In this document: piece after piece, positions 1 through 18,657 of the stretch | Position numbering within the stretch: position 1 is the first letter of the stretch | Layout of the letters: every line of letters starts with the position of its first letter | Source: a virus | Virus genome (UHGV): UHGV-0107297 | Direction: 5' to 3' (one strand) | DNA length: 18,657 nt | Program-made: the position numbers and the translations under genes | The notes under the pieces: generated by a model | The model's input: the letters and a program-made list of their open reading frames with translations, nothing else | What the model was told of the DNA's origin: nothing | The model's database searches: none

Positions 1-49
1 TTAACATAATAGCCAATTACCATACAAAAGGCACGAAGGAAAGAGGTTT

Positions 50-1603
50 ATGACTGTTCGGATTGTATCAAATGCAGTCAATGCGCTGATTTCTGGCGCT
101 GATGACAACGTGAAACGGCTTGTTCAGGAGATGTTGAGCTATGAAGTGGAGGCTGGTGACTGGAAAGGGACCAGCACGATGTTCAACTGGAGTAAAAACG
201 CGTTCCCGGCTGGGTTTGCGAAGCCAGTTGCGACCAATCTTCTGAAAGCTGGCATCAAATGCGTGCATGTTCGCAAGGAAAAAGCTCCCGCGCTGGGTAA
301 GCCGAATCCGGTGGTTAACCCATTCCCGTATAACCCGGACTACGCGTATCAGGATCAGACAGTGGAAACACTGGTGCGCGAAGGGATGATGATTGCCCAG
401 ATTGCGACGGGTGGCGGTAAATCGAACGTAGCGTGTAAGGCTGCTGCTCGCATTGGTCGTATGACGCTGTTTTTAACCACGCGATCGGTTCTGATGTTCC
501 AGATGGCAGAGAACTTCCAGAAATCCATCGACTACCGCGCGAAGAATGGCGAGCCGTGGCTGAAAGGTCAGAAAGTTGGGGTGATTGGATCTGGTGAGTT
601 CCAGGTATCGCGCCATATCAACGTTGCCACGGTTCAGACCCTTGCTAGTTTTCTCGAAGAGCCGTCGCGCGACGCATCTCCAGAGAAAAAACAGTATCAC
701 CTGAAACGCCGGGAATTGGTTAAGCGCTTCCTGTCCAGCGTTTCTCTGCTGATTCTGGAAGAAGCGCACGAATCATCCGGCTCAAACTTCTACGATATAG
801 CCCGGTTGTGTACCAATGCCGACTACCGTCTGGCGCTGACAGCTACGCCGTTCATGAAGGACTCGACTGAAGCAAATATGCGTCTCATGGCCGTTGCGGG
901 TCGCATCGAGATAAAAGTAACGGAGAAATATTTGATCGACAGAGGTATTTTAGCGAAACCATACTTTTTATATCATAAAATCGCGTACACTCCAGATGAG
1001 GCGCGGATTAGAGTCGAACTTGCTTCAAAACACCTGAATTTTAGGGTTGGAATGAGCACGGCTTACCAGAAAGCCTATCAGTTAGGCATCGTCTATAATC
1101 TGGGCCGCAACGAAGCTATTGTGCGTGAAGCGCTAATGTACAAGAGTCACGGTCTGAACTGTATGACATTGGTTCGTCTGAAGCGTCATGGTCAGATCTT
1201 GATGGAAATGATGAAAGAGAGTGGCCTCAAGGTCGATTTCATCTACGGAGAATCAAACCAGACTACCCGACAAGCAAAACTTAATAGTCTGGCGGCAGGC
1301 AAGATAGATGTTCTCATTGGTTCAACCATTCTGGATGTTGGTGTCGACGTTCCAAGCGTAGGCGCGGTGATTCTGGGTGGTGGCGGGAAAGCAGAAGTTG
1401 AAATGAGACAGCGTGTCGGTCGTGGCTTACGAGCCAAGAAAAATCAGGCTAACGTGTGCTTTATTACCGACTTCATCGACGTGAGCAACAAATACCTCAT
1501 GTCGCATTCATATGAGCGGAAACACATTATCGACACGACGCCTGGGTTTGCCGAGGGGGGTCTTGCCGGTTGGCAGCACATTCGATTTCACTGTTTTGGA
1601 TAG
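50..1603 (+). CDS. Superfamily-2 DEAD/DEAH-type helicase, 517 aa (UvsW/Res-subunit-like core)
   Basis: SD AAGGAAAGAGG before ATG at 50; translation has Walker A IATGGGKS, DExH-like LILEEAHE, motif III ALTATP and motif VI QRVGRGLR in canonical order. Confidence 0.85.
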   Translation: MTVRIVSNAVNALISGADDNVKRLVQEMLSYEVEAGDWKGTSTMFNWSKNAFPAGFAKPVATNLLKAGIKCVHVRKEKAPALGKPNPVVNPFPYNPDYAYQDQTVETLVREGMMIAQIATGGGKSNVACKAAARIGRMTLFLTTRSVLMFQMAENFQKSIDYRAKNGEPWLKGQKVGVIGSGEFQVSRHINVATVQTLASFLEEPSRDASPEKKQYHLKRRELVKRFLSSVSLLILEEAHESSGSNFYDIARLCTNADYRLALTATPFMKDSTEANMRLMAVAGRIEIKVTEKYLIDRGILAKPYFLYHKIAYTPDEARIRVELASKHLNFRVGMSTAYQKAYQLGIVYNLGRNEAIVREALMYKSHGLNCMTLVRLKRHGQILMEMMKESGLKVDFIYGESNQTTRQAKLNSLAAGKIDVLIGSTILDVGVDVPSVGAVILGGGGKAEVEMRQRVGRGLRAKKNQANVCFITDFIDVSNKYLMSHSYERKHIIDTTPGFAEGGLAGWQHIRFHCFG

Positions 1604-1612
1604 AGAGTAAGC

Positions 1613-1891
1613 ATGAGCGAGAAACGCGCTATTAACTGCCAGGTTAAGTTAACCGAAAAAGCAAACGATAAACTAGAGACCTTTCAGAATCGACTGCGTG
1701 AACGCAGCATAAAACTGTCAAAAGCAGACATCATCAATCTGGTGCTGTCCAATATGACGATGGGTGATTTTGATAAGATAGCTACGTCATTAGAGACTAC
1801 TGCAAAGGCTCGTGAAAAGGTCATGAAGATTTACGAAAACTCGGGTATGACCAAAGAAGATCTGGCCGATATTCTAAAACGCCTCGATTGA
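1613..1891 (+). CDS. hypothetical 92-aa protein, translationally coupled to helicase
   Basis: ATG 9 nt after helicase stop (TAGAGAGTAAGCATG); K/E-rich, no motif recognised. Confidence 0.55.
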   Translation: MSEKRAINCQVKLTEKANDKLETFQNRLRERSIKLSKADIINLVLSNMTMGDFDKIATSLETTAKAREKVMKIYENSGMTKEDLADILKRLD

Positions 1892-1898
1892 GCATTAT

Positions 1899-1924
1899 GG
1901 CGCCTTGAGGCGCCATGATTTTCG
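1899..1924 (+). terminator. candidate hairpin terminator/attenuator
   Basis: GGCGCC-TTGA-GGCGCC perfect stem at 1899-1914 followed by ATGATTTTCG; U-tract weak. Confidence 0.3.
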
Positions 1925-1950
1925 TAAAGATAAGGATTTTGTTCGGTACA

Positions 1951-2373
1951 ATGAAACACGTATTACTTCCTCTGGTTGCTGCCTCCGCGTTACTTATCAC
2001 TGCATGTCAATCTCGTCCTATTCCTGTCTCTGAGGCAAAGCCAGCACCGCAGACCAGAATATTCAAATACCAATCTCCGGCGGCATCGACGCTGGTGGTT
2101 ATGAGAGATAAAAGCATGGTGGGCGCCGGTTGCGACGCATCGATCTTCATCAATGGCGAAACCGTTGCAAAACTGGAAACAGGTGAAAAAGTCACTTTTC
2201 ATCTGGATGCCGGAGAATGGATTGTTGGCGCCTCACTCGAAGACGCTGGGCTGTGCGCACTGAATCCTGCTCGTCAGGAACGCGAGACGATTACCAAAGC
2301 TGGCGAGACGAAAGTCTTCCGGGTGTTCACCAGTAATGCTGGTGACATCGATATCTTACCAACGACACTGTGA
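1951..2373 (+). CDS. putative lipoprotein, 140 aa
   Basis: N-terminus MKHVLLPLVAASALLITAC reads as signal peptide with lipobox LITA-C; in-frame alternative ATG at 1915. Confidence 0.6.
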   Translation: MKHVLLPLVAASALLITACQSRPIPVSEAKPAPQTRIFKYQSPAASTLVVMRDKSMVGAGCDASIFINGETVAKLETGEKVTFHLDAGEWIVGASLEDAGLCALNPARQERETITKAGETKVFRVFTSNAGDIDILPTTL

Positions 2374-2377
2374 CGAT

Positions 2378-2905
2378 ATGACGAATATTACTGACATCAC
2401 CTACGGGATTCCTGCAGAAGTCTGGCCGCGCGATTACACCAACGTGGAGAAAGCGCTGATGTTCTGGCGCAAGTCTCTTATTCCTGTAAGGGTCACGATG
2501 GAAGATGGTCAGGTGTTCTGCATGTATGTTCAGGGTCTCATGTCGTCACGCAACAAGGTCGACCTTTGCCCTGCCCCGTTCGACAAAGATAATCGTATAA
2601 GGCTCCCACTTGAGCGAATCAGCACGATTGAATCAGGTGTGACAGAAGGCATTGCACACGACTTCACGGGTCGGACAACGATACACCCAGACTATGTGGA
2701 CAATCGGCCATCTCGCCGTGATTTCTTCAAAATTTGTCGCCAGGCCCATGAGATGCAGAAGTCTATAAGGGTCTACATGGCGGATGGCCGTGAAATTGAG
2801 GGGGTGTCTTCAGGCGTTGACGCTTGTCAGGTCACACTCAACATGGGGGACGGTAGGAAGACAGTCGCCATGTTCGATTGGGTCGAACGGATTTTACCGT
2901 TTTAA
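2378..2905 (+). CDS. hypothetical 175-aa protein with internal duplication; weak Rof/YaeO-like (Rho-binding) resemblance
   Basis: Likely start ATG 2378 (MTNITD) 4 nt after lipoprotein stop; two repeats each with (I/V)RVxMxDG(Q/R)...ERI pattern; Rof link is from memory and unverified. Confidence 0.5.
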   Translation: MTNITDITYGIPAEVWPRDYTNVEKALMFWRKSLIPVRVTMEDGQVFCMYVQGLMSSRNKVDLCPAPFDKDNRIRLPLERISTIESGVTEGIAHDFTGRTTIHPDYVDNRPSRRDFFKICRQAHEMQKSIRVYMADGREIEGVSSGVDACQVTLNMGDGRKTVAMFDWVERILPF

Positions 2906-2920
2906 ATCTATAAGGGTAAT

Positions 2921-2950
2921 AACCGGCTAAGTCCGGTTATTATTTTATTC
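2921..2950 (+). terminator. rho-independent terminator
   Basis: AACCGG-CTAAGT-CCGGTT hairpin at 2921-2938 followed by ATTATTTTATT. Confidence 0.6.
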
Positions 2951-3121
2951 GTCACTTCCCGTTATATTTATTTCCCACAAACTCGATTCCAATTTAAATA
3001 TATAAGGGTGATTGGCTGAATAGAGAATTTATTTAGGCAACACCTTCGAGAAAACGCGTTTTATTTCTAAGATTTTGATTTTTATTGGAGAAAAATTTTT
3101 TCGTTCCCGCATAAAAAACTC

Positions 3122-3150
3122 TTGATTTTAATTTCTGTATATCGATAATT
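3122..3150 (+). promoter_or_regulatory. sigma70-like promoter candidate
   Basis: TTGATT - 17 bp - ATAATT inside a very AT-rich intergenic region (2951-3227) upstream of CDS 3228. Confidence 0.4.
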
Positions 3151-3227
3151 AGTCACATCGAAAGCGAACACGCTAACGATAAACAAACAACAAATTAAGT
3201 TATCAATATTACATAAGGATTAACATC

Positions 3228-3878
3228 ATGTCTAACGTTACCATTTCTAAAAAATCCATTATCGACGCTGCTGTGGTTATCGCTAATGAGTTACAAGTTG
3301 CAGCCAACAACGCTACTCAGACTTATAACAATCATTATAAAAATGGTACACACACAAAAGCGGATAAAGCTAACATGCTTGCAGCGTCTACCAAACTAGC
3401 ATACTTCACCAACAACGTTTTAAACGCTGTTAATGATGAGAAATTAGCTGGTATCTTTTACTACGCGATTAAAGCAAGTAAACAAGCACCTGAAGCGTTT
3501 TTCCGTGAAGCTATGACCAATAGCTATTCACTCGAAAAACTGGTTTATCTGGTTAAATCTATTAAAGCTGGAAAGTGTGTTTATTCCGTCGCTGATATGT
3601 CCGGATCTCGTGTATTCGCTTTAATCGATATGATTAACGACGAGATCGACACGTTCACCAATGGCGCTGTTTTCGATTTAATGAATGAAGCGAAAAAAGC
3701 CAACGAAATAAAATTAGACGCAGGATACACTCAAGCCAACCAGCTTATCAATCTTTGCGAACGTCTGGGACTGGTCGAAAAAATCAAAGGAATGGGTGCA
3801 GCGAAAAACGGATCACAGCAATATCGCTTCGTTAAAAATGATTTTTATAACTATCTGGCTGATGCTTTCAAAGCGTAA
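3228..3878 (+). CDS. hypothetical 216-aa protein, AT-rich gene
   Basis: SD AAGGA before ATG; low-GC composition unlike flanking genes; no motif recognised. Confidence 0.7.
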   Translation: MSNVTISKKSIIDAAVVIANELQVAANNATQTYNNHYKNGTHTKADKANMLAASTKLAYFTNNVLNAVNDEKLAGIFYYAIKASKQAPEAFFREAMTNSYSLEKLVYLVKSIKAGKCVYSVADMSGSRVFALIDMINDEIDTFTNGAVFDLMNEAKKANEIKLDAGYTQANQLINLCERLGLVEKIKGMGAAKNGSQQYRFVKNDFYNYLADAFKA

Positions 3879-3890
3879 TTAGATGGATAT

Positions 3891-3915
3891 AGCGCCCACT
3901 ATGGGCGCTAGTTTT
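3891..3915 (+). terminator. rho-independent terminator, copy 1 of a 19-bp palindrome
   Basis: AGCGCCCACTATGGGCGCT at 3891-3909 followed by AGTTTT. Confidence 0.55.
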
Positions 3916-3928
3916 AAGGAGCTTAATC

Positions 3929-4159
3929 ATGTTTGTTCTTATCGCTGGCGTTAACGTCCATAATGAATATTATGTTAATCGCATCGCTGGGATCGCTGGG
4001 ATCGCTGGGCGCGCAGTCGAGTTTATAAATGAAACAACGCGCAAAATTGACTTATTGAACGACCAGGAGCGAAAAAAAGCAGACGTGAATGACGCTGATA
4101 TATTTTTAATGTTAAAAGCGTTTGTAGAAATGGGATTCAAAATTAGTTTACACAAATAA
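3929..4159 (+). CDS. hypothetical 76-aa protein containing IAG-IAG-IAG
   Basis: SD AAGGAG 7 nt before ATG; contains 3 tandem 9-bp repeats. Confidence 0.55.
   Translation: MFVLIAGVNVHNEYYVNRIAGIAGIAGRAVEFINETTRKIDLLNDQERKKADVNDADIFLMLKAFVEMGFKISLHK
3983..4009 (+). repeat. 3 x 9-bp perfect tandem repeat ATCGCTGGG
   Basis: Direct reading: atcgctggg atcgctggg atcgctggg, in-frame inside CDS 3929-4159. Confidence 0.9.
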
Positions 4160-4165
4160 AATCGA

Positions 4166-4190
4166 GCGCCCACTATGGGCGCTTTTTTCG
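4166..4190 (+). terminator. rho-independent terminator, copy 2 of the same 19-bp palindrome
   Basis: AGCGCCCACTATGGGCGCT at 4166-4184 followed by TTTTTTC. Confidence 0.7.
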
Positions 4191-4589
4191 TTTCCAATAC
4201 TCCCACCATAACGCGCCATCATTAGCGCGTTTTTTATTGTCTTTAACTCGCTCCAACAACATAAAAATAAGCACCAAAATAACGCCATAGACGCGCTTTT
4301 ATATCCTTGTTAGTACATACACATTACTTAACACATTAACGCGCTTAAAACGCGTTATATTGCGCTATAGAGTATGGTTAATCATTGGCTTTTAGTCTTG
4401 CTATGTGATCCGCGTTTATTTGTCGGCGCGGATCGGCTCTTTGTGTTGTTTTGTATCCGCTCGCATATGATTGCCACGTTGGGCAACGTGTACGCGCTTA
4501 CAGTGATTTACCCACGGATTCACATAATCACATAGCGAAAGCTATCTGGATGGCCCAGGGGCTGAAACCCCCACCAGCGCTACCCCAGC

Positions 4590-4780
4590 GCCGCTACGCA
4601 ATTTCTGGCGCGATTCCGGGTTTCTCCCGCTCAGTTTTCTACATAAAGGCGACCCCCGCCGTTTCCCGAAAAAATCTTGGCCGTTTCCCGTCGGCTCATG
4701 AATGCGTTCCTCGCCGTTTCTGAAAATTTCCCTGCGGCAGCTGGTGGCTATAGAGAAAGGGCCGTTTCTGGCCCTCTTCT
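4590..4780. repeat. structured non-coding region with GCCGTTTCCCG / GCCGTTTCTG direct repeats (region A)
   Basis: Copies at about 4659, 4680, 4713 and 4761, plus gggtttctcccg at about 4611; shares CGTTTC(CC)TGAAAA...TTTCCCTGCGGC with 8693-8731. Confidence 0.5.
4758..4775 (-). terminator. terminator of CDS 4784-5266
   Basis: Minus strand reads AGGGCC-AGAAAC-GGCCCT then TTCTCTAT immediately after the stop. Confidence 0.45.
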
Positions 4781-4783
4781 CAG

Positions 4784-5266
4784 TTACACGCCATCAAGGA
4801 TGTGGATGCGGTTGCTTGCGTATACATTCAGCATAAAGTTAGCGCAAAACAGTTTCCATGTGTCAACGCCAGCGGCATACGTAATGTTTTTGCATTTTAT
4901 TGCATTGTTGGCGATCCGCATCCCCTGCGATACTGCTTCATCGTCGGAAAATTTGAACGACGATTGAGTTTTAATCCAGACAGAAATCTGCGTAGCGAAC
5001 TCAATCAGCTTGGACTGGCAGAATCGCCCGGAGCGTACCGGGAAGACAAATGTTCCGAAGCCAGAATTTGCGACATACGCTTTCTCAATTACCCGTGAGT
5101 AACGACGTTTGCAAATGATGTCGCGTGCAATAATGCATTTTTCTTGTGCTGACAGTTCTACCGTCTCATTGTCGCGCCATGCACCAAGTACTCGTTTTTC
5201 AATATCAGAGAACGTTACAGCGATATTGCCATGTGCGGGTGCGTTTACAGTAGCGATAAAATTCAT
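4784..5266 (-). CDS. hypothetical 160-aa protein
   Basis: SD AAGGAA 8 nt before ATG at 5266; box copy upstream. Confidence 0.65.
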   Translation of the reverse strand: MNFIATVNAPAHGNIAVTFSDIEKRVLGAWRDNETVELSAQEKCIIARDIICKRRYSRVIEKAYVANSGFGTFVFPVRSGRFCQSKLIEFATQISVWIKTQSSFKFSDDEAVSQGMRIANNAIKCKNITYAAGVDTWKLFCANFMLNVYASNRIHILDGV

Positions 5267-5282
5267 GATTAATTCCTTATCG

Positions 5283-5320
5283 TAAATAACAAATTGTTTT
5301 CTTGTTGGTGTTAATTATCG
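5283..5320 (-). promoter_or_regulatory. conserved box copy 1 (AAACAAATTGTTTTCTTGTTGGTGTTAATTATCG)
   Basis: Palindromic core AACAAATTGTT; minus-strand TTGACG-17-TAATTA overlaps it; about 20 nt before the SD of CDS 4784-5266. Confidence 0.5.
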
Positions 5321-5441
5321 TTGTACGAATAAGGCGTCAAAGTGGAAAGTTGCGGTAGCCGGACGGGAACAGGTGGGTTTGTCGGTTGCCTGGAGGTAAG
5401 AGGTTGGTGTTTTTAGCCTGCGGGAAACAGGATGGTCATTT

Positions 5442-5465
5442 AAGGCCACCAGCATTGGTGGCCTT
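5442..5465. terminator. GC hairpin AAGGCCACCA-GCAT-TGGTGGCCTT 3' of CDS 5471-5758
   Basis: Perfect 10-bp stem; no clean U-tract on either strand, so terminator or stabilising stem-loop. Confidence 0.35.
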
Positions 5466-5470
5466 ACTCT

Positions 5471-5758
5471 TTAGTGGAGCAGACCGATGTCGATGGTATC
5501 CCCTGAATCATCCACACGGATCATCAGCATGGCGAAGGCGTTTAGTGGATAGCTTGCGTGCCATTCAGGGAAGCGGTCATCTCGCATGAAGTCGGCAATG
5601 TCGTAAACGCAGCCCTCAAAGTGGAAGAATCGCGTGCTTACCTGCTCGTCATATTCCACATGATCCATTTCTTGCTGTTCTGTTTCCGGCAAGTCCAGCC
5701 ATGATTCAAGGAATACATTTTGTGCTTTAGGGGTAATGGTGAAATCAGTCATGAGCAT
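5471..5758 (-). CDS. hypothetical acidic 95-aa protein
   Basis: Track ORF 5471-5884 trimmed to in-frame ATG at 5758 (GTGAGGAT-ATG); D/E-rich; box copy 2 upstream. Confidence 0.55.
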   Translation of the reverse strand: MLMTDFTITPKAQNVFLESWLDLPETEQQEMDHVEYDEQVSTRFFHFEGCVYDIADFMRDDRFPEWHASYPLNAFAMLMIRVDDSGDTIDIGLLH

Positions 5759-5770
5759 ATCCTCACTGCG

Positions 5771-5804
5771 TAAACATATTGTTTTCTTGTTGGTGTAATT
5801 ATCG
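5771..5804 (-). promoter_or_regulatory. conserved box copy 2 (TAAACATATTGTTTTCTTGTTGGTGTAATTATCG)
   Basis: Near-identical to copy 1; abuts the SD of CDS 5471-5758. Confidence 0.5.
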
Positions 5805-5912
5805 CAGTGTAGATAAGGCATAAAAGAAGTTAATACAGGCTGAATACACAAGAAAGGTTCTGGAAGTTGATAGCCAGGTTTCAAACTAACCTTCGGTTAT
5901 TAAAAGTCATTT

Positions 5913-5936
5913 AAGACCACCAATGCTGGTGGCCTT
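5913..5936 (-). terminator. hairpin AAGACCACCA-ATGC-TGGTGGCCTT, relative of the 5442 hairpin
   Basis: 3' of the small ORF 5942-6085; minus strand continues AAATGACTTTTAAT. Confidence 0.4.
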
Positions 5937-5941
5937 AATAA

Positions 5942-6085
5942 TTATCGCCCGATTACGCTAAGGATCTTTTCCTCAACTGATTTGTTGTTGCGACTAAACT
6001 GCCTTGCGTATCTTATGACAGAAGAGGCGTTTCGCTTTCTGACCATCTCGGCTCTCTCCTTCAGGCGTTTCTTGAAATCGCCCAT
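5942..6085 (-). CDS. unannotated small basic ORF, 47 aa (MGDFKKRLKERAEMVRKRNASSVIRYARQFSRNNKSVEEKILSVIGR)
   Basis: ATG 2 nt after stop of CDS 6088-6462 (TAA-AT-ATG), GGTGG SD-like upstream, hairpin directly downstream; below the track length cutoff. Confidence 0.3.
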   Translation of the reverse strand: MGDFKKRLKERAEMVRKRNASSVIRYARQFSRNNKSVEEKILSVIGR

Positions 6086-6087
6086 AT

Positions 6088-6462
6088 TTACCACCAGGCA
6101 CGGAACGTCAGTCTGTTATTGTGAAAGTCGTGGTTCCTGATCAGGTCTTCCACAAGTTTTTTCAGCTTATCCACGTCATGCCAGTAACCTTCATCGTACT
6201 CCTGACTGCCGAAGAAAAAACCTTCCCGGGTAGGTAAGTACACTTCGCAATTACTTTCGTTTATGTGCATCAAATGAGCCTTCAGAAAACAAATGTCATT
6301 CATCGTTAATTCTAAAAGCTCACAATTTTCGACTTCACCTACGTTGCGCTCCATCCACCCAACGAGCGCATTGAACTTACGGAAGTAAGCAACCTGCTTT
6401 CTGGATGCCTCGTTATTCAGATCGTTTTTAGGCTGCGTCTCGATATAGATATCAAGTCCCAT
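6088..6462 (-). CDS. hypothetical acidic 124-aa protein
   Basis: Track ORF begins with GTG at 6504 inside the box; in-frame ATG at 6462 has SD TAAGGATA. Confidence 0.6.
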   Translation of the reverse strand: MGLDIYIETQPKNDLNNEASRKQVAYFRKFNALVGWMERNVGEVENCELLELTMNDICFLKAHLMHINESNCEVYLPTREGFFFGSQEYDEGYWHDVDKLKKLVEDLIRNHDFHNNRLTFRAWW

Positions 6463-6513
6463 GATGGTATCCTTATTAAGTTGCTTCAGTGAAATCATTT
6501 TCACAAATCAGAT

Positions 6514-6540
6514 AAGGCAGAAAACAAATTGTTATCGGGA
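6514..6540. promoter_or_regulatory. conserved box copy 3, inverted orientation (AAGGCAGAAAACAAATTGTTATCGGG)
   Basis: Same palindromic core, flank on the other side; lies between the 6541-6570 terminator and CDS 6088-6462. Confidence 0.45.
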
Positions 6541-6570
6541 ATAAGAAAATGGCGCGGTTTACGCGCCATT
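6541..6570 (-). terminator. rho-independent terminator of CDS 6580-6975
   Basis: Minus strand: AATGGCGCG-TAAAC-CGCGCCATT then TTCTTATT. Confidence 0.6.
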
Positions 6571-6579
6571 CAAAGAGGA

Positions 6580-6975
6580 TTAAGCGAATACGCTTTCAGG
6601 GACAATGGTGTCGATCTTTTCGCCGGAGATTATTCGCAGACCGTGTTGTCCCATCCAGGTACTATTGGTATTTAAACTCGATGTATAAACCGCATCGACC
6701 TTTTTCATCAAATTTTCAAACAACGTCTGATCCGCGCCACGGAAATGAGTTTCCAGTTTTATCAGTAAAGGGTCAGAAGCATTACTGATGCTTTGGTAAC
6801 GCACCGAATATTTTCCCTTTGTGGCCTCGCCGGTGCGAGTTAAGGTACTGGTGTGAACTTCTTCGCCGGAGGCATTATCGCGTAGCACAATTGTAATTTT
6901 TGCAACTTTGTCTCCATTTTCCGTCTCTGATGCATAATACATATCCAGGGTCAGATTTTCGCGTTTAACGGTCAT
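6580..6975 (-). CDS. hypothetical 131-aa protein
   Basis: Strong SD ACTAAGGAGAGTGAA before ATG at 6975. Confidence 0.7.
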   Translation of the reverse strand: MTVKRENLTLDMYYASETENGDKVAKITIVLRDNASGEEVHTSTLTRTGEATKGKYSVRYQSISNASDPLLIKLETHFRGADQTLFENLMKKVDAVYTSSLNTNSTWMGQHGLRIISGEKIDTIVPESVFA

Positions 6976-7030
6976 TTCACTCTCCTTAGTGTTTAATTTT
7001 TAATTTTATTATCATAAGTAAGTACTTACA

Positions 7031-7062
7031 ATACAAAAAAGCCCCGAAGGATTGGCGGGGCT
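7031..7062 (-). terminator. rho-independent terminator of CDS 7097-7408
   Basis: Minus strand: AGCCCCGCC-AATCC-TTCGGGGCT then TTTTTTGTATTG. Confidence 0.7.
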
Positions 7063-7096
7063 GTCGTACATTCGACTAACTACTGCTTGCACATGT

Positions 7097-7408
7097 TTAA
7101 GCTACCGCCTGAACAGACGCTCGTTGGATCTCTTGTTGGGCGACACGGTTGGCTTCCATCAGCGCCAGTTCAAGCTGGTCCTCTGGCCACATTTTCTGGA
7201 CCGACATCCACCCTCTTCCACGCTGGCGACGAACTACCATCACATAGCGCGTAAAATTGCCCGCGTCGAAGGTAATGGCTTTTTCACGAAACAGACGGAT
7301 AGAAGTCCCATTCGCTACGATATCCAGCAATGTGAGATGCCCCATTAAGGTTGGTTTTTCTTTTCTCTCCTGACCTTCAGCAAGACCCAGCACCAATGAA
7401 GTATTCAT
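7097..7408 (-). CDS. hypothetical 103-aa protein
   Basis: Track ORF trimmed to in-frame ATG at 7408 (MNTSLVLG) with SD GGAG; box copy 4 upstream. Confidence 0.55.
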   Translation of the reverse strand: MNTSLVLGLAEGQERKEKPTLMGHLTLLDIVANGTSIRLFREKAITFDAGNFTRYVMVVRRQRGRGWMSVQKMWPEDQLELALMEANRVAQQEIQRASVQAVA

Positions 7409-7418
7409 CACCACTCCG

Positions 7419-7455
7419 TAAACAAATTGTTTTCTCAATGGCGTAAATAATACCA
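7419..7455 (-). promoter_or_regulatory. conserved box copy 4, subfamily b (AAACAAATTGTTTTCTCAATGGCGTAAATAATACC)
   Basis: Same core with a different distal flank, shared with copy 5. Confidence 0.5.
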
Positions 7456-7536
7456 GTGTAAAAACGGCTACAAAGCATATTGCTCAGGCACATGAATTAT
7501 CTAAAGGTGGTTCTTCCCTGCGGCTACAGAGAAGTT

Positions 7537-7559
7537 AAGCCAGCAGGCGGTGCTGGCTT
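7537..7559 (-). terminator. hairpin AAGCCAGCA-GGCGG-TGCTGGCTT 3' of CDS 7569-7898
   Basis: 9-bp stem; weak U-tract. Confidence 0.3.
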
Positions 7560-7568
7560 TGGTTGGGT

Positions 7569-7898
7569 TTACGCGAATACATCAAGGAACTCCTGAACGT
7601 CCCAATGCTGGACAAGGTGAAGATAGAGCTTAGAAATCACGTCATTCTCGCTATCGCATGTGAAGTAGTACTTCTGGCTGCGGTTGTATGTATCCACACA
7701 AAATTCGCTCATATCCATAAAGTCAGCATCATCACCCAGGTCGCAAATAATCAAAGCAGGAGCATCATCACGAGTCATCAGCTCAAGCACCCAGCGCGAA
7801 TTGATCAGCGTGGAAGACCAACCTTCTAACTCATAAAACTGGTCAAACTCTTTTTGAGTCATTTTCTTGATTTGGTTGATGTCGATATTTGCAAACAT
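7569..7898 (-). CDS. hypothetical acidic 109-aa protein
   Basis: Track ORF trimmed to in-frame ATG at 7898 (MFANIDIN) with SD AAGGA; D-rich. Confidence 0.55.
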   Translation of the reverse strand: MFANIDINQIKKMTQKEFDQFYELEGWSSTLINSRWVLELMTRDDAPALIICDLGDDADFMDMSEFCVDTYNRSQKYYFTCDSENDVISKLYLHLVQHWDVQEFLDVFA

Positions 7899-7909
7899 AA
7901 CGCAATCCT

Positions 7910-7945
7910 TAAACATGTTGTTTTCTGAATTGCGTAAACAATACC
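7910..7945 (-). promoter_or_regulatory. conserved box copy 5, subfamily b (AAACATGTTGTTTTCTGAATTGCGTAAACAATACC)
   Basis: Aligns with copy 4 over about 35 bp. Confidence 0.5.
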
Positions 7946-8009
7946 AGTAAGAAAACGGCCACAAAGTATATCGTTACGGTGCTGCGCTGCCCCGGAGGTT
8001 AATAGCGAC

Positions 8010-8030
8010 AAAAGCCACCGTGCTGGTGGC
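8010..8030 (-). terminator. rho-independent terminator of CDS 8038-8256
   Basis: Minus strand: GCCACCAGCACGGTGGC then TTTTGTCGC. Confidence 0.5.
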
Positions 8031-8037
8031 CTCACTC

Positions 8038-8256
8038 TTAATCTTCGTCGCCCGGGAACTCGCTGTGTACCGCGTCCACCAGCTCCCGCTTTTCATCTTC
8101 ACTCAGCAGGTGCCAGATATCCTTCCCTTTGGGCGATTCCCCTTCTGCCGGGACGAACGACCACAACTTGCGGTACAACTCCGGCCCCACTGCATCCAGA
8201 CACTCAGCCAGGGAATCCACGCCCCACACCTCAACCGTCACAGGCATCTTAATCAT
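8038..8256 (-). CDS. hypothetical acidic 72-aa protein
   Basis: ATG at 8256 preceded by GTGAGGATGAAGAG; D/E-rich. Confidence 0.55.
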   Translation of the reverse strand: MIKMPVTVEVWGVDSLAECLDAVGPELYRKLWSFVPAEGESPKGKDIWHLLSEDEKRELVDAVHSEFPGDED

Positions 8257-8286
8257 CTCTTCATCCTCACTTCGTTTATATAACGT

Positions 8287-8322
8287 CTAAACATGTTGTT
8301 TACTTGTTGGTGTTATTATCGC
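8287..8322 (-). promoter_or_regulatory. conserved box copy 6 (AAACATGTTGTTTACTTGTTGGTGTTATTATCG)
   Basis: Subfamily a; upstream of CDS 8038-8256. Confidence 0.5.
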
Positions 8323-8589
8323 AATAAGACAAAGGCGGAAAAGGATTTTATGTCGTGAAAGCCAGGCTGGGCAGTGAATATCCGGGAACGACACGGGAGC
8401 CAGTATTTACGATATTCTGCTCTACGCGCGCCACGGGGCTGGTGGGCAGAATATCCTTCTCCCCGAAAACCTACTGAAATAGCTTGAGACCCAATGATGG
8501 TCTGGCAGAATGGAGTCCAGTAGCTGCACGAGAGGGAATGACACTCCCCCGCGATTTTCAGGCGAGTGAAGAGTAAGGCGCACTCCCGA

Positions 8590-8770
8590 AGATTTCCCGC
8601 ACCGCTCCCGCAGTCGTCCCTCACTCTGTACCGGGATGTACCCGTTTCCCGACCGGCAGCCAGCCTTTCCCCGGTTCGTATAGCGGGATTCCCACCGTTT
8701 CCCTGAAAACCTCAAGCCTTTTCCCTGCGGCGACGCTCCCGTTCCTGAAAAGGGACATAGCTTTCCCGGA
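8590..8770. repeat. cluster of about 7 YTTTCCC(G) repeats (region B)
   Basis: gatttcccgc 8591, cccgtttcccgacc 8641, cctttccccgg 8665, ccgtttccctg 8695, ccttttccctgcgg 8718, cccgttcctg 8738, gctttcccgg 8760; related to region A. Confidence 0.5.
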
Positions 8771-8954
8771 TGGCCCGAAGGCTGACCGAAGGGGTGGAAA
8801 GGGACGTTACGGGGGATGAAAACTATGGCTTGAATTTATGCGGAAAAAGTGGCGATACCCCTCCTTCCCTTCCCACTTATACCTCCCACGAATTTTCTCT
8901 CTTATGTGGGCATAAACCTTCCCTCTGATAACGCTCTATACGGCGAGTATTCCT

Positions 8955-9480
8955 TTGGGTGAAATGGGTGGTTTGTTCTTTCTACCGGCATATGTGGTTT
9001 CGTTCTTCTTGAGGTGGTTCTTCTCTGTGTTTTCGTCTGGGTTGTTCTCGTCGTTTTGGTGAGTGTTCTTCTCCGTGTATGGAGTAATGGCAGGTGCGCT
9101 TTTCTCTTCGTTTACGTGAAATGATGAAAGTGTGGGTAATGGCAGTAGGGCGCTTTAGTTGTTCTCCGCATATGAAGTAATGGCGTTCCCTGCTATTCAG
9201 GAATTTGCGCTCTCTTTCGGGGTAATGGTGGGTAAACGAGATTGTGACGGCTCCTGTTCTTGTCTGGGTTTGTCCGGGGTTTCGTTCTGGCTGTTCTTCT
9301 CCGTGTATTGGGTAATGACGTATCGGGGTTTGCGCGTGCGAACCGCGTTCTCGGTTGCCTGGGAATATTAGGTGGGTGGTCTGTAGCCTGGGGCAATGAG
9401 GTGGGTCTTTTCGGTAGTCTGACAGGAAGAGGTGGGTGTTTCCGGGATTGTGGGTAATGGCGTCTCTGGGTTTCCTGTGG
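8955..9480. repeat. degenerate G/T-rich repeat array, no convincing ORF
   Basis: About 22-bp GKTKKTTCTTCTC units at 8960-9080; GTAATGG at 9084, 9136, 9177, 9222, 9312 (GTAATGA) and 9455; a 26-bp block GTTCTTCTCCGTGTATNGRGTAATGRC at 9065 and 9293; strong G+T strand bias. Confidence 0.6.
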
Positions 9481-9546
9481 GGGTTGTTAACTTGTTTTCT
9501 TATGCCTGAAAACAACTTGTTTAGATGCCCAATATAACGCAACGGG

Positions 9547-9571
9547 AGCGCTTCTGAGCGCTTCTGTTTTT
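9547..9571 (+). terminator. plus-strand rho-independent terminator at the right end of the repeat array
   Basis: AGCGC-TTCTGA-GCGCT hairpin followed by TCTGTTTTTGAG. Confidence 0.45.
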
Positions 9572-9714
9572 GAGTGATATCACGAGTCGTTTTTGACGTT
9601 TTGGTCGCAGGGAGATGGATTCTGGTGCGCAGGATTTTGGGTATAAGAGATGGCTTGCGAAAACGTCAACTTTTTAGACCAAATCAGAGGAAAGCGTTGA
9701 CTTTTCGTTGACGT

Positions 9715-9748
9715 GTTATTTATTTGTTTTCTTATGGGTGTAATTGGC
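9715..9748 (-). promoter_or_regulatory. degenerate conserved-box copy (TTATTTATTTGTTTTCTTATGGGTGTAATTGG), no gene downstream
   Basis: Matches the subfamily-a flank with only half of the palindrome; adjacent GTTGAC/GTCAAC repeats at 9664-9712. Confidence 0.3.
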
Positions 9749-9865
9749 TTAAATGCCTTGTCACCCCTGGGCTGGGGTAGGTTGGAGAGGTGGGGGAAGT
9801 GGCGATCAACGGACTCTTATAGAAATCCTCAATTTGTGACCGCCAATGTCAACGAGTTGCAGCCG

Positions 9866-10492
9866 TTAGTCGTTTAGGTAGTAATTAGGCACGCGAACGT
9901 AGAAATTCTCGTCACCGATCATTTCGATAGTGATGTTAATGTCATTACCGTTATCCAGTGTAGCCGTGGCTTTGTAGAACTTGTCCGTCACTTTGTCCTG
10001 AATTGTTACCTTCATGCATTTAGATGCTTCTGAACCGTTATTTTCTTTCAGAATAGTGGTAACTATAGGGCAAGCAGCTTCTTCAAGCGCTGAATCTGCG
10101 TTGAAGCTATACACGAAAAATGATGCAGCAAAGGCAACAATCCATACGATAAACAGCAGTCGGTTACTTCCAAGAACCGTCGCTCGTTTCCAGAGATACA
10201 CAGGGGGGATAAAGAACCCACATAAGAATGATGGTGGCTCATAGCCTGCCTCAGTCAAATTCATGCGATCGGCGACCAGCAGTCCAAGCCCAATGACGAA
10301 CGAAATCACCATAACGTAATTGTCGTACTCAGCAGGGGGGACGCTGACAACAAACGGCAGTATTGCTATAAGCCACGCGTAGAGGTTTTTAACTGATTTT
10401 TTTTCTAAAGTATCGATTTCCATTACATCCATTCCATTTTGAAATACAAGCGGGTATATGATATCAACTTTCCAGGTAATTATTCCCGCCAT
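9866..10492 (-). CDS. predicted integral membrane protein, 208 aa, with about 80-aa soluble C-terminal domain
   Basis: ATG at 10492 is 15 nt after the upstream stop; hydrophobic segments LYAWLIAILPFVVSV, YVMVISFVIGLGLLV, LLFIVWIVAFAASFFVY. Confidence 0.65.
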   Translation of the reverse strand: MAGIITWKVDIIYPLVFQNGMDVMEIDTLEKKSVKNLYAWLIAILPFVVSVPPAEYDNYVMVISFVIGLGLLVADRMNLTEAGYEPPSFLCGFFIPPVYLWKRATVLGSNRLLFIVWIVAFAASFFVYSFNADSALEEAACPIVTTILKENNGSEASKCMKVTIQDKVTDKFYKATATLDNGNDINITIEMIGDENFYVRVPNYYLND

Positions 10493-10507
10493 TGCTAGTA
10501 GTTATAT

Positions 10508-10828
10508 CTACCAATCCCATGCTGGCATTCCATCCACCAGCTCCGCATCACAGTCAAATTGTACCGAATCATACCCGGCATCCCGTATGGCCTGTATGTT
10601 AGAGATCGCCTCTTGGGAAATGCCGTAATCACGCAATTCTTCCTTCCAGTCATTCCCTCGCATTCCAGCACGAACAATCCATCCATACTGTGTACCGTGT
10701 ACCCAATTCAACCCGCGATCAGTAAGTGGGTCGAAGCAGGCAATGGGTAGCCGTTCTGAATCCGCTGCCGTGACGTGGGCGGTGCTGATCACCGCCGTCT
10801 TATACGATTCGGTGATTTTCAGCATCAT
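10508..10828 (-). CDS. hypothetical 106-aa protein
   Basis: Strong SD CCAAAGGAGAAGGC before ATG at 10828; start overlaps upstream stop (ATGA). Confidence 0.7.
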   Translation of the reverse strand: MMLKITESYKTAVISTAHVTAADSERLPIACFDPLTDRGLNWVHGTQYGWIVRAGMRGNDWKEELRDYGISQEAISNIQAIRDAGYDSVQFDCDAELVDGMPAWDW

Positions 10829-11061
10829 GCCTTCTCCTTTGGAAACAGAATGTTGGCCGTGTCAGAAATGACATCCCAATTCACGCCGACGCTGGCATCA
10901 TGGCACTCTTTGATTTTTCGCAAAACCTGAACGCACTGTTCGTCAGTCAGGTCTGGTCGCCCTTCACCTACATCTTCCTTGTGCCACATCACCATCAGCA
11001 GCGGCTCGTCTTCTGGGTAGTTCTCCAGCTTTTCGATAATTTCTTTCGCGGTTCCGAACAT
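10825..11061 (-). CDS. hypothetical acidic 78-aa protein
   Basis: Track start at 11079 is a TTG inside the box; in-frame ATG at 11061 has SD AAGGAG. Confidence 0.6.
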   Translation of the reverse strand: MFGTAKEIIEKLENYPEDEPLLMVMWHKEDVGEGRPDLTDEQCVQVLRKIKECHDASVGVNWDVISDTANILFPKEKA

Positions 11062-11072
11062 GATTAACTCCT

Positions 11073-11106
11073 TAAACAATTTGTTTTCTTATTGGTATTA
11101 TTATCT
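11073..11106 (-). promoter_or_regulatory. conserved box copy 7 (AAACAATTTGTTTTCTTATTGGTATTATTATCTC)
   Basis: Palindrome abuts the SD of CDS 10825-11061. Confidence 0.5.
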
Positions 11107-11117
11107 CAAATAACGAA

Positions 11118-11140
11118 AGGCAGAAAACAAGATGTTTAAG
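11118..11140. promoter_or_regulatory. conserved box copy 8, inverted (GGCAGAAAACAAGATGTTTAAGGG)
   Basis: Back-to-back with copy 7; same GGCAGAAAACAA flank as copy 3. Confidence 0.4.
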
Positions 11141-11146
11141 GGATGA

Positions 11147-11413
11147 CTAGGTGAGTTTGAAGTCGTCTATGTCATCAACAAACTCCATATACCTGGCTTC
11201 GACACTCGACAATCTGATCAGATACGCAAGCCCGTAACTTAGTGAAGTGGGTTGCTCCAGCACAAATTCGAACCCATCCTCATGCGTTTTACCAAGCCAG
11301 AACCCCCCACCGTATTCTTTTTCACGTTGGAAGAAAACGAACTGTCCGGGTATTAGGTGCTTGAGTGCTTCGCCCCTATAGACGATCACATATTTAGAAT
11401 TCTTGCTGCCCAT
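11147..11413 (-). CDS. hypothetical 88-aa protein
   Basis: Track ORF begins with TTG at 11470; in-frame ATG at 11413 has SD GCGAGGCGAGCA; start uncertain. Confidence 0.5.
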   Translation of the reverse strand: MGSKNSKYVIVYRGEALKHLIPGQFVFFQREKEYGGGFWLGKTHEDGFEFVLEQPTSLSYGLAYLIRLSSVEARYMEFVDDIDDFKLT

Positions 11414-11486
11414 TGCTCGCCTCGCAATACTGCACATATAAACAGTGGTATTTATTACGGTACTGGTCAACTTTACGGGTTAATTG

Positions 11487-11518
11487 AATAACAAGATGGT
11501 GAAAACAATTTGTTTTGG
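11487..11518 (+). promoter_or_regulatory. conserved box copy 9 (AACAAGATGGTGAAAACAATTTGTTTTGGCG)
   Basis: Core GAAAACAATTTGTTTT; about 85 nt upstream of plus-strand CDS 11601. Confidence 0.45.
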
Positions 11519-11600
11519 CGCTTGAGATTTTGCAAATCGCACCTACATGGAAAACGGCAATTTTTGAAACCTGATTTGACCCATGTGAAAGGAGGAAACG

Positions 11601-11804
11601 ATGAAGACCTATGATCGCAACCGTAACACTATCACTACCGGCAGCCGAGTGATGGTGGCAACGAATGGTGCAACGGGAGTCATCAAGGAAATCTGCGGAG
11701 AAGGCAAATCAGAAGAACAATTACGCCGCTCTGACTGCGTGTCTATCGAAGGTGTGGAAGATCTGTTCTGCCCAATGGATTTAGTTCGCCTGGGATTCCA
11801 ATAA
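11601..11804 (+). CDS. hypothetical 67-aa protein
   Basis: Strong SD GAAAGGAGGAAACG before ATG; no motif recognised. Confidence 0.65.
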   Translation: MKTYDRNRNTITTGSRVMVATNGATGVIKEICGEGKSEEQLRRSDCVSIEGVEDLFCPMDLVRLGFQ

Positions 11805-11805
11805 T

Positions 11806-11852
11806 TACACCACTAATTAAACAAATTGTTTAAGGCCACAAATAATGGCCTT
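11806..11852. promoter_or_regulatory. conserved box copy 10 fused to a GC hairpin
   Basis: ATAATTACACCACTAATTAAACAAATTGTTT followed directly by AAGGCCA-CAAATAA-TGGCCTT (11832-11852), between convergent genes. Confidence 0.4.
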
Positions 11853-11859
11853 ATCTGGC

Positions 11860-12558
11860 TTACGGAACAGCAGTAATCAGATCGCAAATGCCTGTTTTAG
11901 TTAAATCACTATTTAGCTTCTGAAAATTGGCATTCAGCATTGCGGTATGTATTCGATTCTCAAGTTCAAAGAAGAGATCGATCTTGCCCTCTTTGGCTGC
12001 CACCTTCTTCCAAATATTCACCTGGTCATCTGCGATACGACTTGCGCAGGTGAACAAGAACGAACTCCCTCTGGGAAGGGATGTCGTGCTGTAGTATTCA
12101 CCGTCAACTTCAATATACTTAGCTCGGAATGACTCCAGAGTTAGCTTTTTACCGCTCTCAGCCTGCTTTGTGTCTGCCTTGCTTGTCTTTTCCTGAACTT
12201 CAGGCTGTTTCTGCACAGGCTTTGGTGTCTCATTGACCACCGCAGTGCTGGCCGAACCATCCAAACTCTTGAGGCCATTAATTTGGATTAGATAAGCCAA
12301 CTCCAGAGTCTTATCACCAGTGAGTTTTCCACGCATACTTACCCATTGACGCTGAACCGTCTTTAAGGCGTCTGCGTCCCCCGGGTTTGCTTTGAGTGCG
12401 TTGGAATAGGTAGAGCTAAGTTGTTCGTCTAATTTTGACAGGCGTTCGTTATCGCAGATTTTGTGTTCGATTTCTGCCGAAGCCTTTTGGCAGTCAAAGC
12501 TGGCTGCAAATACAGCCGGCGATGCCACCAACAATGATGCCAGTAGGATATTTTTCAT
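11860..12558 (-). CDS. secreted protein with DUF1311 / LprI-like (lysozyme-inhibitor family) N-terminal domain, 232 aa
   Basis: Track start is GTG at 12564; in-frame ATG at 12558 has SD GGAG; signal peptide MKNILLASLLVASPAVFA; spaced Cys pattern FDCQKASAEIEHKICDN...QRQWV typical of DUF1311 as recalled. Confidence 0.65.
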   Translation of the reverse strand: MKNILLASLLVASPAVFAASFDCQKASAEIEHKICDNERLSKLDEQLSSTYSNALKANPGDADALKTVQRQWVSMRGKLTGDKTLELAYLIQINGLKSLDGSASTAVVNETPKPVQKQPEVQEKTSKADTKQAESGKKLTLESFRAKYIEVDGEYYSTTSLPRGSSFLFTCASRIADDQVNIWKKVAAKEGKIDLFFELENRIHTAMLNANFQKLNSDLTKTGICDLITAVP

Positions 12559-12596
12559 ATTCACTCCATAAATATAAAAGCGCCTGACTATAGCAC

Positions 12597-12812
12597 TTAA
12601 CCGATTGCTTCTCTCATCTGATTGTGAAGCTCTTTCAGCCCATTACGTACCGCGTTCATGATACGTTCCAGGTATTGGTATCTGGGGTTTGGCACCGTTG
12701 GCCAACCGGCATACCACGGATCGTCACCAAACAGACTCAGCAGTTCGTTACCGACACCGAAACAGCAGCAACTTTCTTTTACGTCATCAGCGTTTTCTGC
12801 CTCGTCCCACAT
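12597..12812 (-). CDS. hypothetical 71-aa protein (weak)
   Basis: ATG ORF with weak SD; frame is open a further 87 nt upstream without a start. Confidence 0.3.
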   Translation of the reverse strand: MWDEAENADDVKESCCCFGVGNELLSLFGDDPWYAGWPTVPNPRYQYLERIMNAVRNGLKELHNQMREAIG

Positions 12813-12858
12813 ATTGCGGGCCTGCTCTGCGTCGATTTCTCTCTCTCCCTGCGCAACT

Positions 12859-13167
12859 TTATGATTTCGGATTTGACGAAAAGCAGGTTTGCGTCGTTGT
12901 CATCGTCGACCGTACTGAAGTGGCACACTGAATTTGGCCGTCTGTAATGGGCAGATCCGGCAACTGTTTAAAAACTTCCATCTGCTCATGGATACGCAGA
13001 AACCACCTTGCCAGCTCCATCTGCTCACCGCGGGTGAGGGGATTATTCAGCGGGGACTTAACAAAAGCGGAGACTCGCTCGACAATAGGCGGCGATCTTC
13101 GCCAGACGGTCACACATTTCGTTCTCGCGATGACCTGCATGGCCTTTAACCCACTTCCAGCGGACAT
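12859..13167 (-). CDS. hypothetical 102-aa ORF overlapping the 3' end of the rnhA homolog (weak)
   Basis: ATG at 13167 lies inside the RNase H frame (13058-13513) in another frame; may be spurious. Confidence 0.25.
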
Positions 13168-13513
13168 TATGACGACTGGCGGCCGCGTCGAGACGTTTCC
13201 AGAGATCCACGTTTTTGACTGGCTTCTTCTCAGACGTGATCCATCCGTTACGCTTCCAGCCTTTCATCCAGAGCGTCATGCCGTTTTTAAGATACTGGCT
13301 GTCGGAATGCAGGATCACGTTGCAGGGGTACTTCAGACGCTCCAGCGCAATCAGGGCGCCCATCATCTCCATCCGATTGTTGGTCGTGCTGTGGAAGCCC
13401 TCAGAAAGCTCGCGCTCTTCGCCTCGATACTGGAGAACGATGCCGTAACCGCCCGGCCCGCCCGGATTTTTGAGGCAGGAGCCATCACTGAATACTTTTA
13501 CGGTTTTGAGCTG
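13058..13513 (-). pseudogene. rnhA: RNase HI homolog with start codon replaced by CAG
   Basis: Translation [24 protein letters not shown]...[16 protein letters not shown]...HSDSQYL...[14 protein letters not shown]...[14 protein letters not shown] matches RNase HI along its length; codon at 13511-13513 is CAG where ATG is expected; no ATG/GTG/TTG in frame between the upstream TAA and internal Met at 13372. Confidence 0.6.
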
Positions 13514-13683
13514 GGGATTGAACTCGACTACGGGGGTTTTGAAGTTGGTACGGGATTGCTGGTGGGTTTGGTATTCGAACTGGCTCGGGCCAGTGCAATC
13601 GACAGCGAACTTTGTCAGCGCTTCATGCAGCTGGCAGCGGCTCGGTGGGCGTTACGTTTTACGATGCTTATTATGTGTAGCCC

Positions 13684-13712
13684 AATTAAAAAGACCACTA
13701 TATATAGTGGTC
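13684..13712 (-). terminator. rho-independent terminator of CDS 13752-14153
   Basis: Perfect 22-bp palindrome AGACCACTATATATAGTGGTCT followed on the minus strand by TTTTTAATTGG. Confidence 0.65.
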
Positions 13713-13751
13713 TCATGGTAATAGATAAGCACTTACCTATCAATTATCAAC

Positions 13752-14153
13752 TTATAAAATTCCAGCAAGAACATCGCGAACCTGACGGAATTGATCAGTT
13801 TGCATACCGGTGTAAATCGATGCGACAGCGTCCGCAAGGTGCTCGTTTTTATTCACCAGCACTTCCTTGCCCGATTGCTTCCGGCGCAACCACGGGGCGT
13901 TTGGCTGCTTCTGCGTAGCCCACTGAATGATCTCTTCTTTCGACGTAGTCAGCTTATTCCCGACATAGTACTTAATCTCGTTTGGCGTGACCTGTATCAG
14001 TGGCTTATCCACACACGCCAGTACGCCAAGACAACCACCATAAGAAACCATCGCTCTAGCAGATTGACTGCCTACTGGCAGTTCACAGAACACTAAATGA
14101 ACTTGGTCAATCAGTGGCTTAATACCACGCCAAATCTCGTTCAACCGCCGCAT
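13752..14153 (-). CDS. hypothetical 133-aa protein
   Basis: ATG ORF with terminator downstream; no motif assigned confidently. Confidence 0.5.
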   Translation of the reverse strand: MRRLNEIWRGIKPLIDQVHLVFCELPVGSQSARAMVSYGGCLGVLACVDKPLIQVTPNEIKYYVGNKLTTSKEEIIQWATQKQPNAPWLRRKQSGKEVLVNKNEHLADAVASIYTGMQTDQFRQVRDVLAGIL

Positions 14154-14187
14154 ATCGTCACTGTTAACGCGAACTTGCTTTTTCGTA

Positions 14188-14466
14188 TCACCAGCTTACC
14201 ACCTTGAGACCCAACTCTTTGATGATCCACTCGTAAGTTTCGGTCACGAAATGCAGAACGGAAGGTGATATAGCACCGCGAACATGGAAGGTATCACCAG
14301 CTACCAGCATGTGCTTACAGCCAGCAGCTTTCATCGCTTTGGCCGCCTCCTTCGTAGCGTCCAGTTGGATCTCCAGCCGAGAGTTAAGCCCGTCAGCGTT
14401 TGTTGTCGCAAAAGCATCCCAACGATGATAATGGGGATCTGATATTACCCCGTATGGCAATGTCAT
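14188..14466 (-). CDS. 92-aa ORF with N-terminal metallophosphoesterase (SbcD/Mre11-like) motifs; probably truncated
   Basis: ISDPHYH (DxH motif I) and LVAGDTFH (GD motif II) at SbcD-like spacing, but ORF stops after 92 aa before the expected GNH(D/E) motif. Confidence 0.4.
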   Translation of the reverse strand: MTLPYGVISDPHYHRWDAFATTNADGLNSRLEIQLDATKEAAKAMKAAGCKHMLVAGDTFHVRGAISPSVLHFVTETYEWIIKELGLKVVSW

Positions 14467-14809
14467 GTGTCTTTTCCTTTGTGGTTATTTTGATACAAAT
14501 TCTAAGCGTGCATAAGAGGCATACAACCCAGACAACACGGCACACAAAAGAATATAAAGGCACATGATAATGACAAAAAAATAAGTAAGTAAATACCTAT
14601 CAGATAGGGCAGCAACGATTTCTAAACGTCACAAGCAATTTTATGAGAGCAGTCATTTACTGATGACAAGAAATGAAAAAGGAGAACGGACGGTGAAGTT
14701 GTGAGATGACATTTACGGCGTTTGCGTGCGTCGTCTTCAAACGCATCCGTCGGCCACAGTTTCTGCTCTTGAATAAAATTCACTCATGCATTAATCCCTA
14801 AAGCTCTCA

Positions 14810-14826
14810 GTGTCTTTCTAAGACAC
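14810..14826. terminator. hairpin GTGTCTT-TCT-AAGACAC 3' of CDS 14863-15507
   Basis: 7-bp stem; followed on the plus strand by CATATTTTATG. Confidence 0.3.
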
Positions 14827-14862
14827 CATATTTTATGCCCGGTAAAAAGCATGAGTTTGCCT

Positions 14863-15507
14863 TTAAAACGTCTCTGAGGGCTTCTGACGCGCTCTGCTAA
14901 TGTCTATTACCCCAGCTTTTGGACGAGGGTCTACAAGATTCAACTCTTCAGCACTGTGATACTCCGTGTCGAACTCCCGATCGACATGTCGAATGTAAAT
15001 GGCTGTCAGAAGGCTGTTATCATTCAGAAAGTGTCCGTAAGATTTGCGAATTACTTCGCCAACCTTCTCAATCTTCTCTCCGCCCATGCAGAGATGGTTA
15101 AATCGGCTGTGTTTCCGCAGTATTTCATCCACCGGGCCTGAGTAGACCTTATCAACTCTCCCGAACCGGATGATATTTCCAGTATCAGCTTCAACCAGAC
15201 AAACGAGTTTGCCAGGTTCGACACGATCTCGCCAAGTGACACCAGAGCGCAGTGTGTTGAAGTAGGGAGCATCCAATCCGATGATCGGTTTACGAAATGC
15301 TAGTAGTGGCACGTAACGTATGCAGCTGTTTAGGTGGAAATGCGCACCGGCGTCGTGGAGTTTAAGCCGGGTTTCGTTAATCGGGCATTTCGAAGCAATG
15401 CCGCAAAGGTCGCAGAGCAACTTCTGTTTGTTCAGACTAGTGTTTGATTCAATGGTGTAGGAGCCATCTTCAAGACGGCGAACCCAGCGCGTGCGTTTAA
15501 GATCCAT
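14863..15507 (-). CDS. hypothetical Cys-rich 214-aa protein
   Basis: ATG at 15507; CDLCGIASKCP...HLNSC cluster suggests a zinc-binding module; family not recognised. Confidence 0.6.
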   Translation of the reverse strand: MDLKRTRWVRRLEDGSYTIESNTSLNKQKLLCDLCGIASKCPINETRLKLHDAGAHFHLNSCIRYVPLLAFRKPIIGLDAPYFNTLRSGVTWRDRVEPGKLVCLVEADTGNIIRFGRVDKVYSGPVDEILRKHSRFNHLCMGGEKIEKVGEVIRKSYGHFLNDNSLLTAIYIRHVDREFDTEYHSAEELNLVDPRPKAGVIDISRARQKPSETF

Positions 15508-15583
15508 AATTCTTGTTCAAATAATTTTGTCCGGGGCAACGATAACGGATAAGGCGCACCGGAGTTTGCAAATGCCTGTTTAC

Positions 15584-15664
15584 TTATTCACTTTATTCAC
15601 AGGCCCGATCCAATATTTAGATCCCCAGAGAGATCCTACAGAAGATCAAAAGAGATCCCCGATC
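15584..15664. promoter_or_regulatory. origin module copy A: tandem DnaA-box-like sites plus six GATC sites
   Basis: TTATTCACT/TTATTCACA at 15584-15601; GATC at 15607, 15620, 15632, 15644, 15654, 15661. Confidence 0.6.
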
Positions 15665-15702
15665 GTCTCCAGCGCTTGCGGTTACTGGCTTGAGAAGGGG
15701 TT

Positions 15703-15810
15703 ACTATCCACTATAGGGAGCAAAATAACCACTGTAGAGAGCATAATAACCGCTATGAAGAGCAAAACAACCTCTCTGGAGAGTAGTCGGTATCCACTGT
15801 AGTGAGTAGG
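15703..15810. repeat. iteron set A, 5 copies at 24-bp spacing
   Basis: ATCCACTATAGGGAGCA, AACCACTGTAGAGAGCA, AACCGCTATGAAGAGCA, AACCTCTCTGGAGAGTAG, ATCCACTGTAGTGAGTAG. Confidence 0.7.
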
Positions 15811-15967
15811 AGACAATGTTTTAACTGGATAACTCCGAGCCTGTTTTTCTGCGGCAGATGGCTGATATTCTTGGAAATATTGTAAATTTTGCGTTGCGGC
15901 GTGTTTATTTCGATCACACATTATCCCCAGAAGGGGAGTGATGCCTGATTTTGTAATTATCTGATTT

Positions 15968-16040
15968 TTATACACAGGCCCGATCCAGTAATTCAGATCC
16001 CTGTTAGAACCAAAGAGAACCACAAAGACCCAAAGAGATC
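15968..16040. promoter_or_regulatory. origin module copy B: DnaA-box-like site plus three GATC sites
   Basis: TTATACACA at 15968-15976 followed by the same GGCCCGATCC junction as copy A; GATC at 15982, 15996, 16037. Confidence 0.55.
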
Positions 16041-16087
16041 CCCGGCCCCTGCAAACCGTTGTGCCACATGGCTTTAGAGGTTATCGA

Positions 16088-16220
16088 TATCCACTATAGT
16101 GAGAAGAACAACCACTATAGAGAGTAAATCAACCACTATGGAGAGTAGAAAAACCGCTGTAGGCGGTAGGATAACCACTGTGATGGGTGCTACTATCCAC
16201 TGTAATCAGTAAAGGCACCC
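16088..16220. repeat. iteron set B, 6 copies at 24-bp spacing, immediately upstream of repA
   Basis: ATCCACTATAGTGAGAAG, AACCACTATAGAGAGTAA, AACCACTATGGAGAGTAG, AACCGCTGTAGGCGGTAG, AACCACTGTGATGGGTGC, ATCCACTGTAATCAGTAA. Confidence 0.75.
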
Positions 16221-16249
16221 AAGCCGTCGAATAAAAAGAGACATTTGGA

Positions 16250-17305
16250 ATGAGCGTAAACGACAATAAAAACATTGCGATAAGCGAAGCATTTTCCGAA
16301 ACAGACAAAAAGACCGGCGAAGTTGTTACGTTAGTTCCTAACACCAACAACACAGTTCAGCCTGTTGCTCTGATGCGTCTTGGTCTCTTCGTTCCGACGC
16401 TGAAATCGACATCCAGGGGTAGAAAGGGGCAAATGGTCTCTATGGACGCCTCCGCTGAACTCAAACAGCTGTCTCTGGCCAAAGCCGAAGGGTACGAGGA
16501 TATAAGGATTGCTGGTCTTCGTCTTGATATGGATAACGATTTCAAAACATGGGTGGGCATCATCCACGCGTTCGCCAAGCACAAGGTTGTTGGTGACACC
16601 GTCACGTTGCCGTTCGTCGAGTTCGTCAGACTTTGTGGCATACCAACAGCCAGATCGTCCGCGAAGTTACGTAAGCGCCTGGACAGCTCTCTAAGTCGTA
16701 TCGCCACAAACACCATCTCATTCCGCAGCAAAGGCTCTGAAGAGTATTACGTTACGCACCTTGTGCAGACGGCAAAGTACAGTACCAAGAATGACACGGT
16801 CGAACTGAAGGCCGATCCTAAGATTTTCGAACTTTACCAGTTCGACAAAAAGGTGCTTTTGCAACTTCGGGCCATCAACGAACTCTCCAGAAAGGAATCC
16901 GCGCAGGCGCTCTACACCTTCATTGAAAGTTTGCCACCAGACCCGGCGCCAATCTCATTGGCTCGCTTACGCGCCAGACTTAACTTAACCAGCCGCACCA
17001 TTACCCAGAATGCGACAGTCAGGAAGGCGATGGAGCAGCTGCGAGAGATCGGCTATCTCGATTACACTGAAGTGAAACGCGGCAGCTCGGTCTACTTCGT
17101 CATCCACTATAGACGGCCGAAGTTACGTTCGGCACTGCCGCCATCTATGGCTACGCCTGAAGAGCCAGAAGATATCTTGCCAGGTGATGATCCGGAGGAC
17201 ATTATCGATGTTGCCCCTGAAGAAAAAGACGGGGAAATGGTCATGTTGAGCAAGGAAGAACTGGCGATTCTCGAAGAGCTGCGCAAGGCAAAGGCTCGCA
17301 AATAG
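16250..17305 (+). CDS. repA: iteron-binding replication initiator, RepFIB/P1 RepA family, 351 aa
   Basis: Flanked on both sides by iterons; conserved blocks recalled from RepFIB initiators ([62 protein letters not shown]). Confidence 0.85.
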
Positions 17306-17912
17306 CCCAACCACTGTAGAGAGTAAAAAGGCTCACTACAGTAGATAGTGAGCCTTTTTGTTTATCGGAAATGCAATATCCACTGTAGTGAGTAAAAGAA
17401 ACCGAAGAATAACCACTGTAGGCAGTGCGCACAAATCGCGAAGTAAATGTTAGTGGTTGCAAACATAGATAAAACAAGGGCTGAGAGGTTAGCGGTCACT
17501 GGGTATCTCTGTTAAGTCTACTCTCTACAGCGGTTATCGTCGCTCTCCTCATTGTTGACTATCCACTGTGAAGAGCAGAATTGGCTGACTTGACCTCTAT
17601 CCACTGTAGTGAGTGGATATCCGTTTAAAACAGCGAAGATTTACTCTCCATAGTGGATATCCGCTGGAGGGGGCATTCCATCACTCTCTATAGTGGTTGT
17701 TTGTAGTCAGTGAACGCCTGTTTACTCACTACAGTGTATAGCGACCCCGATAATCACCAATTTACTCACTACAGTGGATAGTTGATATCGTGGCAGAGGG
17801 TTTGCTCACTACAGTGGTTGGGGTGCATACCTGAAGGGTGTTCTACTCGCTACAGTGGTTATGAGCCGGATTCACACGCGGTGAGCTGGCTACTCACCGC
17901 AGTGGATAGTGT
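17306..17912. repeat. downstream iteron field, about 14 copies in both orientations
   Basis: Core CCACTGTAGTGAGTA and its reverse complement TACTCACTACAGTGG recur at irregular spacing. Confidence 0.75.
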
Positions 17913-17914
17913 TA

Positions 17915-18127
17915 TCAGTGGATTTTCTTCAGCAGACCCCAGAGTGTCCCGGCCTTCGTTGCGAGCTTACCTGTTTCCGGATCGTACATGTGCCATTCAC
18001 GTCGCTGGTGGACAATATACCCATCTTCACGTTCCAGTCGTTCCAGTACGCCGGACTGCTTGAACCCTTTGGCACGCCAGTAGCCGCTTGTTTTTTCGAT
18101 TTCCAGACCTGTCAGTGTAACCGCCAT
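17915..18127 (-). CDS. hypothetical 70-aa protein
   Basis: Strong SD AAGGAGG 8 nt before ATG at 18127; sits at the IS3 truncation junction. Confidence 0.5.
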   Translation of the reverse strand: MAVTLTGLEIEKTSGYWRAKGFKQSGVLERLEREDGYIVHQRREWHMYDPETGKLATKAGTLWGLLKKIH

Positions 18128-18214
18128 CAACTAACCTCCTTGCAGTCATCGAAAAGGTAGCTGTCGTTCTTCGCGTGAACGCCGTATACATCACCCGATT
18201 TGTTGTAAACGAAC

Positions 18215-18607
18215 CTAATGACTGCCCTGATCGCTGTGGAACATCACCCCGCCGGGCTTACCACGGGTTTCCCATGCCATTTCCAGCGATTTCATGGTGA
18301 GCCTGCTGTCCGGCGAGAACGACATGGCCCAGCCCACTTGTTTTCTTGCGAACAGGTCGAGAACAACGGCGAGGTACGCCCAGCGCTTACCCGTCCAGAT
18401 ATAGGTCACATCACCGCACCACACCTGATTTGGCTCGGTCACGGCGAACTGCCGTTCAAGGTAGTTAGGGATAGCAACATGTTCATGACCACCACGTTTA
18501 TACCGGTGAGTCGGCTGCTGACAGCTGACCAGCCCCAGCTCCTTGGCAATTTGACGTCCTTTCAGGCCTGGTGACCCACCTAATAACTCTGAGACTGCCT
18601 TCAGCAA
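18215..18607 (-). CDS. IS3-family transposase OrfB, N-terminal part only
   Basis: [35 protein letters not shown]...HSDQGSH matches the DDE region of IS3-family OrfB; frame ends at TAG 18215 where homologs continue; orfA would lie beyond the window. Confidence 0.7.
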
Positions 18608-18657
18608 ACCATCACTCCTTTCTACCTACCCACCATTCGTTGCATACTTTGCGTCCA
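18215..18657 (-). mobile_element. IS3-family insertion sequence remnant, truncated near 18218 and running off the right edge
   Basis: Transposase homology stops abruptly at about 18218; sequence to the left is unrelated. Confidence 0.65.

Follow-up and report, generated by a model that had tools for sequence, protein, structure and literature searches.

The 18.6-kb stretch of UHGV-0107297 analysed here (the window) contains two related non-coding regions, A and B, which raise the question of whether they act as single-stranded structures or as binding sites in double-stranded DNA. The original prediction had described both as GC-rich and structured and had likened them to the Frpo/ssi single-strand promoters of conjugative leading regions, with binding arrays for a protein as the fallback. 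Our analysis suggests, with moderate confidence, that A and B are paralogous phased direct-repeat arrays, and that they work as double-stranded, multi-site platforms on which a sequence-specific protein of the conserved phage backbone docks. Neither region is annotated in relatives, no published description of these arrays was found in the literature, and the pair appears to be undescribed so far.

In both regions the motif (G)CCGTTTCCC(G/T) is repeated in an array on the same strand (Table 1). Each unit combines a conserved core of 10-14 bp, (G)CCGTTTCCC(G/T)(GAAA), with a free spacer, and the units follow each other mostly at 21-23 bp, with occasional steps of 9-13 or 31-35 bp; in array B, the spacings from the unit at 8641 on are 22, 22, 9, 22, 22 and 21 bp. 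Most units are asymmetric and all share one orientation, as do the two arrays, which lie about 4 kb apart and bracket an island of small genes. The strings quoted in the original prediction are found at 4714-4741 (CCGTTTCTGAAAATTTCCCTGCGGCAGC) and 8695-8734 (CCGTTTCCCTGAAAACCTCAAGCCTTTTCCCTGCGGCGAC), and both regions are indeed GC-rich (0.54-0.61, versus about 0.40-0.45 in the flanks). The proposed kinship of A and B is borne out by pairwise alignment, in which the local score of 31, against 18.2 +/- 2.65 for dinucleotide shuffles, was reached by two of 1000 shuffles; the aligned core covers 4654-4726 and 8690-8751.

Table 1. Positions of the arrays and of neighbouring features in the window
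Feature	Position	Strand	Remarks
Candidate binder, 216-aa protein (phrog_1513)	3228-3878	+	N-terminal helical region, predicted C-terminal winged helix
Two terminator-like hairpins	4164-4184, 4210-4231	+	End the plus strand operon; left bound of A
Conserved non-coding block left of A	4480-4590	+	Contains CCCACGGATTCACATAATCACATAGCGAAAGCTATCTGGATGG; small hairpin GGRGCTGAAACYCC
Array A	4615-4747	+	Motif units; cores invariant in 10 relatives
Array A, strong units	4658 (GCCGTTTCCCGAAA), 4680 (GCCGTTTCCCGTCG), 4713 (GCCGTTTCTGAAAA)	+	
Array A, weak units	Near 4618, 4703, 4726 (TTTCCCTGCGGC)	+	
Chi sequence GCTGGTGG	4740-4747	+	Follows the array A units
Intrinsic terminator of the 160-aa gene	4752-4780	-	GGGCC-AGAAAC-GGCCC, then TTTCTCT; right bound of A
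Small-gene island	4784-8256	-	Seven or eight genes between A and B
Inverted repeat of the original prediction and unit-like sequence	8411-8472	+	Arms 8411-8420 and 8446-8455; encloses Chi at 8438
Array B	8589-8772	+	Motif units; number varies among relatives
Array B, units	Starts 8641, 8663, 8685 (weak), 8694, 8716, 8738, 8759; weak extra at 8589	+	
CCGTTTC sites	4659, 4681, 4714, 4762, 8642, 8695	+	
Conserved non-coding block right of B	8773-8990	+	Contains GTTACGGGGGATGAAAACTATGGCTTGAATTTATGCGGAAAAAGTGGCGA, CTTATACC, TAACGCTCTATACGG
Region C	8990-9860		Highly conserved non-coding DNA, contiguous with B

The motif is highly specific to the two regions. All six CCGTTTC sites on the plus strand of the window fall in A or B, and the minus strand has a single one. 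Within 100 kb of SSU5, CGTTTCCC occurs three times, always inside the A/B homologues, and TTCCCTGCGG twice, once in each homologue. When a PWM built from the units was run over the window and SSU5, scores of at least 14 bits were confined to A and B, matches elsewhere were at chance level, and no other cluster of this kind was present in either sequence. The promoters of the island carry no operator-like sites, which leaves a direct regulatory tie between them and the arrays unsupported.

Comparison across relatives shows which parts of the arrays are kept. About 80 relatives carry two same-strand clusters at syntenic positions, with spacings of 21-23 and 31-33 bp, and in 10 diverged relatives the cores are invariant while the spacers drift. 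Array B ranges from three to eight units, and one Citrobacter relative (L007) has lost exactly one 22-bp unit from it. GCCGTTTCCCGAAA is kept unchanged even in distant relatives at 63-69% protein identity, and a rearranged relative (L090) still has an A-type site between its 158-aa and 215-aa genes. As far as sequence comparison goes, the invariant cores, drifting spacers, variable unit number and 22-bp unit deletion favour the fallback reading of the original prediction, namely binding arrays. The pair is dispensable for plasmid maintenance, since pMT1 lacks B and the adjoining region C, and another relative (L082) lacks A.

The replicon itself is an SSU5/pHCM2/pMT1-type phage-plasmid and not a conjugative plasmid. 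Non-mobilizable typing was obtained for 744 of the 773 plasmids that match the window; the phages SSU5, Cyrano and CMS-2020a match it as well, and tail fibre and terminase genes lie near the locus of the arrays. With A and B as blastn queries, matches were confined to the SSU5-like family and none was found in IncF or IncI plasmids. The proposal that A and B belong to a conjugative leading region, as Frpo/ssi promoters used in single-stranded DNA or as primosome sites, draws on a loose likeness only, dispersed and related non-coding repeats around small genes, and on the presence near the homologous region of DUF1380 and DUF5983 genes, which are also known from conjugative plasmids. The non-conjugative nature of the replicon contradicts it, as does a sensitive search of the leading region of F (F 50-68 kb), where similarity stayed at chance level (best E 0.085); the repeated elements of F are unrelated to A and B.

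Folding of single-stranded DNA tells against the same proposal. Region B had been called structured, and it folds worse than its shuffles (z +1.6 and +1.0). Region A has negative z values (-3.0 and -2.5) because of the terminator hairpin at its right bound and a long-range CCACCAGC/GCTGGTGG pairing, for which no covariation was found. The consensus folds of the arrays reach -10.4 and -2.2 kcal/mol, with no covariation and no conserved pairs, and the Rfam 15 covariance models gave no match to A, B or C at E <=1. A promoter-bearing single-strand hairpin had also been expected; B has no stable or conserved fold, and no promoter-like site was called inside either array. The hairpin at 4752-4780 does show a compensatory change (GGGCC/GGCCC versus GGGGC/GCCCC in relatives), and together with the two terminator-like hairpins on the left it places A between convergent terminators, a setting that also fits a binding array. 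Between these left hairpins and A lies an adjoining AT-rich stretch (GC 0.37). The inverted repeat GATATTCTGC/GCAGAATATC, which had been assigned to the structured regions, exists, but it lies outside array B; it is poorly conserved, apart from the invariant GGCTGGTGGGCAG and CCCGAAAACCT, no compensatory change preserves it in Klebsiella relatives, and it is followed by the unit-like sequence CTCCCCGAAAACCT at 8459-8472. The Frpo/ssi reading is scarcely credible on a non-conjugative replicon with an unfoldable B, no covariation and no similarity to F, and we reject it.

If A and B are docking platforms, a protein should read them. Judged from its sequence and predicted structure, the 216-aa winged-helix protein would be the best candidate. 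Its gene lies about 740 bp from array A, in an adjoining operon that also encodes an XPB/UvsW-like helicase (SF2), and its presence in all relatives is partly by construction, many relative loci having been located via this gene. The predicted winged helix comprises H124-137, E142-144, H145-158, H168-179, E183-185 and E198-201, and the putative recognition helix and wing (Y167-Y199) are at least 90% conserved across the family. With a spacing of about 22 bp, neighbouring cores would face the same side of the helix, where binding might be cooperative. Once bound, A and B may pair by looping or serve as boundaries, and in this way could control or insulate the expression of the island in the plasmid-prophage state and in early infection. 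Upstream of most island genes stands a copy of one conserved promoter-like block, and several of the genes are followed by terminator hairpins. We infer both the binding by the 216-aa protein and its outcome, and looping or insulation is purely conjectural. The arrays may instead act as a bipartite replication element or as a packaging or injection signal, roles that match their geometry about equally well.

In the replicative role, A and B would be clusters of iterons belonging to a second origin, probably one for the lytic phase and akin to ori plus crr of phage P4, with the wHTH protein as initiator or adaptor and the SF2 helicase assisting. Phased direct repeats of 22 bp are the classic iteron format, a single motif forms both clusters some 4 kb apart, the AT-rich stretch and hairpins lie beside A, the helicase and wHTH genes adjoin it, and B and C are lost in pMT1, which is not known to make phage. 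We nevertheless consider such an origin rather unlikely. DnaA boxes (44 observed versus 38 expected, with no exact box in A or B) show no enrichment in any of A, B and C and are clustered at the RepA origin. The 216-aa protein has no Rep-family domain and its fold matches are generic, the DnaB-type helicase, primase and polymerase genes of SSU5 are 35-55 kb away from the arrays, and the GC skew merely mirrors gene orientation. The docking reading is further favoured by the Rep3 RepA of the window (16250-17305), which has its own, different 21-bp iterons (15708-15783 and 16091-16162) 7 kb away, and by the constancy of the A/B motif, which IncFIB, rep_cluster_488 and rep_cluster_763 relatives share unchanged whatever their replicon type.

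Action at the RNA level appears very improbable. The arrays would then be transcribed, as GGGAAACGG repeats of the minus strand, into a sponge or target for a protein such as CsrA or the nearby FljA-like protein. Array B does follow promoter-like blocks of region C along the main direction of transcription, its minus strand is enriched in GGGAA (7 observed versus 1.2 expected), and the operon adjoining the arrays includes a PF03614 FljA-like gene, FljA having been reported to bind fliC mRNA. However, the CsrA-type ANGGA motif is not enriched, neither hairpin presentation nor a conserved fold is seen, the Rfam search was empty, terminators shield A on both sides, and helical phasing at 22 bp would be meaningless in RNA. 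For the FljA-like protein in particular, L090 keeps the sites without the gene, the proteins range from 56 to 95% identity whereas the motif is invariant, and the E. coli fliC leader has no convincing match.

Conserved non-coding DNA extends beyond the arrays. The block GGATGGCCCAGGGGCTGA in the 4480-4590 region is repeated on the right-hand side of array B, at 8768-8785, and no conserved fold was found in the 8773-8990 block. Region C is 94% identical to SSU5, while its flanking genes are at about 75-80%. Its plus strand is G+T-rich and it contains GTAATGGC units, 30-nt units, CGTTGAY sites and two promoter-operator-like blocks; the open reading frame at 8982-9542 has no PHROG match.

The layout of A, B and C resembles the pre-early region of T5, in which small genes are interspersed with untranslated repeat regions that are more conserved than the ORFs; among them are related repeats separated by about 3 kb and a repeat region of 1.2 kb (bioRxiv 10.1101/866236). 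The island with B and C may accordingly be a counterpart of the T5 first-step-transfer DNA, and A and B may be sites of terminase or injection control, for instance terminal-repeat boundaries. The SSU5 TerL, which across 91% of its length shares about 26% identity with T5-like terminases, and the Chi sequences beside both arrays are consistent with this role, which we regard as quite improbable. The same TerL clade also includes phages of the 40-45 kb Kagunavirus and Salmonella-siphovirus types, neither DNA nor proteins resemble those of the T5 terminal repeat, the paired DnaA boxes typical of the T5 region are absent, and the T5 repeats are inverted whereas A and B are direct. Among the phage records, none is opened at A or B and none has two copies of the island, and the terminase genes are about 8 kb from A.

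It is also conceivable, though unlikely, that A, B and C jointly work in cis as one machine while the phage genome infects or replicates. Such a machine might be a bipartite lytic origin of the P4 kind, with a new winged-helix protein as its initiator, or a control region for 'first transfer' as in T5, here in a temperate phage-plasmid; the latter, if true, would imply staged entry, end protection through the adjacent Chi, and immediate expression of the bracketed genes.

Several known systems share features with the docking platforms that we favour. Centromere arrays are bound by small winged-helix or RHH proteins, as in TubR-tubC and type Ib parC/parH, and the phage-plasmid N15 has dispersed centromeres. 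A and B likewise consist of short direct repeats, which in centromeres bind their protein cooperatively; the fold matches of the 216-aa protein include TubR, and N15 provides another phage-plasmid with dispersed sites. Unlike centromeres, A and B have no partner NTPase encoded beside them; the SSU5 parA is 60 kb from the arrays, with no repeat array next to it and no link to A or B, and pMT1 keeps array A unchanged despite having a P7-type par locus of its own. With no parA/tubZ-type NTPase operon adjoining A or B, we do not assign them to the partition centromeres.

Plasmid iteron arrays, such as P1 incC/incA and the 22-bp iterons of R6K, resemble A and B in their phased direct repeats of about 22 bp, conserved core, variable spacer, presence as two arrays and variable unit number, but A and B are not beside a Rep gene, are not associated with DnaA boxes and keep their motif constant across replicon types. 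In phage P4, the octamer TGTTCACC is clustered at ori and again at crr, about 4.5 kb away, and the alpha protein binds both clusters through its winged-helix domain. Two separate clusters of a single short motif within a few kilobases and the nearby winged-helix gene are common to both systems, whereas the motif is unrelated, the primase-helicase fusion is absent here, and the P4 repeats occur in both orientations while those of A and B are all direct. The likeness to RR2/RR3 of the T5 FST DNA is one of layout only: both have conserved non-coding repeats among small early genes, related copies kilobases apart and a repeat-rich non-coding block of about 1.2 kb that outconserves the neighbouring ORFs, and the TerL proteins are distantly related, but the sequences are dissimilar, paired DnaA boxes are lacking here and the T5 copies are inverted. 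Finally, the lambda OL and OR operator triplets support CI-mediated looping. Lambda has palindromic operators that overlap divergent promoters, whereas the A and B units are mostly asymmetric, lie in one orientation and show no promoter overlap; yet both systems place two multi-site arrays with a spacing of about 23 bp a few kilobases apart around a block of genes, a layout that could permit long-range looping.

Array A (about 4615-4747) and array B (about 8589-8772) are clusters of a short motif, all units of which, in A and B alike, share one common orientation; the spacing is mostly 21-23 bp, equal to two helical turns, with occasional steps of 9-13 or 31-35 bp. In several units the motif runs on to TTTC(N1-3)GAAA, a short dyad. 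The strings quoted in the original prediction are present at 4714-4741 and 8695-8734, and the two regions are, as it stated, GC-rich and related to each other (local alignment score of 31 versus 18.2 +/- 2.65 in shuffles, with 2 of 1000 shuffles reaching 31); both are unannotated. The heptamer CCGTTTC has six + strand occurrences in the window, every one of them within A or B. Likewise, in the 100 kb of SSU5, the three copies of CGTTTCCC and the two of TTCCCTGCGG all fall within the A/B homologues. A PWM built from nine window units, with a cut-off of 14 bits, gives scores of at least 14 bits only in A/B, both in the window and in SSU5. The motif signal in A/B is one of clustering and not of total count; CCGTTTCCC with one mismatch shows a weak whole-window total (10 observed versus 3.9 expected), PWM matches beyond A/B are at chance level (about 10 versus 5.8 +/- 2.5), and no related sites were found at the island promoters. 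A genome-wide search for the exact CCGTTTCCC-N13-CCGTTTCCC pattern was flooded by apparent chance matches in unrelated taxa.

Coordinates of the arrays, their flanking signals and the main backbone features in the window
Feature	Position	Strand	Remark
Array A, strong units	4658, 4680, 4713	+	
Array A, weaker units	4618, 4703, 4726	+	
Array B, units	8641, 8663, 8685, 8694, 8716, 8738, 8759	+	
Terminators of + operon	4164-4184, 4210-4231	+	left of A
Terminator	4752-4780	-	right of A; stem with compensatory change among relatives
SF2 helicase	50-1603	+	first gene of + operon
PF03614 'repressor of phase-1 flagellin' (FljA-like)	2336-2905, likely start 2378	+	full-length, E 1.9e-95
216-aa protein	3228-3878	+	in helicase operon
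76-aa protein	3929-4159	+	in helicase operon
Plasmid replicon	15584-16162 and 16250-17305		
Rep3-family RepA	16250-17305		part of replicon
RepA iterons, 21-bp, two sets	15708-15783 and 16091-16162		CCACTATAGAGAGCAAAATAA
Upstream block, ~65 nt	5262-5352, 5748-5838, 6458-6548, 7404-7494, 7894-7984, 8252-8352	-	
Blocks related to upstream block	9470-9540 and 9690-9775		

Array A lies in a pocket between the terminators of the + operon and a - strand terminator, and B is continued by a conserved block (8773-8990), to which the non-coding region C (8990-9860) adjoins. A is followed by a Chi sequence at 4740, and a second Chi sequence is present to the left of B (8438).

The original prediction had interpreted A and B as structured single-strand promoters of the Frpo/ssi type or, alternatively, as binding arrays for a protein. 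The first interpretation is rejected, as folding, covariation, blastn, the F leading region and Rfam all argue against it. As single-stranded DNA, B folds more poorly than shuffles on both strands (z of +1.6 and +1.0). For A, the z of -3.0 and -2.5 is due to the terminator hairpin and to a CCACCAGC/GCTGGTGG pairing over a long range that is unsupported by relatives. Folding of the alignments (236 columns) yields -10.4 and -2.2 kcal/mol, covariation being absent, and no conserved RNA or single-stranded DNA structure was found in B or in 8760-9010. The inverted repeat cited in support lies at 8411-8420 / 8446-8455, outside array B, and its pairing is not maintained by compensatory change. In addition, blastn matches of A and B are confined to the SSU5-like plasmid family, a word-7 comparison with 50-68 kb of F gives chance-level matches only, the repeated elements of the F leading region being unrelated, and Rfam and tRNA scans of A, B and C give no match. 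An RNA role of the arrays, a further rival explanation, is disfavoured by the same poor folding of B and by consensus folds that are weak and lack covariation; a CsrA-sponge was also considered and dropped, ANGGA not being enriched. The alternative of a binding array stands, and judging from the sequence A and B are probably double-stranded docking platforms for a sequence-specific protein.

Comparison of relatives shows what is retained in the arrays. Among ten diverged relatives the cores of the motif are invariant while the inter-core spacers change, and two same-strand clusters recur at syntenic places across 77 IMG/VR loci and the plasmids analysed. Even in the most distant relatives, where identity of the 216-aa protein is 63-69%, the core GCCGTTTCCCGAAA is unaltered, with fewer copies. 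The number of units in B varies from 3 to 8 across relatives, and in one Citrobacter plasmid a single 22-bp unit is precisely deleted. One relative has a B that looks like the A of the window, as would be expected if A and B are paralogues. Together with the adjoining 1.25-kb non-coding block, the arrays rank with the most strongly conserved sequences in the family, and they are annotated in no record examined. Neither array alone is essential for plasmid carriage, since B and C are lost in pMT1 and A is lost in contig L082. In pMT1 (L002 8300-9200), A is retained and IS1541 occupies the place of B, C and the rest of the island; in L082 (8680-9710), B and C are retained and all but one island gene is missing along with A.

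The window belongs to a phage-plasmid of the SSU5/pHCM2/pMT1 type and not to a conjugative plasmid, based on its plasmid and phage matches, on non-mobilizable typing, and on the tail fibre gene, terminase genes and IncFIB-type replicon present in annotated relatives. In particular, a 4.7-kb stretch around A/B matches 773 plasmids (identity up to 98.8%), 744 of them typed as non-mobilizable, from Klebsiella, Escherichia, Enterobacter, Yersinia and Salmonella, as well as the phages SSU5, Cyrano, PhiR41_1 and CMS-2020a. Gene order is conserved: the + operon, which encodes in order the helicase, a 92-aa protein, a lipoprotein, the FljA-like protein, the 216-aa protein and the 76-aa protein, converges on a long - strand small-gene series (4784-8256 and beyond) that includes the island. 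The 76-aa gene contains a perfect 9-nt tandem repeat (ATCGCTGGG x3, 3983-4009) that codes for IAG-IAG-IAG, and an ORF carrying an rve integrase core domain, an IS-type transposase fragment, lies at the window's right edge (18215-18607). DnaA boxes, with exact ones at 15593 and 15968, accompany the RepA iterons. In SSU5 about 30 kb separate the repA region from the A/B region, so that, compared with SSU5, the window element is rearranged or shortened.

A/B is not a RepA site, since the motif is not linked to replicon type and the iterons of RepA are different. The 216-aa protein, for which a C-terminal winged helix is predicted, is the candidate binder. A bipartite origin resembling P4 ori/crr remains a rival explanation, given the iteron format of the arrays, the AT-rich DNA adjoining A and the helicase in the neighbouring operon, although DnaA boxes are not enriched at the arrays and no Rep domain was found. 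GC skew over SSU5 merely follows gene orientation. Among other candidate binders, the FljA-like protein appears unlikely from sequence comparison: its gene, conserved in the phage-plasmid backbone, is missing from the rearranged relative L090 though the sites are kept, and the identity of the protein varies from 56 to 95%. The fliC leader showed no convincing match, and sequence searches of the PDB with the 216-aa, 160-aa and FljA-like proteins gave no match. In the relatives examined (L090-L093, L002), a conserved divergent operon upstream of the helicase separates its operon from the terminase genes; it codes for small proteins, an ABC-type ATPase and two proteins with a ParB_N domain, with no recognised DNA-binding domain. 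Supporting evidence for A/B as a centromere of SSU5 ParA was not found. A resemblance of CGTTTCC to the lambda cosB R-site/Nu1 was considered and dropped, as the SSU5 small terminase is without a Pfam match and TerL fits the T4-like N-terminal family Terminase_6N.

Most island genes are preceded by a conserved promoter-like block and several are followed by terminator hairpins. Read on the - strand, the block contains TGCGATAAT (extended -10-like), an AACAA(N)TTGTT palindrome and a Shine-Dalgarno sequence; the copy preceding the 124-aa gene (6458-6548) has diverged further. The block looks like a repeated promoter-operator cassette, in which case every island gene would be transcribed as a separate, repressible unit. 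The terminator hairpins that separate island genes (5440-5466, 5911-5938, 8013-8031) are made of GGCCACCAGC…GCTGGTGGCC and thus contain the Chi octamer. Chi occurs 11 times in the 18.6-kb window, where chance would give about 0.6, and the 100 kb of SSU5 contain 28 copies. Region C (~0.9 kb) is 94% identical to SSU5 versus ~75-80% for the adjoining genes. Its + strand is G+T-rich (A 0.14, C 0.17). The region contains five or six GTAATGGC units, which can be aligned to the promoter blocks as degenerate versions of them (TGCCATTAC versus TGCGATAAT), four 30-nt units (TAGCCTGGGGcAAtGAGGTGGGT) at 9345-9470 and five CGTTGAY sites at 9664-9855. Three 30-nt units of this type (GCC.G..GG.AA..AGGTGGGT) also lie at 5350-5435, immediately upstream of the 160-aa gene's promoter block, and relatives retain them there (blast matches of C 411-452). 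A link of both sets to the A/B motif, seen by eye, is not claimed because PWM matches outside A/B are at chance level.

No description of the A/B regions was found in the literature covered on SSU5, pHCM2, pMT1 and phage-plasmids, one 2026 preprint lying outside this coverage, and full-text searches for the motif strings return unrelated primers only. Clinical Enterobacteriaceae commonly carry SSU5-type phage-plasmids, among them pHCM2 (S. Typhi), pMT1 (Y. pestis) and elements of ~110 kb in Klebsiella and E. coli; the control circuitry of these phage-plasmids is essentially unmapped. Once known, the binder and its role may provide a handle on switching between plasmid and phage life and on control of the variable island of small, probably early, genes, and the conserved core offers a simple family marker.

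The small-gene island is bracketed by two multi-site platforms that share one orientation and are separated by about 4 kb, and we favour the view that looping or boundary formation by the arrays controls or insulates it. By analogy with the pre-early repeat regions of T5, a packaging or injection role remains a rival; the two layouts resemble each other and TerL is a distant relative of T5-like enzymes, but homology to the T5 terminal repeat was not found, paired DnaA boxes are absent, and the relative orientation of the repeats in T5 is opposite to that in A/B. As binding platforms, A and B are best filed under the broad class of phased direct-repeat binding arrays, within which it is unusual for arrays to be paired on either side of a gene island and to have a hyper-conserved non-coding block attached.

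Follow-up and report, generated by a model that had tools for sequence, protein, structure and literature searches.

The region at positions 4784–11831 of the window (the whole 18,657-nt stretch of virus genome UHGV-0107297 that was analysed) probably consists of small-gene cassettes that share a promoter–palindrome switch under the control of a putative repressor, are exchanged via their repeated modules and serve early or establishment functions, a reading to which we give a probability of roughly 0.6.

The host element is an SSU5/pHCM2-type phage-plasmid of E. coli, in which 4784–11831 forms a hyperplastic, variable accessory region. The whole window represents the backbone of this type; it shows 98.8% identity to 52-kb IncFIB non-mobilizable plasmids and partial matches at 88–91% identity to phages SSU5, Cyrano and PhiR41_1. 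The UHGV-0107297 copy is a virion-less, deleted derivative of the phage-plasmid, and the island is kept in such derivatives. An integrase gene is present on the element, and in intact relatives a DUF4942 methylase-like gene adjoins the region. The phage context claimed in the preliminary description is thus borne out, whereas its "plasmid leading region" label and the proposed search for oriT do not apply, because the replicon is typed as non-mobilizable and the element is non-conjugative.

Cassette architecture of the island

All eleven minus-strand ORFs listed previously are present, with ATG starts and unchanged coordinates, and every one is conserved in relatives (SSU5, Cyrano, PhiR41_1 or pJN2-26). 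A twelfth island gene, ORF P (9866–10492; pI 4.62, computed on 9866–10426), was absent from that list and looks like a membrane protein, as judged by eye. Also passed over was a 1.55-kb conserved non-coding stretch (8300–9860), which carries a palindrome at 9510–9522 behind TATATT, a −10-like hexamer, and at ~9090–9461 a GCCATTAC(C/T)C repeat array that is A/C-rich on the minus strand.

The cassettes share a module of ~70 nt, with a conserved T-rich/GCC stretch at its front, for which a consensus was built from 26 unique instances. It contains, in order, an extended −10 (TGnGATAAT), a gap of 13–14 nt, the 13-bp palindrome AAACAAnTTGTTT, ~12 nt and the start codon; in a typical cassette the Shine–Dalgarno (SD) sequence lies ~12 nt past the palindrome. 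The window contains nine exact copies of AAACAnnnTGTTT (0.04 expected), or 12 when one mismatch is allowed (1.3 expected), all between 5287 and 11831 and all intergenic except a one-mismatch match at 10843, inside an ORF. Palindrome-bearing promoter modules precede seven ORFs (starts 5266, 5758, 6462, 7408, 7898, 8256 and 11061). The palindrome is downstream of the −10 in six of them, 11–35 nt ahead of the start codon and adjoining the SD on its upstream side, whereas the module of 6462 has only an upstream, −35-proximal copy, followed 19 nt downstream by the −10 GAAAAT. In some modules a further palindrome is found 51 bp upstream, covering the −35 region, as in the pair 11074–11086 and 11125–11137, whose centres are 51 bp apart. 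The upstream box ascribed earlier to most of these ORFs is therefore real and has a module at seven of them, but ORF C (start 6975) uses its own sigma-70 promoter without a palindrome (7003–7031, TTGTAA-17-TAAAAT); a palindrome lies 89 nt ahead of ORF G (start 11413). A generic sigma-70 scan found no enrichment (6 promoters versus 11.5 expected), since the promoters depend on the extended −10 and have poor −35 hexamers.

Terminator-like sites number 16 against 7.9 expected. Strong hairpins, which rank no higher than the 3.4th percentile of equal-size background windows, follow seven of the 12 ORFs (those ending at 4784, 5471, 5942, 6580, 7097, 7569 and 8038), the ones at 5441–5466 and 5911–5938 being almost identical. 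By the same folding comparison none follows 6088, 10508 or 11147. The promoter–gene–hairpin architecture is real, but not every gene forms an independent cassette: 6462-6088-5942 and 11061-10825-10508-9866 look like operons, with ORF P as the final gene of the latter.

Table 1. Coordinates, strand and main properties of the island features in the window.
Feature	Position	Strand	Details
ORF D	4784..5266	-	160 aa, pI 9.2; PHROG 1641, E = 4e-96
ORF F	5471..5758	-	93-95 aa, pI 4.13, net charge -15, most acidic; PHROG family
ORF J	5942..6085	-	47 aa, pI 11.3, very basic; Cyrano homolog CYRAN_109
ORF I	6088..6462	-	124 aa, pI 5.17; PHROG family
ORF C	6580..6975	-	131 aa; PHROG family
ORF B	7097..7408	-	103 aa, pI 9.8; PHROG family; kept in 5/5 relatives
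ORF H	7569..7898	-	109 aa, pI 4.15; PHROG family
ORF E	8038..8256	-	72 aa, pI 4.40; PHROG family
ORF P	9866..10492	-	186-208 aa; PHROG 12486
ORF A	10508..10828	-	106 aa, DUF5983 C-terminal domain, pI 4.47
ORF L	10825..11061	-	78 aa, DUF1380-like (annotation in relatives), pI 4.56
ORF G	11147..11413	-	88 aa; ORF list, five-genome cassette map
ORF D module	5287..5319	-	palindrome 5287-5299 (one mismatch); -10 GATAAT 14 nt upstream
ORF F module	5772..5806	-	palindrome 5772-5784; extended -10 TGCGATAAT 13 nt upstream
I-J cassette promoter	6497..6534	-	upstream-type palindrome 6522-6534 (one mismatch), over -35
ORF B module	7420..7452	-	palindrome 7420-7432; extended -10 TGGTATTAT 14 nt upstream
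ORF H module	7911..7943	-	palindrome 7911-7923; TGGTATTGT upstream
ORF E module	8289..8322	-	palindrome 8289-8301; extended -10 TGCGATAAT upstream
Two-operator module, full	11074..11137	-	palindromes 11074-11086 (downstream) and 11125-11137 (upstream); -10 TGAGATAAT
Palindrome	11503..11515	.	between divergent ORF G and ydfZ
Palindrome	11819..11831	.	adjoining hairpin after LprI/DUF1311 gene, 15 nt beyond ydfZ stop codon
Hairpin directly after ORF D		-	GAGGGCC...GGCCCUUUCUC; dG -19.6
Terminator-type hairpin after ORF F	5441..5466	-	TAAGGCCACCAnnnnTGGTGGCCTTA
Hairpin after two-gene I-J cassette	5911..5938	-
Hairpin and U-run after ORF C	6547..6571	-
Canonical intrinsic terminator hairpin and T-run after ORF B	7035..7062	-
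Hairpin after ORF H	7539..7557	-
Hairpin and T-run after ORF E	8010..8030	-
Conserved non-coding stretch	8323..9860	.

Early-type expression and candidate functions

Published RNA-seq data of the Cyrano lysogen (S1 Table of PMC9928086), which represent bulk lysogens of a relative rather than infection time courses, were re-analysed here. In LB the island genes are at background (median log2 3.34 versus a genome median of 3.25), and CYRAN_109, the homolog of ORF J, is the only shared island gene above it. One hour inside macrophages raises them by +2.1, more than the virion genes (+0.88, p = 0.0005) and the replication genes (+1.27, p = 0.003); under this stress they come up earlier than the virion genes. 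This is the expected behaviour of repressed, early-type genes and supports the earlier proposal of early expression. Co-expression of the box-preceded genes did not differ significantly from that of random low-expressed genes (r 0.67 versus 0.55, p = 0.13).

The PHROG scan, which took in the eight ORFs at 4784–8256, the DUF5983-like ORF and 9866–10492, gave end-to-end family matches (E 1e-44 to 1e-105), every one of "unknown function". Searches of the island proteins against Pfam, PDB and PADLOC yielded no assignment. The ORF I family is large (2,318 clusters at E <= 1e-3) and has no Pfam model; ORF L, searched alone against Pfam, had no match, and it shares 32% identity (E = 8e-5) with the DUF1380 protein of pOXA-48. 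The DUF5983-like protein gave a confident structure model that matched no known fold. Both of the most acidic proteins belong to families restricted to this phage-plasmid group, that of ORF F being found on ~105-kb contigs only; its annotation as "ABC transporter" is a database mislabel. A pI below 4.7 is found in six of the 12 island genes and one of the remaining 14 genes of the window (Fisher p = 0.026). Four of the five ORFs described as strongly acidic are so (5471–5758, 7569–7898, 8038–8256 and 10825–11061; pI 4.13–4.56), whereas 6088–6462 is mildly acidic only (pI 5.17), and three others are basic (4784–5266, 7097–7408 and 5942–6085).

Conjugative plasmids also carry two or three of the island families (DUF1380-like, DUF5983-like and the 72-aa acidic family); on those of the pOXA-48 type these lie next to oriT, with ssb and an antirestriction gene as neighbours, and a homolog of ORF E (51% identity) lies on a Klebsiella conjugative megaplasmid. 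In conjugative-plasmid leading regions the neighbours of DUF1380 and DUF5983 include ssb and klcA, and both were listed by Samuel et al. (2024) among the uncharacterised families enriched there. Because of this leading-region association, counter-defence is our best guess for what the DUF1380-like, DUF5983-like and 72-aa acidic proteins may do. The island as a whole could, on the same grounds, be mainly an arsenal of proteins that inhibit restriction, CRISPR and the like, as DNA mimics or otherwise, and are expressed immediately on entry; the acidic enrichment, the silence in the lysogen with an early response and the DUF4942 methylase-like neighbour in intact relatives also point this way. 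We consider this possible but clearly less probable than the reading above, given that no island protein resembles a known anti-defence protein or family, that the AF2 model of the most acidic protein is poor (pLDDT 57), that three basic proteins and one membrane protein are included, and that small acidic proteins are frequent in phages for many causes. Taken together, the cassette architecture, phage context and early-type expression of the preliminary description have stood, and the leading region and an island-specific box have not.

A putative genome-wide operator and cassette exchange

The box is not an island-specific early signal. The complete Cyrano genome contains 11 exact palindromes (0.16 expected) and, by a PWM scan, ~17 gene-oriented sites (~1 expected); about 14–17 promoters around the genome carry the module. 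These sites precede terS, parA, helicase, cobT, nrdB, tciA, CYRAN_58/87/101 and island genes, and since operons across the genome are preceded by it, we read the palindrome as the putative operator of a genome-wide regulon. Variant palindromes are changed in one arm only and never compensated, and palindromes of one type are located outside the predicted transcript, ahead of the −10, both of which favour protein–DNA recognition over an RNA hairpin. Since the parA operon of Cyrano is expressed in the lysogen despite its box, the site does not act as a simple off-switch. Among the candidate regulators, CYRAN_45 (a putative master repressor) has a different palindrome and no box in its own control region, the ParB_N proteins are at floor in the Cyrano lysogen, and CYRAN_29 and CYRAN_117 gave no DNA-binding match.

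A specific version of our reading is that the palindrome is the site of a partition-linked global regulator, the candidates being a ParB_N protein and the 119-aa partner of the small ParA of type Ib. Such a regulator would couple plasmid segregation to the silencing of phage and accessory promoters, in the way of KorB in RK2, omega in pSM19035 and SopB at its dispersed sites in N15. The KorB operators of RK2 are 13-bp palindromes dispersed at promoters, much as seen here, and the Cyrano parA box lies between a −10-like element and the SD. As in the type-Ib layout, the Cyrano gene for ParA, a small Walker ATPase, overlaps a 119-aa ORF downstream of it, and this ORF is expressed in the lysogen. 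However, parA has a single site whereas typical type-Ib centromeres are repeat arrays, no DNA-binding domain was detected in the 119-aa protein, and the ParB_N genes are at floor, which leaves this version doubtful.

It is unlikely that the box acts instead as a translational operator in the mRNA leader, for an FljA-family protein or a T4 RegA-like system. FljA represses fliC via the fliC 5′ leader, a full-length FljA-family gene that is core to the group flanks the island (window 2336–2905, Pfam E = 2e-95), and the downstream palindrome is just ahead of the SD inside a predicted ~35-nt leader. Against this, the stem would have only five A-U-rich pairs and a 3-nt loop, the sequence conservation of both arms is what a dimeric DNA-binding protein would call for, expression of the FljA-like gene in the LB lysogen is low (log2 4.2), and the uncompensated variants and the palindromes outside the transcript are as described above.

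Slightly less probable still is that the cassettes are "morons" or genes for lysogenic conversion and defence that the resident plasmid expresses to the benefit of the host. A promoter and terminator per unit are classical moron anatomy, virion-less derivatives keep the island, and an SSU5-like plasmid is reported to reduce foreign DNA uptake in Klebsiella (PMC8969562). Nevertheless, the Cyrano lysogen has all shared island genes but the 47-aa ORF at background, PADLOC gave no match, and lytic operons are preceded by the same operator.

Mapped across five genomes, the region consists of a conserved skeleton and variable cassettes with palindromes at the joints. Window positions 5826–6510 and 7480–7895 are absent from SSU5, SSU5 and pJN2-26 lack the ORF H cassette, and ORF D, the island's final cassette, is kept in 5/5 relatives. 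Presence/absence junctions between relatives fall within module copies, a pattern reminiscent of the PeSL cassettes in T4-type phages: the SSU5 module ahead of SSU5_115 is chimeric, joining two window modules, and the one ahead of SSU5_113 aligns with both flanking window modules. In a base-level breakpoint comparison of two indels, one junction maps to the upstream palindrome and the other could lie anywhere in ~75 bp of shared module. That the palindromes are sites of a site-specific recombinase in an integron-like array, instead of homologous exchange, is very improbable despite their presence at nearly all joints, the coincidence with one junction and the integrase gene, because non-mobile core operons are preceded by them too, the second junction can be placed only within the shared module, and a position fixed relative to the −10 and SD is a regulatory signature.

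Most of the small genes sit in a unit comprising the ~70-nt regulatory module, an SD, a small ORF and a terminator-type hairpin. Under the preferred reading of a shared promoter–palindrome switch, the palindrome, centred near +14, is the probable operator for a dimeric repressor encoded by the element. This repressor would hold the module promoters off in the plasmid-prophage state, and the cassettes would fire together when it is absent, on entry into a naive cell, or inactivated, on induction. The repeated modules may provide portable homology for the gain, loss and exchange of cassettes. The island proteins would then supply accessory early or establishment functions, among which a putative anti-defence role for some is a reasonable guess.

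A phage-plasmid backbone with a small-gene island

The region 4700-11500 of the window is 98.8% identical to 52-kb E. coli IncFIB plasmids typed as non-mobilizable and 96-97% identical to plasmids of 70-230 kb, and parts of it match the phages SSU5, Cyrano and PhiR41_1 at 88-91%. The annotated relatives have one gene order in common, namely UvsW-like helicase, small ORF, lipoprotein, FljA-family regulator, leftward small-gene island, ydfZ and LprI/DUF1311. Taken together, the common gene order and the plasmid and phage matches show that the window is the backbone of an SSU5/pHCM2-type phage-plasmid and not of a conjugative plasmid. The comparison with plasmid leading regions in the preliminary description does not apply to such an element: 745 of the 774 plasmid records matching the island, the best matches included, are typed non-mobilizable, and the island is not located next to an oriT. 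Right of 12.9 kb, the window turns into a patchwork of pieces separated by tens of kilobases in Cyrano. The element is therefore a deleted derivative without virion genes, as are its best matches, and tens of kilobases of its lytic genes have been lost. Upstream of repA, repeats of 21 bp (CCACTATAGAGAG...) form two arrays of 3.4-3.6 copies, the nearer of which overlaps the repA promoter region; they look like the iterons of an IncFIB-type replicon. The nearest relatives carry differing IS insertions within or near the island (IS100, IS3, IS1, ISL3), and the translation of a minus-strand ORF near the right end of the window is, by eye, what we take to be similar to an IS3-family transposase fragment.

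All eleven minus-strand ORFs listed in the preliminary description are present and start with ATG, which bears out its overall observation, and an unlisted membrane ORF (P) brings the island to twelve. The eight leftmost ORFs, the DUF5983-like ORF and ORF P all have full-length PHROG matches, every one of 'unknown function'; L and G (the PHROG scan covered the other ten) are annotated and conserved in relatives. The description of the proteins as mostly acidic holds for half of them, with a pI below 4.7 in 6 of the 12 island proteins versus 1 of the 14 other window genes (Fisher p = 0.026), but three are basic. Similarly, a strong hairpin (no higher than the 3.4th percentile of background) follows seven of the twelve ORFs, two of these hairpins being almost identical; the promoter-gene-hairpin architecture is real, but two gene groups without internal hairpins look like operons rather than independent cassettes. 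The sole plus-strand gene at the right end of the island, ydfZ, is flanked by two perfect palindromes.

Coordinates of the features in the window and, where given, in Cyrano
Feature	Window (strand)	Cyrano	Content or setting
Basic ORF, 92 aa	1613-1891 (+)		
FljA-family gene	2336-2905 (+)		
ORF D	4784-5266 (-)		
Hairpin	5441-5466		
ORF F	5471-5758 (-)		
Cassette additional to SSU5	5826-6510		ORFs I, J
Hairpin	5911-5938		almost identical to 5441-5466
ORF J	5942-6085 (-)		
ORF I	6088-6462 (-)		124-aa protein
ORF C	6580-6975 (-)		
ORF B	7097-7408 (-)		
Cassette additional to SSU5	7480-7895		ORF H
ORF H	7569-7898 (-)		
ORF E	8038-8256 (-)		
Non-coding stretch	8300-9860		
Box	9510-9522		behind TATATT hexamer, upstream end of non-coding stretch
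ORF P	9866-10492 (-)		membrane ORF
ORF A	10508-10828 (-)		
ORF L	10825-11061 (-)		
Second, upstream palindrome	11125-11137	93114	
ORF G	11147-11413 (-)		
Perfect palindrome	11503-11515		divergent promoter region
ydfZ	11601-11804 (+)		
Perfect palindrome	11819-11831		abuts bidirectional hairpin
Mosaic fragment	12900-15510	79.1-79.6 kb	RNase H
Mosaic fragment	12900-15510	67.4-68.0 kb	RuvC
Mosaic fragment	12900-15510	63.3-63.6 kb	5' end of sbcD
Mosaic fragment	12900-15510	60.2-63.1 kb	ASCH, RepA
21-bp repeat array	15708-15783		
21-bp repeat array	16091-16162		
RepA	16250-17305		
ORF resembling IS3-family fragment (presumed)	18215-18607 (-)		
CYRAN_45/CYRAN_46 intergenic		42600-42800	putative master-repressor control region

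Promoter-palindrome module and cassette exchange

The palindrome core AAACAnnnTGTTT has 9 exact copies in the window, where 0.04 would be expected; allowing one mismatch gives 12, where 1.3 would be expected. All matches lie within 5287-11831 and are intergenic, except for one one-mismatch match inside an ORF (10843). The box was recognised by reading the minus strand, and anchoring on the palindrome gave the layout of the module, which runs 5' to 3' from a conserved CTTTTnnGCCtTTT stretch through the extended -10 element TGnGATAAT (or TGGTATTAT), 13-14 nt (aCACCAAcAAGA), the palindrome AAACAAnTTGTTT and about 12 nt with a Shine-Dalgarno sequence to the ATG. This module of about 70 nt is common to seven island promoters, and its consensus was built on 26 unique instances from five genomes. 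The palindrome centre lies near +14, assuming a start about 7 nt past the -10 element. In some modules there is another palindrome, 51 bp upstream and with its centre near -38, as in the window, in Cyrano and upstream of SSU5_115; the I-J cassette has the upstream-type palindrome only, and ORF C has a separate TTGTAA-17-TAAAAT promoter without a palindrome. A generic sigma-70 scan of the window showed no enrichment (6 promoters found versus 11.5 expected), which is explained by poor -35 hexamers and by -10 elements of the extended type; since such a scan misses extended -10 promoters, it is not evidence against promoters in the island. Rfam at E <= 1 returned three weak chance matches over the whole window, none in the modules or the non-coding stretch, and searches of the literature for the palindrome strings gave only irrelevant matches and no description.

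Within the island, a stretch of 1.55 kb contains no credible ORF yet is conserved: its identity is 93.6% with SSU5 and 67% with Cyrano, and the indels measure 1, 8 and 10 nt. The stretch has a strong strand skew, the minus strand being A/C-rich, and carries an array of GCCATTAC(C/T)C repeats, of which Cyrano has four in 340 bp and one elsewhere in its 108 kb. A box lies at its upstream end. The stretch may encode a non-coding RNA driven by the box, or may function as an origin or as an array of protein-binding sites, and the ORFs annotated in it in Cyrano and PhiR41_1 are probably spurious.

A five-genome map shows a conserved skeleton of the cassettes A..E..B-C..F..D. The presence of cassettes H, I-J, F, M, E, L and G varies between the genomes, and there is a palindrome at nearly every cassette joint. 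Compared with SSU5, the window has two additional cassettes. The SSU5 module upstream of SSU5_115 starts like the window module before 6462 and ends like that before 5758, and the module upstream of SSU5_113 aligns to both window modules flanking ORF H. The indel endpoints thus fall within repeated motifs, as judged from two indels resolved at base level, a small sample, together with the five-genome map. We explain this architecture as a hyperplastic region like those of T4-type phages, built of promoter-early stem-loop (PeSL) cassettes (Arbiol et al. 2010, PMC2839356; Comeau et al. 2014, PMC4122927), but using the element's own promoter-operator module. As in PeSLs, each small ORFan has a conserved sigma-70-type promoter and a stem-loop at its borders, the ORFans cluster in variable regions, and the indels between close relatives end in the repeated regulatory motif. 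On the other hand, PeSLs belong to lytic T4-like phages, whereas this is a temperate siphovirus-type phage-plasmid; the hairpin here sits at the 3' end of the cassette, whereas the PeSL promoter and hairpin are fused in one composite motif; and the module here contains a 13-bp palindromic operator. In addition to the PeSL pattern, the repeated motif here contains an operator that also serves core operons genome-wide.

A proposed element-wide operator, its candidate binders and expression

The complete 108-kb Cyrano genome contains 11 exact palindromes against 0.16 expected, and a PWM scan detected about 17 gene-oriented sites versus about 1 expected, each 10-35 nt before a start codon. These precede terS (two copies), parA, the replicative helicase, cobT, nrdB, tciA, CYRAN_58, CYRAN_87 and CYRAN_101 as well as island genes. 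Since the palindrome precedes core operons throughout Cyrano, the box is not an island-specific early signal; the island cassettes are wired into an element-spanning regulon. The operator sites, 11 in the window and about 17 in Cyrano, are repeated across several promoters and overlap the RNA polymerase footprint. In viral contigs, a scan with the extended box gave many single chance matches and, among the matches listed, clusters in contigs of about 57-108 kb. One short operator at many plasmid-prophage promoters, overlapping the -35 region or just downstream of the -10 element, recalls the P1 C1 operators, the RK2 KorB O_B sites and the dispersed SopB sites of N15. The sequence here is unrelated to the P1 Op, which is an asymmetric 17-mer, and to O_B, which reads TTTAGCSGCTAAA; no C1 homolog was seen in this element.

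On sequence grounds we take the palindrome to be read more probably by a dimeric repressor that binds DNA than as an RNA element, because sequence conservation extends to both arms, variants with a change in a single arm never have a compensating one, and some sites lie upstream of the -10 element, outside the predicted transcript. The last two points also count against a minor rival, in which the FljA-family protein encoded in the window would act as an RNA-level regulator at the box, as FljA itself acts on the fliC leader. This full-length protein (Pfam Flag1_repress, E = 2e-95) is conserved in SSU5, Cyrano and pJN2-26, and its gene is up about 8-16-fold outside LB in the LF82 data from the Cyrano lysogen. 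If it represses the host phase-1 flagellin, this would by itself amount to lysogenic conversion.

A dimeric repressor could be sought among several proteins. CYRAN_45, an HTH_19 protein and putative master repressor, was rejected as the box binder: its own control region, between CYRAN_45 and CYRAN_46, has GGTAAGnnCTTACC-type inverted repeats instead of the AAACAAnTTGTTT box. This control region suggests two or more tiers of regulation in these phage-plasmids. Both ParB_N proteins were at the detection floor in the Cyrano lysogen, which makes them unlikely lysogenic repressors. Candidates expressed in the lysogen include the 119-aa partner of a small type-Ib ParA, which has a box in its promoter, CYRAN_117, CYRAN_43 and a UmuD/LexA-like S24 protein; no DNA-binding match was found for these four. 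The window homolog of CYRAN_117, which is among the best-expressed lysogen genes (log2 6.3-7.2 in LB), is the 92-aa basic ORF on the plus strand (1613-1891) after the helicase gene, and its product is a candidate regulator. A ribbon-helix-helix likeness of this product and CYRAN_29, seen by eye, found no Pfam or PDB support and was set aside.

Expression was taken from log2 values per Cyrano gene under five conditions in bulk lysogens of this relative (PMC9928086, S1 Table). The seven real island genes had a median of 3.34 in LB, compared with 3.19 for virion and lysis genes, 3.30 for replication genes and 3.25 for all genes (assay floor 2.32). After 1 h in macrophages the island genes rose by 2.1, versus 0.88 for virion and lysis genes (p = 0.0005) and 1.27 for replication genes (p = 0.003), and by 6 h the virion genes were level with them. 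Mutual correlation of box genes in the same data was not significant (p = 0.13). These data from a relative indirectly support the view that the island genes are of a repressed, early-responding type. Only the 47-aa basic ORF (CYRAN_109 in Cyrano) and a Cyrano-specific coiled-coil gene exceeded the 'moron' cutoff used by the authors of the data set. The cassettes resemble morons of lambdoid prophages in having one gene with its own promoter and terminator, inserted between other genes. Morons are defined by transcription from the repressed prophage, however, whereas the Cyrano homologs of the cassettes, CYRAN_109 excepted, are at background in LB and under the element's own operator; the cassettes are therefore not morons, as far as this relative tells.

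Protein families, leading regions and wider meaning

The island proteins had no match in PADLOC, NCBIfam or PDB sequences, and Pfam recognised DUF5983 only (E = 4e-22). As the preliminary description had stated, none of the twelve is recognisably ArdA, KlcA, PsiB or Ssb, there being no Pfam or NCBIfam match to ardA, klcA/ardB, psiB or ssb. The two most acidic protein families occur only in contigs of around 105 kb that belong to this phage-plasmid group. The most acidic protein has a net charge of -15 over 95 aa, and the per-residue charge of ArdA is comparable; the likeness to Ocr and ArdA is one of small size and net negative charge, with no homology by Pfam or PDB sequence search. Its AF2 model (5471-5752; pLDDT 56.6, shallow 16-sequence alignment) was unusable. 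A multicystatin PDB match to ORF H (E = 1.7e-5) was spurious and disappeared once a family profile was used. The 124-aa protein is a member of a very large, uncharacterised family (2,318 clusters at 50% identity, E <= 1e-3) with the near-invariant motifs MGLD (N-terminal), YxRKxN, PxxxGFFFG and a C-terminal W, for which there is no Pfam model, PDB relative or informative name.

Homologs of the DUF5983-like protein occur in 1,680 conjugative plasmids, and in pOXA-48-type IncL plasmids one lies in a gene run of DUF4942, Hha, DUF1380, an antirestriction gene, ssb, the DUF5983-like homolog and oriT/relaxase. A Klebsiella megaplasmid encodes a homolog with 51% identity to the 72-aa acidic protein. 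Samuel et al. 2024 (PMC11541004, supplementary file 3) list DUF1380, DUF5983 and DUF4942 as uncharacterised families of leading regions, but leading-region-enriched families, DUF5983 and a DUF1380-like one among them, account for only two or three of the twelve island genes, and for these an anti-defence role is our guess by association. The 52-kb relative CP057419.1, which shares the island at 98.8%, encodes a type I restriction-modification system (3546-9076) and could be a convenient natural background for assaying island-gene effects on restriction.

The island resembles conjugative leading regions (PMC11541004) in having small genes strung together, each expressed individually and most of them uncharacterised, in sharing DUF1380 and DUF5983 (and DUF4942 in intact relatives), and in being silent at rest and presumably expressed on entry. 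In our case, however, there is no oriT or relaxase; double-stranded sigma-70 promoters with a repressor-type operator take the place of single-stranded (Frpo-type) promoters; the classical genes ardA, klcA, psiB and ssb are missing; and the palindrome is absent from the examined conjugative-plasmid regions bearing homologous genes. A bolder model, which we consider improbable, is that SSU5/pHCM2-type elements are under an undescribed global switch: a small repressor, possibly the type-Ib ParA partner, would bind AAACAAnTTGTTT at about 15-20 promoters and couple maintenance to lytic and accessory silencing, and the island would be a 'leading region' counterpart, an exchangeable establishment and anti-defence arsenal fired on entry, with the families DUF1380 and DUF5983 shared with conjugative plasmids.

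E. coli, Salmonella, Klebsiella and Yersinia commonly harbour SSU5-type phage-plasmids, which are widespread in clinical Enterobacteriaceae and carry resistance genes, and whose regulation is essentially uncharted. Even without a functional pay-off, the region is a clear case of PeSL-like modular shuffling outside the T4 group. The defined operator/promoter module provides a handle for a regulator hunt (DAP-seq, EMSA), for regulon prediction in relatives and for reporters, and the cassette map indicates which small genes are exchangeable, leaving about 12 families as a shortlist for counter-defence or host-takeover screens. Two of them are uncharacterised families enriched in conjugative-plasmid leading regions, and any function found for these would therefore extend to thousands of plasmids.

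Follow-up and report, generated by a model that had tools for sequence, protein, structure and literature searches.

A recurrent palindromic box at promoters of SSU5-type phage-plasmids: a putative DNA operator

The plasmid prophage P1 carries one short operator, that of C1, at many separate promoters around its replicon. This operator is an asymmetric 17-mer (ATTGCTCTAATAAATTT) bound by a monomer, and the units under C1 control include a DnaB-type helicase (ban), a DNA methyltransferase and an antirepressor-type gene. KorA and KorB of the IncP plasmid RK2 act at short perfect palindromes (OA, GTTTAGCTAAAC; OB, TTTAGCSGCTAAA), found in varied positions at about a dozen promoters, that of the par operon included. 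The CUP repeats of IncN plasmids, under ArdK, are promoter-containing modules that precede small accessory genes. At the RNA level, T4 RegA is a translational repressor of early mRNAs. Salmonella FljA is reported to act post-transcriptionally on fliC mRNA (in passages of PMC2652032 that cite Bonifield & Hughes 2003 and Yamamoto & Kutsukake 2006).

SSU5-type phage-plasmids are common in E. coli and Klebsiella, and the family includes Salmonella Typhi pHCM2 and Yersinia pestis pMT1. To our knowledge, the control of lysis-lysogeny and maintenance in these elements is essentially unstudied. Here we describe a palindromic box that recurs in 18,657 nucleotides of such a replicon (the whole stretch analysed, hereafter called the window).

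The replicon compared with known regulons

The replicon is an SSU5-like phage-plasmid, and the window is its accessory and early-gene region, which matches 774 plasmid records. Capsid, tail and terminase genes are present, the mobility type is non-mobilizable, and neither relaxase nor transfer genes are listed for the replicon. The original prediction had drawn an analogy, offered as such, with the IncN leading region and its CUP/ArdK regulon. The virion genes and the mobility typing contradict a conjugative-plasmid leading region, and the analogy has no basis in gene content.

Promoter-bearing repeats do precede small genes here, as in a CUP-type regulon in the leading region of a conjugative plasmid, and these genes include DUF1380, DUF5983 and YdfZ, which we take to be families from plasmid leading regions. 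However, this non-mobilizable element has no conjugation system and no oriT-adjacent leading region, and its boxes also stand at replication, packaging and partition genes far from the window region. When 20 ORFs from the interval 1613 to 13918 were scanned against Pfam, the only families matched were DUF2846, Flag1_repress, DUF5983, YdfZ and LprI, none of them named for ArdK. We regard an ArdK-type regulon of this kind as scarcely credible.

As in P1, box-bearing units include a DnaB-type helicase, a DNA methyltransferase and an antirepressor-type gene. Unlike the asymmetric 17-bp C1 site, though, the box is a 13-bp palindrome of different sequence. SSU5-type elements are also a different phage group, whose CI-like (XRE) immunity region lacks the box and carries another palindrome, GTAAGTACTTAC. 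As with KorA/KorB, a short perfect palindrome is reused for maintenance and other functions, and a box precedes parA; but the box differs in sequence from OA and OB, it resides on a phage-plasmid rather than a conjugative plasmid, and no KorA/KorB homologue is tied to it.

The palindrome GTAAGTACTTAC is itself dispersed. Together with the 13-bp site at about 18 promoters it provides a testable map of a regulatory circuit.

The palindrome and its distribution

The core of the box is a 13-base palindrome, AAACAA-N-TTGTTT. Searched as AAACAANTTGTTT, it is found at 11 sites of the window, where about one would be expected. With up to two mismatches, the 13-bp core AAACAAWTTGTTT gives 11 matches in the window (1.04 expected), a number reached in none of 200 shuffles. 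The 17-mer consensus of the original prediction, GAAAACAAWTTGTTTTC, gives seven window matches at up to three mismatches (0.13 expected), again unequalled in 200 shuffles. The recurrent box is thus real. All 10 copies previously listed were confirmed, but the list was incomplete: a perfect copy at 9510-9522 had been overlooked. A further half-copy, proposed at 9715-9748, does retain the left arm of the box and only that arm; it is a decayed promoter module.

No core occurs in the window outside 5287-11831. All 11 copies (Table 1) are intergenic in a region, 4784-12564, that is about 63% coding, and all 11 have at most one mismatch when the centre base is left free. Complete relatives behave in the same way: pLAO18 and phage Cyrano each contain 18 copies with at most one mismatch, every one intergenic and most of them 8-68 nt ahead of a start codon. 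In pLAO18, 14 of the 18 have the same orientation and lie 8-68 nt before a start codon, and a 42-kb segment holds 15 copies where 1.7 are expected. In SSU5-type phage-plasmids the box stands at the promoters of about 18 separate genes or operons; targets in pLAO18 and Cyrano include the DnaB-like helicase, ParA, small-terminase, methyltransferase and Rha genes. The enriched motif keeps to intergenic promoter regions, and the transcription units it precedes are several and unrelated. Throughout the supergroup it stays the same, in Y. pestis pMT1 and in the most divergent of the sampled lineages too. Outside SSU5-type elements, the viral matches are isolated chance occurrences within coding sequences of AT-rich phages.

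The centre base is entirely free (A51 C38 G45 T48 in 182 distinct copies), so that the W of the earlier consensus should read N. The palindrome had been given as 17-19 bp; symmetry holds for the 13-bp core, whereas the full 17-mer, 5'-AGA AAACAA N TTGTTT A-3', is asymmetric. No compensatory pair changes were seen in the palindrome. This finding and the free centre base fit a protein dimer on duplex DNA. Folded as RNA, the box hairpin has a predicted stability of -0.7 to -1 kcal/mol, which does not exceed that of shuffled sequence.

Duplication of whole cassettes does not explain the copies, as the genes that follow the boxes encode proteins of unrelated PHROG families. Two subfamilies of conserved flank had been predicted and the similarity is present, but it stems partly from homologous promoter modules exchanged between genes. 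The box might even lack a dedicated trans factor and be the conserved part of a mobile promoter and leader module spread by recombination among cassettes, its palindrome incidental or a homology patch for cassette shuffling. Class A copies have 35-75 bp of common flank, one gene (g109) carries different module types across genomes, which join at the box, g72 in SSU5 is entirely without the module, and gene-less orphan modules occur at 11816-11852 and 9715-9748. Nevertheless, the promoters of the DnaB-like helicase, ParA, small-terminase (terS), Rha and cobT-like genes have only the 17-bp motif in common and are otherwise unrelated, and within modules the box is kept where neighbouring bases vary. 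Two-fold symmetry with a free centre, and inverted re-use of the core at a second promoter position, would be unexpected of a passive leader. We consider this explanation improbable.

Promoter anatomy and the proposed DNA operator

The box-preceded genes are on the minus strand, and we read the box relative to the gene strand. The same order recurs in unrelated flanks: a -10 hexamer (GATAAT or TGgTATTAT), 12-14 nt, then the box. The box had been predicted to overlap the -10 element; on the gene strand it lies downstream of it. Both orientations do occur, as predicted, but they represent two positional classes: box-D, after the -10 hexamer, and box-U, a second, inverted copy that covers the -35 region in many promoters. 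With transcription starts inferred from predicted -10 matches, box-D would span about +6 to +22 (centre about +12) and box-U would be centred at about -38 to -40. On the same reference, a two-fold symmetric site overlaps the RNA polymerase footprint in the -35 region, between +1 and +20, or in both. Most box promoters carry box-D only. A consensus promoter scan recovers few of them because their -35 elements are weak.

Table 1. Box copies and associated features of the window (cores are the 13-bp palindromes)
Feature	Position	Strand	Core	Context
Conserved 92-aa ORF	1613-1891	+		Cyrano homologue CYRAN_117
FljA-family gene, 175 aa	2378-2905	+		Pfam PF03614, E 1.9e-95, full length; PHROG 1444 'transcriptional repressor'
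Box-D	5286-5302	-	5287-5299	Promoter/5' leader of gene 4784-5266, 20 nt from core to ATG; conserved in orthologous upstream regions
Predicted sigma-70-type core promoter	5312-5340	-		Gene 4784-5266; TTGACG (5340-5335), then GATAAT (5319-5314) or TAATTA; GATAAT block invariant in 44 orthologous upstream sequences
Hairpin terminator	5441-5466			Closes one-gene cassette; similar hairpins at 5911-5938, 6547-6571
Box-D	5771-5787	-	5772-5784	Before gene 5471-5752; relatives have an extra box-U 51 bp upstream
Box-U type	6519-6535	+	6522-6534	After terminator of gene 6580-6975; over -35 region of gene 6088-6462 promoter, 60 nt from start codon
Box-D, perfect	7419-7435	-	7420-7432	Before gene 7097-7408; 12 nt after extended -10 TGgTATTAT, 11 nt before ATG
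Box-D	7910-7926	-	7911-7923	Before gene 7569-7898, which has another promoter-module type in other genomes
Box-D	8288-8304	-	8289-8301	Before gene 8038-8256
Orphan double box	9485-9523	+	9485-9497 (degenerate), 9510-9522 (perfect)	Non-coding stretch, copies 25 bp apart; followed by hairpin AGCGCT-tctg-AGCGCT and T-run (9547-9575); both copies intact in relatives L247-L252
Decayed promoter module	9715-9748	-		Left arm only, as read from sequence
Box-D, perfect	11073-11089	-	11074-11086	Adjoins SD (AAGGAG) of gene 10825-11061
Box-U	11122-11138	+	11125-11137	Over -35 region of gene 10825-11061 promoter; its centre 51 bp from that of box-D 11073-11089; 10 nt after stop codon of 11147-11413
Box, perfect	11500-11516	+	11503-11515	Between divergent genes 11147-11413 (-) and ydfZ 11601-11804 (+), about 86-90 nt from both start codons
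Orphan promoter module with box	11816-11852	+	11819-11831	After ydfZ; runs into hairpin 11832-11852

Box-U and box-D are spaced by 51 bp in 49 distinct sequences, by 50 bp in two. Because box-U comes after the terminator of the preceding gene, it is not transcribed from its own promoter, yet it is as conserved as box-D even where flanks have diverged (g78 alignment: L049, L056, L031). The untranscribed position and the rigid spacing argue for a dimeric regulator that acts on DNA; the dimeric DNA-binding protein of the original prediction thus fits the promoter anatomy. Alternatively, descent from a copied promoter module, and not selection for phasing, could account for the 51-bp spacing and for some of the flank identity.

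We think it reasonably probable that the box is the DNA operator of one dimeric, sequence-specific putative repressor, acting at sigma-70-type promoters throughout the replicon in SSU5-type phage-plasmids. Protein bound at box-D would block binding or escape of RNA polymerase. At promoters with both copies, cooperative binding of two dimers, both on roughly one side of the helix, could enclose the core promoter. The same protein would serve all sites, and its regulon would unite the one-gene cassettes of the window with units elsewhere on the replicon (DnaB-like helicase, cobT-like, ribonucleotide reductase, methyltransferase, Rha, parA and small-terminase). The box offers a bait sequence for discovery of the regulator.

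In the Cyrano lysogen, the box-preceded cassette genes CYRAN_104-108 and 110 are at background (Table S1 of PMC9928086). The -10 elements of these silent genes look good. The parA-operon genes CYRAN_29/30 and the cassette gene CYRAN_111 are above background in these gene-level RNA-seq data, and repression would therefore not be uniform.

Another protein might bind the box: a host transcription factor conserved in Enterobacterales, or a class II-like activator that works from -40, with box-D providing feedback repression. Such a binder would suit the invariance of the box across hosts and across lineages whose own proteins are 56-60% identical, and box-U promoters have a poor -35 with the box centre near -38 to -40. 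But box-D, the sole copy at most promoters, is in a repressing position, and the chance nature of the viral matches outside SSU5-type elements also speaks against a binder of this sort. KdgR, CusR, LacI-family and FNR/CRP sites differ from the box in half-site spacing, and no Enterobacterial factor with the box consensus is known to us. We give this alternative little chance.

The FljA-like protein and an RNA-level reading

The earlier statement that the window holds no candidate regulator was too strong. ORF 2378-2905, 2.4 kb from the first box, encodes a full-length member of the FljA family, and a homologue is present in every SSU5-type element sampled. The structure model of this protein is a tandem Hfq/Sm-like fold and contains no DNA-binding fold; the predicted fold points to RNA, not DNA, binding. 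The ORF is thus a candidate trans factor for an RNA-level reading only.

In that reading the FljA-like protein would bind transcribed box-D, 11-40 nt before the start codon, and silence about 18 phage-plasmid mRNAs by repressing their translation, perhaps destabilising them too, in the manner of Salmonella FljA on fliC mRNA or of T4 RegA. The A-rich left and U-rich right arms would be read single-stranded by the Hfq-like ring, and Salmonella FljA would be a domesticated offshoot of a phage regulator. As a variant, the orphan modules of box plus terminator (9507-9575 and 11816-11852) could make short RNAs, and the self-complementary box in such an RNA could base-pair with the box of any leader that has one.

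The ubiquity of the PF03614 protein and the reported action of FljA on fliC mRNA favour such a scheme. So does the position of box-D, always close to the SD and in a single orientation relative to the gene, probably within the 5' untranslated leader. Against it, box-U lies outside the transcript of its own promoter and is equally conserved, the RNA hairpin is thermodynamically negligible with no compensatory changes seen, and single-strand recognition needs no strict reverse-complement symmetry. Spacing is fixed relative to the -10 and variable relative to the SD. Moreover, nothing box-like is present in the fliC leader of E. coli K-12, on which genuine FljA proteins act, and the FljA-like gene itself has no box. 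Identity between the phage-plasmid clade and true FljA amounts to only 35-38%, and members of the clade may simply repress host flagellin. We judge both the silencing of the box mRNAs by an Hfq-fold repressor and the phage origin of Salmonella FljA unlikely. If the modelled tandem Hfq-like fold is true of the FljA family, it would give a structural basis for the effect that FljA is reported to have on fliC mRNA.

Against a DNA operator, our preferred reading of the box, the promoters of the candidate regulator genes examined had no box of their own, and the CI-like (XRE) immunity region has the other palindrome instead. The conserved 92-aa ORF at 1613-1891 was considered as a possible ribbon-helix-helix repressor. 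Its homologue CYRAN_117 is expressed at about 12 times background in the Cyrano lysogen.

Copies and distribution of the box

The box is a 13-bp palindrome, AAACAA-N-TTGTTT, and it is heavily over-represented in the window. For its core (AAACAAWTTGTTT, up to two mismatches allowed) there are 11 matches where 1.04 would be expected, a count that no shuffled sequence attained, and the 17-mer of the original prediction matches seven times against 0.13 expected. All copies are intergenic and lie within 5287-11831. The core search recovered each of the ten copies originally listed, and added a perfect copy at 9510 that had been overlooked. Across 182 distinct copies from 44 related loci, the consensus is 5'-AGA AAACAA N TTGTTT A-3', with a free centre base, 13 palindromic bases and asymmetric flanks. 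A search of the window against Rfam gave no hit as high as the gathering score.

The window had been likened to the leading region of a conjugative plasmid. This is contradicted by its relatives, phage-plasmids typed as non-mobilizable that have capsid, tail and terminase genes. The 7.2-kb stretch around the boxes matches 774 plasmid records (745 of them typed non-mobilizable), mostly from Klebsiella, Escherichia, Enterobacter, Yersinia and Salmonella; Salmonella phage SSU5 and Escherichia phage Cyrano match it likewise. The complete relative pLAO18 (111,874 bp, IncFIB RepA) has genes for capsid, tail, terminase, DNA polymerase and integrase. On these matches, the window is part of an SSU5-type phage-plasmid, and so of the group to which S. 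Typhi pHCM2 and Y. pestis pMT1 belong. Nearly all genes at 4784-11413 are on the minus strand, small and without assigned function, and several are followed by a hairpin terminator of their own.

The copies are not scattered without bias over the replicon. In pLAO18 all 18 boxes (at most one mismatch) are intergenic, and 14 share one orientation and stand 8-68 nt ahead of a start codon; Cyrano has 18 boxes as well. Besides the cassettes (small one-gene units), boxes lie upstream of the genes for a DnaB-like helicase, a cobT-like protein, ParA, the small terminase and a DNA methyltransferase, as well as those for Rha, ribonucleotide reductase beta, TciA and others. All these non-cassette sites have nothing but the 17-bp motif in common. 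Duplication of whole cassettes, the other explanation raised originally, fails because the window proteins encoded behind boxes belong to unrelated PHROG families.

P1 (C1) and RK2 (KorA/KorB) have dispersed operator regulons. The box set is functionally like these. It belongs to neither family; nor is it a member of the IncN CUP/ArdK system. The searchable literature yielded no description of the box sequence, of FljA with a phage-plasmid or with an Hfq-like fold, or of a role for the FljA-like protein (PF03614 family; gene at 2378-2905, plus strand). In our assessment the box is genuine, a hitherto undescribed instance of a familiar type of control, exerted by a putative regulator.

Promoter modules and their mobility

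On the gene strand the elements follow in this order: a -10 hexamer (GATAAT, or an extended -10 such as TGgTATTAT), 12-14 nt, the box, 11-40 nt including the Shine-Dalgarno sequence, and the start codon. If transcription starts about 7 nt past the predicted -10, this downstream copy (box-D) spans roughly +6 to +22. The original prediction described copies in both orientations; those in the other orientation, at 6522 and 11125, form a separate positional class (box-U), directly past the terminator or stop codon of the preceding gene, where they cover the -35 region of the promoter that follows. When orthologous upstream regions are aligned, many relatives prove to have the full module, box-U - CTGCCTT - N13 - GCGATAAT - aACACCAACAAG - box-D, with box-U kept even where neighbouring bases diverge. 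The longer arms of both box-U and box-D (TTGTTTTCT, AGAAAACAA) face the core promoter. Over all loci, the centres of paired boxes are 51 bp apart in 49 distinct sequences; two further sequences have a distance of 50 bp, and 12 have 25 bp. The 25-bp class includes the pair upstream of the small-terminase gene and the double box of the non-coding stretch.

Judged by sequence comparison, the promoter modules are homologous and mobile. A single gene can have one module type in one genome and another type elsewhere, the two types joining at the box; in SSU5, one gene has no promoter module. Successive cassette terminators (Table) are near-copies of each other, of the AAGGCCACCAGCATTGGTGGCCTTA type; thus each one-gene cassette is flanked on either side by a conserved module, an arrangement that points to shuffling of cassettes through recombination.

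Y. pestis CO92 pMT1 (locus L293) keeps four boxes, at 28498 and 28523 (the terS pair) and at 37412 and 37904 (two cassettes), together with the gene block for helicase, 92-aa protein, lipoprotein and FljA-like protein; an IS1541 insertion shortens its cassette array. Upstream of the small-terminase gene (pLAO18 L002, 5100-5200; Cyrano, 57-135) the two boxes 25 bp apart lead into a GC-rich terminator-like hairpin with a T-run, after which comes the Shine-Dalgarno sequence, a layout reminiscent of antitermination-controlled late operons.

The nature of the probable operator and its binder

Two readings of the box were weighed. As box-D lies in the leader, it might be an RNA operator; this would be the more interesting mechanism, but we consider it unlikely. 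Box-U is as conserved as box-D, yet no transcript from its own promoter would include it. Folded as RNA, the box hairpin has an energy of only -0.7 to -1 kcal/mol, which shuffled sequences equal, and changes among the 182 copies affect a single side, none being compensatory. The distance from the box is constant to the -10 and variable to the Shine-Dalgarno sequence. Finally, neither the fliC leader nor the FljA-like gene itself has a box. For these reasons we prefer, with some confidence, a DNA operator.

Expression in the Cyrano lysogen, resolved to gene level only, is consistent with genes being repressed in the plasmid state (RNA-seq, Table S1 of PMC9928086). Cassette genes behind boxes are at background level. 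The FljA-like gene is at about twice background when the culture is in LB, and stronger in the other samples; parA-operon genes that lie behind a box exceed background, and CYRAN_45, homologue of the CI-like XRE gene, reaches about ten times background.

Several approaches were taken to the binder of this putative DNA operator. Signs of autoregulation were sought: the FljA-like gene has no box upstream in either the window or Cyrano, and none lies upstream of the operon of the helicase and the 92-aa protein (1613-1891, plus strand), or in the CI-like/cro-like region, including the divergent control region of the integrase-adjacent CI-like XRE gene. Covariation of protein and site, cross-family comparison and gene-content subtraction did not tell the candidates apart. 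Even in the lineage where identity of the FljA-like protein falls to 58%, the box is unchanged, which leaves no variation to correlate. Among viral contigs other than SSU5-type elements, the hits are single chance occurrences within genes of AT-rich phages. Subtraction excluded no candidate: the 92-aa and FljA-like genes persist in pMT1, and CP057419, a deletion plasmid of 52 kb, still has every candidate regulator. Pfam and PHROG scans of the cassette and other small phage-plasmid proteins found no recognisable DNA-binding domain save two weak exceptions, XRE/HTH for the CI-like protein and a LexA-type winged helix for an 88-aa protein encoded upstream of terS. To our knowledge, the half-site spacing fits none of the host consensus sites for KdgR, CusR, the LacI family, CRP/FNR, LexA, DeoR or Fis.

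A second palindrome and the non-coding stretches

A distinct dispersed palindrome, motif 2, (TAG)GTAAGTACTTAC(CTA), probably serves the XRE CI-like repressor as its operator. It occurs 10 times in a 42-kb pLAO18 segment against 0.24 expected, and at least 15 times over the whole replicon (pLAO18 L002, L003 and L004; Cyrano): in the CI-like/cro-like immunity region, the helicase promoter, the terminase-portal gene interval and before thyX. The single window copy fills the spacer of a TTGTAT-17-GATAAT promoter, that of gene 6580-6975, the sole cassette gene without a box. As RNA, motif 2 would fold into a stable hairpin (-10.7 kcal/mol, z -2.7).

Table. Non-coding features of the window
Feature	Position	Remarks
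Long non-coding stretch	4200-4780	AT-rich, then GC-rich; between plus-strand and minus-strand gene blocks; repeated words cgccgtttcc/ggccgtttc
Cassette terminator hairpins	5441-5466, 5911-5938, 7538-7560, 8013-8033	
Motif 2	7018-7029	
Stretch without convincing ORF	8300-9800	1.5 kb; repeated short words GGTAATGG, GTTCTTCT
24-bp tandem array	9016-9078	within 8300-9800
Double box	9485/9510	within 8300-9800
Terminator-like hairpin	9547-9575	within 8300-9800
Decayed promoter module	9715-9748	within 8300-9800
Units of promoter module, box and hairpin with no gene behind	9507-9575, 11816-11852	

The 1.5-kb stretch might represent a second origin or a locus for a non-coding RNA. It had no match in Rfam; in SSU5 the equivalent position holds a 399-aa ORF. 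The two gene-less units, if active, would produce RNAs of about 40-70 nt that contain the self-complementary box.

Follow-up and report, generated by a model that had tools for sequence, protein, structure and literature searches.

The stretch of DNA analysed here, 18,657 nucleotides long and called the window in the following, is from a phage-plasmid of the SSU5/pHCM2/pMT1 type. It carries an array of small genes with terminator hairpins, adjoined by a gene for an FljA-family regulator (Table 1). Repeated through the array is a 17-bp palindrome, GAAAACAAnTTGTTTTC, which we refer to as the box and of which the window holds 11 copies as compared to 1.75 expected (matches to AAACAANTTGTTT with at most 2 mismatches; 0 of 200 shuffles reached 11). 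The PWM scores of these 11 sites range from 19.7 to 25.8, with the next best at 9.6, and when the window is taken together with 12 related loci (13 sources) the score distribution is bimodal, with background up to 11 and sites at 14-25.

Table 1. Boxes, terminator hairpins and the neighbouring regulator gene in the window
Feature	Position	Strand	Remarks
FljA-family (Flag1_repress) regulator gene	2378..2905	+	Adjoins the array; candidate box partner, disfavoured as double-stranded DNA binder
Proximal box	5285..5301	-	Promoter of gene 4784-5266; PWM 19.7; outer half-site degenerate; start codon 18 nt away; GATAAT 12 nt upstream
Terminator hairpin	5435..5473	.	Stem 5441-5466; left boundary of cassette 5467-5905; repeats I3, D20
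Proximal box	5770..5786	-	Promoter of gene 5471-5752; PWM 23.7; module repeat family D6; extended -10 TGCGATAAT, hexamer 5798-5803, 11-nt spacer to -10
Terminator hairpin, near-identical to 5435..5473	5906..5944	.	Stem 5911-5938; right boundary of cassette 5467-5905
Distal (-35-side) box	6520..6536	-	Promoter of gene 6088-6462, sole box there; -10 GAAAAT at 6497-6502, 17 nt off
Terminator hairpin	6547..6571	-	Gene 6580-6975; 10 pairs then T run (terminator scan); directly upstream of distal box 6520..6536
Proximal box	7418..7434	-	Promoter of gene 7097-7408; PWM 25.8; in 69-nt module 7412-7480 (repeat family D14), 83% identical to 7903-7971
Proximal box	7909..7925	-	Promoter of gene 7569-7898; in module 7903-7971; crossover point of the Cyrano indel
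Proximal box	8287..8303	-	Promoter of gene 8038-8256; -10 GATAAT at 8315-8320; second crossover partner of the Cyrano indel
Orphan composite	9494..9524	.	Half-site TTGTTTTC (9494-9501), 6 nt, full box (9508-9524); PWM 23.4; in a 1.5-kb non-coding stretch, no ORF either side
Proximal box	11072..11088	-	Promoter of operon 11061 back to 9866 (DUF1380-like, DUF5983, 208-aa ORF); PWM 24.2; start codon 10 nt away; -10 TGAGATAAT, hexamer 11100-11105
Distal box	11123..11139	-	Same promoter as 11072..11088, 51 bp centre to centre
Box	11501..11517	.	Divergent region, gene 11147-11413 (-) / ydfZ (+); PWM 24.1; left junction of the ydfZ cassette
-10-like AATAAT + box	11806..11833	+	AATAAT 11806-11811, 11-nt spacer, box 11817-11833; no gene downstream; right-hand junction of the ydfZ cassette, left-hand junction of the LprI cassette
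Bidirectional terminator hairpin	11832..11852	.	AAGGCCA..TGGCCTT, fused to box 11817-11833; between convergent ydfZ (11601-11804, +) and LprI-like gene (11860-12558, -)

The dyad of the box reads GAAAACA-AnT-TGTTTTC, with half-site centres 10 bp apart, and every core base of its invariant AAACA/TGTTT arms is retained in at least 55 of 59 proximal instances, a set chosen by PWM and thereby leaving out covarying variants. The half-sites are asymmetric, and this asymmetry is mirrored about the promoter core, GAAAAC being the inner and TTAAAC the outer half-site in proximal and distal boxes alike. The orphan composite in the non-coding stretch is kept in six relatives, and comparable arrangements of half-site and box, with an 8-nt gap, are present in other SSU5-like contigs. 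The same box sequence occurs in elements from Escherichia, Salmonella, Klebsiella, Enterobacter, Citrobacter and Yersinia. Such constancy across six genera would be compatible with a host-factor site, that is, with a chromosomal nucleoid or transcription protein which binds or bends the A-tract/T-tract palindrome, and the in-phase AAAA/TTTT tracts would indeed bend DNA. However, in a scan of viral contigs multi-box arrays were confined to SSU5-like contigs of about 110 kb, all other matches being single chance matches in low-GC contigs. Since, moreover, the box is to our knowledge unlike the consensus sites of Fis, IHF, CRP, LexA, PurR, TyrR, DeoR and PhoP, we regard a host factor as most improbable.

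The box itself is not the promoter but occupies two fixed places within a portable promoter module. The proximal place lies 11-12 nt downstream of a -10 element (often TGnGATAAT) and just ahead of the ribosome-binding site, presumably at about +6 to +22 relative to the likely transcription start, while the distal place lies on the -35 side, the box ending 17 nt upstream of the same -10. In all 59 proximal modules the last T of the -10 hexamer is exactly 11 nt upstream of the box, a distance that recurs in 22 of 28 representatives of unrelated downstream gene families, whereas the distance from box to start codon varies between 8 and 41 nt; the box is thus anchored to the promoter and not to the gene. 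At least 20 unrelated gene families lie downstream of this same module. Among 361 boxes at 111 related loci there are 35 close pairs, spaced by 51 bp (29 pairs), 25 bp (5) or 105 bp (1), although many of the instances counted are orthologues or paralogues and the counts therefore overstate independence. As 51 bp equal five helical turns, paired boxes would lie on the same DNA face and flank the polymerase site; the 25-bp tandem boxes ahead of terS and at one other locus (L032) fit this phasing poorly. A simple sigma-70 scan called none of these promoters, because their -35 elements are weak, and their assignment hence rests on the extended -10 and on the geometry.

This layout explains the copies which the initial annotation had found hard to reconcile with a promoter, as every one of them has its place in a distal/proximal promoter-operator architecture. 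The four copies cited there (Table 1, boxes starting at 6520, 11072, 11123 and 11817) are real, with cores slightly shifted from the positions first given. The copy at 6514-6540 does adjoin a terminator, whose hairpin lies next to the box, but its alleged inverted orientation can only describe its flanks, since the box itself is palindromic; it is explained as a distal box, and its SSU5 counterpart is the distal partner in a 51-bp pair (L002, 3933/3984). What had been taken for a divergent, back-to-back pair at 11073-11106 and 11118-11140 does comprise two boxes; these are, however, not 12 bp apart but separated by 51 bp from centre to centre and by 34 bp from edge to edge, and they flank one -10 (GATAAT) as proximal and distal box of a single promoter. 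The first of these copies, as originally delimited, took in the -10 region. The copy at 11806-11832 is indeed fused to a hairpin between convergent genes, the hairpin overlapping the last 2 nt of the box. Of the two interpretations offered at the time, a protein-binding palindrome gains support from the invariant arms with their 10-bp separation, the fixed -10 positions and the quantised 51-bp spacing; overall, the earlier interpretation is partly supported.

About 17 units across the genome of phage Cyrano have the box ahead of them, including terS, parA, helicase, cobT, CYRAN_58, nrdB, tciA, CYRAN_87 and array genes, and nearly all of these units are silent in the lysogen. Box-bearing units there reach 5-25 normalised counts, with a floor of 5 (PMC9928086 and its S1 table), and only two of the 14 genes listed as lysogen-expressed, both from the parA operon, belong to a box-bearing unit (PMC9928086). 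The parA operon carries a box and yet shows 50-89 counts, so repression would be either not absolute or autoregulatory. Silence in the lysogen might also reflect positive control, in which an activator or modified polymerase of the phage, made after infection or induction, would act through the box on weak, -35-less promoters and would simply be absent from the lysogen, no repressor being present. The poor -35 elements, the many -10s which are merely nnnAAT, the box being the best-conserved part of the module across unrelated genes, and the presence of the late terS operon among the box units would suit this explanation, as would the centre of the distal box near -38 (transcription start assumed), close to a class II activator position. 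Yet most promoters have a proximal box only, at about +14, which is a classic repressor or roadblock position and unusual for an activator, and several have strong extended TGnGATAAT -10s, which need neither a -35 nor an activator. With parA, in addition, both boxed and expressed in the lysogen, positive control appears decidedly unlikely.

Could the proximal box, located as it is before the SD, act as RNA? The regulator gene adjoining the array belongs to Flag1_repress (Pfam, E-value 1.9e-95), and the structural model of its product (pLDDT 84) predicts two Sm/Hfq-like barrels and no HTH. On the strength of this tandem-Sm, RNA-binding-type fold the protein is unlikely to be a double-stranded DNA binder. 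Like FljA on fliC mRNA, it might bind the box in the transcript and thereby inhibit translation or make the mRNA less stable; another possibility is a nut-like box that would serve as a loading site for antitermination across the cassette terminators. Yamamoto and Kutsukake in 2006, and Aldridge et al. in the same year, are said to have found FljA bound to the fliC 5'-UTR. The regulator gene is transcribed in the Cyrano lysogen (18 counts in LB, log2 7-8 in other conditions), the proximal boxes of many cassettes end 8-12 nt from the start codon and abut the SD, and the 5' half of the box together with the leader is A-rich in ARN-like triplets, the 3' half being U-rich. We nevertheless consider action at the RNA level unlikely. 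The box keeps its distance to the -10 and not to the start codon, distal boxes lie upstream of the -10, and the distal box at 6520 follows a terminator and is thus outside the regulated mRNA. Furthermore, paired boxes hold a DNA-helical spacing, and both arms are invariant in sequence, as would be expected for a protein on duplex DNA. As RNA the box forms a hairpin of only -0.7 kcal/mol, which is unlikely to be its functional form, and the E. coli fliC leader contains no such box. Finally, the box genes yield RNA-seq counts close to the floor in the lysogen, which fits transcriptional control better than a purely translational one.

The other earlier suggestion, that the boxes mark cassette boundaries, holds insofar as relatives compared for the presence or absence of cassettes differ in content and have their breakpoints within the box, the promoter module or the hairpins, but not in the sense of a dedicated site-specific boundary. 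Seven indels between relatives have crossovers inside the box (Cyrano versus window 7927-8287), elsewhere in the module, as in the 69-nt module (SSU5 versus window 7480-7895) or at GATAAGGCA (SSU5 versus window 5826-6510), or at terminator hairpins. Duplicated hairpins served as crossover points in plasmid p09EL50 (L009), which is without 5467-5905 and retains one hairpin, and for an insertion at about 5465 in another relative (L012). The LprI-100-099 cassette of SSU5 has box and hairpin on both sides, as compared to a single set in two relatives without the cassette (L007, L008), and a Klebsiella locus (L010) has one box where the window shows box, ydfZ, box. In three of the crossovers the shared sequence amounts to only some 17-36 bp, a short stretch for homologous recombination of the ordinary kind. 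It is also conceivable that the box is a site-specific recombination site, integron attC or hix/gix-like, where a recombinase cutting within the palindrome would capture, excise or invert cassettes and the association with promoters would be secondary. Three junctions do fall in the 17-bp box or in box plus hairpin with otherwise unrelated flanks, ydfZ as the sole inverted cassette has a palindromic box on each side, and the element encodes an integrase, CYRAN_44; the half-sites GAAAAC and GTAAAC presumably resemble hix/gix half-sites, which we treat as a lead only. This possibility is nonetheless very unlikely, as the other junctions, at GATAAGGCA, the 69-nt repeat and the terminator hairpins, leave no single crossover point, and as the box holds a fixed position relative to the -10 and also precedes conserved core operons, which are not cassettes. 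Moreover, the dyad is of odd length with a 3-bp centre, whereas serine invertases use a 2-bp core and tyrosine recombinases a 6-8-bp spacer, neither of which it matches, and a Pfam scan of 20 window ORFs (50-13918) found no recombinase among them. Because the junctions vary in position within the module, recombination by short homology is favoured over a dedicated site-specific boundary.

Taken together, we think it probable that the box is a DNA operator for a predicted phage-plasmid repressor, embedded in promoter/terminator cassettes which resemble the promoter-early stem-loops (PeSLs) of T4-type phages and recombine via short homology. Motif statistics, fixed geometry, genome-wide distribution and indel junctions are directly observed, and binding of a protein to the box, the sign of regulation, the position of the transcription start and the mechanism of recombination are inferred. 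The 17-bp dyad would be bound by a dimer or tetramer of a regulator from the SSU5-like phage-plasmid itself; our leading guess is a 119-aa, RHH-looking protein whose gene follows parA in another part of the element. The module, running from a terminator hairpin through an optional distal box, ending 17 nt upstream of the -10, a (TGn)nnnAAT -10, 11-12 nt and the proximal box to SD and ATG, would constitute a portable sigma-70 promoter. Bound at the proximal box, the regulator would prevent the open complex from forming or the polymerase from leaving the promoter, and bound at the distal box it would cover the -35 side. In this manner about 20 transcription units, namely the accessory cassette array and core operons such as terS, helicase, nrdB, tciA and cobT, would be held silent in the plasmid-prophage state. 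The recurring 17-70 bp regulatory sequence and the similar terminator hairpins may act as short homologies through which cassettes are inserted, deleted or swapped, and the odd copies at 6520, 11123 and 11817 would be products of the module layout and of such exchanges.

Repetition of one short operator at many promoters of a large extrachromosomal element is known from P1 C1, RK2 KorA/KorB and pSM19035 omega, where the dispersed operators coordinate replication, partition, accessory or lytic genes and include the par operon promoter. As partition proteins that also act as global repressors, KorB and omega parallel the guessed parA-linked, RHH-like candidate binder. The box is unrelated in sequence to their sites, however (the P1 operator is asymmetric, ATTGCTCTAATAAATTT; the KorB site is TTTAGCSGCTAAA; omega binds heptad arrays), and is found at rigid +14 and -38 positions. 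The cassettes, each a small gene with its own promoter and terminator among conserved genes and variably present in relatives, are also moron-like, morons being, reportedly according to Juhala et al. in 2000, promoter-gene-terminator insertions in temperate phage genomes. Classical morons, however, are expressed while the prophage is repressed, whereas most of the present cassettes do not rise above the RNA-seq floor in the Cyrano lysogen, and one operator is common to them. The array likewise recalls integron attC arrays, in that its small genes lie mostly on one strand with imperfect palindromes between them, vary in presence or absence and have their junctions at these palindromes. Unlike in an integron, however, the window is without IntI, attI and Pc, every cassette has its own promoter, the palindrome has 17 bp as opposed to 57-141 bp in attC, crossover positions vary, and the box is found outside the array too.

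Closest in layout are the PeSLs, small repeated cassettes of a sigma-70 promoter and a stem-loop terminator, which follow a stop codon, precede the next SD/ATG and cluster in hyperplastic regions rich in small ORFans (Arbiol et al. 2010, PMC2839356; Comeau et al. 2014, PMC4122927). Where close relatives differ by indels or replacements, the junctions lie in PeSL motifs and are ascribed to homologous recombination (PMC2839356, PMC4122927); the window matches this in layout and in the type of its junctions. Different from PeSLs, which belong to lytic T4-like myoviruses, its modules reside in a temperate siphovirus-type phage-plasmid, have promoters of extended -10 type with weak -35 elements, and each carry one or two copies of the 17-bp palindromic, operator-like box, which also precedes core operons. 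PeSLs have no such box. Recurring at every small-gene cassette, the box is thus a place at which cassettes are gained, lost and swapped between relatives.

The repeated element of the array is a 17-bp palindrome, the box, with the core AAACAAnTTGTTT and the extended form GAAAACAAnTTGTTTTC. The window contains 11 matches at no more than two mismatches, all of them within 5285-11833, as against 1.75 expected, and none of 200 shuffled sequences reached this number. Scored with a symmetrised position weight matrix, the 11 sites range from 19.7 to 25.8 and the next-best position reaches 9.6; in a set of 13 sources, made up of the window and 12 related loci, the scores are bimodal, with a gap between 11 and 14. 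The dyad reads GAAAACA-AnT-TGTTTTC, its half-sites lie about one helical turn apart, and its arms are invariant in 59 proximal instances (downstream of the -10 element) and 18 distal instances (on the -35 side). The four copies cited in the initial annotation were confirmed, as were the hairpins at 6547-6571 and 11832-11852. The inverted orientation ascribed there to some copies is a property of the flanks alone, because the box is symmetric, and the divergent pair that was placed about 12 bp apart actually consists of boxes 11072-11088 and 11123-11139, 51 bp apart from centre to centre. Box sequences were not found in the papers of the library that we searched, and motif and regulon therefore appear undescribed there.

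A database search with region 5000-12500 matched 774 PLSDB plasmids, the best being CP057419-type E. coli plasmids at 98.9% and NZ_CP110979 at 95.5%. Almost all of the 774 are non-mobilizable and about 110 kb in size, and their hosts are Klebsiella, Escherichia, Enterobacter, Yersinia (pMT1) and Salmonella. As the same region is also similar to Salmonella phage SSU5 and Escherichia phage Cyrano, the window is part of an SSU5/pHCM2/pMT1-type phage-plasmid. The small genes downstream of its boxes are mostly without a Pfam match; query coverage across the 774 plasmids runs from 100% down to 1% in the array region, and the accessory array is a mosaic. Outside the array, dense iterons of about 20 bp (TATCCACTGTAGTGAGT) lie at 15700-17900 in both orientations around a 351-aa ORF (16250-17305), and these arrays together with the ORF match the RepA replicon of SSU5-like elements.

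Read toward the gene, the promoter module consists of the terminator hairpin of the previous gene, the distal box, a stretch beginning with TGCCTT that sets the end of this box 17 nt from the -10 element, (TGn)GATAAT, a spacer of 11-12 nt (consensus ACACCAACAA), the proximal box, a Shine-Dalgarno sequence and the ATG. In 59 of 59 non-identical modules the proximal box follows the last T of the -10 hexamer at exactly 11 nt, and 22 of 28 representatives taken from unrelated families of downstream genes keep this spacing, whereas the distance from box to start codon varies from 8 to 41 nt. A census of 361 boxes from 111 SSU5-like loci showed that neighbouring boxes less than 120 bp apart fall into three spacing classes, 51 bp (29 cases), 25 bp (5) and 105 bp (1), and no other value occurs. 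Moreover, at proximal and distal boxes alike the GAAAAC half-site faces the promoter core and TTAAAC lies on the outer side, so that the asymmetry is mirrored about the promoter and not along the transcript. Because of the fixed distance to the -10 element, the variable distance to the start codon, the quantised pair spacing and this half-site asymmetry, the promoter, and not the gene, is what the box is tied to. Assuming a transcription start 7 nt after the -10 element, the boxes would cover about +6 to +22 (proximal) and about -46 to -30 (distal). The predicted promoters have an extended -10 element, TGnGATAAT or nnnAAT, at a fixed place in the module and a weak -35 element, and owing to the latter a simple sigma-70 consensus scan of the window did not call the modules as promoters.

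Features of the window and cassette junctions mapped between the window and its relatives (positions are those of the window)
Feature	Position	Strand	Details
Helicase gene	left side		layout from annotated relatives
FljA-family "transcriptional regulator" gene	2378-2905	+	left side; annotated relatives
Array of small genes, function unassigned	4784-12558	-	annotated relatives
repA with iterons	right side		annotated relatives
Promoters with proximal box	5285, 5770, 7418, 7909, 8287, 11072		six promoters
Promoter with distal box only	6520		copy initially described as in opposite orientation
Promoter with both boxes	11072 + 11123		initially described as a divergent pair
Terminator hairpins, terminator scan	5441-5466, 5911-5938, 6547-6571		
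Hairpins read off the sequence	7040-7062, 7537-7559, 8014-8030, 11832-11852		
Event A, absent from Cyrano	7927-8287		gene 8038-8256; Cyrano has the 7909 module through the first half of the box, then the 8287 module from the second half
Event B, absent from SSU5	7480-7895		gene 7569-7898; crossover inside 69-nt repeat 7412-7480 / 7903-7971, 83% identical
Event C, absent from SSU5	5826-6510		gene 6088-6462; crossover at the GATAAGGCA -35-side element
Event D, absent from p09EL50	5467-5905		between near-identical hairpins 5441-5466 and 5911-5938
Event E, LprI-100-099 cassette of SSU5			absent from Citrobacter and S. Senftenberg plasmids; box + hairpin (about 36 bp) on both sides
Event F, ydfZ absent from a Klebsiella plasmid			single box + hairpin; window has box (11501)-ydfZ-box (11817)-hairpin
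Event G, extra gene in S. Anatum pSAN1			inserted at the 5441-5466 hairpin

We favour the reading that the box is a duplex-DNA operator for a dimer or tetramer, because its palindrome arms are invariant, it is anchored to the -10 element, its pairs are spaced by five helical turns, distal copies exist and the potential to form an RNA hairpin is negligible. The proximal box would take the classic roadblock position and the distal box would overlap the -35 side. The last two of these arguments, namely distal copies that lie outside the transcript which they would regulate and a hairpin of -0.7 kcal/mol, also speak against the rival explanation that the FljA-like protein encoded beside the array acts on the box at the RNA level. 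The gene for this Flag1_repress family protein is a core gene of SSU5-like phage-plasmids; its product is predicted to form a tandem Sm/Hfq-like barrel (pLDDT 84), a fold that fits RNA binding, and mRNAs of host flagellin or of the phage might be what it represses. We rejected the protein as a classical DNA-binding repressor, since the model has no helix-turn-helix and the fliC leader of E. coli lacks the box: AAACA-N3-TGTTT is absent from the upstream and leader sequence of fliC in E. coli K-12. A search of the window against Rfam yielded no known non-coding RNA.

A scan of 106.7 of the 108.4 kb of Cyrano found about 20 boxes, nearly all of them intergenic, the exception being one inside the MetRS gene (position 14830 of L003, a Cyrano locus). 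Boxes directly precede terS (two of them, 25 bp apart), parA, a DnaB-like helicase gene, cobT, CYRAN_58, nrdB, tciA, CYRAN_87 and an Eae-like gene, and most genes in the Cyrano accessory array have a box in front. In RNA-seq data of an LF82 lysogen, box-bearing genes read 5-25 normalised counts at a floor of 5 (PMC9928086, S1 table). The 14 genes listed in that study as expressed in the lysogen include the putative repressor, toxin-antitoxin pairs, CYRAN_43, CYRAN_99 and CYRAN_117 (PMC9928086); among them the only box-bearing unit is the parA operon, to which two of the 14 belong, at 50-89 counts. A scan of viral contigs found multi-box arrays confined to SSU5-like contigs of about 110 kb, and matches elsewhere are single and due to chance. 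Many of the SSU5-like contigs carry cassettes unrelated to those of the window with the same modules in front, and about 20 unrelated protein families stand directly behind a box (clustering of the downstream genes gave 28 families, some of the calls being spurious or misoriented).

Two further observations concern promoter variants. Gene 6580-6975 has a boxless promoter, TTGTAA-17-TAAAAT (7031-7003); TATGATAAT lies close to it, and window 6976-7096 offers no more than a half-site-like TTAAACA. Because the homologue in Cyrano is transcribed in the lysogen at about 17 counts, roughly three times the floor, this gene may be outside the box regulon. Tandem proximal boxes 25 bp apart occur in Cyrano upstream of terS (L004 55-96, a second Cyrano locus) and around position 2165 of the related locus L032. 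The tandem boxes before terS are followed by a terminator-like hairpin (GAGCGCATGGACGCGCTC and a T-rich run), an arrangement which suggests that the late operon is under tighter or attenuated control.

But which protein would bind the box? The putative master repressor CYRAN_45 was rejected, as the palindromes in its divergent control region are different ones (GGTAAG..CTTACC) and the box is missing there. For the 216-aa and 76-aa neighbour proteins no PDB or Pfam relatives were found, and the Cyrano homologue of the former is at the RNA-seq floor in the lysogen; Pfam scans gave no informative result for other Cyrano proteins that are regulatory or expressed in the lysogen. We know of no host transcription-factor consensus site or sigma-28 promoter that fits the box. 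The candidate that we regard as a lead, not a finding, is the 119-aa protein encoded right after parA (CYRAN_29, L004 29975-30334, outside the window). Although annotated as a RelE/ParE toxin it occupies the parB position behind a 222-aa ParA, and by its sequence (…KSRTMSLEDEYFELL…TRSDVIRAAIFHL…) it looks like a ribbon-helix-helix partner of the ParG type with a disordered basic N-terminal tail. The promoter of its operon has a proximal box, the operon is transcribed in the lysogen, and upstream of parA in Cyrano there is no obvious centromere repeat array, only the box. The protein occurs in 797 plasmids, with the host distribution of the array except for Yersinia, and is at least 90% identical in 736 of these. 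The putative DNA-contact segments are unchanged even in 49%-identical homologues, and one Klebsiella plasmid with a 52%-identical homologue has kept the same box. Box and contact segments being thus conserved is compatible with CYRAN_29 as the binder but does not discriminate. An AlphaFold2 monomer model of the protein is weak (pLDDT 64) and gives only the expected helices.

Next to this putative regulatory role stands a probable role of the module in cassette exchange. Junctions were mapped against 10 loci and then checked at the nucleotide level, which yielded seven indel or replacement events with crossovers in box, module or hairpin (see table). In event A the box is the sole sequence in common at the crossover. 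Event C accounts for the lone distal box at 6520, whose SSU5 counterpart is the distal partner of the 3933 box. Where the event E cassette is missing, one box and hairpin lie between ydfZ and the next gene, and the 11817 box and 11832-11852 hairpin of the window correspond to the left copy of the LprI cassette flank. The sole plus-strand cassette is ydfZ, and at its junction an orphan -10-like AATAAT with an 11-nt spacer (11806-11816) reads as a promoter remnant. Two other events lie outside the modules: a replacement at 9859/10508 has its ends at gene boundaries inside an operon and not at a module, and a 1.4-kb deletion at 12916/12928 has its breakpoints inside genes and not at a box. Compared with SSU5, about 1.4 kb is missing from the window, and with it the box-plus-hairpin junction on the right of the LprI cassette; of an SSU5_100-like gene, ORF 12597-12812 is what remains (window 12597-12928).

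Since the crossovers do not share one position within the module, recombination through short homology is more likely than site-specific cutting. The Cyrano annotation credits the element with RecA/UvsX-, UvsY-, UvsW- and gp32-like proteins as well as with an exonuclease. We consider it improbable that a box-bound protein or a dedicated box-recognising enzyme drives exchange at the palindrome, which would make the array a self-regulated, integron-like platform for gene capture whose cassettes each carry their own repressible promoter; in a variant of this idea the binder would be the ParA partner and the boxes dispersed centromere/operator sites like those of KorB or omega. A Pfam search of 20 window ORFs found no recombinase that could represent an integrase (IntI) beside the array, and the integrase of Cyrano is about 50 kb away. 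Integron cassettes are promoterless, each has a terminal attC of 57-141 bp bearing R and L boxes, and IntI, attI and Pc are nearby; an attC array was rejected here, as every cassette comes with a -10/box module and a terminator of its own and the palindrome measures 17 bp. A hix or gix site is 26 bp long, with two 12-bp inverted half-sites and a 2-bp crossover core; the box, whose dyad is of odd length and centred on one base, was rejected as a site for a Hin/Gin-type invertase.

Operators in promoter modules and regulatory repeats that serve as recombination junctions are both well known in kind. The PeSLs of T4-type phages are repeated promoter and stem-loop cassettes before ORFans in hyperplastic regions, with indel junctions in the motif (PMC2839356, PMC4122927). 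In layout and in evolutionary behaviour the window array agrees with them: its putative promoter modules have stem-loop terminators in or beside them, they cluster ahead of small genes in a hyperplastic region, and junctions of indels and replacements fall within them. However, PeSLs belong to lytic T4-type myoviruses and the window to a temperate SSU5-like phage-plasmid, whose module differs by a weak -35 and an extended -10 element and by the added palindromic box, which also stands ahead of core operons and is absent from the PeSL description. The cassettes resemble morons in structure but, unlike these, are mostly silent in the Cyrano lysogen. P1 C1, RK2 KorA/KorB and pSM19035 omega act on dispersed operators, a regulatory logic similar to that proposed for the box, with unrelated sequences.

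Other repeats accompany the array. Region 8300-9860, about 1.5 kb without a credible ORF and without an Rfam match, is conserved at 92-94% in SSU5 and in relatives from Enterobacter and Salmonella, more strongly than the genes on either side. It contains about seven dispersed GGGTAATGGC-like repeats, a 24-nt tandem repeat (9016-9078), an orphan box at 9508 and three repeats of about 30 nt (9348-9438), and may be a cis-acting site, for instance a centromere, an origin or an incompatibility determinant. The last-mentioned repeats are of the same family as the three tandem repeats of about 30 nt (TTGTCGGTTGCCTGGAGGTAAGAGGTTGGTG-like) at 5349-5437, directly upstream of the promoter of gene 4784-5266. 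For the dispersed GGGTAATGGC-like repeats, the form GGTAATGG has six matches in the window as against 0.37 expected.

To the phage-plasmids of the SSU5 type belong pHCM2 of S. Typhi, pMT1 of Y. pestis and numerous elements from Klebsiella and E. coli, of which some have carbapenemases. Such phage-plasmids are common, with 774-797 matching PLSDB records, and their gene regulation is essentially uncharted. One 17-bp operator-like site at about 20 promoters offers an experimental handle with a regulon that is already defined, and the operator model predicts genes that would fire upon infection or induction. The modules shared by the cassettes also explain the turnover of the accessory region, since a small gene arriving behind a module is immediately co-regulated and bordered by recombination-ready sequence. 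If the gene-capture idea were true after all, small accessory, possibly anti-defence, genes would be shuttled among some 800 known Enterobacterales plasmids. The behaviour of the module bears on the spread of accessory genes, possibly including anti-defence genes, and on the engineering of SSU5-type elements, and the box regulon is an entry point to the regulation and accessory-gene turnover of these widespread and clinically relevant phage-plasmids.

Follow-up and report, generated by a model that had tools for sequence, protein, structure and literature searches.

A conserved gene-free repeat module in SSU5/pHCM2-family phage-plasmids that looks like a cis-acting DNA element

Layout of the module and its partner locus

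The window, i.e. the whole stretch of 18,657 nt analysed here, comes from a phage-plasmid of the SSU5/pHCM2 family and contains a gene-free module of 1.6 kb at 8285-9858. A sequence-only reading had noted about 1.5 kb without a convincing ORF, and indeed 8285-9858 has no conserved ORF. Because no ORF of at least 55 aa was shared across lineages, the gene reading was rejected. No tRNA or tmRNA was found. Existing annotation is either absent or consists of spurious 'hypothetical proteins', and several records have short hypothetical ORFs annotated inside the module. The features of the module and of a second, related locus are as follows.

4160-4783, plus strand: gapA, the partner locus, a conserved non-coding gap between convergent operons
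8288-8325, minus strand: left boundary, early-promoter module of the gene at 8038-8256 (minus strand)
8346-8605, plus strand: separable left segment with an inverted repeat (8411-8420 / 8446-8455) and a Chi site (8438-8445)
8484-8511, plus strand: candidate sigma-70-like promoter, TTGAGA-16 nt-TGgCAGAAT, above threshold in 10 of 13 representatives
8590-8781, plus strand: type I iteron cluster, consensus (G)CC(G/T)TTTCCC(T)G
8593, 8642, 8664, 8695, 8717, 8739 and 8760, plus strand: starts of the type I units, in two 22-bp registers offset by 9 bp
8786-8885, no strand assigned: pivot region, an imperfect inverted repeat whose G-rich left and C-rich right arms enclose a loop of about 40 nt with conserved TTGAAT...GCGA
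8955-9480, plus strand: G/T-rich array with at least two repeat families
8982-9542, minus strand: spurious ORF of 186 aa with a TTG start, rich in R, H, P and E
9064, 9157 and 9292, plus strand: type II repeat GTTCT(T)CTCCG-N-RGTAATGG, 26 nt (family D4)
9084, 9136, 9177, 9222, 9312 and 9454, plus strand: six copies of GTAATGR
9351, 9380 and 9411, plus strand: type III repeat GGTAGCCTG-N8-GAGGTGGGT of about 30 bp, three tandem copies
9489-9545, minus strand: degenerate early-promoter module with the palindrome AAACAACTTGTTT (9510-9522), a half-site (9492-9498) and TTGCGTTATAT on the minus strand
9546-9573, plus strand: terminator-like hairpin and T-run that arose by a 10-bp tandem duplication, GAGCGCTTCT twice
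9590-9720, no strand assigned: CGTTGAY cluster (9593, 9664, 9695, 9706), both orientations
9712-9750, minus strand: second degenerate early-promoter copy with TTGTTTTCTTATGGGTGTAAT on the plus strand (direct repeat D5)
9797-9858, no strand assigned: right boundary block AAGTGGCGATCAACGG.CTCTTATAGAAATCCTCAATTTGTGACCGCCAATGTCAACG, about 92% conserved

The TTTCCC cluster that had been placed at 8590-8770 comprises six exact copies, all on the plus strand (8593, 8645, 8666, 8698, 8720 and 8762), and two degenerate ones (8739 and 8687). The total of 16 TTTCCC in the window is not unusual, being reached by 24 of 200 shuffles; what stands out is that six of them crowd into 175 bp of a single strand. 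Spacings of 22, 44, 31 and 52 bp recur in all lineages, and the periodicity of TT at 10.5 and 23-24 bp exceeded that of shuffled sequences with z = 16-20. The iteron core CCGTTTCCC has four exact copies in the window, all on the plus strand (4659, 4681, 8642 and 8695), where about 0.14 would be expected for a 9-mer, and these are confined to two non-coding gaps, the module and gapA.

In gapA two plus-strand terminators are followed by an AT-rich stretch (GC 0.33-0.37) with TAACGCG repeats and then by the iterons, i.e. GCCGTTTCCCG twice at a spacing of 22 bp (4658, 4680), GCCGTTTCTG (4713, 4761) and TTTCCCTGCGGC (4727). The iteron form GCCGTTTCCC is found at 4658-4732 and again at 8642-8725 in the same orientation. 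Since the same iteron lies in the 4160-4783 gap, the two loci bracket the early-gene block (4784-8256); they do so in every lineage, with a separation of 1.5-4.6 kb. Identity of gapA is 66-84% in all lineages with the iteron part conserved best, and the phage-plasmid Cyrano carries the same arrangement at 99,036-99,065.

The G+T bias reported for 8955-9480 was borne out with 70.3% G+T versus 50.3% in the window. GC skew of the array is +0.25 to +0.33 and AT skew -0.33 to -0.51. In the 108-kb Cyrano genome the array is the single compositional outlier and the most strand-biased 500 bp (keto skew -0.44 versus -0.17 for the next window of the scan). All array motifs have one orientation in every lineage. 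G+T climbs with column conservation from 0.60 through 0.71 to 0.77; being highest at the most conserved columns, the bias appears selected, not drifted, while directional substitution counts alone do not separate a mutational from a selective G/T bias.

The array was not, as first described, built of regular units of about 22 bp. Tandem Repeats Finder reported only 2.6 copies of a 24-bp unit (9016-9078), the remainder being several interleaved families (the description draws on families D1, D2 and D4), and periodicity is weak; the 22-bp period belongs to the TTTCCC cluster. All six GTAATGR copies seen earlier are present, those at 9136, 9222 and 9454 outside type II units, and the 26-bp block given for 9065 and 9293 exists, but in three copies instead of two. 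GTAATGGC occurs five times in the window with 0.56 expected, a count reached by no shuffle. Across the module the motifs take the forms GCCGTTTCCC, GTTCTTCTCCGTGTATGGAGTAATGGC, TAGCCTG-N8-GAGGTGGGT and CGTTGAC. G-quadruplex motifs (four runs of G3+ with short loops), which the earlier reading had proposed to look for, were absent from this sequence and scattered in 2 of 13 representatives, with no conserved site. The low-complexity minus-strand ORF from a TTG start does exist, yet in close relatives it is shortened to 129 aa (L002) or 89 aa (L003) or is absent (L017). It arises merely because the complementary strand is rich in C and A.

The flanks of the module carry promoter-like elements. 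At the left boundary, which is about 93% conserved across lineages, an extended -10 TGCGATAAT (minus strand, 8315-8323) is separated by 13 nt from the palindrome AAACATGTTGTTT (8289-8301). Five modules of this early-promoter architecture are present in the window, each ahead of a Shine-Dalgarno sequence and an ATG, and the palindrome occurs nine times with 0.04 expected. Of the two degenerate copies, the one at 9489-9545 has no downstream gene and its -10-like hexamer is not kept as a good -10 across lineages; the one at 9712-9750 aligns with the canonical modules and hardly varies in lineages A-D. Conservation within the module is lowest at 8513-8610. In the SSU5 lineage the left segment, including the promoter candidate at 8484-8511, is replaced by about 450 bp with the plus-strand ORF SSU5_110. 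The Chi site at 8438 was rejected as a special feature, since the enrichment of Chi extends across the genome, with 11 copies in the window and 25 in Cyrano.

In the pivot region complementarity is kept by different pairings per lineage (GGGGGAT/ATCCCCC, AGGGGTGT/ACACCCCT); alifold gave a weak signal there, which was strongest for the minus strand (z = -2.3 to -3.0). The plus-strand terminator previously called at 9547-9571 folds well here (-17.9 kcal/mol), but it is strong in this lineage only: other lineages have a weak hairpin or none (-2.4 to -13.4 kcal/mol), and what is conserved is only the T-run near 9565 and the block AACGCAACGGGAGC. The CGTTGAY block (inverted repeats I12 and I13) is about 90% conserved and includes the inverted repeat AAAACGTCAAC...GCGTTGACTTTT (9660-9705), in which one change is fully compensated, several are wobble and several are uncompensated. 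Two further CGTTGAY in reverse orientation lie in the right boundary block together with a minus-strand promoter-like TTGACA-16 nt-GAGGAT, above threshold in 8 of 13 representatives.

Conservation and spread

The sequence-only reading had suggested checking whether the array is conserved across plasmids. The module was full-length in 43 homologues from six lineages, i.e. every lineage sampled, and is present in 659 plasmid records. Between lineages its identity is 65-72%, at least that of the flanking protein genes. The latter vary in content and are saturated at third codon positions (identity 0.30-0.56), and we conclude from this that the module is under selection. Conservation is patchy, with short invariant blocks, among them blocks of 20-30 nt kept across all lineages. 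Right of 9858 homology ends and the genes vary among lineages. The G/T array was present in 50 of 53 informative viral contigs, and both iteron clusters, with the array after the second, were found in nearly all of 75 further viral contigs that reached far enough.

A scan of genome contigs with a 19-base motif matched nothing beyond relatives in Kluyvera, two contigs that are probably misassigned and two in Acinetobacter; the last were devoid of other similarity, about four chance matches being expected. An iteron pattern scan of viral contigs gave mostly chance matches and, in addition, four contigs of about 110 kb that are more divergent but arrange the iterons in the same way; their loci are too short for the presence of the array to be read. 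Searches of the literature for non-coding regions, termini, transcriptomes or lytic origins of SSU5 or pHCM2 turned up nothing on the module.

These data bear on decay, which the earlier reading had named as one outcome that would overturn its proposal. That the module is decayed coding sequence or neutral filler might be suggested by the hypothetical ORFs annotated in some records. Yet there is no shared ORF, and identity matches or exceeds that of flanking genes with saturated third positions, with invariant 20-30-nt blocks on top; decay is thereby excluded for coding sequence, and we give either version next to no credence. Taken together, the module looks like a conserved, uncharacterised, selectively maintained cis-acting DNA element, neither a gene nor a folded RNA.

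Transcription and plasmid maintenance

The G/U-rich non-coding RNA that had been proposed to run from left to right was not supported. Rfam gave no match at the gathering threshold and only chance-level matches at permissive settings (13-16 bits, E above 2). In sliding windows, RNAalifold set against column-shuffled alignments detected no conserved secondary structure on either strand (z mostly above -1.5), and a 996-nt region folded worse than shuffles on both strands (z = +1.1 and +1.0). In published RNA-seq of the Cyrano lysogen, which covers five lysogen conditions and for which the paper leaves the strandedness of counting unstated, the spurious array ORF had 0 fpkm in LB and near zero in the four other conditions; early genes and module alike were silent. 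In the same samples reads drop from log2 of about 8.4 at CYRAN_102 to about 3.3 at CYRAN_103.

A long, largely unstructured RNA made only in the lytic cycle, either G/U-rich from the plus strand starting near 8518 or C/A-rich from the minus strand, might act as a sponge, decoy or primer. The strictly uniform orientation of the motifs, the sigma-70-like promoter in 10 of 13 representatives, the aim of the plus-strand ORF in the SSU5 replacement segment into the array, and the conserved T-run with its good terminator in this lineage are compatible with such a transcript, as is the finding that two local inverted repeats tolerate changes which on the plus strand, and there only, would be G-U wobbles. 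There is also a precedent, because extrachromosomal mycobacterial prophages have RNA-based origins of 0.4-0.5 kb, which the lysogen expresses and without which the prophage is not maintained (PMC7157519). On the other hand, apart from the Rfam and folding results and the zero-to-trace expression in the lysogen, neither promoter nor terminator is universal, and the 22-bp phasing of the DNA and iterons in a terminator-flanked gap are hard to fit at the RNA level. Thus, we regard a lytic transcript as unlikely.

The read drop in Cyrano would also suit a Rho-dependent terminator or insulator, at which untranslated minus-strand transcripts entering from the variable cargo genes to the right would recruit Rho and end short of the early genes. 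For more than 500 nt the minus-strand RNA of the array would contain C in about two- to threefold excess over G, it is predicted to be poorly structured, and the right-hand block yielded no conserved intrinsic terminator on the minus strand. However, a rut site needs a composition over some 80 nt, whereas invariant motifs and phased iterons extend here over 1.5 kb, and an intrinsic terminator could do the job in 40 bp; the TTTCCC cluster and gapA would be left unexplained. This function is therefore very doubtful.

Natural insertions and deletions address a role in the plasmid state. The CP057434.1 family has an IS100 at about 8566-8577, and CP099103.1 has an IS3-family element at about 8798. 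Plasmids whose module is interrupted in this way are stably maintained in nature, among them one 52-kb plasmid with six records, and the three informative viral contigs devoid of the module are natural deletions. Judged from this indirect evidence, the module appears dispensable for maintenance of the plasmid state, which in turn points to a role in the phage cycle.

The resemblance of the direct-repeat arrays to type Ib/II centromeres and incA-type control loci, and genes for ParB N-terminal domains a few kb leftward, could nevertheless indicate a maintenance site, i.e. a partition centromere, iterons for incompatibility or copy control, or a site for multimer resolution. Against this stand the split and missing modules just described. 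Furthermore, a Pfam scan of 20 ORFs of the window found no ParA-type gene among them; in Cyrano ParA lies at 29 kb, and ParA and its partner are away from the module. A palindromic parS-like site was not found in the module, and the iterons of RepA differ from type I. We consider a maintenance site highly improbable. Of the earlier alternatives, a protein-binding array or an origin-like element fits the evidence better than RNA does; the parA-parB operon that should adjoin a partition centromere was not found. The lack of a match to CRISPR was confirmed, as the repeats are short, degenerate and irregularly spaced.

Candidate functions and related systems

With direct repeats at a phase of about 22 bp the module has one hallmark of an iteron origin. 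The only Rep_3 initiator gene of the window is at 16250-17305 within the Rep_3 replicon at 15.7-17.9 kb, and its flanking iterons TATCCACTGTAGTGAGTA are not of type I. A sink for RepA was rejected because of this difference in iteron sequence. Neither the DnaA box TTATNCACA nor the IHF consensus was found in the module or gapA, and a clear AT-rich unwinding element is missing from the module, the only AT-rich stretch being that in gapA. Origins usually adjoin the gene of their initiator; the helicase and primase genes of Cyrano are about 60 kb from the module, and Pfam and PHROG scans assigned no function to any of the neighbouring conserved proteins. The family is annotated with T4-type UvsW, UvsX, UvsY, a gp32-like SSB and RNase H. 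A pac or cos site is unlikely because terS and terL are about 13 kb away at the start of the divergent region. Global cumulative GC skew was uninformative as an origin finder because it rises monotonically with gene orientation.

Protein binding to the repeats, cooperation between the two loci and a role in replication or recombination are all inferred. The reading we tentatively put forward, at low confidence and with a less than even chance, is that the module and gapA form a bipartite cis-acting region at which replication or recombination in the lytic cycle is initiated or controlled. The module would be a platform of protein-binding repeats made up of phased iterons, pivot, G/T array and CGTTGAY cluster. 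A single phage-encoded protein might bind the iterons at both loci, which would act jointly in the lytic cycle like ori and crr of P4. The G/T-rich strand could be the displaced strand or the preferred strand-exchange substrate of the T4-like UvsW/UvsX/UvsY/gp32 machinery. The gapA iterons lie between convergent terminators where no promoter control is needed, which we counted in favor of a function at the DNA level. Phased sites at two loci also suit a looping transcriptional regulator, and this was counted against a lytic origin.

Such a regulator would make the module a transcriptional control hub: the iterons at 4640-4780 and 8590-8780 would be operators, the bound protein would loop out or silence 4784-8256, and additional regulators of the switch between lysis and lysogeny would sit on the remaining repeat families. 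The exact flanking of the early genes in every lineage at any distance, the operator-bearing early-promoter module at the boundary with degenerate copies inside, the silence of early genes and module in the lysogen, and the helical phasing suited to cooperative binding of a repressor are all in line with this. Yet the gapA iterons are not at a promoter, the early genes already have an operator palindrome of their own, 1.5 kb with four or five repeat families far exceeds the needs of known looping systems, and the single-strand G/T bias has no obvious role in an operator. We consider a control hub rather unlikely.

Several known systems resemble the proposed bipartite lytic region. The satellite phage-plasmid P4 has the same short direct repeat, TGTTCACC, at two non-coding loci several kb apart; both ori and crr are needed in cis, and the repeat is bound by the alpha primase-helicase. 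The likeness, one iteron in the same orientation at two non-coding loci kilobases apart, would be a functional analogy, since GCCGTTTCCC differs from the P4 repeat and the 0.5-kb G/T array has no counterpart in P4. With RepA-type replicons (P1 oriR/incA, F, R6K) the module shares an 11-bp core, a 22-bp phase of two helical turns and a second distant array; unlike these it has no adjacent initiator gene, DnaA boxes or AT-rich unwinding element and is dispensable for maintenance.

In T4, oriF and oriG consist of a promoter and an R-loop that is removed by UvsW, while oriE combines an early transcript with 12-bp iterons. The module may be analogous in its early-region location, host-type promoters, iterons, strand asymmetry (GC skew +0.3) and the company of UvsW, UvsX, UvsY, a gp32-like protein and RNase H; it differs by the absence of sequence similarity and of a MotA-type promoter and by its far larger size. 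The 'injection stop signal' region of T5, a siphovirus of about 120 kb, is a large non-coding, repeat-rich stretch in the early region. It is similar in that more than 1 kb of non-coding DNA with dense direct and inverted repeats lies among small early genes, and no homology is expected. The mycobacterial prophage origins are likewise non-coding regions of phage-plasmids to which, as here, a role in replication is ascribed, whereas our module, silent in the lysogen, is not needed for maintenance.

A more detailed and, as a whole, improbable version of a lytic origin is an initiation zone of a new kind. Here a phage protein would bridge the two distant iteron arrays, which would flank a long, selected G/T strand; this strand would be displaced in an R-loop or D-loop or serve as the preferred pairing substrate for UvsX, the RecA homologue of the phage, and this would seed recombination-dependent replication in the manner of T4, while the prophage state relies on the separate RepA replicon.

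Clinical Klebsiella, E. coli, Enterobacter and Salmonella commonly carry phage-plasmids of the SSU5/pHCM2 type. Module and gapA are conserved as well as the adjacent protein genes and are found in every lineage sampled while those genes vary. If the module were a lytic origin or master control site, it would offer a handle for mapping lytic replication in the whole family and a target for curing or disabling these elements, and it would be a new example of the control of replication or recombination by strand-asymmetric repeat arrays. If it were a regulatory hub instead, it would define the cis-logic of the early region.

Occurrence, conservation and anatomy of the module

The region matched 659 records in the plasmid search, nearly all of them non-mobilizable IncFIB plasmids of 105-130 kb from Klebsiella, Escherichia, Enterobacter, Salmonella and Citrobacter, and 12 phage records, among them Salmonella phage SSU5 and E. 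coli phage Cyrano. Therefore, the window is part of an SSU5/pHCM2-type phage-plasmid. The records leave the region unannotated or assign differing short 'hypothetical' ORFs to it. No homologue of the module, i.e. the gene-free stretch 8285-9858, was found outside this family in phage records and genome contigs, and no description of it in the literature available here.

We collected 43 full-length homologues in about six lineages. Identity between lineages was 65-72% across the full length, and homology ended at ~8285 and ~9858 with neighbouring genes varying by lineage on both sides. When the window was compared with the Klebsiella lineage, the flanking genes showed a third-codon identity of 0.30-0.56 and an overall identity of 0.47-0.76; thus the constraint on the module equals or exceeds that on the adjoining protein-coding genes. 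Conservation was patchy: between invariant blocks of 10-30 nt lie spacers that vary and indels whose lengths are not divisible by three. No ORF of at least 55 aa was common to the lineages, and the low-complexity minus-strand ORF of 186 aa, pointed out in the sequence-only reading and present in the window, was disrupted in close relatives. The conservation, the lack of a shared ORF and the broken 186-aa ORF exclude both a real gene and decayed coding sequence; the latter had been raised as an outcome, while the homologues display a conserved non-coding module. In the proposed comparison across plasmids, 659 records carry the module.

In the SSU5 lineage ~450 bp (L003, the SSU5 locus, 3048-3512) replace the left part of the module (window ~8348-8605) and carry the 80-aa plus-strand ORF SSU5_110 (phrog_23830), the sole plus-strand gene of an otherwise minus-strand region. 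Each lineage has its own gene directly to the right of the module: the product has 208 aa in the window and 400 aa in SSU5, Cyrano has a coiled-coil moron that the lysogen expresses, and further lineages have yet other genes. Judged by gene content, the right boundary behaves as a cargo-insertion hotspot.

Minus-strand genes flank the module on both sides (8038-8256 left, 9866-10492 right); that it serves as a Rho-dependent insulator is, in our estimate, very improbable. The following features were located.

Features of the module
Left boundary, minus strand: canonical early-promoter module of extended -10 (TGnGATAAT), 13 nt, palindrome AAACA-N3-TGTTT, SD and ATG
8786-8885: G-rich/C-rich inverted repeat at the border where the C-rich part turns G-rich
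9351, 9380, 9411: three tandem units of ~30 nt (repeat search)
9545-9489 and 9750-9712, inside the element: two degenerate early-promoter modules with no gene behind either
9590-9858: CGTTGAY motifs (five or six, facing either way) and an end block of high conservation

The earlier description of the DNA was accurate with the sole exception of a regular G/T array of ~22 bp, for which Tandem Repeats Finder detected just 2.6 copies of a 24-bp unit. The TTTCCC cluster comprises six exact copies within 8593-8767, every one on the plus strand, the G/T array (8955-9480) has a G+T content of 70.3% vs 50.3% window-wide, GTAATGR occurs six times, and the hairpin with T-run at 9546-9573 folds well in the window sequence. 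The repeated 26-nt block exists as well, in three copies (9064, 9157, 9292) instead of two. In addition, GTAATGGC was found 5 times in the window vs 0.56 expected.

The GC skew of the G/T array was +0.25 to +0.33 with an AT skew reaching -0.51, and within each repeat family all copies pointed the same way, whatever the lineage. No other stretch of the 108-kb Cyrano genome comes near the array in strand bias: the array has a keto skew of -0.44, and the next-ranked interval reaches -0.17. The G+T fraction rose from 0.60 in variable to 0.77 in invariant columns, so the bias is selected and not a mutational by-product. The module thus is a selected, strand-polar, multi-repeat DNA element.

The palindrome of the early-promoter module occurred 9 times in the window vs 0.04 expected (5772, 7420, 7911, 8289, 9510, 11074, 11125, 11503, 11819), as part of the repeated minus-strand promoter unit. 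In Cyrano it lies upstream of operon starts genome-wide, those of terS, parA and dnaB included; a global phage regulator probably uses it as its operator.

Elsewhere in the window, a 189-aa protein (2336-2905, plus strand) matched the Pfam family 'Repressor of phase-1 flagellin' (FljA-like) with E = 1.9e-95, which suggests that flagellin expression in the host may be a target of the phage-plasmid's interference. The Cyrano counterpart of the DEAD/DEAH-box helicase at 50-1603 (plus strand) is annotated UvsW, and the family also encodes UvsX, UvsY, a gp32-like SSB, RNase H, an SbcCD-like protein and RuvC; by annotation these genes amount to a T4-style set for recombination and replication, here in a phage-plasmid that is temperate. 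Chi (GCTGGTGG) far exceeds expectation: the 18.7 kb of the window hold 11 copies where roughly 0.6 (2 x 0.28) are expected, and the 108 kb of Cyrano hold 25 where roughly 3.3 (2 x 1.65) are.

Iterons shared with gapA

The TTTCCC units (8590-8781) have the consensus (G)CC(G/T)TTTCCC(T)G, and in every lineage they are spaced by 22, 44, 31 (22+9) or 52 bp. The periodicity of TT (10.5 and 23-24 bp) exceeded shuffles by 16-20 standard deviations. The units are phased iterons.

The same iteron recurs in gapA, a conserved non-coding locus at 4160-4783 on the far side of the early-gene block, which carries two copies each of GCCGTTTCCCG (spaced by 22 bp) and GCCGTTTCTG as well as TTTCCCTGCGGC. In the window, the exact 9-mer CCGTTTCCC has four copies, all on the plus strand and confined to the module and gapA. 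gapA was present in all lineages at 66-84% identity, the iterons being its best-kept part. It is situated between convergent operons with convergent terminators; two plus-strand terminators are followed by an AT-rich stretch with TAACGCG repeats and then by the GCCGTTTCCC iterons of the module at 22-bp spacing.

Intrinsic terminators of gapA
4166-4190, plus strand
4211-4240, plus strand
4755-4780, minus strand

A further 75 viral contigs, each taken around the adjacent 160-aa gene, were surveyed. The order of iteron cluster, early genes, second iteron cluster and G/T array was almost constant, with 1.5-4.6 kb between the two clusters and the array beginning ~300 bp beyond the second; the array was present in 50 of the 53 contigs long enough to judge. 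Four more divergent IMG/VR contigs (L112, L172, L181, L114; ~108-111 kb where known) have the iteron arrangement GCCGTTTCCCGAAAA...CCGTTTCCCTGCGGC and lack blastn similarity to the module or gapA at E = 1e-10; these loci end before the position where a G/T array could appear. They are probably deeper-branching relatives. The module is coupled to gapA across the early-gene block by a shared, helically phased iteron. Two such clusters on either side of the early genes might form a looping transcriptional control hub, which we consider unlikely.

Transcription of the module

The sequence-only reading had proposed a G/U-rich non-coding RNA running left to right, which the data did not bear out. 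Rfam returned nothing for the module, and sliding-window consensus folding of 13 representatives gave energies near zero with z mostly above -1.5 on both strands. The 996-nt core folded more weakly than dinucleotide shuffles (z = +1.1 and +1.0 on the two strands). The terminator behind that proposal arises from a 10-bp tandem duplication in the window lineage and is weak or absent in other lineages. A sigma-70-like plus-strand promoter candidate (TTGAGA-16-TGgCAGAAT, 8484-8511) scored in 10 of the 13 representatives; it falls in the ~8348-8605 segment exchanged for unrelated DNA in the SSU5 lineage.

Published RNA-seq values of LF82, the Cyrano lysogen, are given as log2(fpkm+5) under lysogen conditions. 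CYRAN_103, a spurious ORF inside the array, had 2.32 in the two LB replicates, equal to 0 fpkm, and did not exceed 4.27 otherwise, the paper being silent on strand-specific counting; the libraries appear stranded because antisense transcripts are reported. The flanking CYRAN_102 and CYRAN_105 reached 8.4 and 7.8. In the lysogen, then, the module is silent. It does not encode a structured RNA and probably yields no RNA of any kind; an unstructured RNA produced in the lytic phase only is a rather improbable reading.

Plasmid maintenance and a possible role in the lytic cycle

The 112.8-kb plasmid CP099103.1 carries an IS3-family insertion at ~8798, and the CP057434.1 family of 52-kb deletion derivatives (six near-identical records, virion genes lost) an IS100 insertion at ~8566-8577. 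Most of the module is missing from three viral contigs. Therefore, plasmid-state replication and partition are independent of an intact module, which is dispensable for plasmid maintenance; a plasmid-maintenance site is very improbable in view of these natural insertions and losses. The plasmid replicon occupies 15590-17910 of the window. On both sides of its Rep_3-family repA (16250-17305) stand TATCCACTGTAGTGAGTA iterons, ~19 copies facing either way. DnaA-box-like sites are located at 15593 and 15968, and a duplication of ~100 bp precedes repA, its two copies (15686-15786 and 16069-16169) being offset by 383 bp. In Cyrano the ParA, terS and terL genes are distant from the module.

The module would act in cis during the lytic cycle. 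We tentatively favor the view that the module and gapA form a bipartite region initiating or controlling replication or recombination, comparable to P4 ori/crr and T4 oriE/oriF, because direct repeats in 22-bp phase typify initiator binding, because the gapA iterons sit where no promoter is needed and because the family has T4-type UvsW, UvsX, UvsY, gp32 and RNase H genes. On the other hand, an adjacent initiator is absent, the module has no DnaA sites, IHF sites or unwinding element, and in Cyrano the genes for the phage helicase and primase lie far off. The phased iterons and the one-orientation repeats, which would bind protein, fit the protein-binding or origin-like alternatives of the sequence-only reading better than its RNA proposal. 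Iteron-bearing cis-acting regions are a known kind of element; the combination seen here, in which a distant second locus carries the phased iterons too and a long, selected, G/T-rich multi-repeat array accompanies them, is not a known one.

Follow-up and report, generated by a model that had tools for sequence, protein, structure and literature searches.

Introduction

The locus studied here raises the question of whether three tightly packed genes, the last of which encodes a membrane protein, form one functional module or are separate genes that share a place and a promoter. It lies in the UHGV virus genome UHGV-0107297, whose whole analysed stretch of 18,657 nucleotides is referred to as the window. 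The original prediction, based on the gene layout, was that the three genes form an abortive-infection, exclusion or toxin–immunity module. According to the comparisons reported here, genes 1, 2 and 3 are separately swappable accessory genes and no dedicated toxin–immunity or abortive-infection module. The element that carries them is of the SSU5 type. SSU5-type phage-plasmids are frequent in clinical Enterobacteriaceae and carry resistance genes, and nearly all of their variable region is unannotated.

The genes and the element that carries them

Three co-oriented open reading frames were found on the minus strand where they had been predicted. All of them have homologues, and their dN/dS values against relatives are 0.07–0.32 by the Nei–Gojobori method, indicating purifying selection. 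The three are thus real genes rather than chance open reading frames. They probably share one promoter. Gene 1 (10825–11061) encodes a 78-residue acidic soluble protein with a pI of 4.56, as predicted, and has an ATG start with the ribosome-binding sequence AAGGAG 6 nt upstream. Gene 2 (10508–10828) encodes a 106-residue acidic soluble protein with a pI of 4.47, also of the predicted length, and the ribosome-binding site AAGGAGAAGG is located upstream of it. The ATGA overlap of genes 1 and 2 is present at 10825–10828. Gene 3 ends at 9866, and its start is discussed below.

In a megablast search, the region 9700–11300 shows 98% identity to E. coli plasmids (CP057419) and 92–93% identity to other E. 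coli plasmids such as NZ_CP101235. The Salmonella phage SSU5 shows 84% identity over genes 1 and 2. The matching plasmids are mostly 100–120 kb and non-mobilizable, and those inspected are IncFIB. Their annotated neighbourhoods correspond to SSU5 gene for gene, with a DEAD-box helicase, a 'transcriptional repressor', numerous small hypothetical genes, YdfZ and an LprI-family protein in common. The window itself encodes a Rep3-type initiator at 16250–17305 with iterons on its flanks. Scans of the window with Rfam and for tRNAs gave no match. The plasmid and SSU5 matches, the SSU5-like neighbourhoods and the Rep3-type initiator place the locus, a mosaic array of accessory genes, in the variable, plasmid-like region of a phage-plasmid of the SSU5/pHCM2 type, a group that has been described (PMC7969092). 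It is an ordinary accessory mosaic in a known class of element, and its gene families are frequent and named or catalogued in Pfam and PHROGs, but uncharacterised.

The box upstream of gene 1

A box of about 43 nt is repeated along the window in seven same-orientation copies, and reverse-orientation copies are present too. Copies are located 10–31 nt ahead of the starts at 5266, 5752, 7408, 7898, 8256 and 11061. When the seven copies are aligned, they have in common a hexamer GATAAT/TATTAT, the 17-bp site AGAAAACAANNTGTTTA and a Shine–Dalgarno sequence, and the hexamer stands at a fixed distance from the 17-bp site. With up to two mismatches allowed, 11 copies of the site were counted in the window, where 0.08 are expected. 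A 16.8-kb segment of SSU5 has 13, where 0.04 are expected. The box that had been predicted upstream of gene 1 is therefore real. Over the first 100 kb of SSU5, a search that allowed at most one mismatch detected 17 sites, most of them just upstream of start codons. Among the genes preceded by a site are the one that opens the terminase block, a dnaB-like helicase gene, parA, the gene for the small subunit of the NDP reductase and a methyltransferase gene.

The box ahead of gene 1 has the make-up of an SSU5-type regulon box, with a 17-bp site close before the start codon and a −10-like hexamer at the fixed distance. Based on the alignment of the seven copies, the candidate −10 hexamer GATAAT is assigned to 11100–11105 on the minus strand. 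The downstream 17-bp site AGAAAACAAATTGTTTA (11073–11089, minus strand) lies between this element and the ribosome-binding site, and contains the near-palindrome AAACAA-N-TTGTTT. At its 3' end, the conserved box consists of the Shine–Dalgarno sequence AAGGAG of gene 1 (11068–11073, minus strand). The supposition of a single box does not hold, because a second 17-bp site AGAAAACAAGATGTTTA, inverted with respect to the downstream copy, is present at 11122–11138 on the plus strand, overlapping the −35 region of the promoter of gene 1. Thus, two sites bracket the −10 element. In SSU5, paired inverted sites upstream of gene 1 are arranged as in the window.

From these sequence features we infer that the box is a sigma-70-type promoter combined with the operator of a genome-wide regulator. 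Candidates for this regulator are the FljA-like protein encoded at 2336–2905, the equivalent of SSU5_121, and the equivalent of SSU5_116. The C1 operators of phage P1 are likewise dispersed around the genome. The SSU5-type site resembles them as a short near-palindromic site repeated before many operons of a plasmid prophage. It differs from the P1 operators in that its sequence is unrelated and in that it is joined to a fixed −10 element and a Shine–Dalgarno sequence.

A promoter scan, a terminator scan and a search for further box copies found none of these between the three genes. An internal promoter between genes 2 and 3 was considered and rejected; the scans are empty there, and the sequence TTGATA...TATTTC is weak and poorly conserved. 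Since the genes lie on the same strand, no box, promoter or terminator match intervenes, and an ATGA overlap joins genes 1 and 2, co-transcription of all three from the box promoter is plausible. The predicted operon holds to this extent, whereas the claim that it is one functional module does not.

Start, structure and family of gene 3

The reading frame of gene 3 is open up to 10492, and it had been read from there as a protein of 208 residues, 15 nt behind gene 2. The ATG at 10492 has no Shine–Dalgarno sequence and is missing from the divergent allele. Homologues of 57–63% identity begin at the methionine equivalent to 10423 (METxx), and some of the homologous frames are called three codons earlier (MDVME, equivalent to 10432). 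PGAP calls for the homologues are 185–186 residues long, and the alignment to phrog_12486 starts at residue 21. These comparisons make 10423 the most likely start. Gene 3 would then occupy 9866–10423 on the minus strand and encode 185 residues, with an 84-nt gap after gene 2; a start at 10432 would give 188 residues and a gap of 75 nt. In either case, the longer protein and the 15-nt gap do not hold. In the 84-nt spacer (10424–10507, minus strand), the first 30 nt or so mark the recombination junction, and the last 55 nt or so travel with the gene 3 cassette.

The product has three strongly hydrophobic segments with a Kyte–Doolittle value above 1.4, a fourth that is weak, and a soluble domain at its C-terminus, in agreement with the three or four helices and soluble tail that had been predicted. 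In the AF2 model (pLDDT 85.4), the protein has three long helices across the membrane, a short hairpin of helices with the invariant motif PVYLWKRAT, and a C-terminal domain composed of a helix and a four-stranded sheet. This domain is cystatin-like; its fold matches are weak and generic. Two cysteines are invariant across 22 sequences of the family. The protein of the window also has a cysteine where nearly all relatives have a tryptophan (W71 in the 188-residue numbering).

The prediction that gene 3 belongs to no known family stands as far as Pfam and NCBIfam are concerned, because both searches are empty and only phrog_12486 is matched. The PADLOC models gave no match either, BFVD returned uncharacterised phage proteins only, and gene 3 showed no relationship to any characterised family of Sie, Cor, Imm or Cmi proteins. 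In architecture, gene 3 resembles the colicin M immunity protein Cmi (2xgl), with a membrane anchor and a small cystatin-like domain of one helix and four strands that has a conserved cysteine pair and is predicted to be periplasmic. Relatives carry GYF_2 and zinc-ribbon domains at the N-terminus, which are taken as cytoplasmic. In combination with the three transmembrane helices and the two invariant cysteines, these domains suggest that the N-terminus is inside and that the C-terminal domain is periplasmic with a disulfide bond.

A word-indexed search gave 28 relatives of gene 3, and those at 38–43% identity have an N-terminal GYF_2 domain. By exhaustive profile search, the family comprises 1,561 representatives from many phyla and has no Pfam model. 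Among 80 longer relatives, 55 have an N-terminal GYF_2 domain and five have zinc ribbons, and in three the C-terminal domain is swapped for DUF4352. One prophage homologue is located at the end of a P2-type prophage between the tail genes and SieB/TIR/SLATT genes. Another relative is close to an integrase, and others lie in plain chromosome. No conserved operon partner was found: 57 neighbour proteins from 11 loci have no family in common, and a few of them are products of defence or mobile-element genes (GmrSD_C, REase-ARP, AbiU2, NYN and resolvase). The family is thus very broad, with many members in ordinary chromosomal settings, which fits a general envelope role no less than exclusion.

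The alternative that survives best starts from this breadth. Gene 3 would be a passenger protein for general envelope maintenance or signalling that takes no part in exclusion or immunity, and genes 1 and 2 would be phage early proteins that redirect host metabolism instead of countering defence. The N-termini of the family, mostly of the GYF_2 or zinc-ribbon type, and the housekeeping neighbourhoods of many members are consistent with the first part, and for the second part, operons for replication, nucleotide metabolism and structural proteins in SSU5 are preceded by the box too. Against a passenger role, gene 3 occupies a fast-swapping cargo slot, where it occurs in two allelic types that are 63% identical (108 plasmid records), and some relatives are located beside SieB/TIR, GmrSD, AbiU2 or REase genes. 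We regard this alternative as possible but doubtful.

Composition of the array in sister elements

In sister elements of Enterobacter and Klebsiella, the same box directly precedes gene 2, and gene 1 is absent. SSU5 carries the first two genes and lacks gene 3. Between sister elements, the homologous DNA extends no further than the stop codon of gene 2, and besides gene 3, the slot behind it holds either a GIY-YIG nuclease gene or a pair of genes encoding proteins of 63 and 399–408 residues. The conserved unit is therefore the box with gene 2. Gene 1 is an optional insert between them, and the slot behind gene 2 can carry at least three different cargos, one of which is gene 3.

The substitution rates also differ from gene to gene. 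Compared with the SSU5 copies, dS is 0.09 for gene 1 and 1.7 for gene 2. Compared with the copies in NZ_CP101235, dS is 0.016 for gene 3 and 0.55 for gene 1. The more than tenfold difference between adjacent genes against the same relative indicates that recombination has taken place inside the array.

These results bear on the module that had been originally predicted, in which the soluble proteins would sense or neutralize and the membrane protein would be the effector or toxin. The common strand and promoter, the ATGA overlap, the membrane nature of the third product and the position in the variable region of a temperate element all suit such a module. However, the box and gene 2 occur without gene 1, genes 1 and 2 occur without gene 3, and the third slot is swapped. 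In addition, members of the gene 3 family stand alone elsewhere; neither gene 1 nor gene 2 was seen beside relatives in chromosomes and prophages at no fewer than 15 loci. The adjacent genes differ in recombination history, and a comparison of the three proteins with the PADLOC defence models gave no match at E ≤ 1. A single module is thus very improbable.

Genes 1 and 2

Gene 1 (phrog_10258) had been assigned to no known family. This is correct for the direct searches, since no match to Pfam DUF1380 (PF07128) was obtained at E ≤ 10, so that the gathering threshold is not reached, and NCBIfam gave no match. Close relatives carry the PGAP label 'DUF1380 family', and five of 12 match DUF1380, all at E ≥ 0.03. 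However, hhalign aligns gene 1 with genuine DUF1380 proteins of IncF and pOXA-48 plasmids with a probability of 96.8% (E = 2.5e-10), which shows a distant relationship. The alignment joins residues 1–70 of gene 1 to positions 1–75 of the DUF1380 proteins of about 135 residues. Thus, as judged from this alignment, gene 1 corresponds to the N-terminal half only and is a truncated relative of the DUF1380 N-terminal domain. More distant relatives are found in conjugative plasmids, and one of these is a domain of a 155-residue protein in an IncF leading region. A literature search on DUF1380 and yeeW found nothing useful.

For gene 2 (phrog_5003), the prediction of no known family is not sustained. 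The protein matches the C-terminal domain of DUF5983 (PF19419) with 78.7 bits (E = 4.3e-22) over profile positions 2–90 of 90, the gathering cut-off being 27 bits, and its homologues in pOXA-48 and in a Klebsiella plasmid match this profile too. Only 11 residues precede the domain. DUF5983 proteins are located downstream of cbtA in E. coli islands of the CP4-44 type (PMC10790755; bioRxiv 10.64898/2026.06.09.728211). The C-terminal domain of gene 2 is the same as that of the YeeW/DUF5983 proteins downstream of cbtA–cbeA in these islands. Unlike the islands, the window has no match to CbtA or CbeA among the open reading frames scanned, and gene 2 has no DUF5983_N domain. The YeeW of K-12 is truncated and retains DUF5983_N only. 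As no Pfam match to DUF5983_N was found in gene 1 or gene 2, the two-domain YeeW architecture is absent, and the idea that gene 1 is the missing DUF5983_N domain of a split YeeW was rejected.

The DUF5983 domain has been assigned to the glyoxalase group in ECOD (10.1101/2024.01.30.577995), and our searches for this relationship with gene 2 gave insignificant matches only. The gene 2 profile against PDB sequences gave a single chance match, to a de novo designed protein. A mini 2H-phosphoesterase (H18-V-T, H44-G-T) was also considered and rejected, because the homologues from pOXA-48 and Klebsiella do not conserve Thr20 and His44. The residues invariant in distant homologues are mostly aromatic, with Arg53, Asn77 and Asp92 in addition. 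This pattern suggests that gene 2 may be a binding protein rather than an enzyme.

According to tblastn, homologues of gene 2 are present in 2,334 plasmid records, 1,680 of which are conjugative. In pOXA-48, ssb is followed directly by the homologue; this leading region adjoins mobA and traI and also contains an antirestriction gene, DUF1380 and a DUF4942 methyltransferase gene. A Klebsiella IncFIB/HI1B plasmid has the homologue behind a DUF4942 gene. The present locus is similar to the IncL leading region of pOXA-48 in combining a DUF5983 C-terminal domain with a DUF1380-type domain, and a DUF4942 methyltransferase gene is located a few kilobases away in the SSU5 relatives. A further feature common to the two is that they encode short acidic, uncharacterised proteins in same-strand arrays (PMC11541004). 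The differences are that gene 1 is only the N-terminal half of DUF1380, that the host element is a non-conjugative phage-plasmid without oriT and without ssDNA (Frpo) promoters, and that expression appears to proceed from the repeated double-strand promoter/operator box.

That genes 1 and 2 are a type II toxin–antitoxin-like pair or an addiction module is extremely improbable: the two genes are small and translationally coupled, and a toxin–antitoxin survey scored DUF5983 as a downstream partner of CbtA (PMC10790755), but both products are acidic (pI 4.5–4.6), no toxin–antitoxin family of Pfam is matched, CbtA is absent from the window, and gene 2 occurs alone in sister phage-plasmids and in thousands of plasmids and thus needs no cognate partner.

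Proposed working of the array

We favour, with slightly better than even confidence, a mosaic array led by the box, with gene 2 as the core, gene 1 as an optional member and gene 3 as a swappable cargo, working as follows. The box promoter would read genes 1, 2 and 3 as one transcript. When the regulon is on, genes 1 and 2 would be co-produced through the ATGA coupling as small acidic cytoplasmic proteins, and these may act on host factors and so aid the establishment of the element. Anti-defence, SSB and methyltransferase genes concentrate in the leading regions of conjugative plasmids (PMC11541004). As relatives of genes 1 and 2 are located beside anti-restriction, SSB and methyltransferase genes in such regions, the two may be establishment or anti-defence proteins. 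Neither matches a known anti-defence protein, and because the phage-plasmid has no oriT, the leading-region logic applies by analogy only.

Gene 3 would be anchored in the inner membrane, its N-terminus facing the cytoplasm, and would display the disulfide-bonded cystatin-like domain in the periplasm. There, the domain would most likely bind an incoming envelope-active protein or a component of injection or uptake, so that gene 3 would protect alone as an exclusion or immunity protein, without a toxin partner. This role is our best guess, based on the membrane and probably periplasmic architecture and on the one prophage homologue beside SieB/TIR/SLATT; a general envelope role is nearly as likely.

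Two steps beyond this scheme are tentative, and we consider it rather unlikely that either will prove correct: that gene 2 is a new anti-defence or establishment factor, or that the gene 3 family is a new single-gene family of envelope exclusion or immunity proteins. If the former is true, the factor would be common to the leading regions of conjugative plasmids, islands of the CP4-44 type and SSU5-type phage-plasmids, and gene 1, on the anti-defence reading, would be an accessory DUF1380-type domain. If the latter is true, the exclusion family would be a cargo traded among phages and phage-plasmids. Gene 2 and the gene 3 family, the one present in thousands of plasmids and the other with about 1,500 representatives, are abundant, uncharacterised and readily testable. 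The locus ties the variable region of SSU5-type phage-plasmids to the families of conjugative-plasmid leading regions, where anti-defence genes concentrate, and the genome-wide promoter/operator box could mark the main regulatory circuit of the SSU5-type element.

Sequence divergence within the three-gene locus

Synonymous divergence (dS) was compared for window 9866-11061 against the relatives L001, L002 and L016. Adjacent genes differ by more than 10-fold in synonymous divergence to the same relative. Against Salmonella phage SSU5, dS is 0.09 for gene 1 and 1.7 for gene 2; against the E. coli plasmid NZ_CP101235, it is 0.016 for gene 3 and 0.55 for gene 1. Differences of this size between adjacent genes therefore indicate recombination breakpoints at or near the gene boundaries.

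At residue 71 of gene 3 (9866-10423, minus strand; numbering of the 188-aa form), a cysteine (FLCGFF) is present in place of the nearly invariant tryptophan of the family (FLWG). Cys71 is shared by those E. coli plasmids that are listed with 100% identity, for example CP057419, CP057437 and CP057895. A GYF_2-containing homologue of gene 3 is located in a P2-type prophage of Spartinivicinus ruber (CP048878, 5522-12624 of locus L007), in a cargo hotspot downstream of the gpU/gpX/gpD tail genes. The same hotspot contains SieB, a TIR protein of the CAP12/PCTIR type, an IS element and a SLATT_5 protein.

Flanking regions and replication origin

Directly upstream of the three-gene locus, an 88-aa phrog_2100 protein is encoded on the minus strand (11147-11413), followed by a YdfZ-family protein on the plus strand (11601-11804, E 9e-30) and, on the minus strand (11860-12564), by a lysozyme-inhibitor-like protein of the LprI family, whose N-terminus is hydrophobic and resembles a signal sequence. 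This block (11147-12564) is kept in SSU5 and relatives.

The stretch at about 8900-9700 is approximately 800 nt without a credible gene, and the product of its sole long ORF is of low complexity. A and C are enriched on the minus strand (plus-strand GC skew +0.26, AT skew -0.3), and the repeated units GCCATTACCC, ACCCACCT and GGAGAAGAAC are abundant. One 31-nt repeat unit is found again at 5349-5437, and box-like sites are located on the flanks (9507-9523 and 9716-9741). The Rfam scan of this stretch gave no match. It could be an array of the centromere or iteron type, or could specify a non-coding RNA.

Iterons of about 21 nt (consensus about AACCACTGTAGAGAGTAAA) form dense arrays in both orientations at 15686-16215 and 17306-17910, flanking a Rep3-type initiator gene (16250-17305) on either side. 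The arrays and the initiator gene constitute the plasmid's origin of replication. At the window edge, a fragment of an integrase core (rve) domain is encoded at 18215-18607 (minus strand, E 3e-20), and the replication region is probably adjoined by an IS element.

The 17-bp site and its candidate regulator

The near-palindromic 17-bp site AGAAAACAANNTGTTTA forms one unit with a -10-like hexamer and a Shine-Dalgarno sequence. Copies in the window are located at 5286-5302, 5771-5787, 6519-6535, 7419-7435, 7910-7926, 8288-8304, 9507-9523, 11073-11089, 11122-11138, 11500-11516 and 11816-11832, and 17 copies are present in 100 kb of SSU5 (L036 and L037). Many operons of SSU5-type genomes have the site upstream, and the terminase block, parA, a dnaB-like gene, the NDP reductase small-subunit gene and a methyltransferase gene are preceded by it. 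No published description of the site was found in the literature searched. Together with the hexamer and the Shine-Dalgarno sequence, the site looks like the operator/promoter of a regulon that spans the genome.

The product of the ORF at 2336-2905 (plus strand) is FljA-like (Pfam Flag1_repress, E 1.9e-95) and is annotated in SSU5 as a transcriptional repressor. Salmonella FljA targets the 5' leader of fliC. The FljA-like protein is a candidate for binding the box, of which the 5' leader and the ribosome-binding site are part.

Follow-up and report, generated by a model that had tools for sequence, protein, structure and literature searches.

An open reading frame on the minus strand of the UHGV virus genome UHGV-0107297 encodes an RNase HI-like protein with the codon CAG at the position where the E. 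coli enzyme starts, which raises the question of whether this rnhA homolog has lost its start codon through mutation, is expressed by unusual means, or is the remnant of a longer gene. Within the window (the whole stretch of 18,657 nucleotides analysed here), this chimeric open frame occupies positions 13058..13654 (-), with 197 sense codons (13061-13651) situated between an upstream TAA (13652-13654) and the stop codon TAA (13058-13060). BlastP comparison of its translation identified 62% amino acid identity to residues 2-141 of E. coli RnhA (E = 7e-70), and the Pfam RNase_H domain (PF00075) was matched over positions 3-140/141 (E = 6.8e-46; 156 bits, cutoff 25.8). The motif VFSDGSC in the frame corresponds to IFTDGSC of E. 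coli RnhA and covers the first catalytic Asp (D10), and all four E. coli catalytic residues (D10, E48, D70 and D134) are aligned and conserved in both the BlastP and the family alignments. The comparisons with E. coli RnhA and Pfam RNase_H bear out the RNase HI homology and catalytic Asp proposed in an earlier, sequence-only reading of this DNA. The family match, however, extends beyond the 13058-13513 interval considered there, reaching further upstream to 13574 (-) and ending at 13086 (-). That reading also correctly placed the first in-frame ATG, GTG or TTG of the 197-codon frame at 13372, an ATG just ahead of the residue equivalent to E48. None of these three codons occurs in the 150 codons that lead up to and include the first catalytic Asp, and the only near-cognate codons ahead of the domain are CTG 13630 and CTG 13618, neither of which is preceded by a Shine-Dalgarno (SD) sequence. 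The start codon and ribosome-binding site expected before the domain of a translatable gene were thus not found. An exact look-up of the internal 104-aa ORF in a collection of 15 billion proteins returned no match, and an Rfam scan of the entire window at the gathering threshold returned zero RNA families.

SSU5 and the SSU5-like plasmids of E. coli and E. fergusonii align collinearly with the window apart from the gaps at 13085/86, 13570-74 and 14191-97, and this comparison identifies the window as an SSU5/pHCM2-type phage-plasmid. Matches to the region come from Salmonella phage SSU5 and from several hundred non-mobilizable plasmids hosted by E. coli, Salmonella (pHCM2, S. Typhi CT18), Klebsiella, Enterobacter and Cronobacter, with those inspected being of type IncFIB. 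The part of rnhA retained in the window (13086..13574, minus strand) comprises codons 21-183 of the 202-codon family gene, including the whole RNase H domain. In a local BLAST comparison with SSU5, positions 13086-13574 share 98.2% identity with SSU5_090 ('RNase H'), and the identity of the fragment to the rnhA of the E. coli plasmid NZ_CP110979.1 reaches 100% over 491 bp. With 98-100% nucleotide identity over 489-491 bp to the copies in SSU5, pHCM2, E. coli, Klebsiella and Cronobacter, and with a neighbourhood that follows the collinear SSU5-like backbone when the deletions described below are allowed for, the fragment has both the family core and the family synteny. The window also includes a variable segment of small hypothetical genes (4165-8300), which is far more diverged than the remaining window (69-90% identity to SSU5, with gaps). 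Furthermore, a palindromic motif of the type AGGTAAGT(nn)ACTTACCT / TAAGTAAGTAnnTACCTAT was observed by eye to recur in the intergenic regions ahead of the early genes of the family (window 13715-13745 and 14575-14600; NZ_CP110979.1 locus ~1425-1450 and ~2625-2650), and looks like a candidate repeated operator or promoter element.

Protein searches retrieved many homologs of the SSU5/pHCM2-family RNase HI, of 193-202 aa, from SSU5-like plasmids and phages. These proteins consist of a basic N-terminal extension of ~41 aa (MTTKTPAR...), a canonical RNase HI domain and a 19-aa tail, with the MTTKTP... N-terminus kept in homologs that are 67-96% identical to the query. In NZ_CP110979.1, the conserved ATG, accompanied by a GGAG SD, is located 41 codons upstream of the CAG and opens an intact ORF of 202 codons. 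Some annotated versions of the family gene are longer (214-254 aa) and start further upstream, which leaves the argument unaffected. In the window copy, the MTTKTP... extension with its ATG and GGAG SD is absent and family homology begins at codon 21, while the C-terminal tail SAADMPHK.DIGF... is likewise absent, with CRASLRFC* in its place. The family differs from the chromosomal E. coli RnhA (155 aa), with which it shares the aligned domain and catalytic residues, in carrying both the extension and a C-terminal tail of its own; the window gene is not a copy of the host enzyme.

Alignment with E. coli RnhA does place the CAG at 13511-13513 opposite Met1, as had been reported previously. An ordinary rnhA of the 155-aa type, in which a point mutation converted the ATG to CAG, would show this correspondence. 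Such a conversion, however, needs two substitutions, the same CAG is shared by SSU5 and the E. coli plasmid copies, and the position of Met1 is occupied in the family alignment by Gln, His, Arg, Lys or Asn, and never by Met. Because the intact relatives start 41 codons upstream and have a residue other than Met at this position, the CAG is, by family comparison, the native Gln codon and not a mutated ATG, and a point-mutated start was given a practically negligible probability. The view that an ATG had been replaced by CAG must consequently be abandoned; the apparent CAG start arose because a phage-plasmid RNase HI with a 41-residue extension was aligned to the shorter E. coli enzyme. A sequencing error at 13511-13513, for which a check had been proposed, is likewise excluded, since SSU5, hundreds of plasmids and an independent metagenome contig share the CAG.

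Several annotations of the family gene deserve comment. RefSeq/PGAP flags the NZ_CP110979.1 rnhA (locus 1442-2121) as 'frameshifted' although its 202-codon ORF is intact. A programmed frameshift was considered for this gene and rejected, as the ORF runs unbroken from the conserved ATG. Our guess is that the flag comes from over-extended N-termini in the reference proteins together with a variable poly-A run ahead of the true start. In the annotation of SSU5_090 itself, the start is placed at a GTG that lies 52 codons too far upstream. Two ENA metagenome proteins (P0040 and P0085) represent alleles of the family rnhA that are frameshifted near the C-terminus, and are either further inactivated copies or assembly errors.

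The termini of rnhA missing from the window can be traced to two of three deletion junctions (A, B and C), all of which fall within 1.1 kb and were resolved by three-way alignments in which the window was compared with the two parental sites of E. fergusonii pRHB41-C15_2. At junction A (13570..13574, minus strand), the 3' flank of a RuvC-like gene is joined to codon 21 of rnhA via a 5-bp microhomology, ATACC. The window is identical down to ...GCCAGTTCGAATACC to the intergenic DNA 3' of the RuvC-like gene in pRHB41-C15_2, including its terminator, and from ATACCAAACCCACC... on to rnhA from codon 21, with only the ATACC being common to the two parental sequences. The DNA missing here amounts to 7665 bp in comparison with pRHB41-C15_2, and ~11.5 kb in comparison with SSU5. 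This deletion took the promoter, SD, ATG and codons 1-20 of rnhA, as well as genes coding for an adenine methyltransferase, a 3'-5' exonuclease, an AAA ATPase, DHFR, thymidylate synthase and a MazG-like pyrophosphohydrolase. The upstream flank (13575..14197, minus strand) consists of the 3' part of the RuvC-like gene, a homolog of SSU5_077 assigned to the RuvC family by annotation in relatives, with a residual ORF at 13752-14153, and its downstream intergenic DNA. The latter contains a terminator-like hairpin and T-run at 13714-13691 (-), 40-60 bp behind which the rnhA fragment is located. A terminator belonging to an upstream gene had been recognised in the sequence-only reading; the terminator is present, but its gene is a neighbour of rnhA only on account of the junction A deletion, which brought the two together. 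A breakpoint close to this position was also observed in the rnhA-lacking plasmid pJH51-3 (CP095457.1), which departs from the canonical sequence 3' of the RuvC-like gene ~7 bp from junction A (window 13570-13581; CP095457.1 locus ~2995-3007).

At junction B (13084..13085, minus strand), rnhA breaks off at codon 183/184 and an Eaa-like gene takes over from its codon 5/6 through a 2-bp microhomology, TT, with the rnhA sequence ...GCCGCCTATT joined to the Eaa-like ATGAATGATCTGCTT|GTCGAGCGAG... in the three-way alignment. Approximately 5.09 kb is missing, with the loss of an SSU5_096-like gene, a large methyltransferase gene, a Rha/Ant gene and three small genes. The last 19 codons of rnhA (184-202) are gone, and the frame reads on into foreign sequence for nine codons (CRASLRFC) before a new stop is reached, CRASLRFC* being the Eaa-like gene sequence in a different reading frame. 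What is left of the Eaa-like gene (12859..13083, minus strand), a homolog of SSU5_097, lacks its ATG and first ~5 codons. The second ORF that had been seen to overlap the 3' end of rnhA (12859-13167, minus strand) does so, but it is the remnant of this next gene, fused by the second deletion, with the Eaa-like frame running by chance into rnhA sequence. A fourth window-specific deletion at ~12917-12928, indicated by comparison with SSU5, was rejected, as the plasmid of the E. fergusonii / E. coli type is collinear with the window there. A different deletion is found in pB379_2 (NZ_CP090457.1, locus ~3486-3490), where the Eaa-like gene is fused straight to the metallophosphoesterase gene, and hit coordinates indicate a deletion of this type in the Shigella plasmid NZ_CP058829.1. 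The Eaa-side breakpoint of pB379_2 lies 2 bp from junction B of the window (13084-13086), and the ending of both deletions in one codon suggests a breakpoint hotspot or a shared history.

At junction C (14196..14197, minus strand), the 5' part of an SbcD-like metallophosphoesterase gene passes, via a 2-bp microhomology, AA, into internal sequence of the RuvC-like gene. The metallophosphoesterase fragment (14188..14466, minus strand) retains 92 of ~361 codons and ends at a new stop just past the junction. The missing DNA, which includes an SbcC-like ATPase gene, is estimated at ~4.6 kb from the gene coordinates of pRHB41-C15_2 and not from alignment. The resulting row of fragments, namely the metallophosphoesterase 5' part, the RuvC-like 3' part, the rnhA core and the Eaa-like 3' part, preserves the ancestral gene order.

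Three junctions in so short a distance look unusual, and an assembly chimera or a sequencing error, with the junctions or the missing start being artefactual, would also fit with the lack of these junctions in finished plasmids. None of the three was found in the finished plasmids of PLSDB or RefSeq E. coli; junction-spanning queries against PLSDB plasmids, INPHARED phages and RefSeq complete E. coli were covered to at least 80% by no record, and no intermediate plasmids with just one or two of the junctions were found in PLSDB and RefSeq E. coli or, for the exact junction-A 30-mer, in GTDB, where 185,579 species genomes gave 0 matches. The same 30-mer, however, has one match in metagenome contigs. 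The independently assembled contig ERZ772897 NODE-3231 aligns to window positions 4703-17154 with 99.96% identity over 12,452 bp and without gaps, differing by five SNPs, all outside rnhA, and it therefore carries all three junctions. Moreover, an assembler is not misled by microhomologies of 2-5 bp. Since an independent contig has the identical arrangement, neither an assembly chimera nor an erroneous base call at the CAG can explain the finding, and an artefact was considered highly improbable.

The locus is very probably a non-functional rnhA remnant of an SSU5/pHCM2-type phage-plasmid, cut by deletions. Three illegitimate, microhomology-mediated deletions (5, 2 and 2 bp) have taken ~17 kb of the DNA-metabolism module, with two of the three cutting rnhA. 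One of these cuts eliminated the gene's expression signals and its first 20 codons, so that codon 21 now follows the 3' flank of the RuvC-like gene with its terminator, and the other eliminated codons 184-202 and left the frame joined to the Eaa-like gene fragment. The order or number of these events is an inference, and the three clustered microhomology junctions may represent one serial template-switching event. The deletion endpoints of the window may be hotspots, in view of the pB379_2 and pJH51-3 breakpoints located 2 bp and ~7 bp away. Judged by sequence, the fragment belongs to the SSU5/pHCM2 rnhA family by descent and keeps the RNase H fold signature, while its start and the family N- and C-termini are missing. 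The fragment is most likely not translated, since it has no promoter-proximal start codon and is positioned behind a terminator. Its 100% identity to a plasmid copy with an ATG and full frame indicates that the truncation is recent. The earlier suggestion of a recently inactivated pseudogene was therefore right in its outcome, with no usable start and complete identity over 491 bp to the NZ_CP110979.1 copy.

The other option offered in the sequence-only reading, expression by an unusual mechanism, has in its favour only that both cuts leave a complete Pfam RNase H domain, with all catalytic residues, in one open 197-codon frame free of internal damage, and that two CTG codons occur in frame upstream of the domain. 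Initiation at CTG 13630 or CTG 13618, or terminator read-through followed by reinitiation, would then yield, at a low level of translation, a working RNase HI whose N-terminus and tail are new, a scenario that was considered very unlikely given the lack of an SD at either CTG and the terminator hairpin 40-60 bp upstream. Very weak non-canonical initiation at one of these codons is still conceivable. The survival of the domain in one open frame could be due to chance, or could hint at retention. It is just as doubtful, with little probability attached to it, that the deletions spared exactly the full domain because its activity is useful and the domain is kept by selection. The lack of damage in the frame is explained by recency, considering the identity to the ATG-bearing plasmid copy, and the neighbouring genes are equally broken, which points to general decay and not to selection. 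Furthermore, rnhA is wholly lost in some relatives. The remnant interpretation is thus preferred, with the window fragment differing from the intact SSU5/pHCM2 RNase HI in its lack of promoter, SD, ATG, codons 1-20 and codons 184-202, and in having foreign sequence on both flanks.

Among these relatives, pB379_2, the Shigella plasmid, pJH51-3 and the 52-kb pRHB27-C18_3 have lost rnhA altogether via other deletions in the same module, and the DNA-metabolism module is thus dispensable for plasmid maintenance. Among the broad aligners, the most similar PLSDB plasmid is pRHB27-C18_3 (CP057419.1), with 99.2% identity over 84% of the window. This half-size SSU5-like plasmid has an IS100 insertion and its own deletions in the DNA-metabolism module, which suggests a lineage in reductive evolution. 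P1-like phage-plasmids have been described to become plain plasmids as their phage genes are lost (PMC10879196), and the present element resembles these reduced forms in that a phage module is lost while replication and partition genes stay. The elements described there are P1-like, whereas the backbone here is SSU5-like, with 18.7 kb of the element visible. Other deletions in the same module occur in the SSU5-like 52-kb relatives and in plasmids of 150-170 kb of uncharacterised make-up.

What remains of this known gene, from a known family of mobile elements, is an ordinary truncated pseudogene, and the finding matters chiefly as a correction, a pseudogene fragment being the appropriate annotation for the locus. 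All three microhomology-mediated deletions have been mapped at single-base resolution, and an independent metagenome contains the same allele. The window thereby provides a clean case of reductive decay in the DNA-metabolism module of an SSU5-like phage-plasmid.

Follow-up and report, generated by a model that had tools for sequence, protein, structure and literature searches.

The P1 origin oriR reportedly depends on Dam methylation and is said to bind SeqA. In the annotated P1 genome (NC_005856), the order oriR/incC-repA-incA comprises tandem DnaA boxes, Dam sites, a G+C-rich linker, five iterons spaced by 21 bp, repA and nine control iterons, and the single origin module also carries the repA promoter (PrepA), which lies within the incC iterons. 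Classic RepFIB replicons (P307, F and pO157) are built in a similar way: a DnaA site with a cluster of GATC sites comes first, followed by the upstream iterons BCDD'D'', rep and the downstream iterons E-K. Their upstream iterons go with the origin, the downstream iterons E-K control replication and copy number, and rep starts with CTG (PMC11983097). Like P1, they have one upstream module.

Here, we analyzed a replicon in the virus genome UHGV-0107297, in a stretch of 18,657 nucleotides that is referred to as the window. An earlier note on this DNA had described a P1/RepFIB-type replicon whose origin module appeared to be present twice upstream of repA. The duplicated module is real, and it is an old, conserved layout of one P1/RepFIB-type subfamily.

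Identity of the replicon

The region is the plasmid-maintenance (plasmid-prophage) replicon of an SSU5-like phage-plasmid. It is 99.8% identical in DNA sequence to the E. coli plasmid p1585m1_B over 2411 bp and 89% identical to the SSU5 replicon, and the whole 2.4 kb of the SSU5, Y. pestis pMT (pMT1/pFra) and E. coli SSU5-like replicons matches at 89–99.8%. These relatives have both modules, six GATC sites in the distal module A, three in the proximal module B and the same heptamers without GATC; they differ only by point differences and in the number of downstream iterons. A near-identical repA with its flanking iteron regions in an SSU5-like backbone places the replicon in the SSU5/pMT type, and the flanking 214-aa gene and cra-like gene are the same as in SSU5-type relatives. 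PLSDB assigns IncFIA,IncFIB,IncFIB to the near-identical p1585m1_B and IncFIB alone to two related plasmids, Y. pestis pMT and pGS04EC-1.

The initiator supports the P1/RepFIB assignment of the earlier note. RepA carries Rep3 WH1/WH2 domains (Pfam Rep3_N, E=2.4e-11; Rep3_C borderline, 20.7 bits vs. a cut-off of 21.1), matches PHROG 775 (E=1.6e-146) and is 93% identical to the RepA of SSU5 and pMT, 60–63% identical to classic RepFIB Rep and 46% identical to P1 RepA (tblastn, E=2e-71). The match to P1 RepA stops at residue 307 of 351, with an extra C-terminal tail of ~60 aa in the protein studied here, and repA starts with ATG instead of the CTG of classic FIB rep. An NCBIfam search of RepA and the neighbor proteins gave no match.

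The iterons differ from those of both reference systems: they are of the TATCCACTGTAGTGAG type, unrelated in sequence to the P1 iterons (GATGTGTGCTGGAGGG) and distinct from the TGATAAGCTGTA type of classic RepFIB. A different incompatibility specificity is therefore expected, and with its own iterons, two modules and a Rep only 60–63% identical, the replicon falls outside the classic RepFIB (F/P307/pO157) incompatibility type. It is a variant within the P1/RepFIB type; a new kind of system is not indicated. Two open reading frames at 15491-15802 (+) and 15682-16023 (-) traverse iterons and are unannotated in relatives, and were treated as spurious.

Two homologous origin modules upstream of repA

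Table 1 Features of the replicon (positions in the window)
Feature	Position	Strand	Description
Module A (distal)	15584-15812		two DnaA-like boxes, six GATC, five iterons
A, DnaA-like boxes	15584..15601	+	tandem 9-mers: 15584 TTATTCACT; 15593 TTATTCACA
A, GATC (Dam) cluster	15607..15664		sites 15607, 15620, 15632, 15644, 15654, 15661; repeats ~10-13 bp
A, G+C-richer linker	15665..15704		joins GATC cluster to iterons; AT fraction 0.42 vs 0.57 in GATC cluster
A, direct iterons	15705..15812	+	five; starts 15705, 15726, 15747, 15768, 15791; consensus TAWCCACTRTAGNGAG
Inter-module spacer	15813..15958		least conserved segment
Module B (proximal)	15968-16216		DnaA box, three GATC and three degenerate heptamers, six iterons
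B, DnaA box	15968..15976	+	TTATACACA
B, heptamer region	15982..16040		GATC 15982, 15996, 16037; GATC-less repeats AGAACC, AGAACC, AGACCC
B, G+C-richer linker	16041..16087		resembles classic RepFIB linker (CTGCAAACC.TTGT)
B, direct iterons	16088..16215	+	six; starts 16088, 16109, 16130, 16151, 16172, 16194; adjoin repA upstream
repA	16250..17305	+	351-aa iteron-binding initiator, Rep3 family
Downstream control iteron array	17308..17908		~15 iterons, six forward and nine reverse (<=2 mismatches); like P1 incA
repA intrinsic terminator	17321..17363	+	hairpin then U run; -21 kcal/mol, z = -5.8

Aligned with the annotated P1 oriR and the pO157 RepFIB origin, the locus contains an origin of this type twice, in full in module A and with three of six GATC sites in module B (Table 1). 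The elements that the earlier note had counted in each copy were all found: two DnaA-box-like sites, six GATC sites within 58 bp and five iterons in the distal one, and one DnaA-box-like site, three GATC sites and six iterons in the one directly upstream of repA. Its iteron spacing of 24 bp needs correction, as we measured 21–23 bp (21, 21, 21 and 23 bp in A, 21–22 bp in B).

Module A follows the P1 origin element by element, with 64% identity between the cores. Of its two DnaA-like boxes, TTATTCACA agrees exactly with TTWTNCACA and TTATTCACT has one mismatch, and the pair lies where the P1 annotation places its tandem DnaA boxes, at the left end of oriR. Six GATC sites in 58 bp compare with ~0.2 expected from the 68 sites in the 18657 bp of the window; its homologue in P1 oriR is a set of five annotated Dam sites, and the cluster is likely to be the unwinding and SeqA-binding element. 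All six sites are kept in SSU5, pMT, a Salmonella plasmid and phage Cyrano, and five in pCTU1. The linker also aligns with that of P1 (...GATCGTTGCAGGCCGCGCCACGTCTGGCTTAGAAG). Among the iterons, the one at 15768 is weak, with three mismatches.

The GATC-less repeats in module B are conserved as well in SSU5, pMT and Cyrano. A promoter-like sequence, TTTAGA-N16-TATAGT (16073-16100), overlaps the first module B iteron; as a repA promoter it is a weak consensus match (9/12). The module B iterons are presumed to be the repA operator.

Both modules open with TTATNCACAGGCCCGATCC, the common start sequence that had already been pointed out, and their homology extends beyond the iterons. The local alignment of the two cores (15584-15704 vs. 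15959-16087) scored 41, against 9.1 +/- 1.7 for shuffled sequences (z ~19), with a register offset of 383 bp between the modules, which confirms the proposed tandem duplication. The spacer contains a further DnaA-like box with one mismatch (TTATCCCCA, 15921-15929), an addition to the sites listed earlier. When compared with the repA leader, the 5' end of repA and the left flank, the spacer revealed no similarity (z = 0.4–0.6), and a duplication that took in part of repA or of the left flank was rejected on this basis.

An ancestral layout within one RepA clade

The same layout is common to SSU5, Y. pestis pMT, a Salmonella plasmid, phage Cyrano, pCTU1 and a Pantoea plasmid. In a survey of the RepA clade with one genome per species (n = 56 replicons), two upstream iteron clusters were present in 53, with hosts or sources including Yersinia, Cronobacter relatives, Rahnella, Erwinia, Pantoea and Xenorhabdus. 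The replicons of the Cronobacter pCTU1 type and those of Pantoea, Erwinia and Rahnella share the two upstream modules, the iteron family and a complete distal core; their neighbor genes differ, e.g., parAB lies upstream in pCTU1. A duplication peculiar to the window or to E. coli is thereby ruled out. Since every close relative and 53 of the 56 species-level relatives have two modules, the subfamily inherited this layout from its ancestor, and it does not set the window apart.

A single GATC cluster or module was found in P1, RCS47, pO157, a pSLT-like FIB replicon and IncFIB(K), and also in PhiR41_1, pJN2-26, Photorhabdus and two other Pantoea replicon types. One module is also the state in SSU5-like phages of a different RepA type, two of which were seen. 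These replicons rule out two modules as the general RepFIB/P1 plan, and with P1 and classic RepFIB being single-module, the duplication is derived. The earlier note had proposed that two modules in reference RepFIB replicons would make the layout ancestral instead of a duplication. P1, pO157 and, as described, F and P307 have one module, so that it is not the standard plan of the type; the layout is nevertheless ancestral within the RepA subfamily.

In the RepA tree, the replicons with two modules group together in one clade, nested within lineages that have a single module, a topology that fits one ancient duplication. The history of the duplication rests on this tree because the 125-bp cores are too short to resolve it: the core tree was poorly resolved and blurred by patchy similarity between the copies, and we found signs of gene conversion between them. 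Taken at the level of sequence, the comparisons show a single tandem duplication with retention of both copies.

Asymmetry between the modules and a possible division of labor

The better preservation of GATC sites in the distal copy, which had been noticed in this one sequence, holds across the clade. The distal module has more GATC sites than the proximal one in 48 of the 53 two-module replicons, an equal number in five and fewer in none. All 53 distal modules carry 5–7 GATC sites and one or more DnaA-like boxes. In the proximal module, GATC sites number 0–5 (mean 3.2), and 41 of the replicons have a DnaA-like box there; the proximal iteron cluster is present in 56/56 surveyed replicons. Proximal cores have 4–5 GATC sites in Pantoea, one in pCTU1 and none in, for example, Franconibacter, Phytobacter, Scandinavium and [Erwinia] mediterraneensis, where the distal core is the sole complete one. 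The Cedecea/Buttiauxella lineage has at least five in each module. The A cores evolve more slowly (mean identity 0.68 vs. 0.54 among B cores) and are closer to single-module outgroups (0.66 vs. 0.57).

According to the comparisons, a P1/RepFIB-type origin module was duplicated once in the ancestor of the clade and both copies were kept; we consider it rather probable that A serves as the main origin and B mainly as the repA operator. B would have residual origin or titration functions besides its operator role. The duplicated unit was the whole module, with its DnaA boxes, heptamers containing Dam sites, G+C-rich linker and about five 21-bp iterons, copied in tandem in the ancestor of a large enterobacterial RepA clade that now includes SSU5, Y. 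pestis pMT and the Cronobacter pCTU1-type, Rahnella, Erwinia, Pantoea and Xenorhabdus plasmids. The distal copy, with its complete P1-like origin signature, would be the main initiation site: RepA monomers bound to the five A iterons, together with DnaA at its boxes, would unwind the methylated GATC heptamers, whose hemimethylated sites SeqA would then sequester. The proximal copy would be kept chiefly as an autoregulatory operator, its iterons overlapping the repA promoter, and would also provide RepA-titrating and handcuffing sites beside the ~15 downstream control iterons. Its DnaA/GATC part would be under weaker or different constraint and may be a secondary origin where largely intact, as in this lineage. 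The net effect would be to split origin firing from repA autorepression, both of which are done by one iteron set in P1.

The reverse assignment, in which B is the working origin and A an accessory control element that tightens copy number or acts as an incompatibility determinant by offering iterons for RepA titration or handcuffing and a sink for DnaA and SeqA, strikes us as unlikely, even if B holds the ancestral position adjoining repA, as in P1 and classic RepFIB. Conservation within the SSU5 group gives it some weight. When the window is compared with Cyrano, the cores agree at 74% (A) and 83% (B) and the iterons at 82% (A) and 86% (B), compared with 62.5% for the spacer and 65% for repA third codon positions as neutral proxies. 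Both modules are thus more conserved than the proxies. In the SSU5 lineage the core of B, with its heptamers that lack GATC, equals or exceeds that of A in conservation, so that simple decay does not describe B there. In the Buttiauxella MAG L063, decay has gone in the opposite direction, leaving the distal module with one iteron and three GATC sites next to an intact proximal module, which indicates that the proximal module can be sufficient. However, B lacks any GATC in several lineages and a DnaA-like box in 12 of 53 replicons, which A never does. A pure titration bank would need iterons alone, yet A keeps its boxes and 5–7 GATC sites throughout, and it is the copy closest to functional single origins.

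Purifying selection on both modules in the SSU5 lineage would also be compatible with two full, redundant origins served by one initiator, either of which fires, with A methylation-dependent and sequestrable and B less so owing to their different GATC content. This would account for the decay of one or the other copy in different lineages, and the B pattern of two GATC sites, a gap and one GATC site recurs in the SSU5, Rahnella and Erwinia lineages. We nevertheless judge it quite unlikely: simple redundancy does not predict so strongly one-sided a GATC asymmetry. Two functional origins under one initiator with a deliberately different Dam/SeqA dependence appear very unlikely. In such a dual-mode arrangement, A would be fully methylation-dependent and sequestrable and serve once-per-cycle maintenance, and the GATC-poor B would be able to fire on under- or hemimethylated DNA, e.g., during establishment after infection or transfer.

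It is highly improbable that the duplication was neutral and left one copy without a function, still to be lost. The partial erosion of the GATC sites in module B would agree with it, but two modules have been kept in 53/56 replicons although RepA has diverged to ~62–70% identity, and both exceed the spacer and synonymous sites in conservation. Furthermore, no indels were found in module A or B among the E. coli relatives, and the upstream modules are constant in length, whereas the downstream iteron number varies (14, 15 or 19) among near-identical E. coli plasmids.

Relation to other replicons and implications

R6K, with its alpha, beta and gamma origins, and the iteron groups of RK2 oriV also use one Rep for several iteron-bearing elements and divide initiation from control. 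These are analogies only: their initiator families and origin designs are unrelated, and no complete DnaA-GATC-iteron module is repeated in tandem in them. We found no description of the two-module origin of these replicons in the literature searched (1998 pMT1 sequence papers not covered). The database annotations viewed for SSU5, pMT and E. coli SSU5-like records mark no origin, iterons or two modules, which gives the layout a bearing on annotation.

Elements of medical relevance are maintained by this replicon type, namely Y. pestis pMT (pMT1/pFra), S. Typhi pHCM2-type plasmids, resistance-carrying SSU5-like phage-plasmids and Cronobacter virulence plasmids, and the layout has practical bearing on incompatibility-based plasmid-curing cassettes and mini-replicon design. 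If firing and autoregulation are indeed split, the clade would be a natural experiment on the coupling of initiation, autorepression, handcuffing and Dam/SeqA sequestration. If instead the dual-mode arrangement were true, an unrecognized design would be common to Y. pestis pMT, the SSU5 phage-plasmids and the Cronobacter and Pantoea plasmids.

Iterons downstream of repA

About 14 iterons had been reported after repA; with up to two mismatches we count 15 matches between 17308 and 17908, in both orientations. At this threshold, a single match lies outside 15705-17908 in the window, and with a cut-off of three mismatches the window contains 36 matches vs. 7.7 in shuffled sequences. A second iteron array downstream of repA, here polymorphic in copy number, is in line with the P1/RepFIB type, and by analogy with P1 and RepFIB we infer that this array would control copy number. 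A sub-threshold Rfam match to RsaJ in the terminator and iteron region (24.7 bits vs. a gathering score of 100) was taken as chance and not as a structured RNA. One downstream iteron, at 17332, sits within the hairpin of the repA terminator.

Identity of the replicon

At 99.8% identity, the 2.4-kb region matched p1585m1_B of E. coli as well as dozens of further non-mobilizable plasmids of that species, which measure ~95-190 kb (mostly 105-125 kb). Its identity to Salmonella phage SSU5 was 89% and that to phage Cyrano 82%. Because of this SSU5-like identity and the two neighbouring genes, which match the SSU5 backbone, the region is, as judged from its sequence, the replicon that maintains an SSU5-like phage-plasmid as a plasmid. 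Typing tools assign it to IncFIB. Its RepA shares 93% identity with the initiators of SSU5 and Y. pestis pMT, 77% with that of Cronobacter pCTU1, ~69% with those of Pantoea plasmids, 60-63% with classic RepFIB Rep and 46% with P1 RepA. An iteron-like site inside the repA coding sequence may be a chance match or an internal RepA-binding site. The window further differs from p1585m1_B on both sides: to the left of the replicon an IS3-family insertion distinguishes the two sequences, and at ~18217 the window lacks ~1.2 kb of the plasmid.

Features of the replicon and its surroundings (window positions)
Feature	Position	Strand	Description
Palindrome	13692-13712		perfect, 21 bp, AGACCACTATATATAGTGGTC; 2 kb left of replicon; contains iteron core CCACTAT
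Left neighbour			214-aa gene, PHROG 2105, divergent; matches SSU5 backbone
Module A (distal)	15584-15812		two tandem DnaA-like boxes, six GATC in 58 bp, G+C-richer linker, five iterons
Left edge of A	15584-15612		CACAGGCCCGATCCA
DnaA-like box in A-B spacer	15921-15929		TTATCCCCA; ATATCCACA in Cyrano
Left edge of B	15959-15990		CACAGGCCCGATCCA
Module B (proximal)	15968-16216		one DnaA box, three GATC and three GATC-less repeats, linker, six iterons
repA	16250-17305		351-aa Rep3-family initiator
Iteron-like site in repA	17101-17116	+	CATCCACTATAGACGG, 3 mismatches
Downstream array	17308-17908		intrinsic terminator after repA and ~15 iterons (six forward, nine reverse)
Right neighbour			cra-like 71-aa gene; matches SSU5 backbone
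Integrase core (rve) domain ORF	18215-18607	-	IS remnant, just beyond replicon

Two origin modules in register

Every element listed in the earlier note, comprising duplicated DnaA/GATC/iteron modules and iterons behind repA, was found in the window, while the iteron spacing given there as 24 bp measured 21-23 bp. Modules A and B share the start TTATNCACAGGCCCGATCC and keep the same register, offset by 383 bp. Their cores (DnaA-box, GATC and linker parts, iterons excluded) aligned with a score of 41 vs 9.1 ± 1.7 for shuffles. In the three GATC-less repeats of module B, GATC is changed to GAACC or GACCC. The DnaA-like box in the spacer is conserved in relatives and precedes the DnaA box of module B by ~45 bp.

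Single-module references and spread of the duplication

According to its annotation (NC_005856), P1 has a single oriR module, in which DnaA boxes are combined with five Dam sites and with five incC iterons that carry PrepA; repA comes next, and behind it lie nine incA iterons. Classic RepFIB replicons (pO157, an E. coli IncF plasmid and a pSLT-like plasmid) likewise have a single upstream iteron set, together with one DnaA box and one group of five or six clustered GATC, and the published scheme of DnaA site, BCDD'D'', rep and E-K matches these single-module sequences (PMC11983097). One module is also present in IncFIB(K), in RCS47, a P1-like phage, and in PhiR41_1 and pJN2-26, two SSU5-like phages with another RepA (48-50% identity). 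These references rule out the two-module layout as the basic plan of the P1/RepFIB family. In PhiR41_1 and pJN2-26 (loci L010 and L011, ~2050-3470), the other RepA with its own iterons sits between the 214-aa and cra-like genes; a different replicon in the same slot indicates that whole replicon modules have been swapped within the SSU5-like group. The pJN2-26 record annotates attL and attR around its rep gene.

The same two modules were present in SSU5, pMT, a Salmonella plasmid and Cyrano, all of which keep the six GATC of A, the three of B and the same GATC-less heptamers. Both also occur in a plasmid of Pantoea agglomerans, the proximal module there having four GATC; pCTU1 retains a complete module A and the second iteron set, its proximal DnaA/GATC core being nearly lost.

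In 80 loci from a one-genome-per-species collection we then located the iterons as well as DnaA boxes and GATC sites; 56 of these loci were replicons with the CCACTRTAG iteron family. Exactly two upstream iteron clusters occurred in 53 of the 56, and two of the three exceptions could be explained by eye: divergence has carried the distal iterons of L070 beyond the detection threshold, and in L063, a Buttiauxella MAG (1540-1900), the distal module is in decay. None of the 53 distal modules lacked a DnaA-like box, and each had 5-7 GATC; the proximal modules had 0-5 GATC, on average 3.2, and 41 of them carried a DnaA-like box. GATC were more numerous distally in 48 replicons, equal in five and never fewer. 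Many Pantoea and Erwinia relatives show a reverse-strand DnaA-like box right after the distal iterons, recalling P1 oriR with DnaA boxes at both ends.

A RepA tree built by neighbour joining placed the two-module replicons in a single clade, which lies within a range of single-module lineages (P1, RCS47, PhiR41_1/pJN2-26, FIB(K), classic FIB, a Pantoea large-plasmid type and Photorhabdus). The simplest reading is a single duplication in the clade ancestor, retained since. The duplication proposed in the earlier note thus stands relative to the single-module P1/RepFIB references, but it is ancestral within the RepA clade and not specific to the window. We hold this structural and evolutionary account with high confidence.

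Many sequences of this known replicon exist already; the new element may be the recognition that a whole RepA clade has a conserved tandem origin-module duplicate with one-sided erosion. No database annotation viewed for these replicons marks the two-module origin, and a full-text literature search, whose reach did not extend to the pMT1 papers of 1998 or to a 2026 preprint, found no description of it.

Divergence of the two copies

Mean core identity was 0.68 among A cores and 0.54 among B cores; identity to functional single origins was 0.66 for A and 0.57 for B, and A cores matched their own B cores at 0.60. By these comparisons A is the conservative copy, although the ancestral position adjoining repA belongs to B. 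Between the window and Cyrano, module A was 74% identical in its core and 82% in its iterons, and module B 83% and 86%, respectively, vs 62.5% for the spacer and 65% for repA third codon positions. Both modules thus exceed the neutral proxies and neither looks relic-like in the SSU5 group, which speaks against one copy being a neutral relic, a reading we disfavour.

The module A left edge of Cyrano (TTATCCACTGGATAGATCCAA; L005, ~1835-1870) is nearly identical to P1 oriR, while the window and SSU5 have an A left edge that matches the one of B. This pattern suggests that gene conversion has occasionally taken place between the copies, or that there has been recombination involving a P1-like origin.

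A possible division of labour

From anatomy, P1/RepFIB homology and conservation, we give about even chances to a division of labour in which A would be the principal origin: it is the only copy that always keeps the full feature set required in P1 oriR, and the sole complete core where B has lost GATC sites. Module B would then serve as repA autoregulatory operator and provide additional RepA-binding and handcuffing sites. The first iteron of B overlaps with a promoter-like site, much as PrepA lies inside the incC iterons of P1 (NC_005856), and this placement on the repA promoter would explain why B iterons are retained everywhere. Alternatively, B could serve as origin, with A as a control element, or both could be redundant origins with different Dam dependence. 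In L063 the distal module is reduced to one iteron and three GATC and the proximal one is intact (four GATC, five iterons), so the proximal module can suffice; with A as principal origin, the DnaA/GATC part of B may still support initiation where intact. By analogy, the downstream array would act like the P1 incA and RepFIB E-K iterons, and Dam methylation and SeqA may play the same roles as in P1, reportedly described by Abeles and Austin in 1987 and Brendler et al. in 1991 and 1995.

Variation of the downstream array

Across the whole window, the iteron motif (≤2 mismatches) had a single match outside 15705-17908. Among near-identical E. coli plasmids (loci L097 and L098), the downstream array changes copy number in ~40-bp units, and pGS04EC-1 has 14 iterons and pE16EC1016-4 has 19, against 15 in the window; the 711 bp upstream with both modules showed 1-3 substitutions and no indels.
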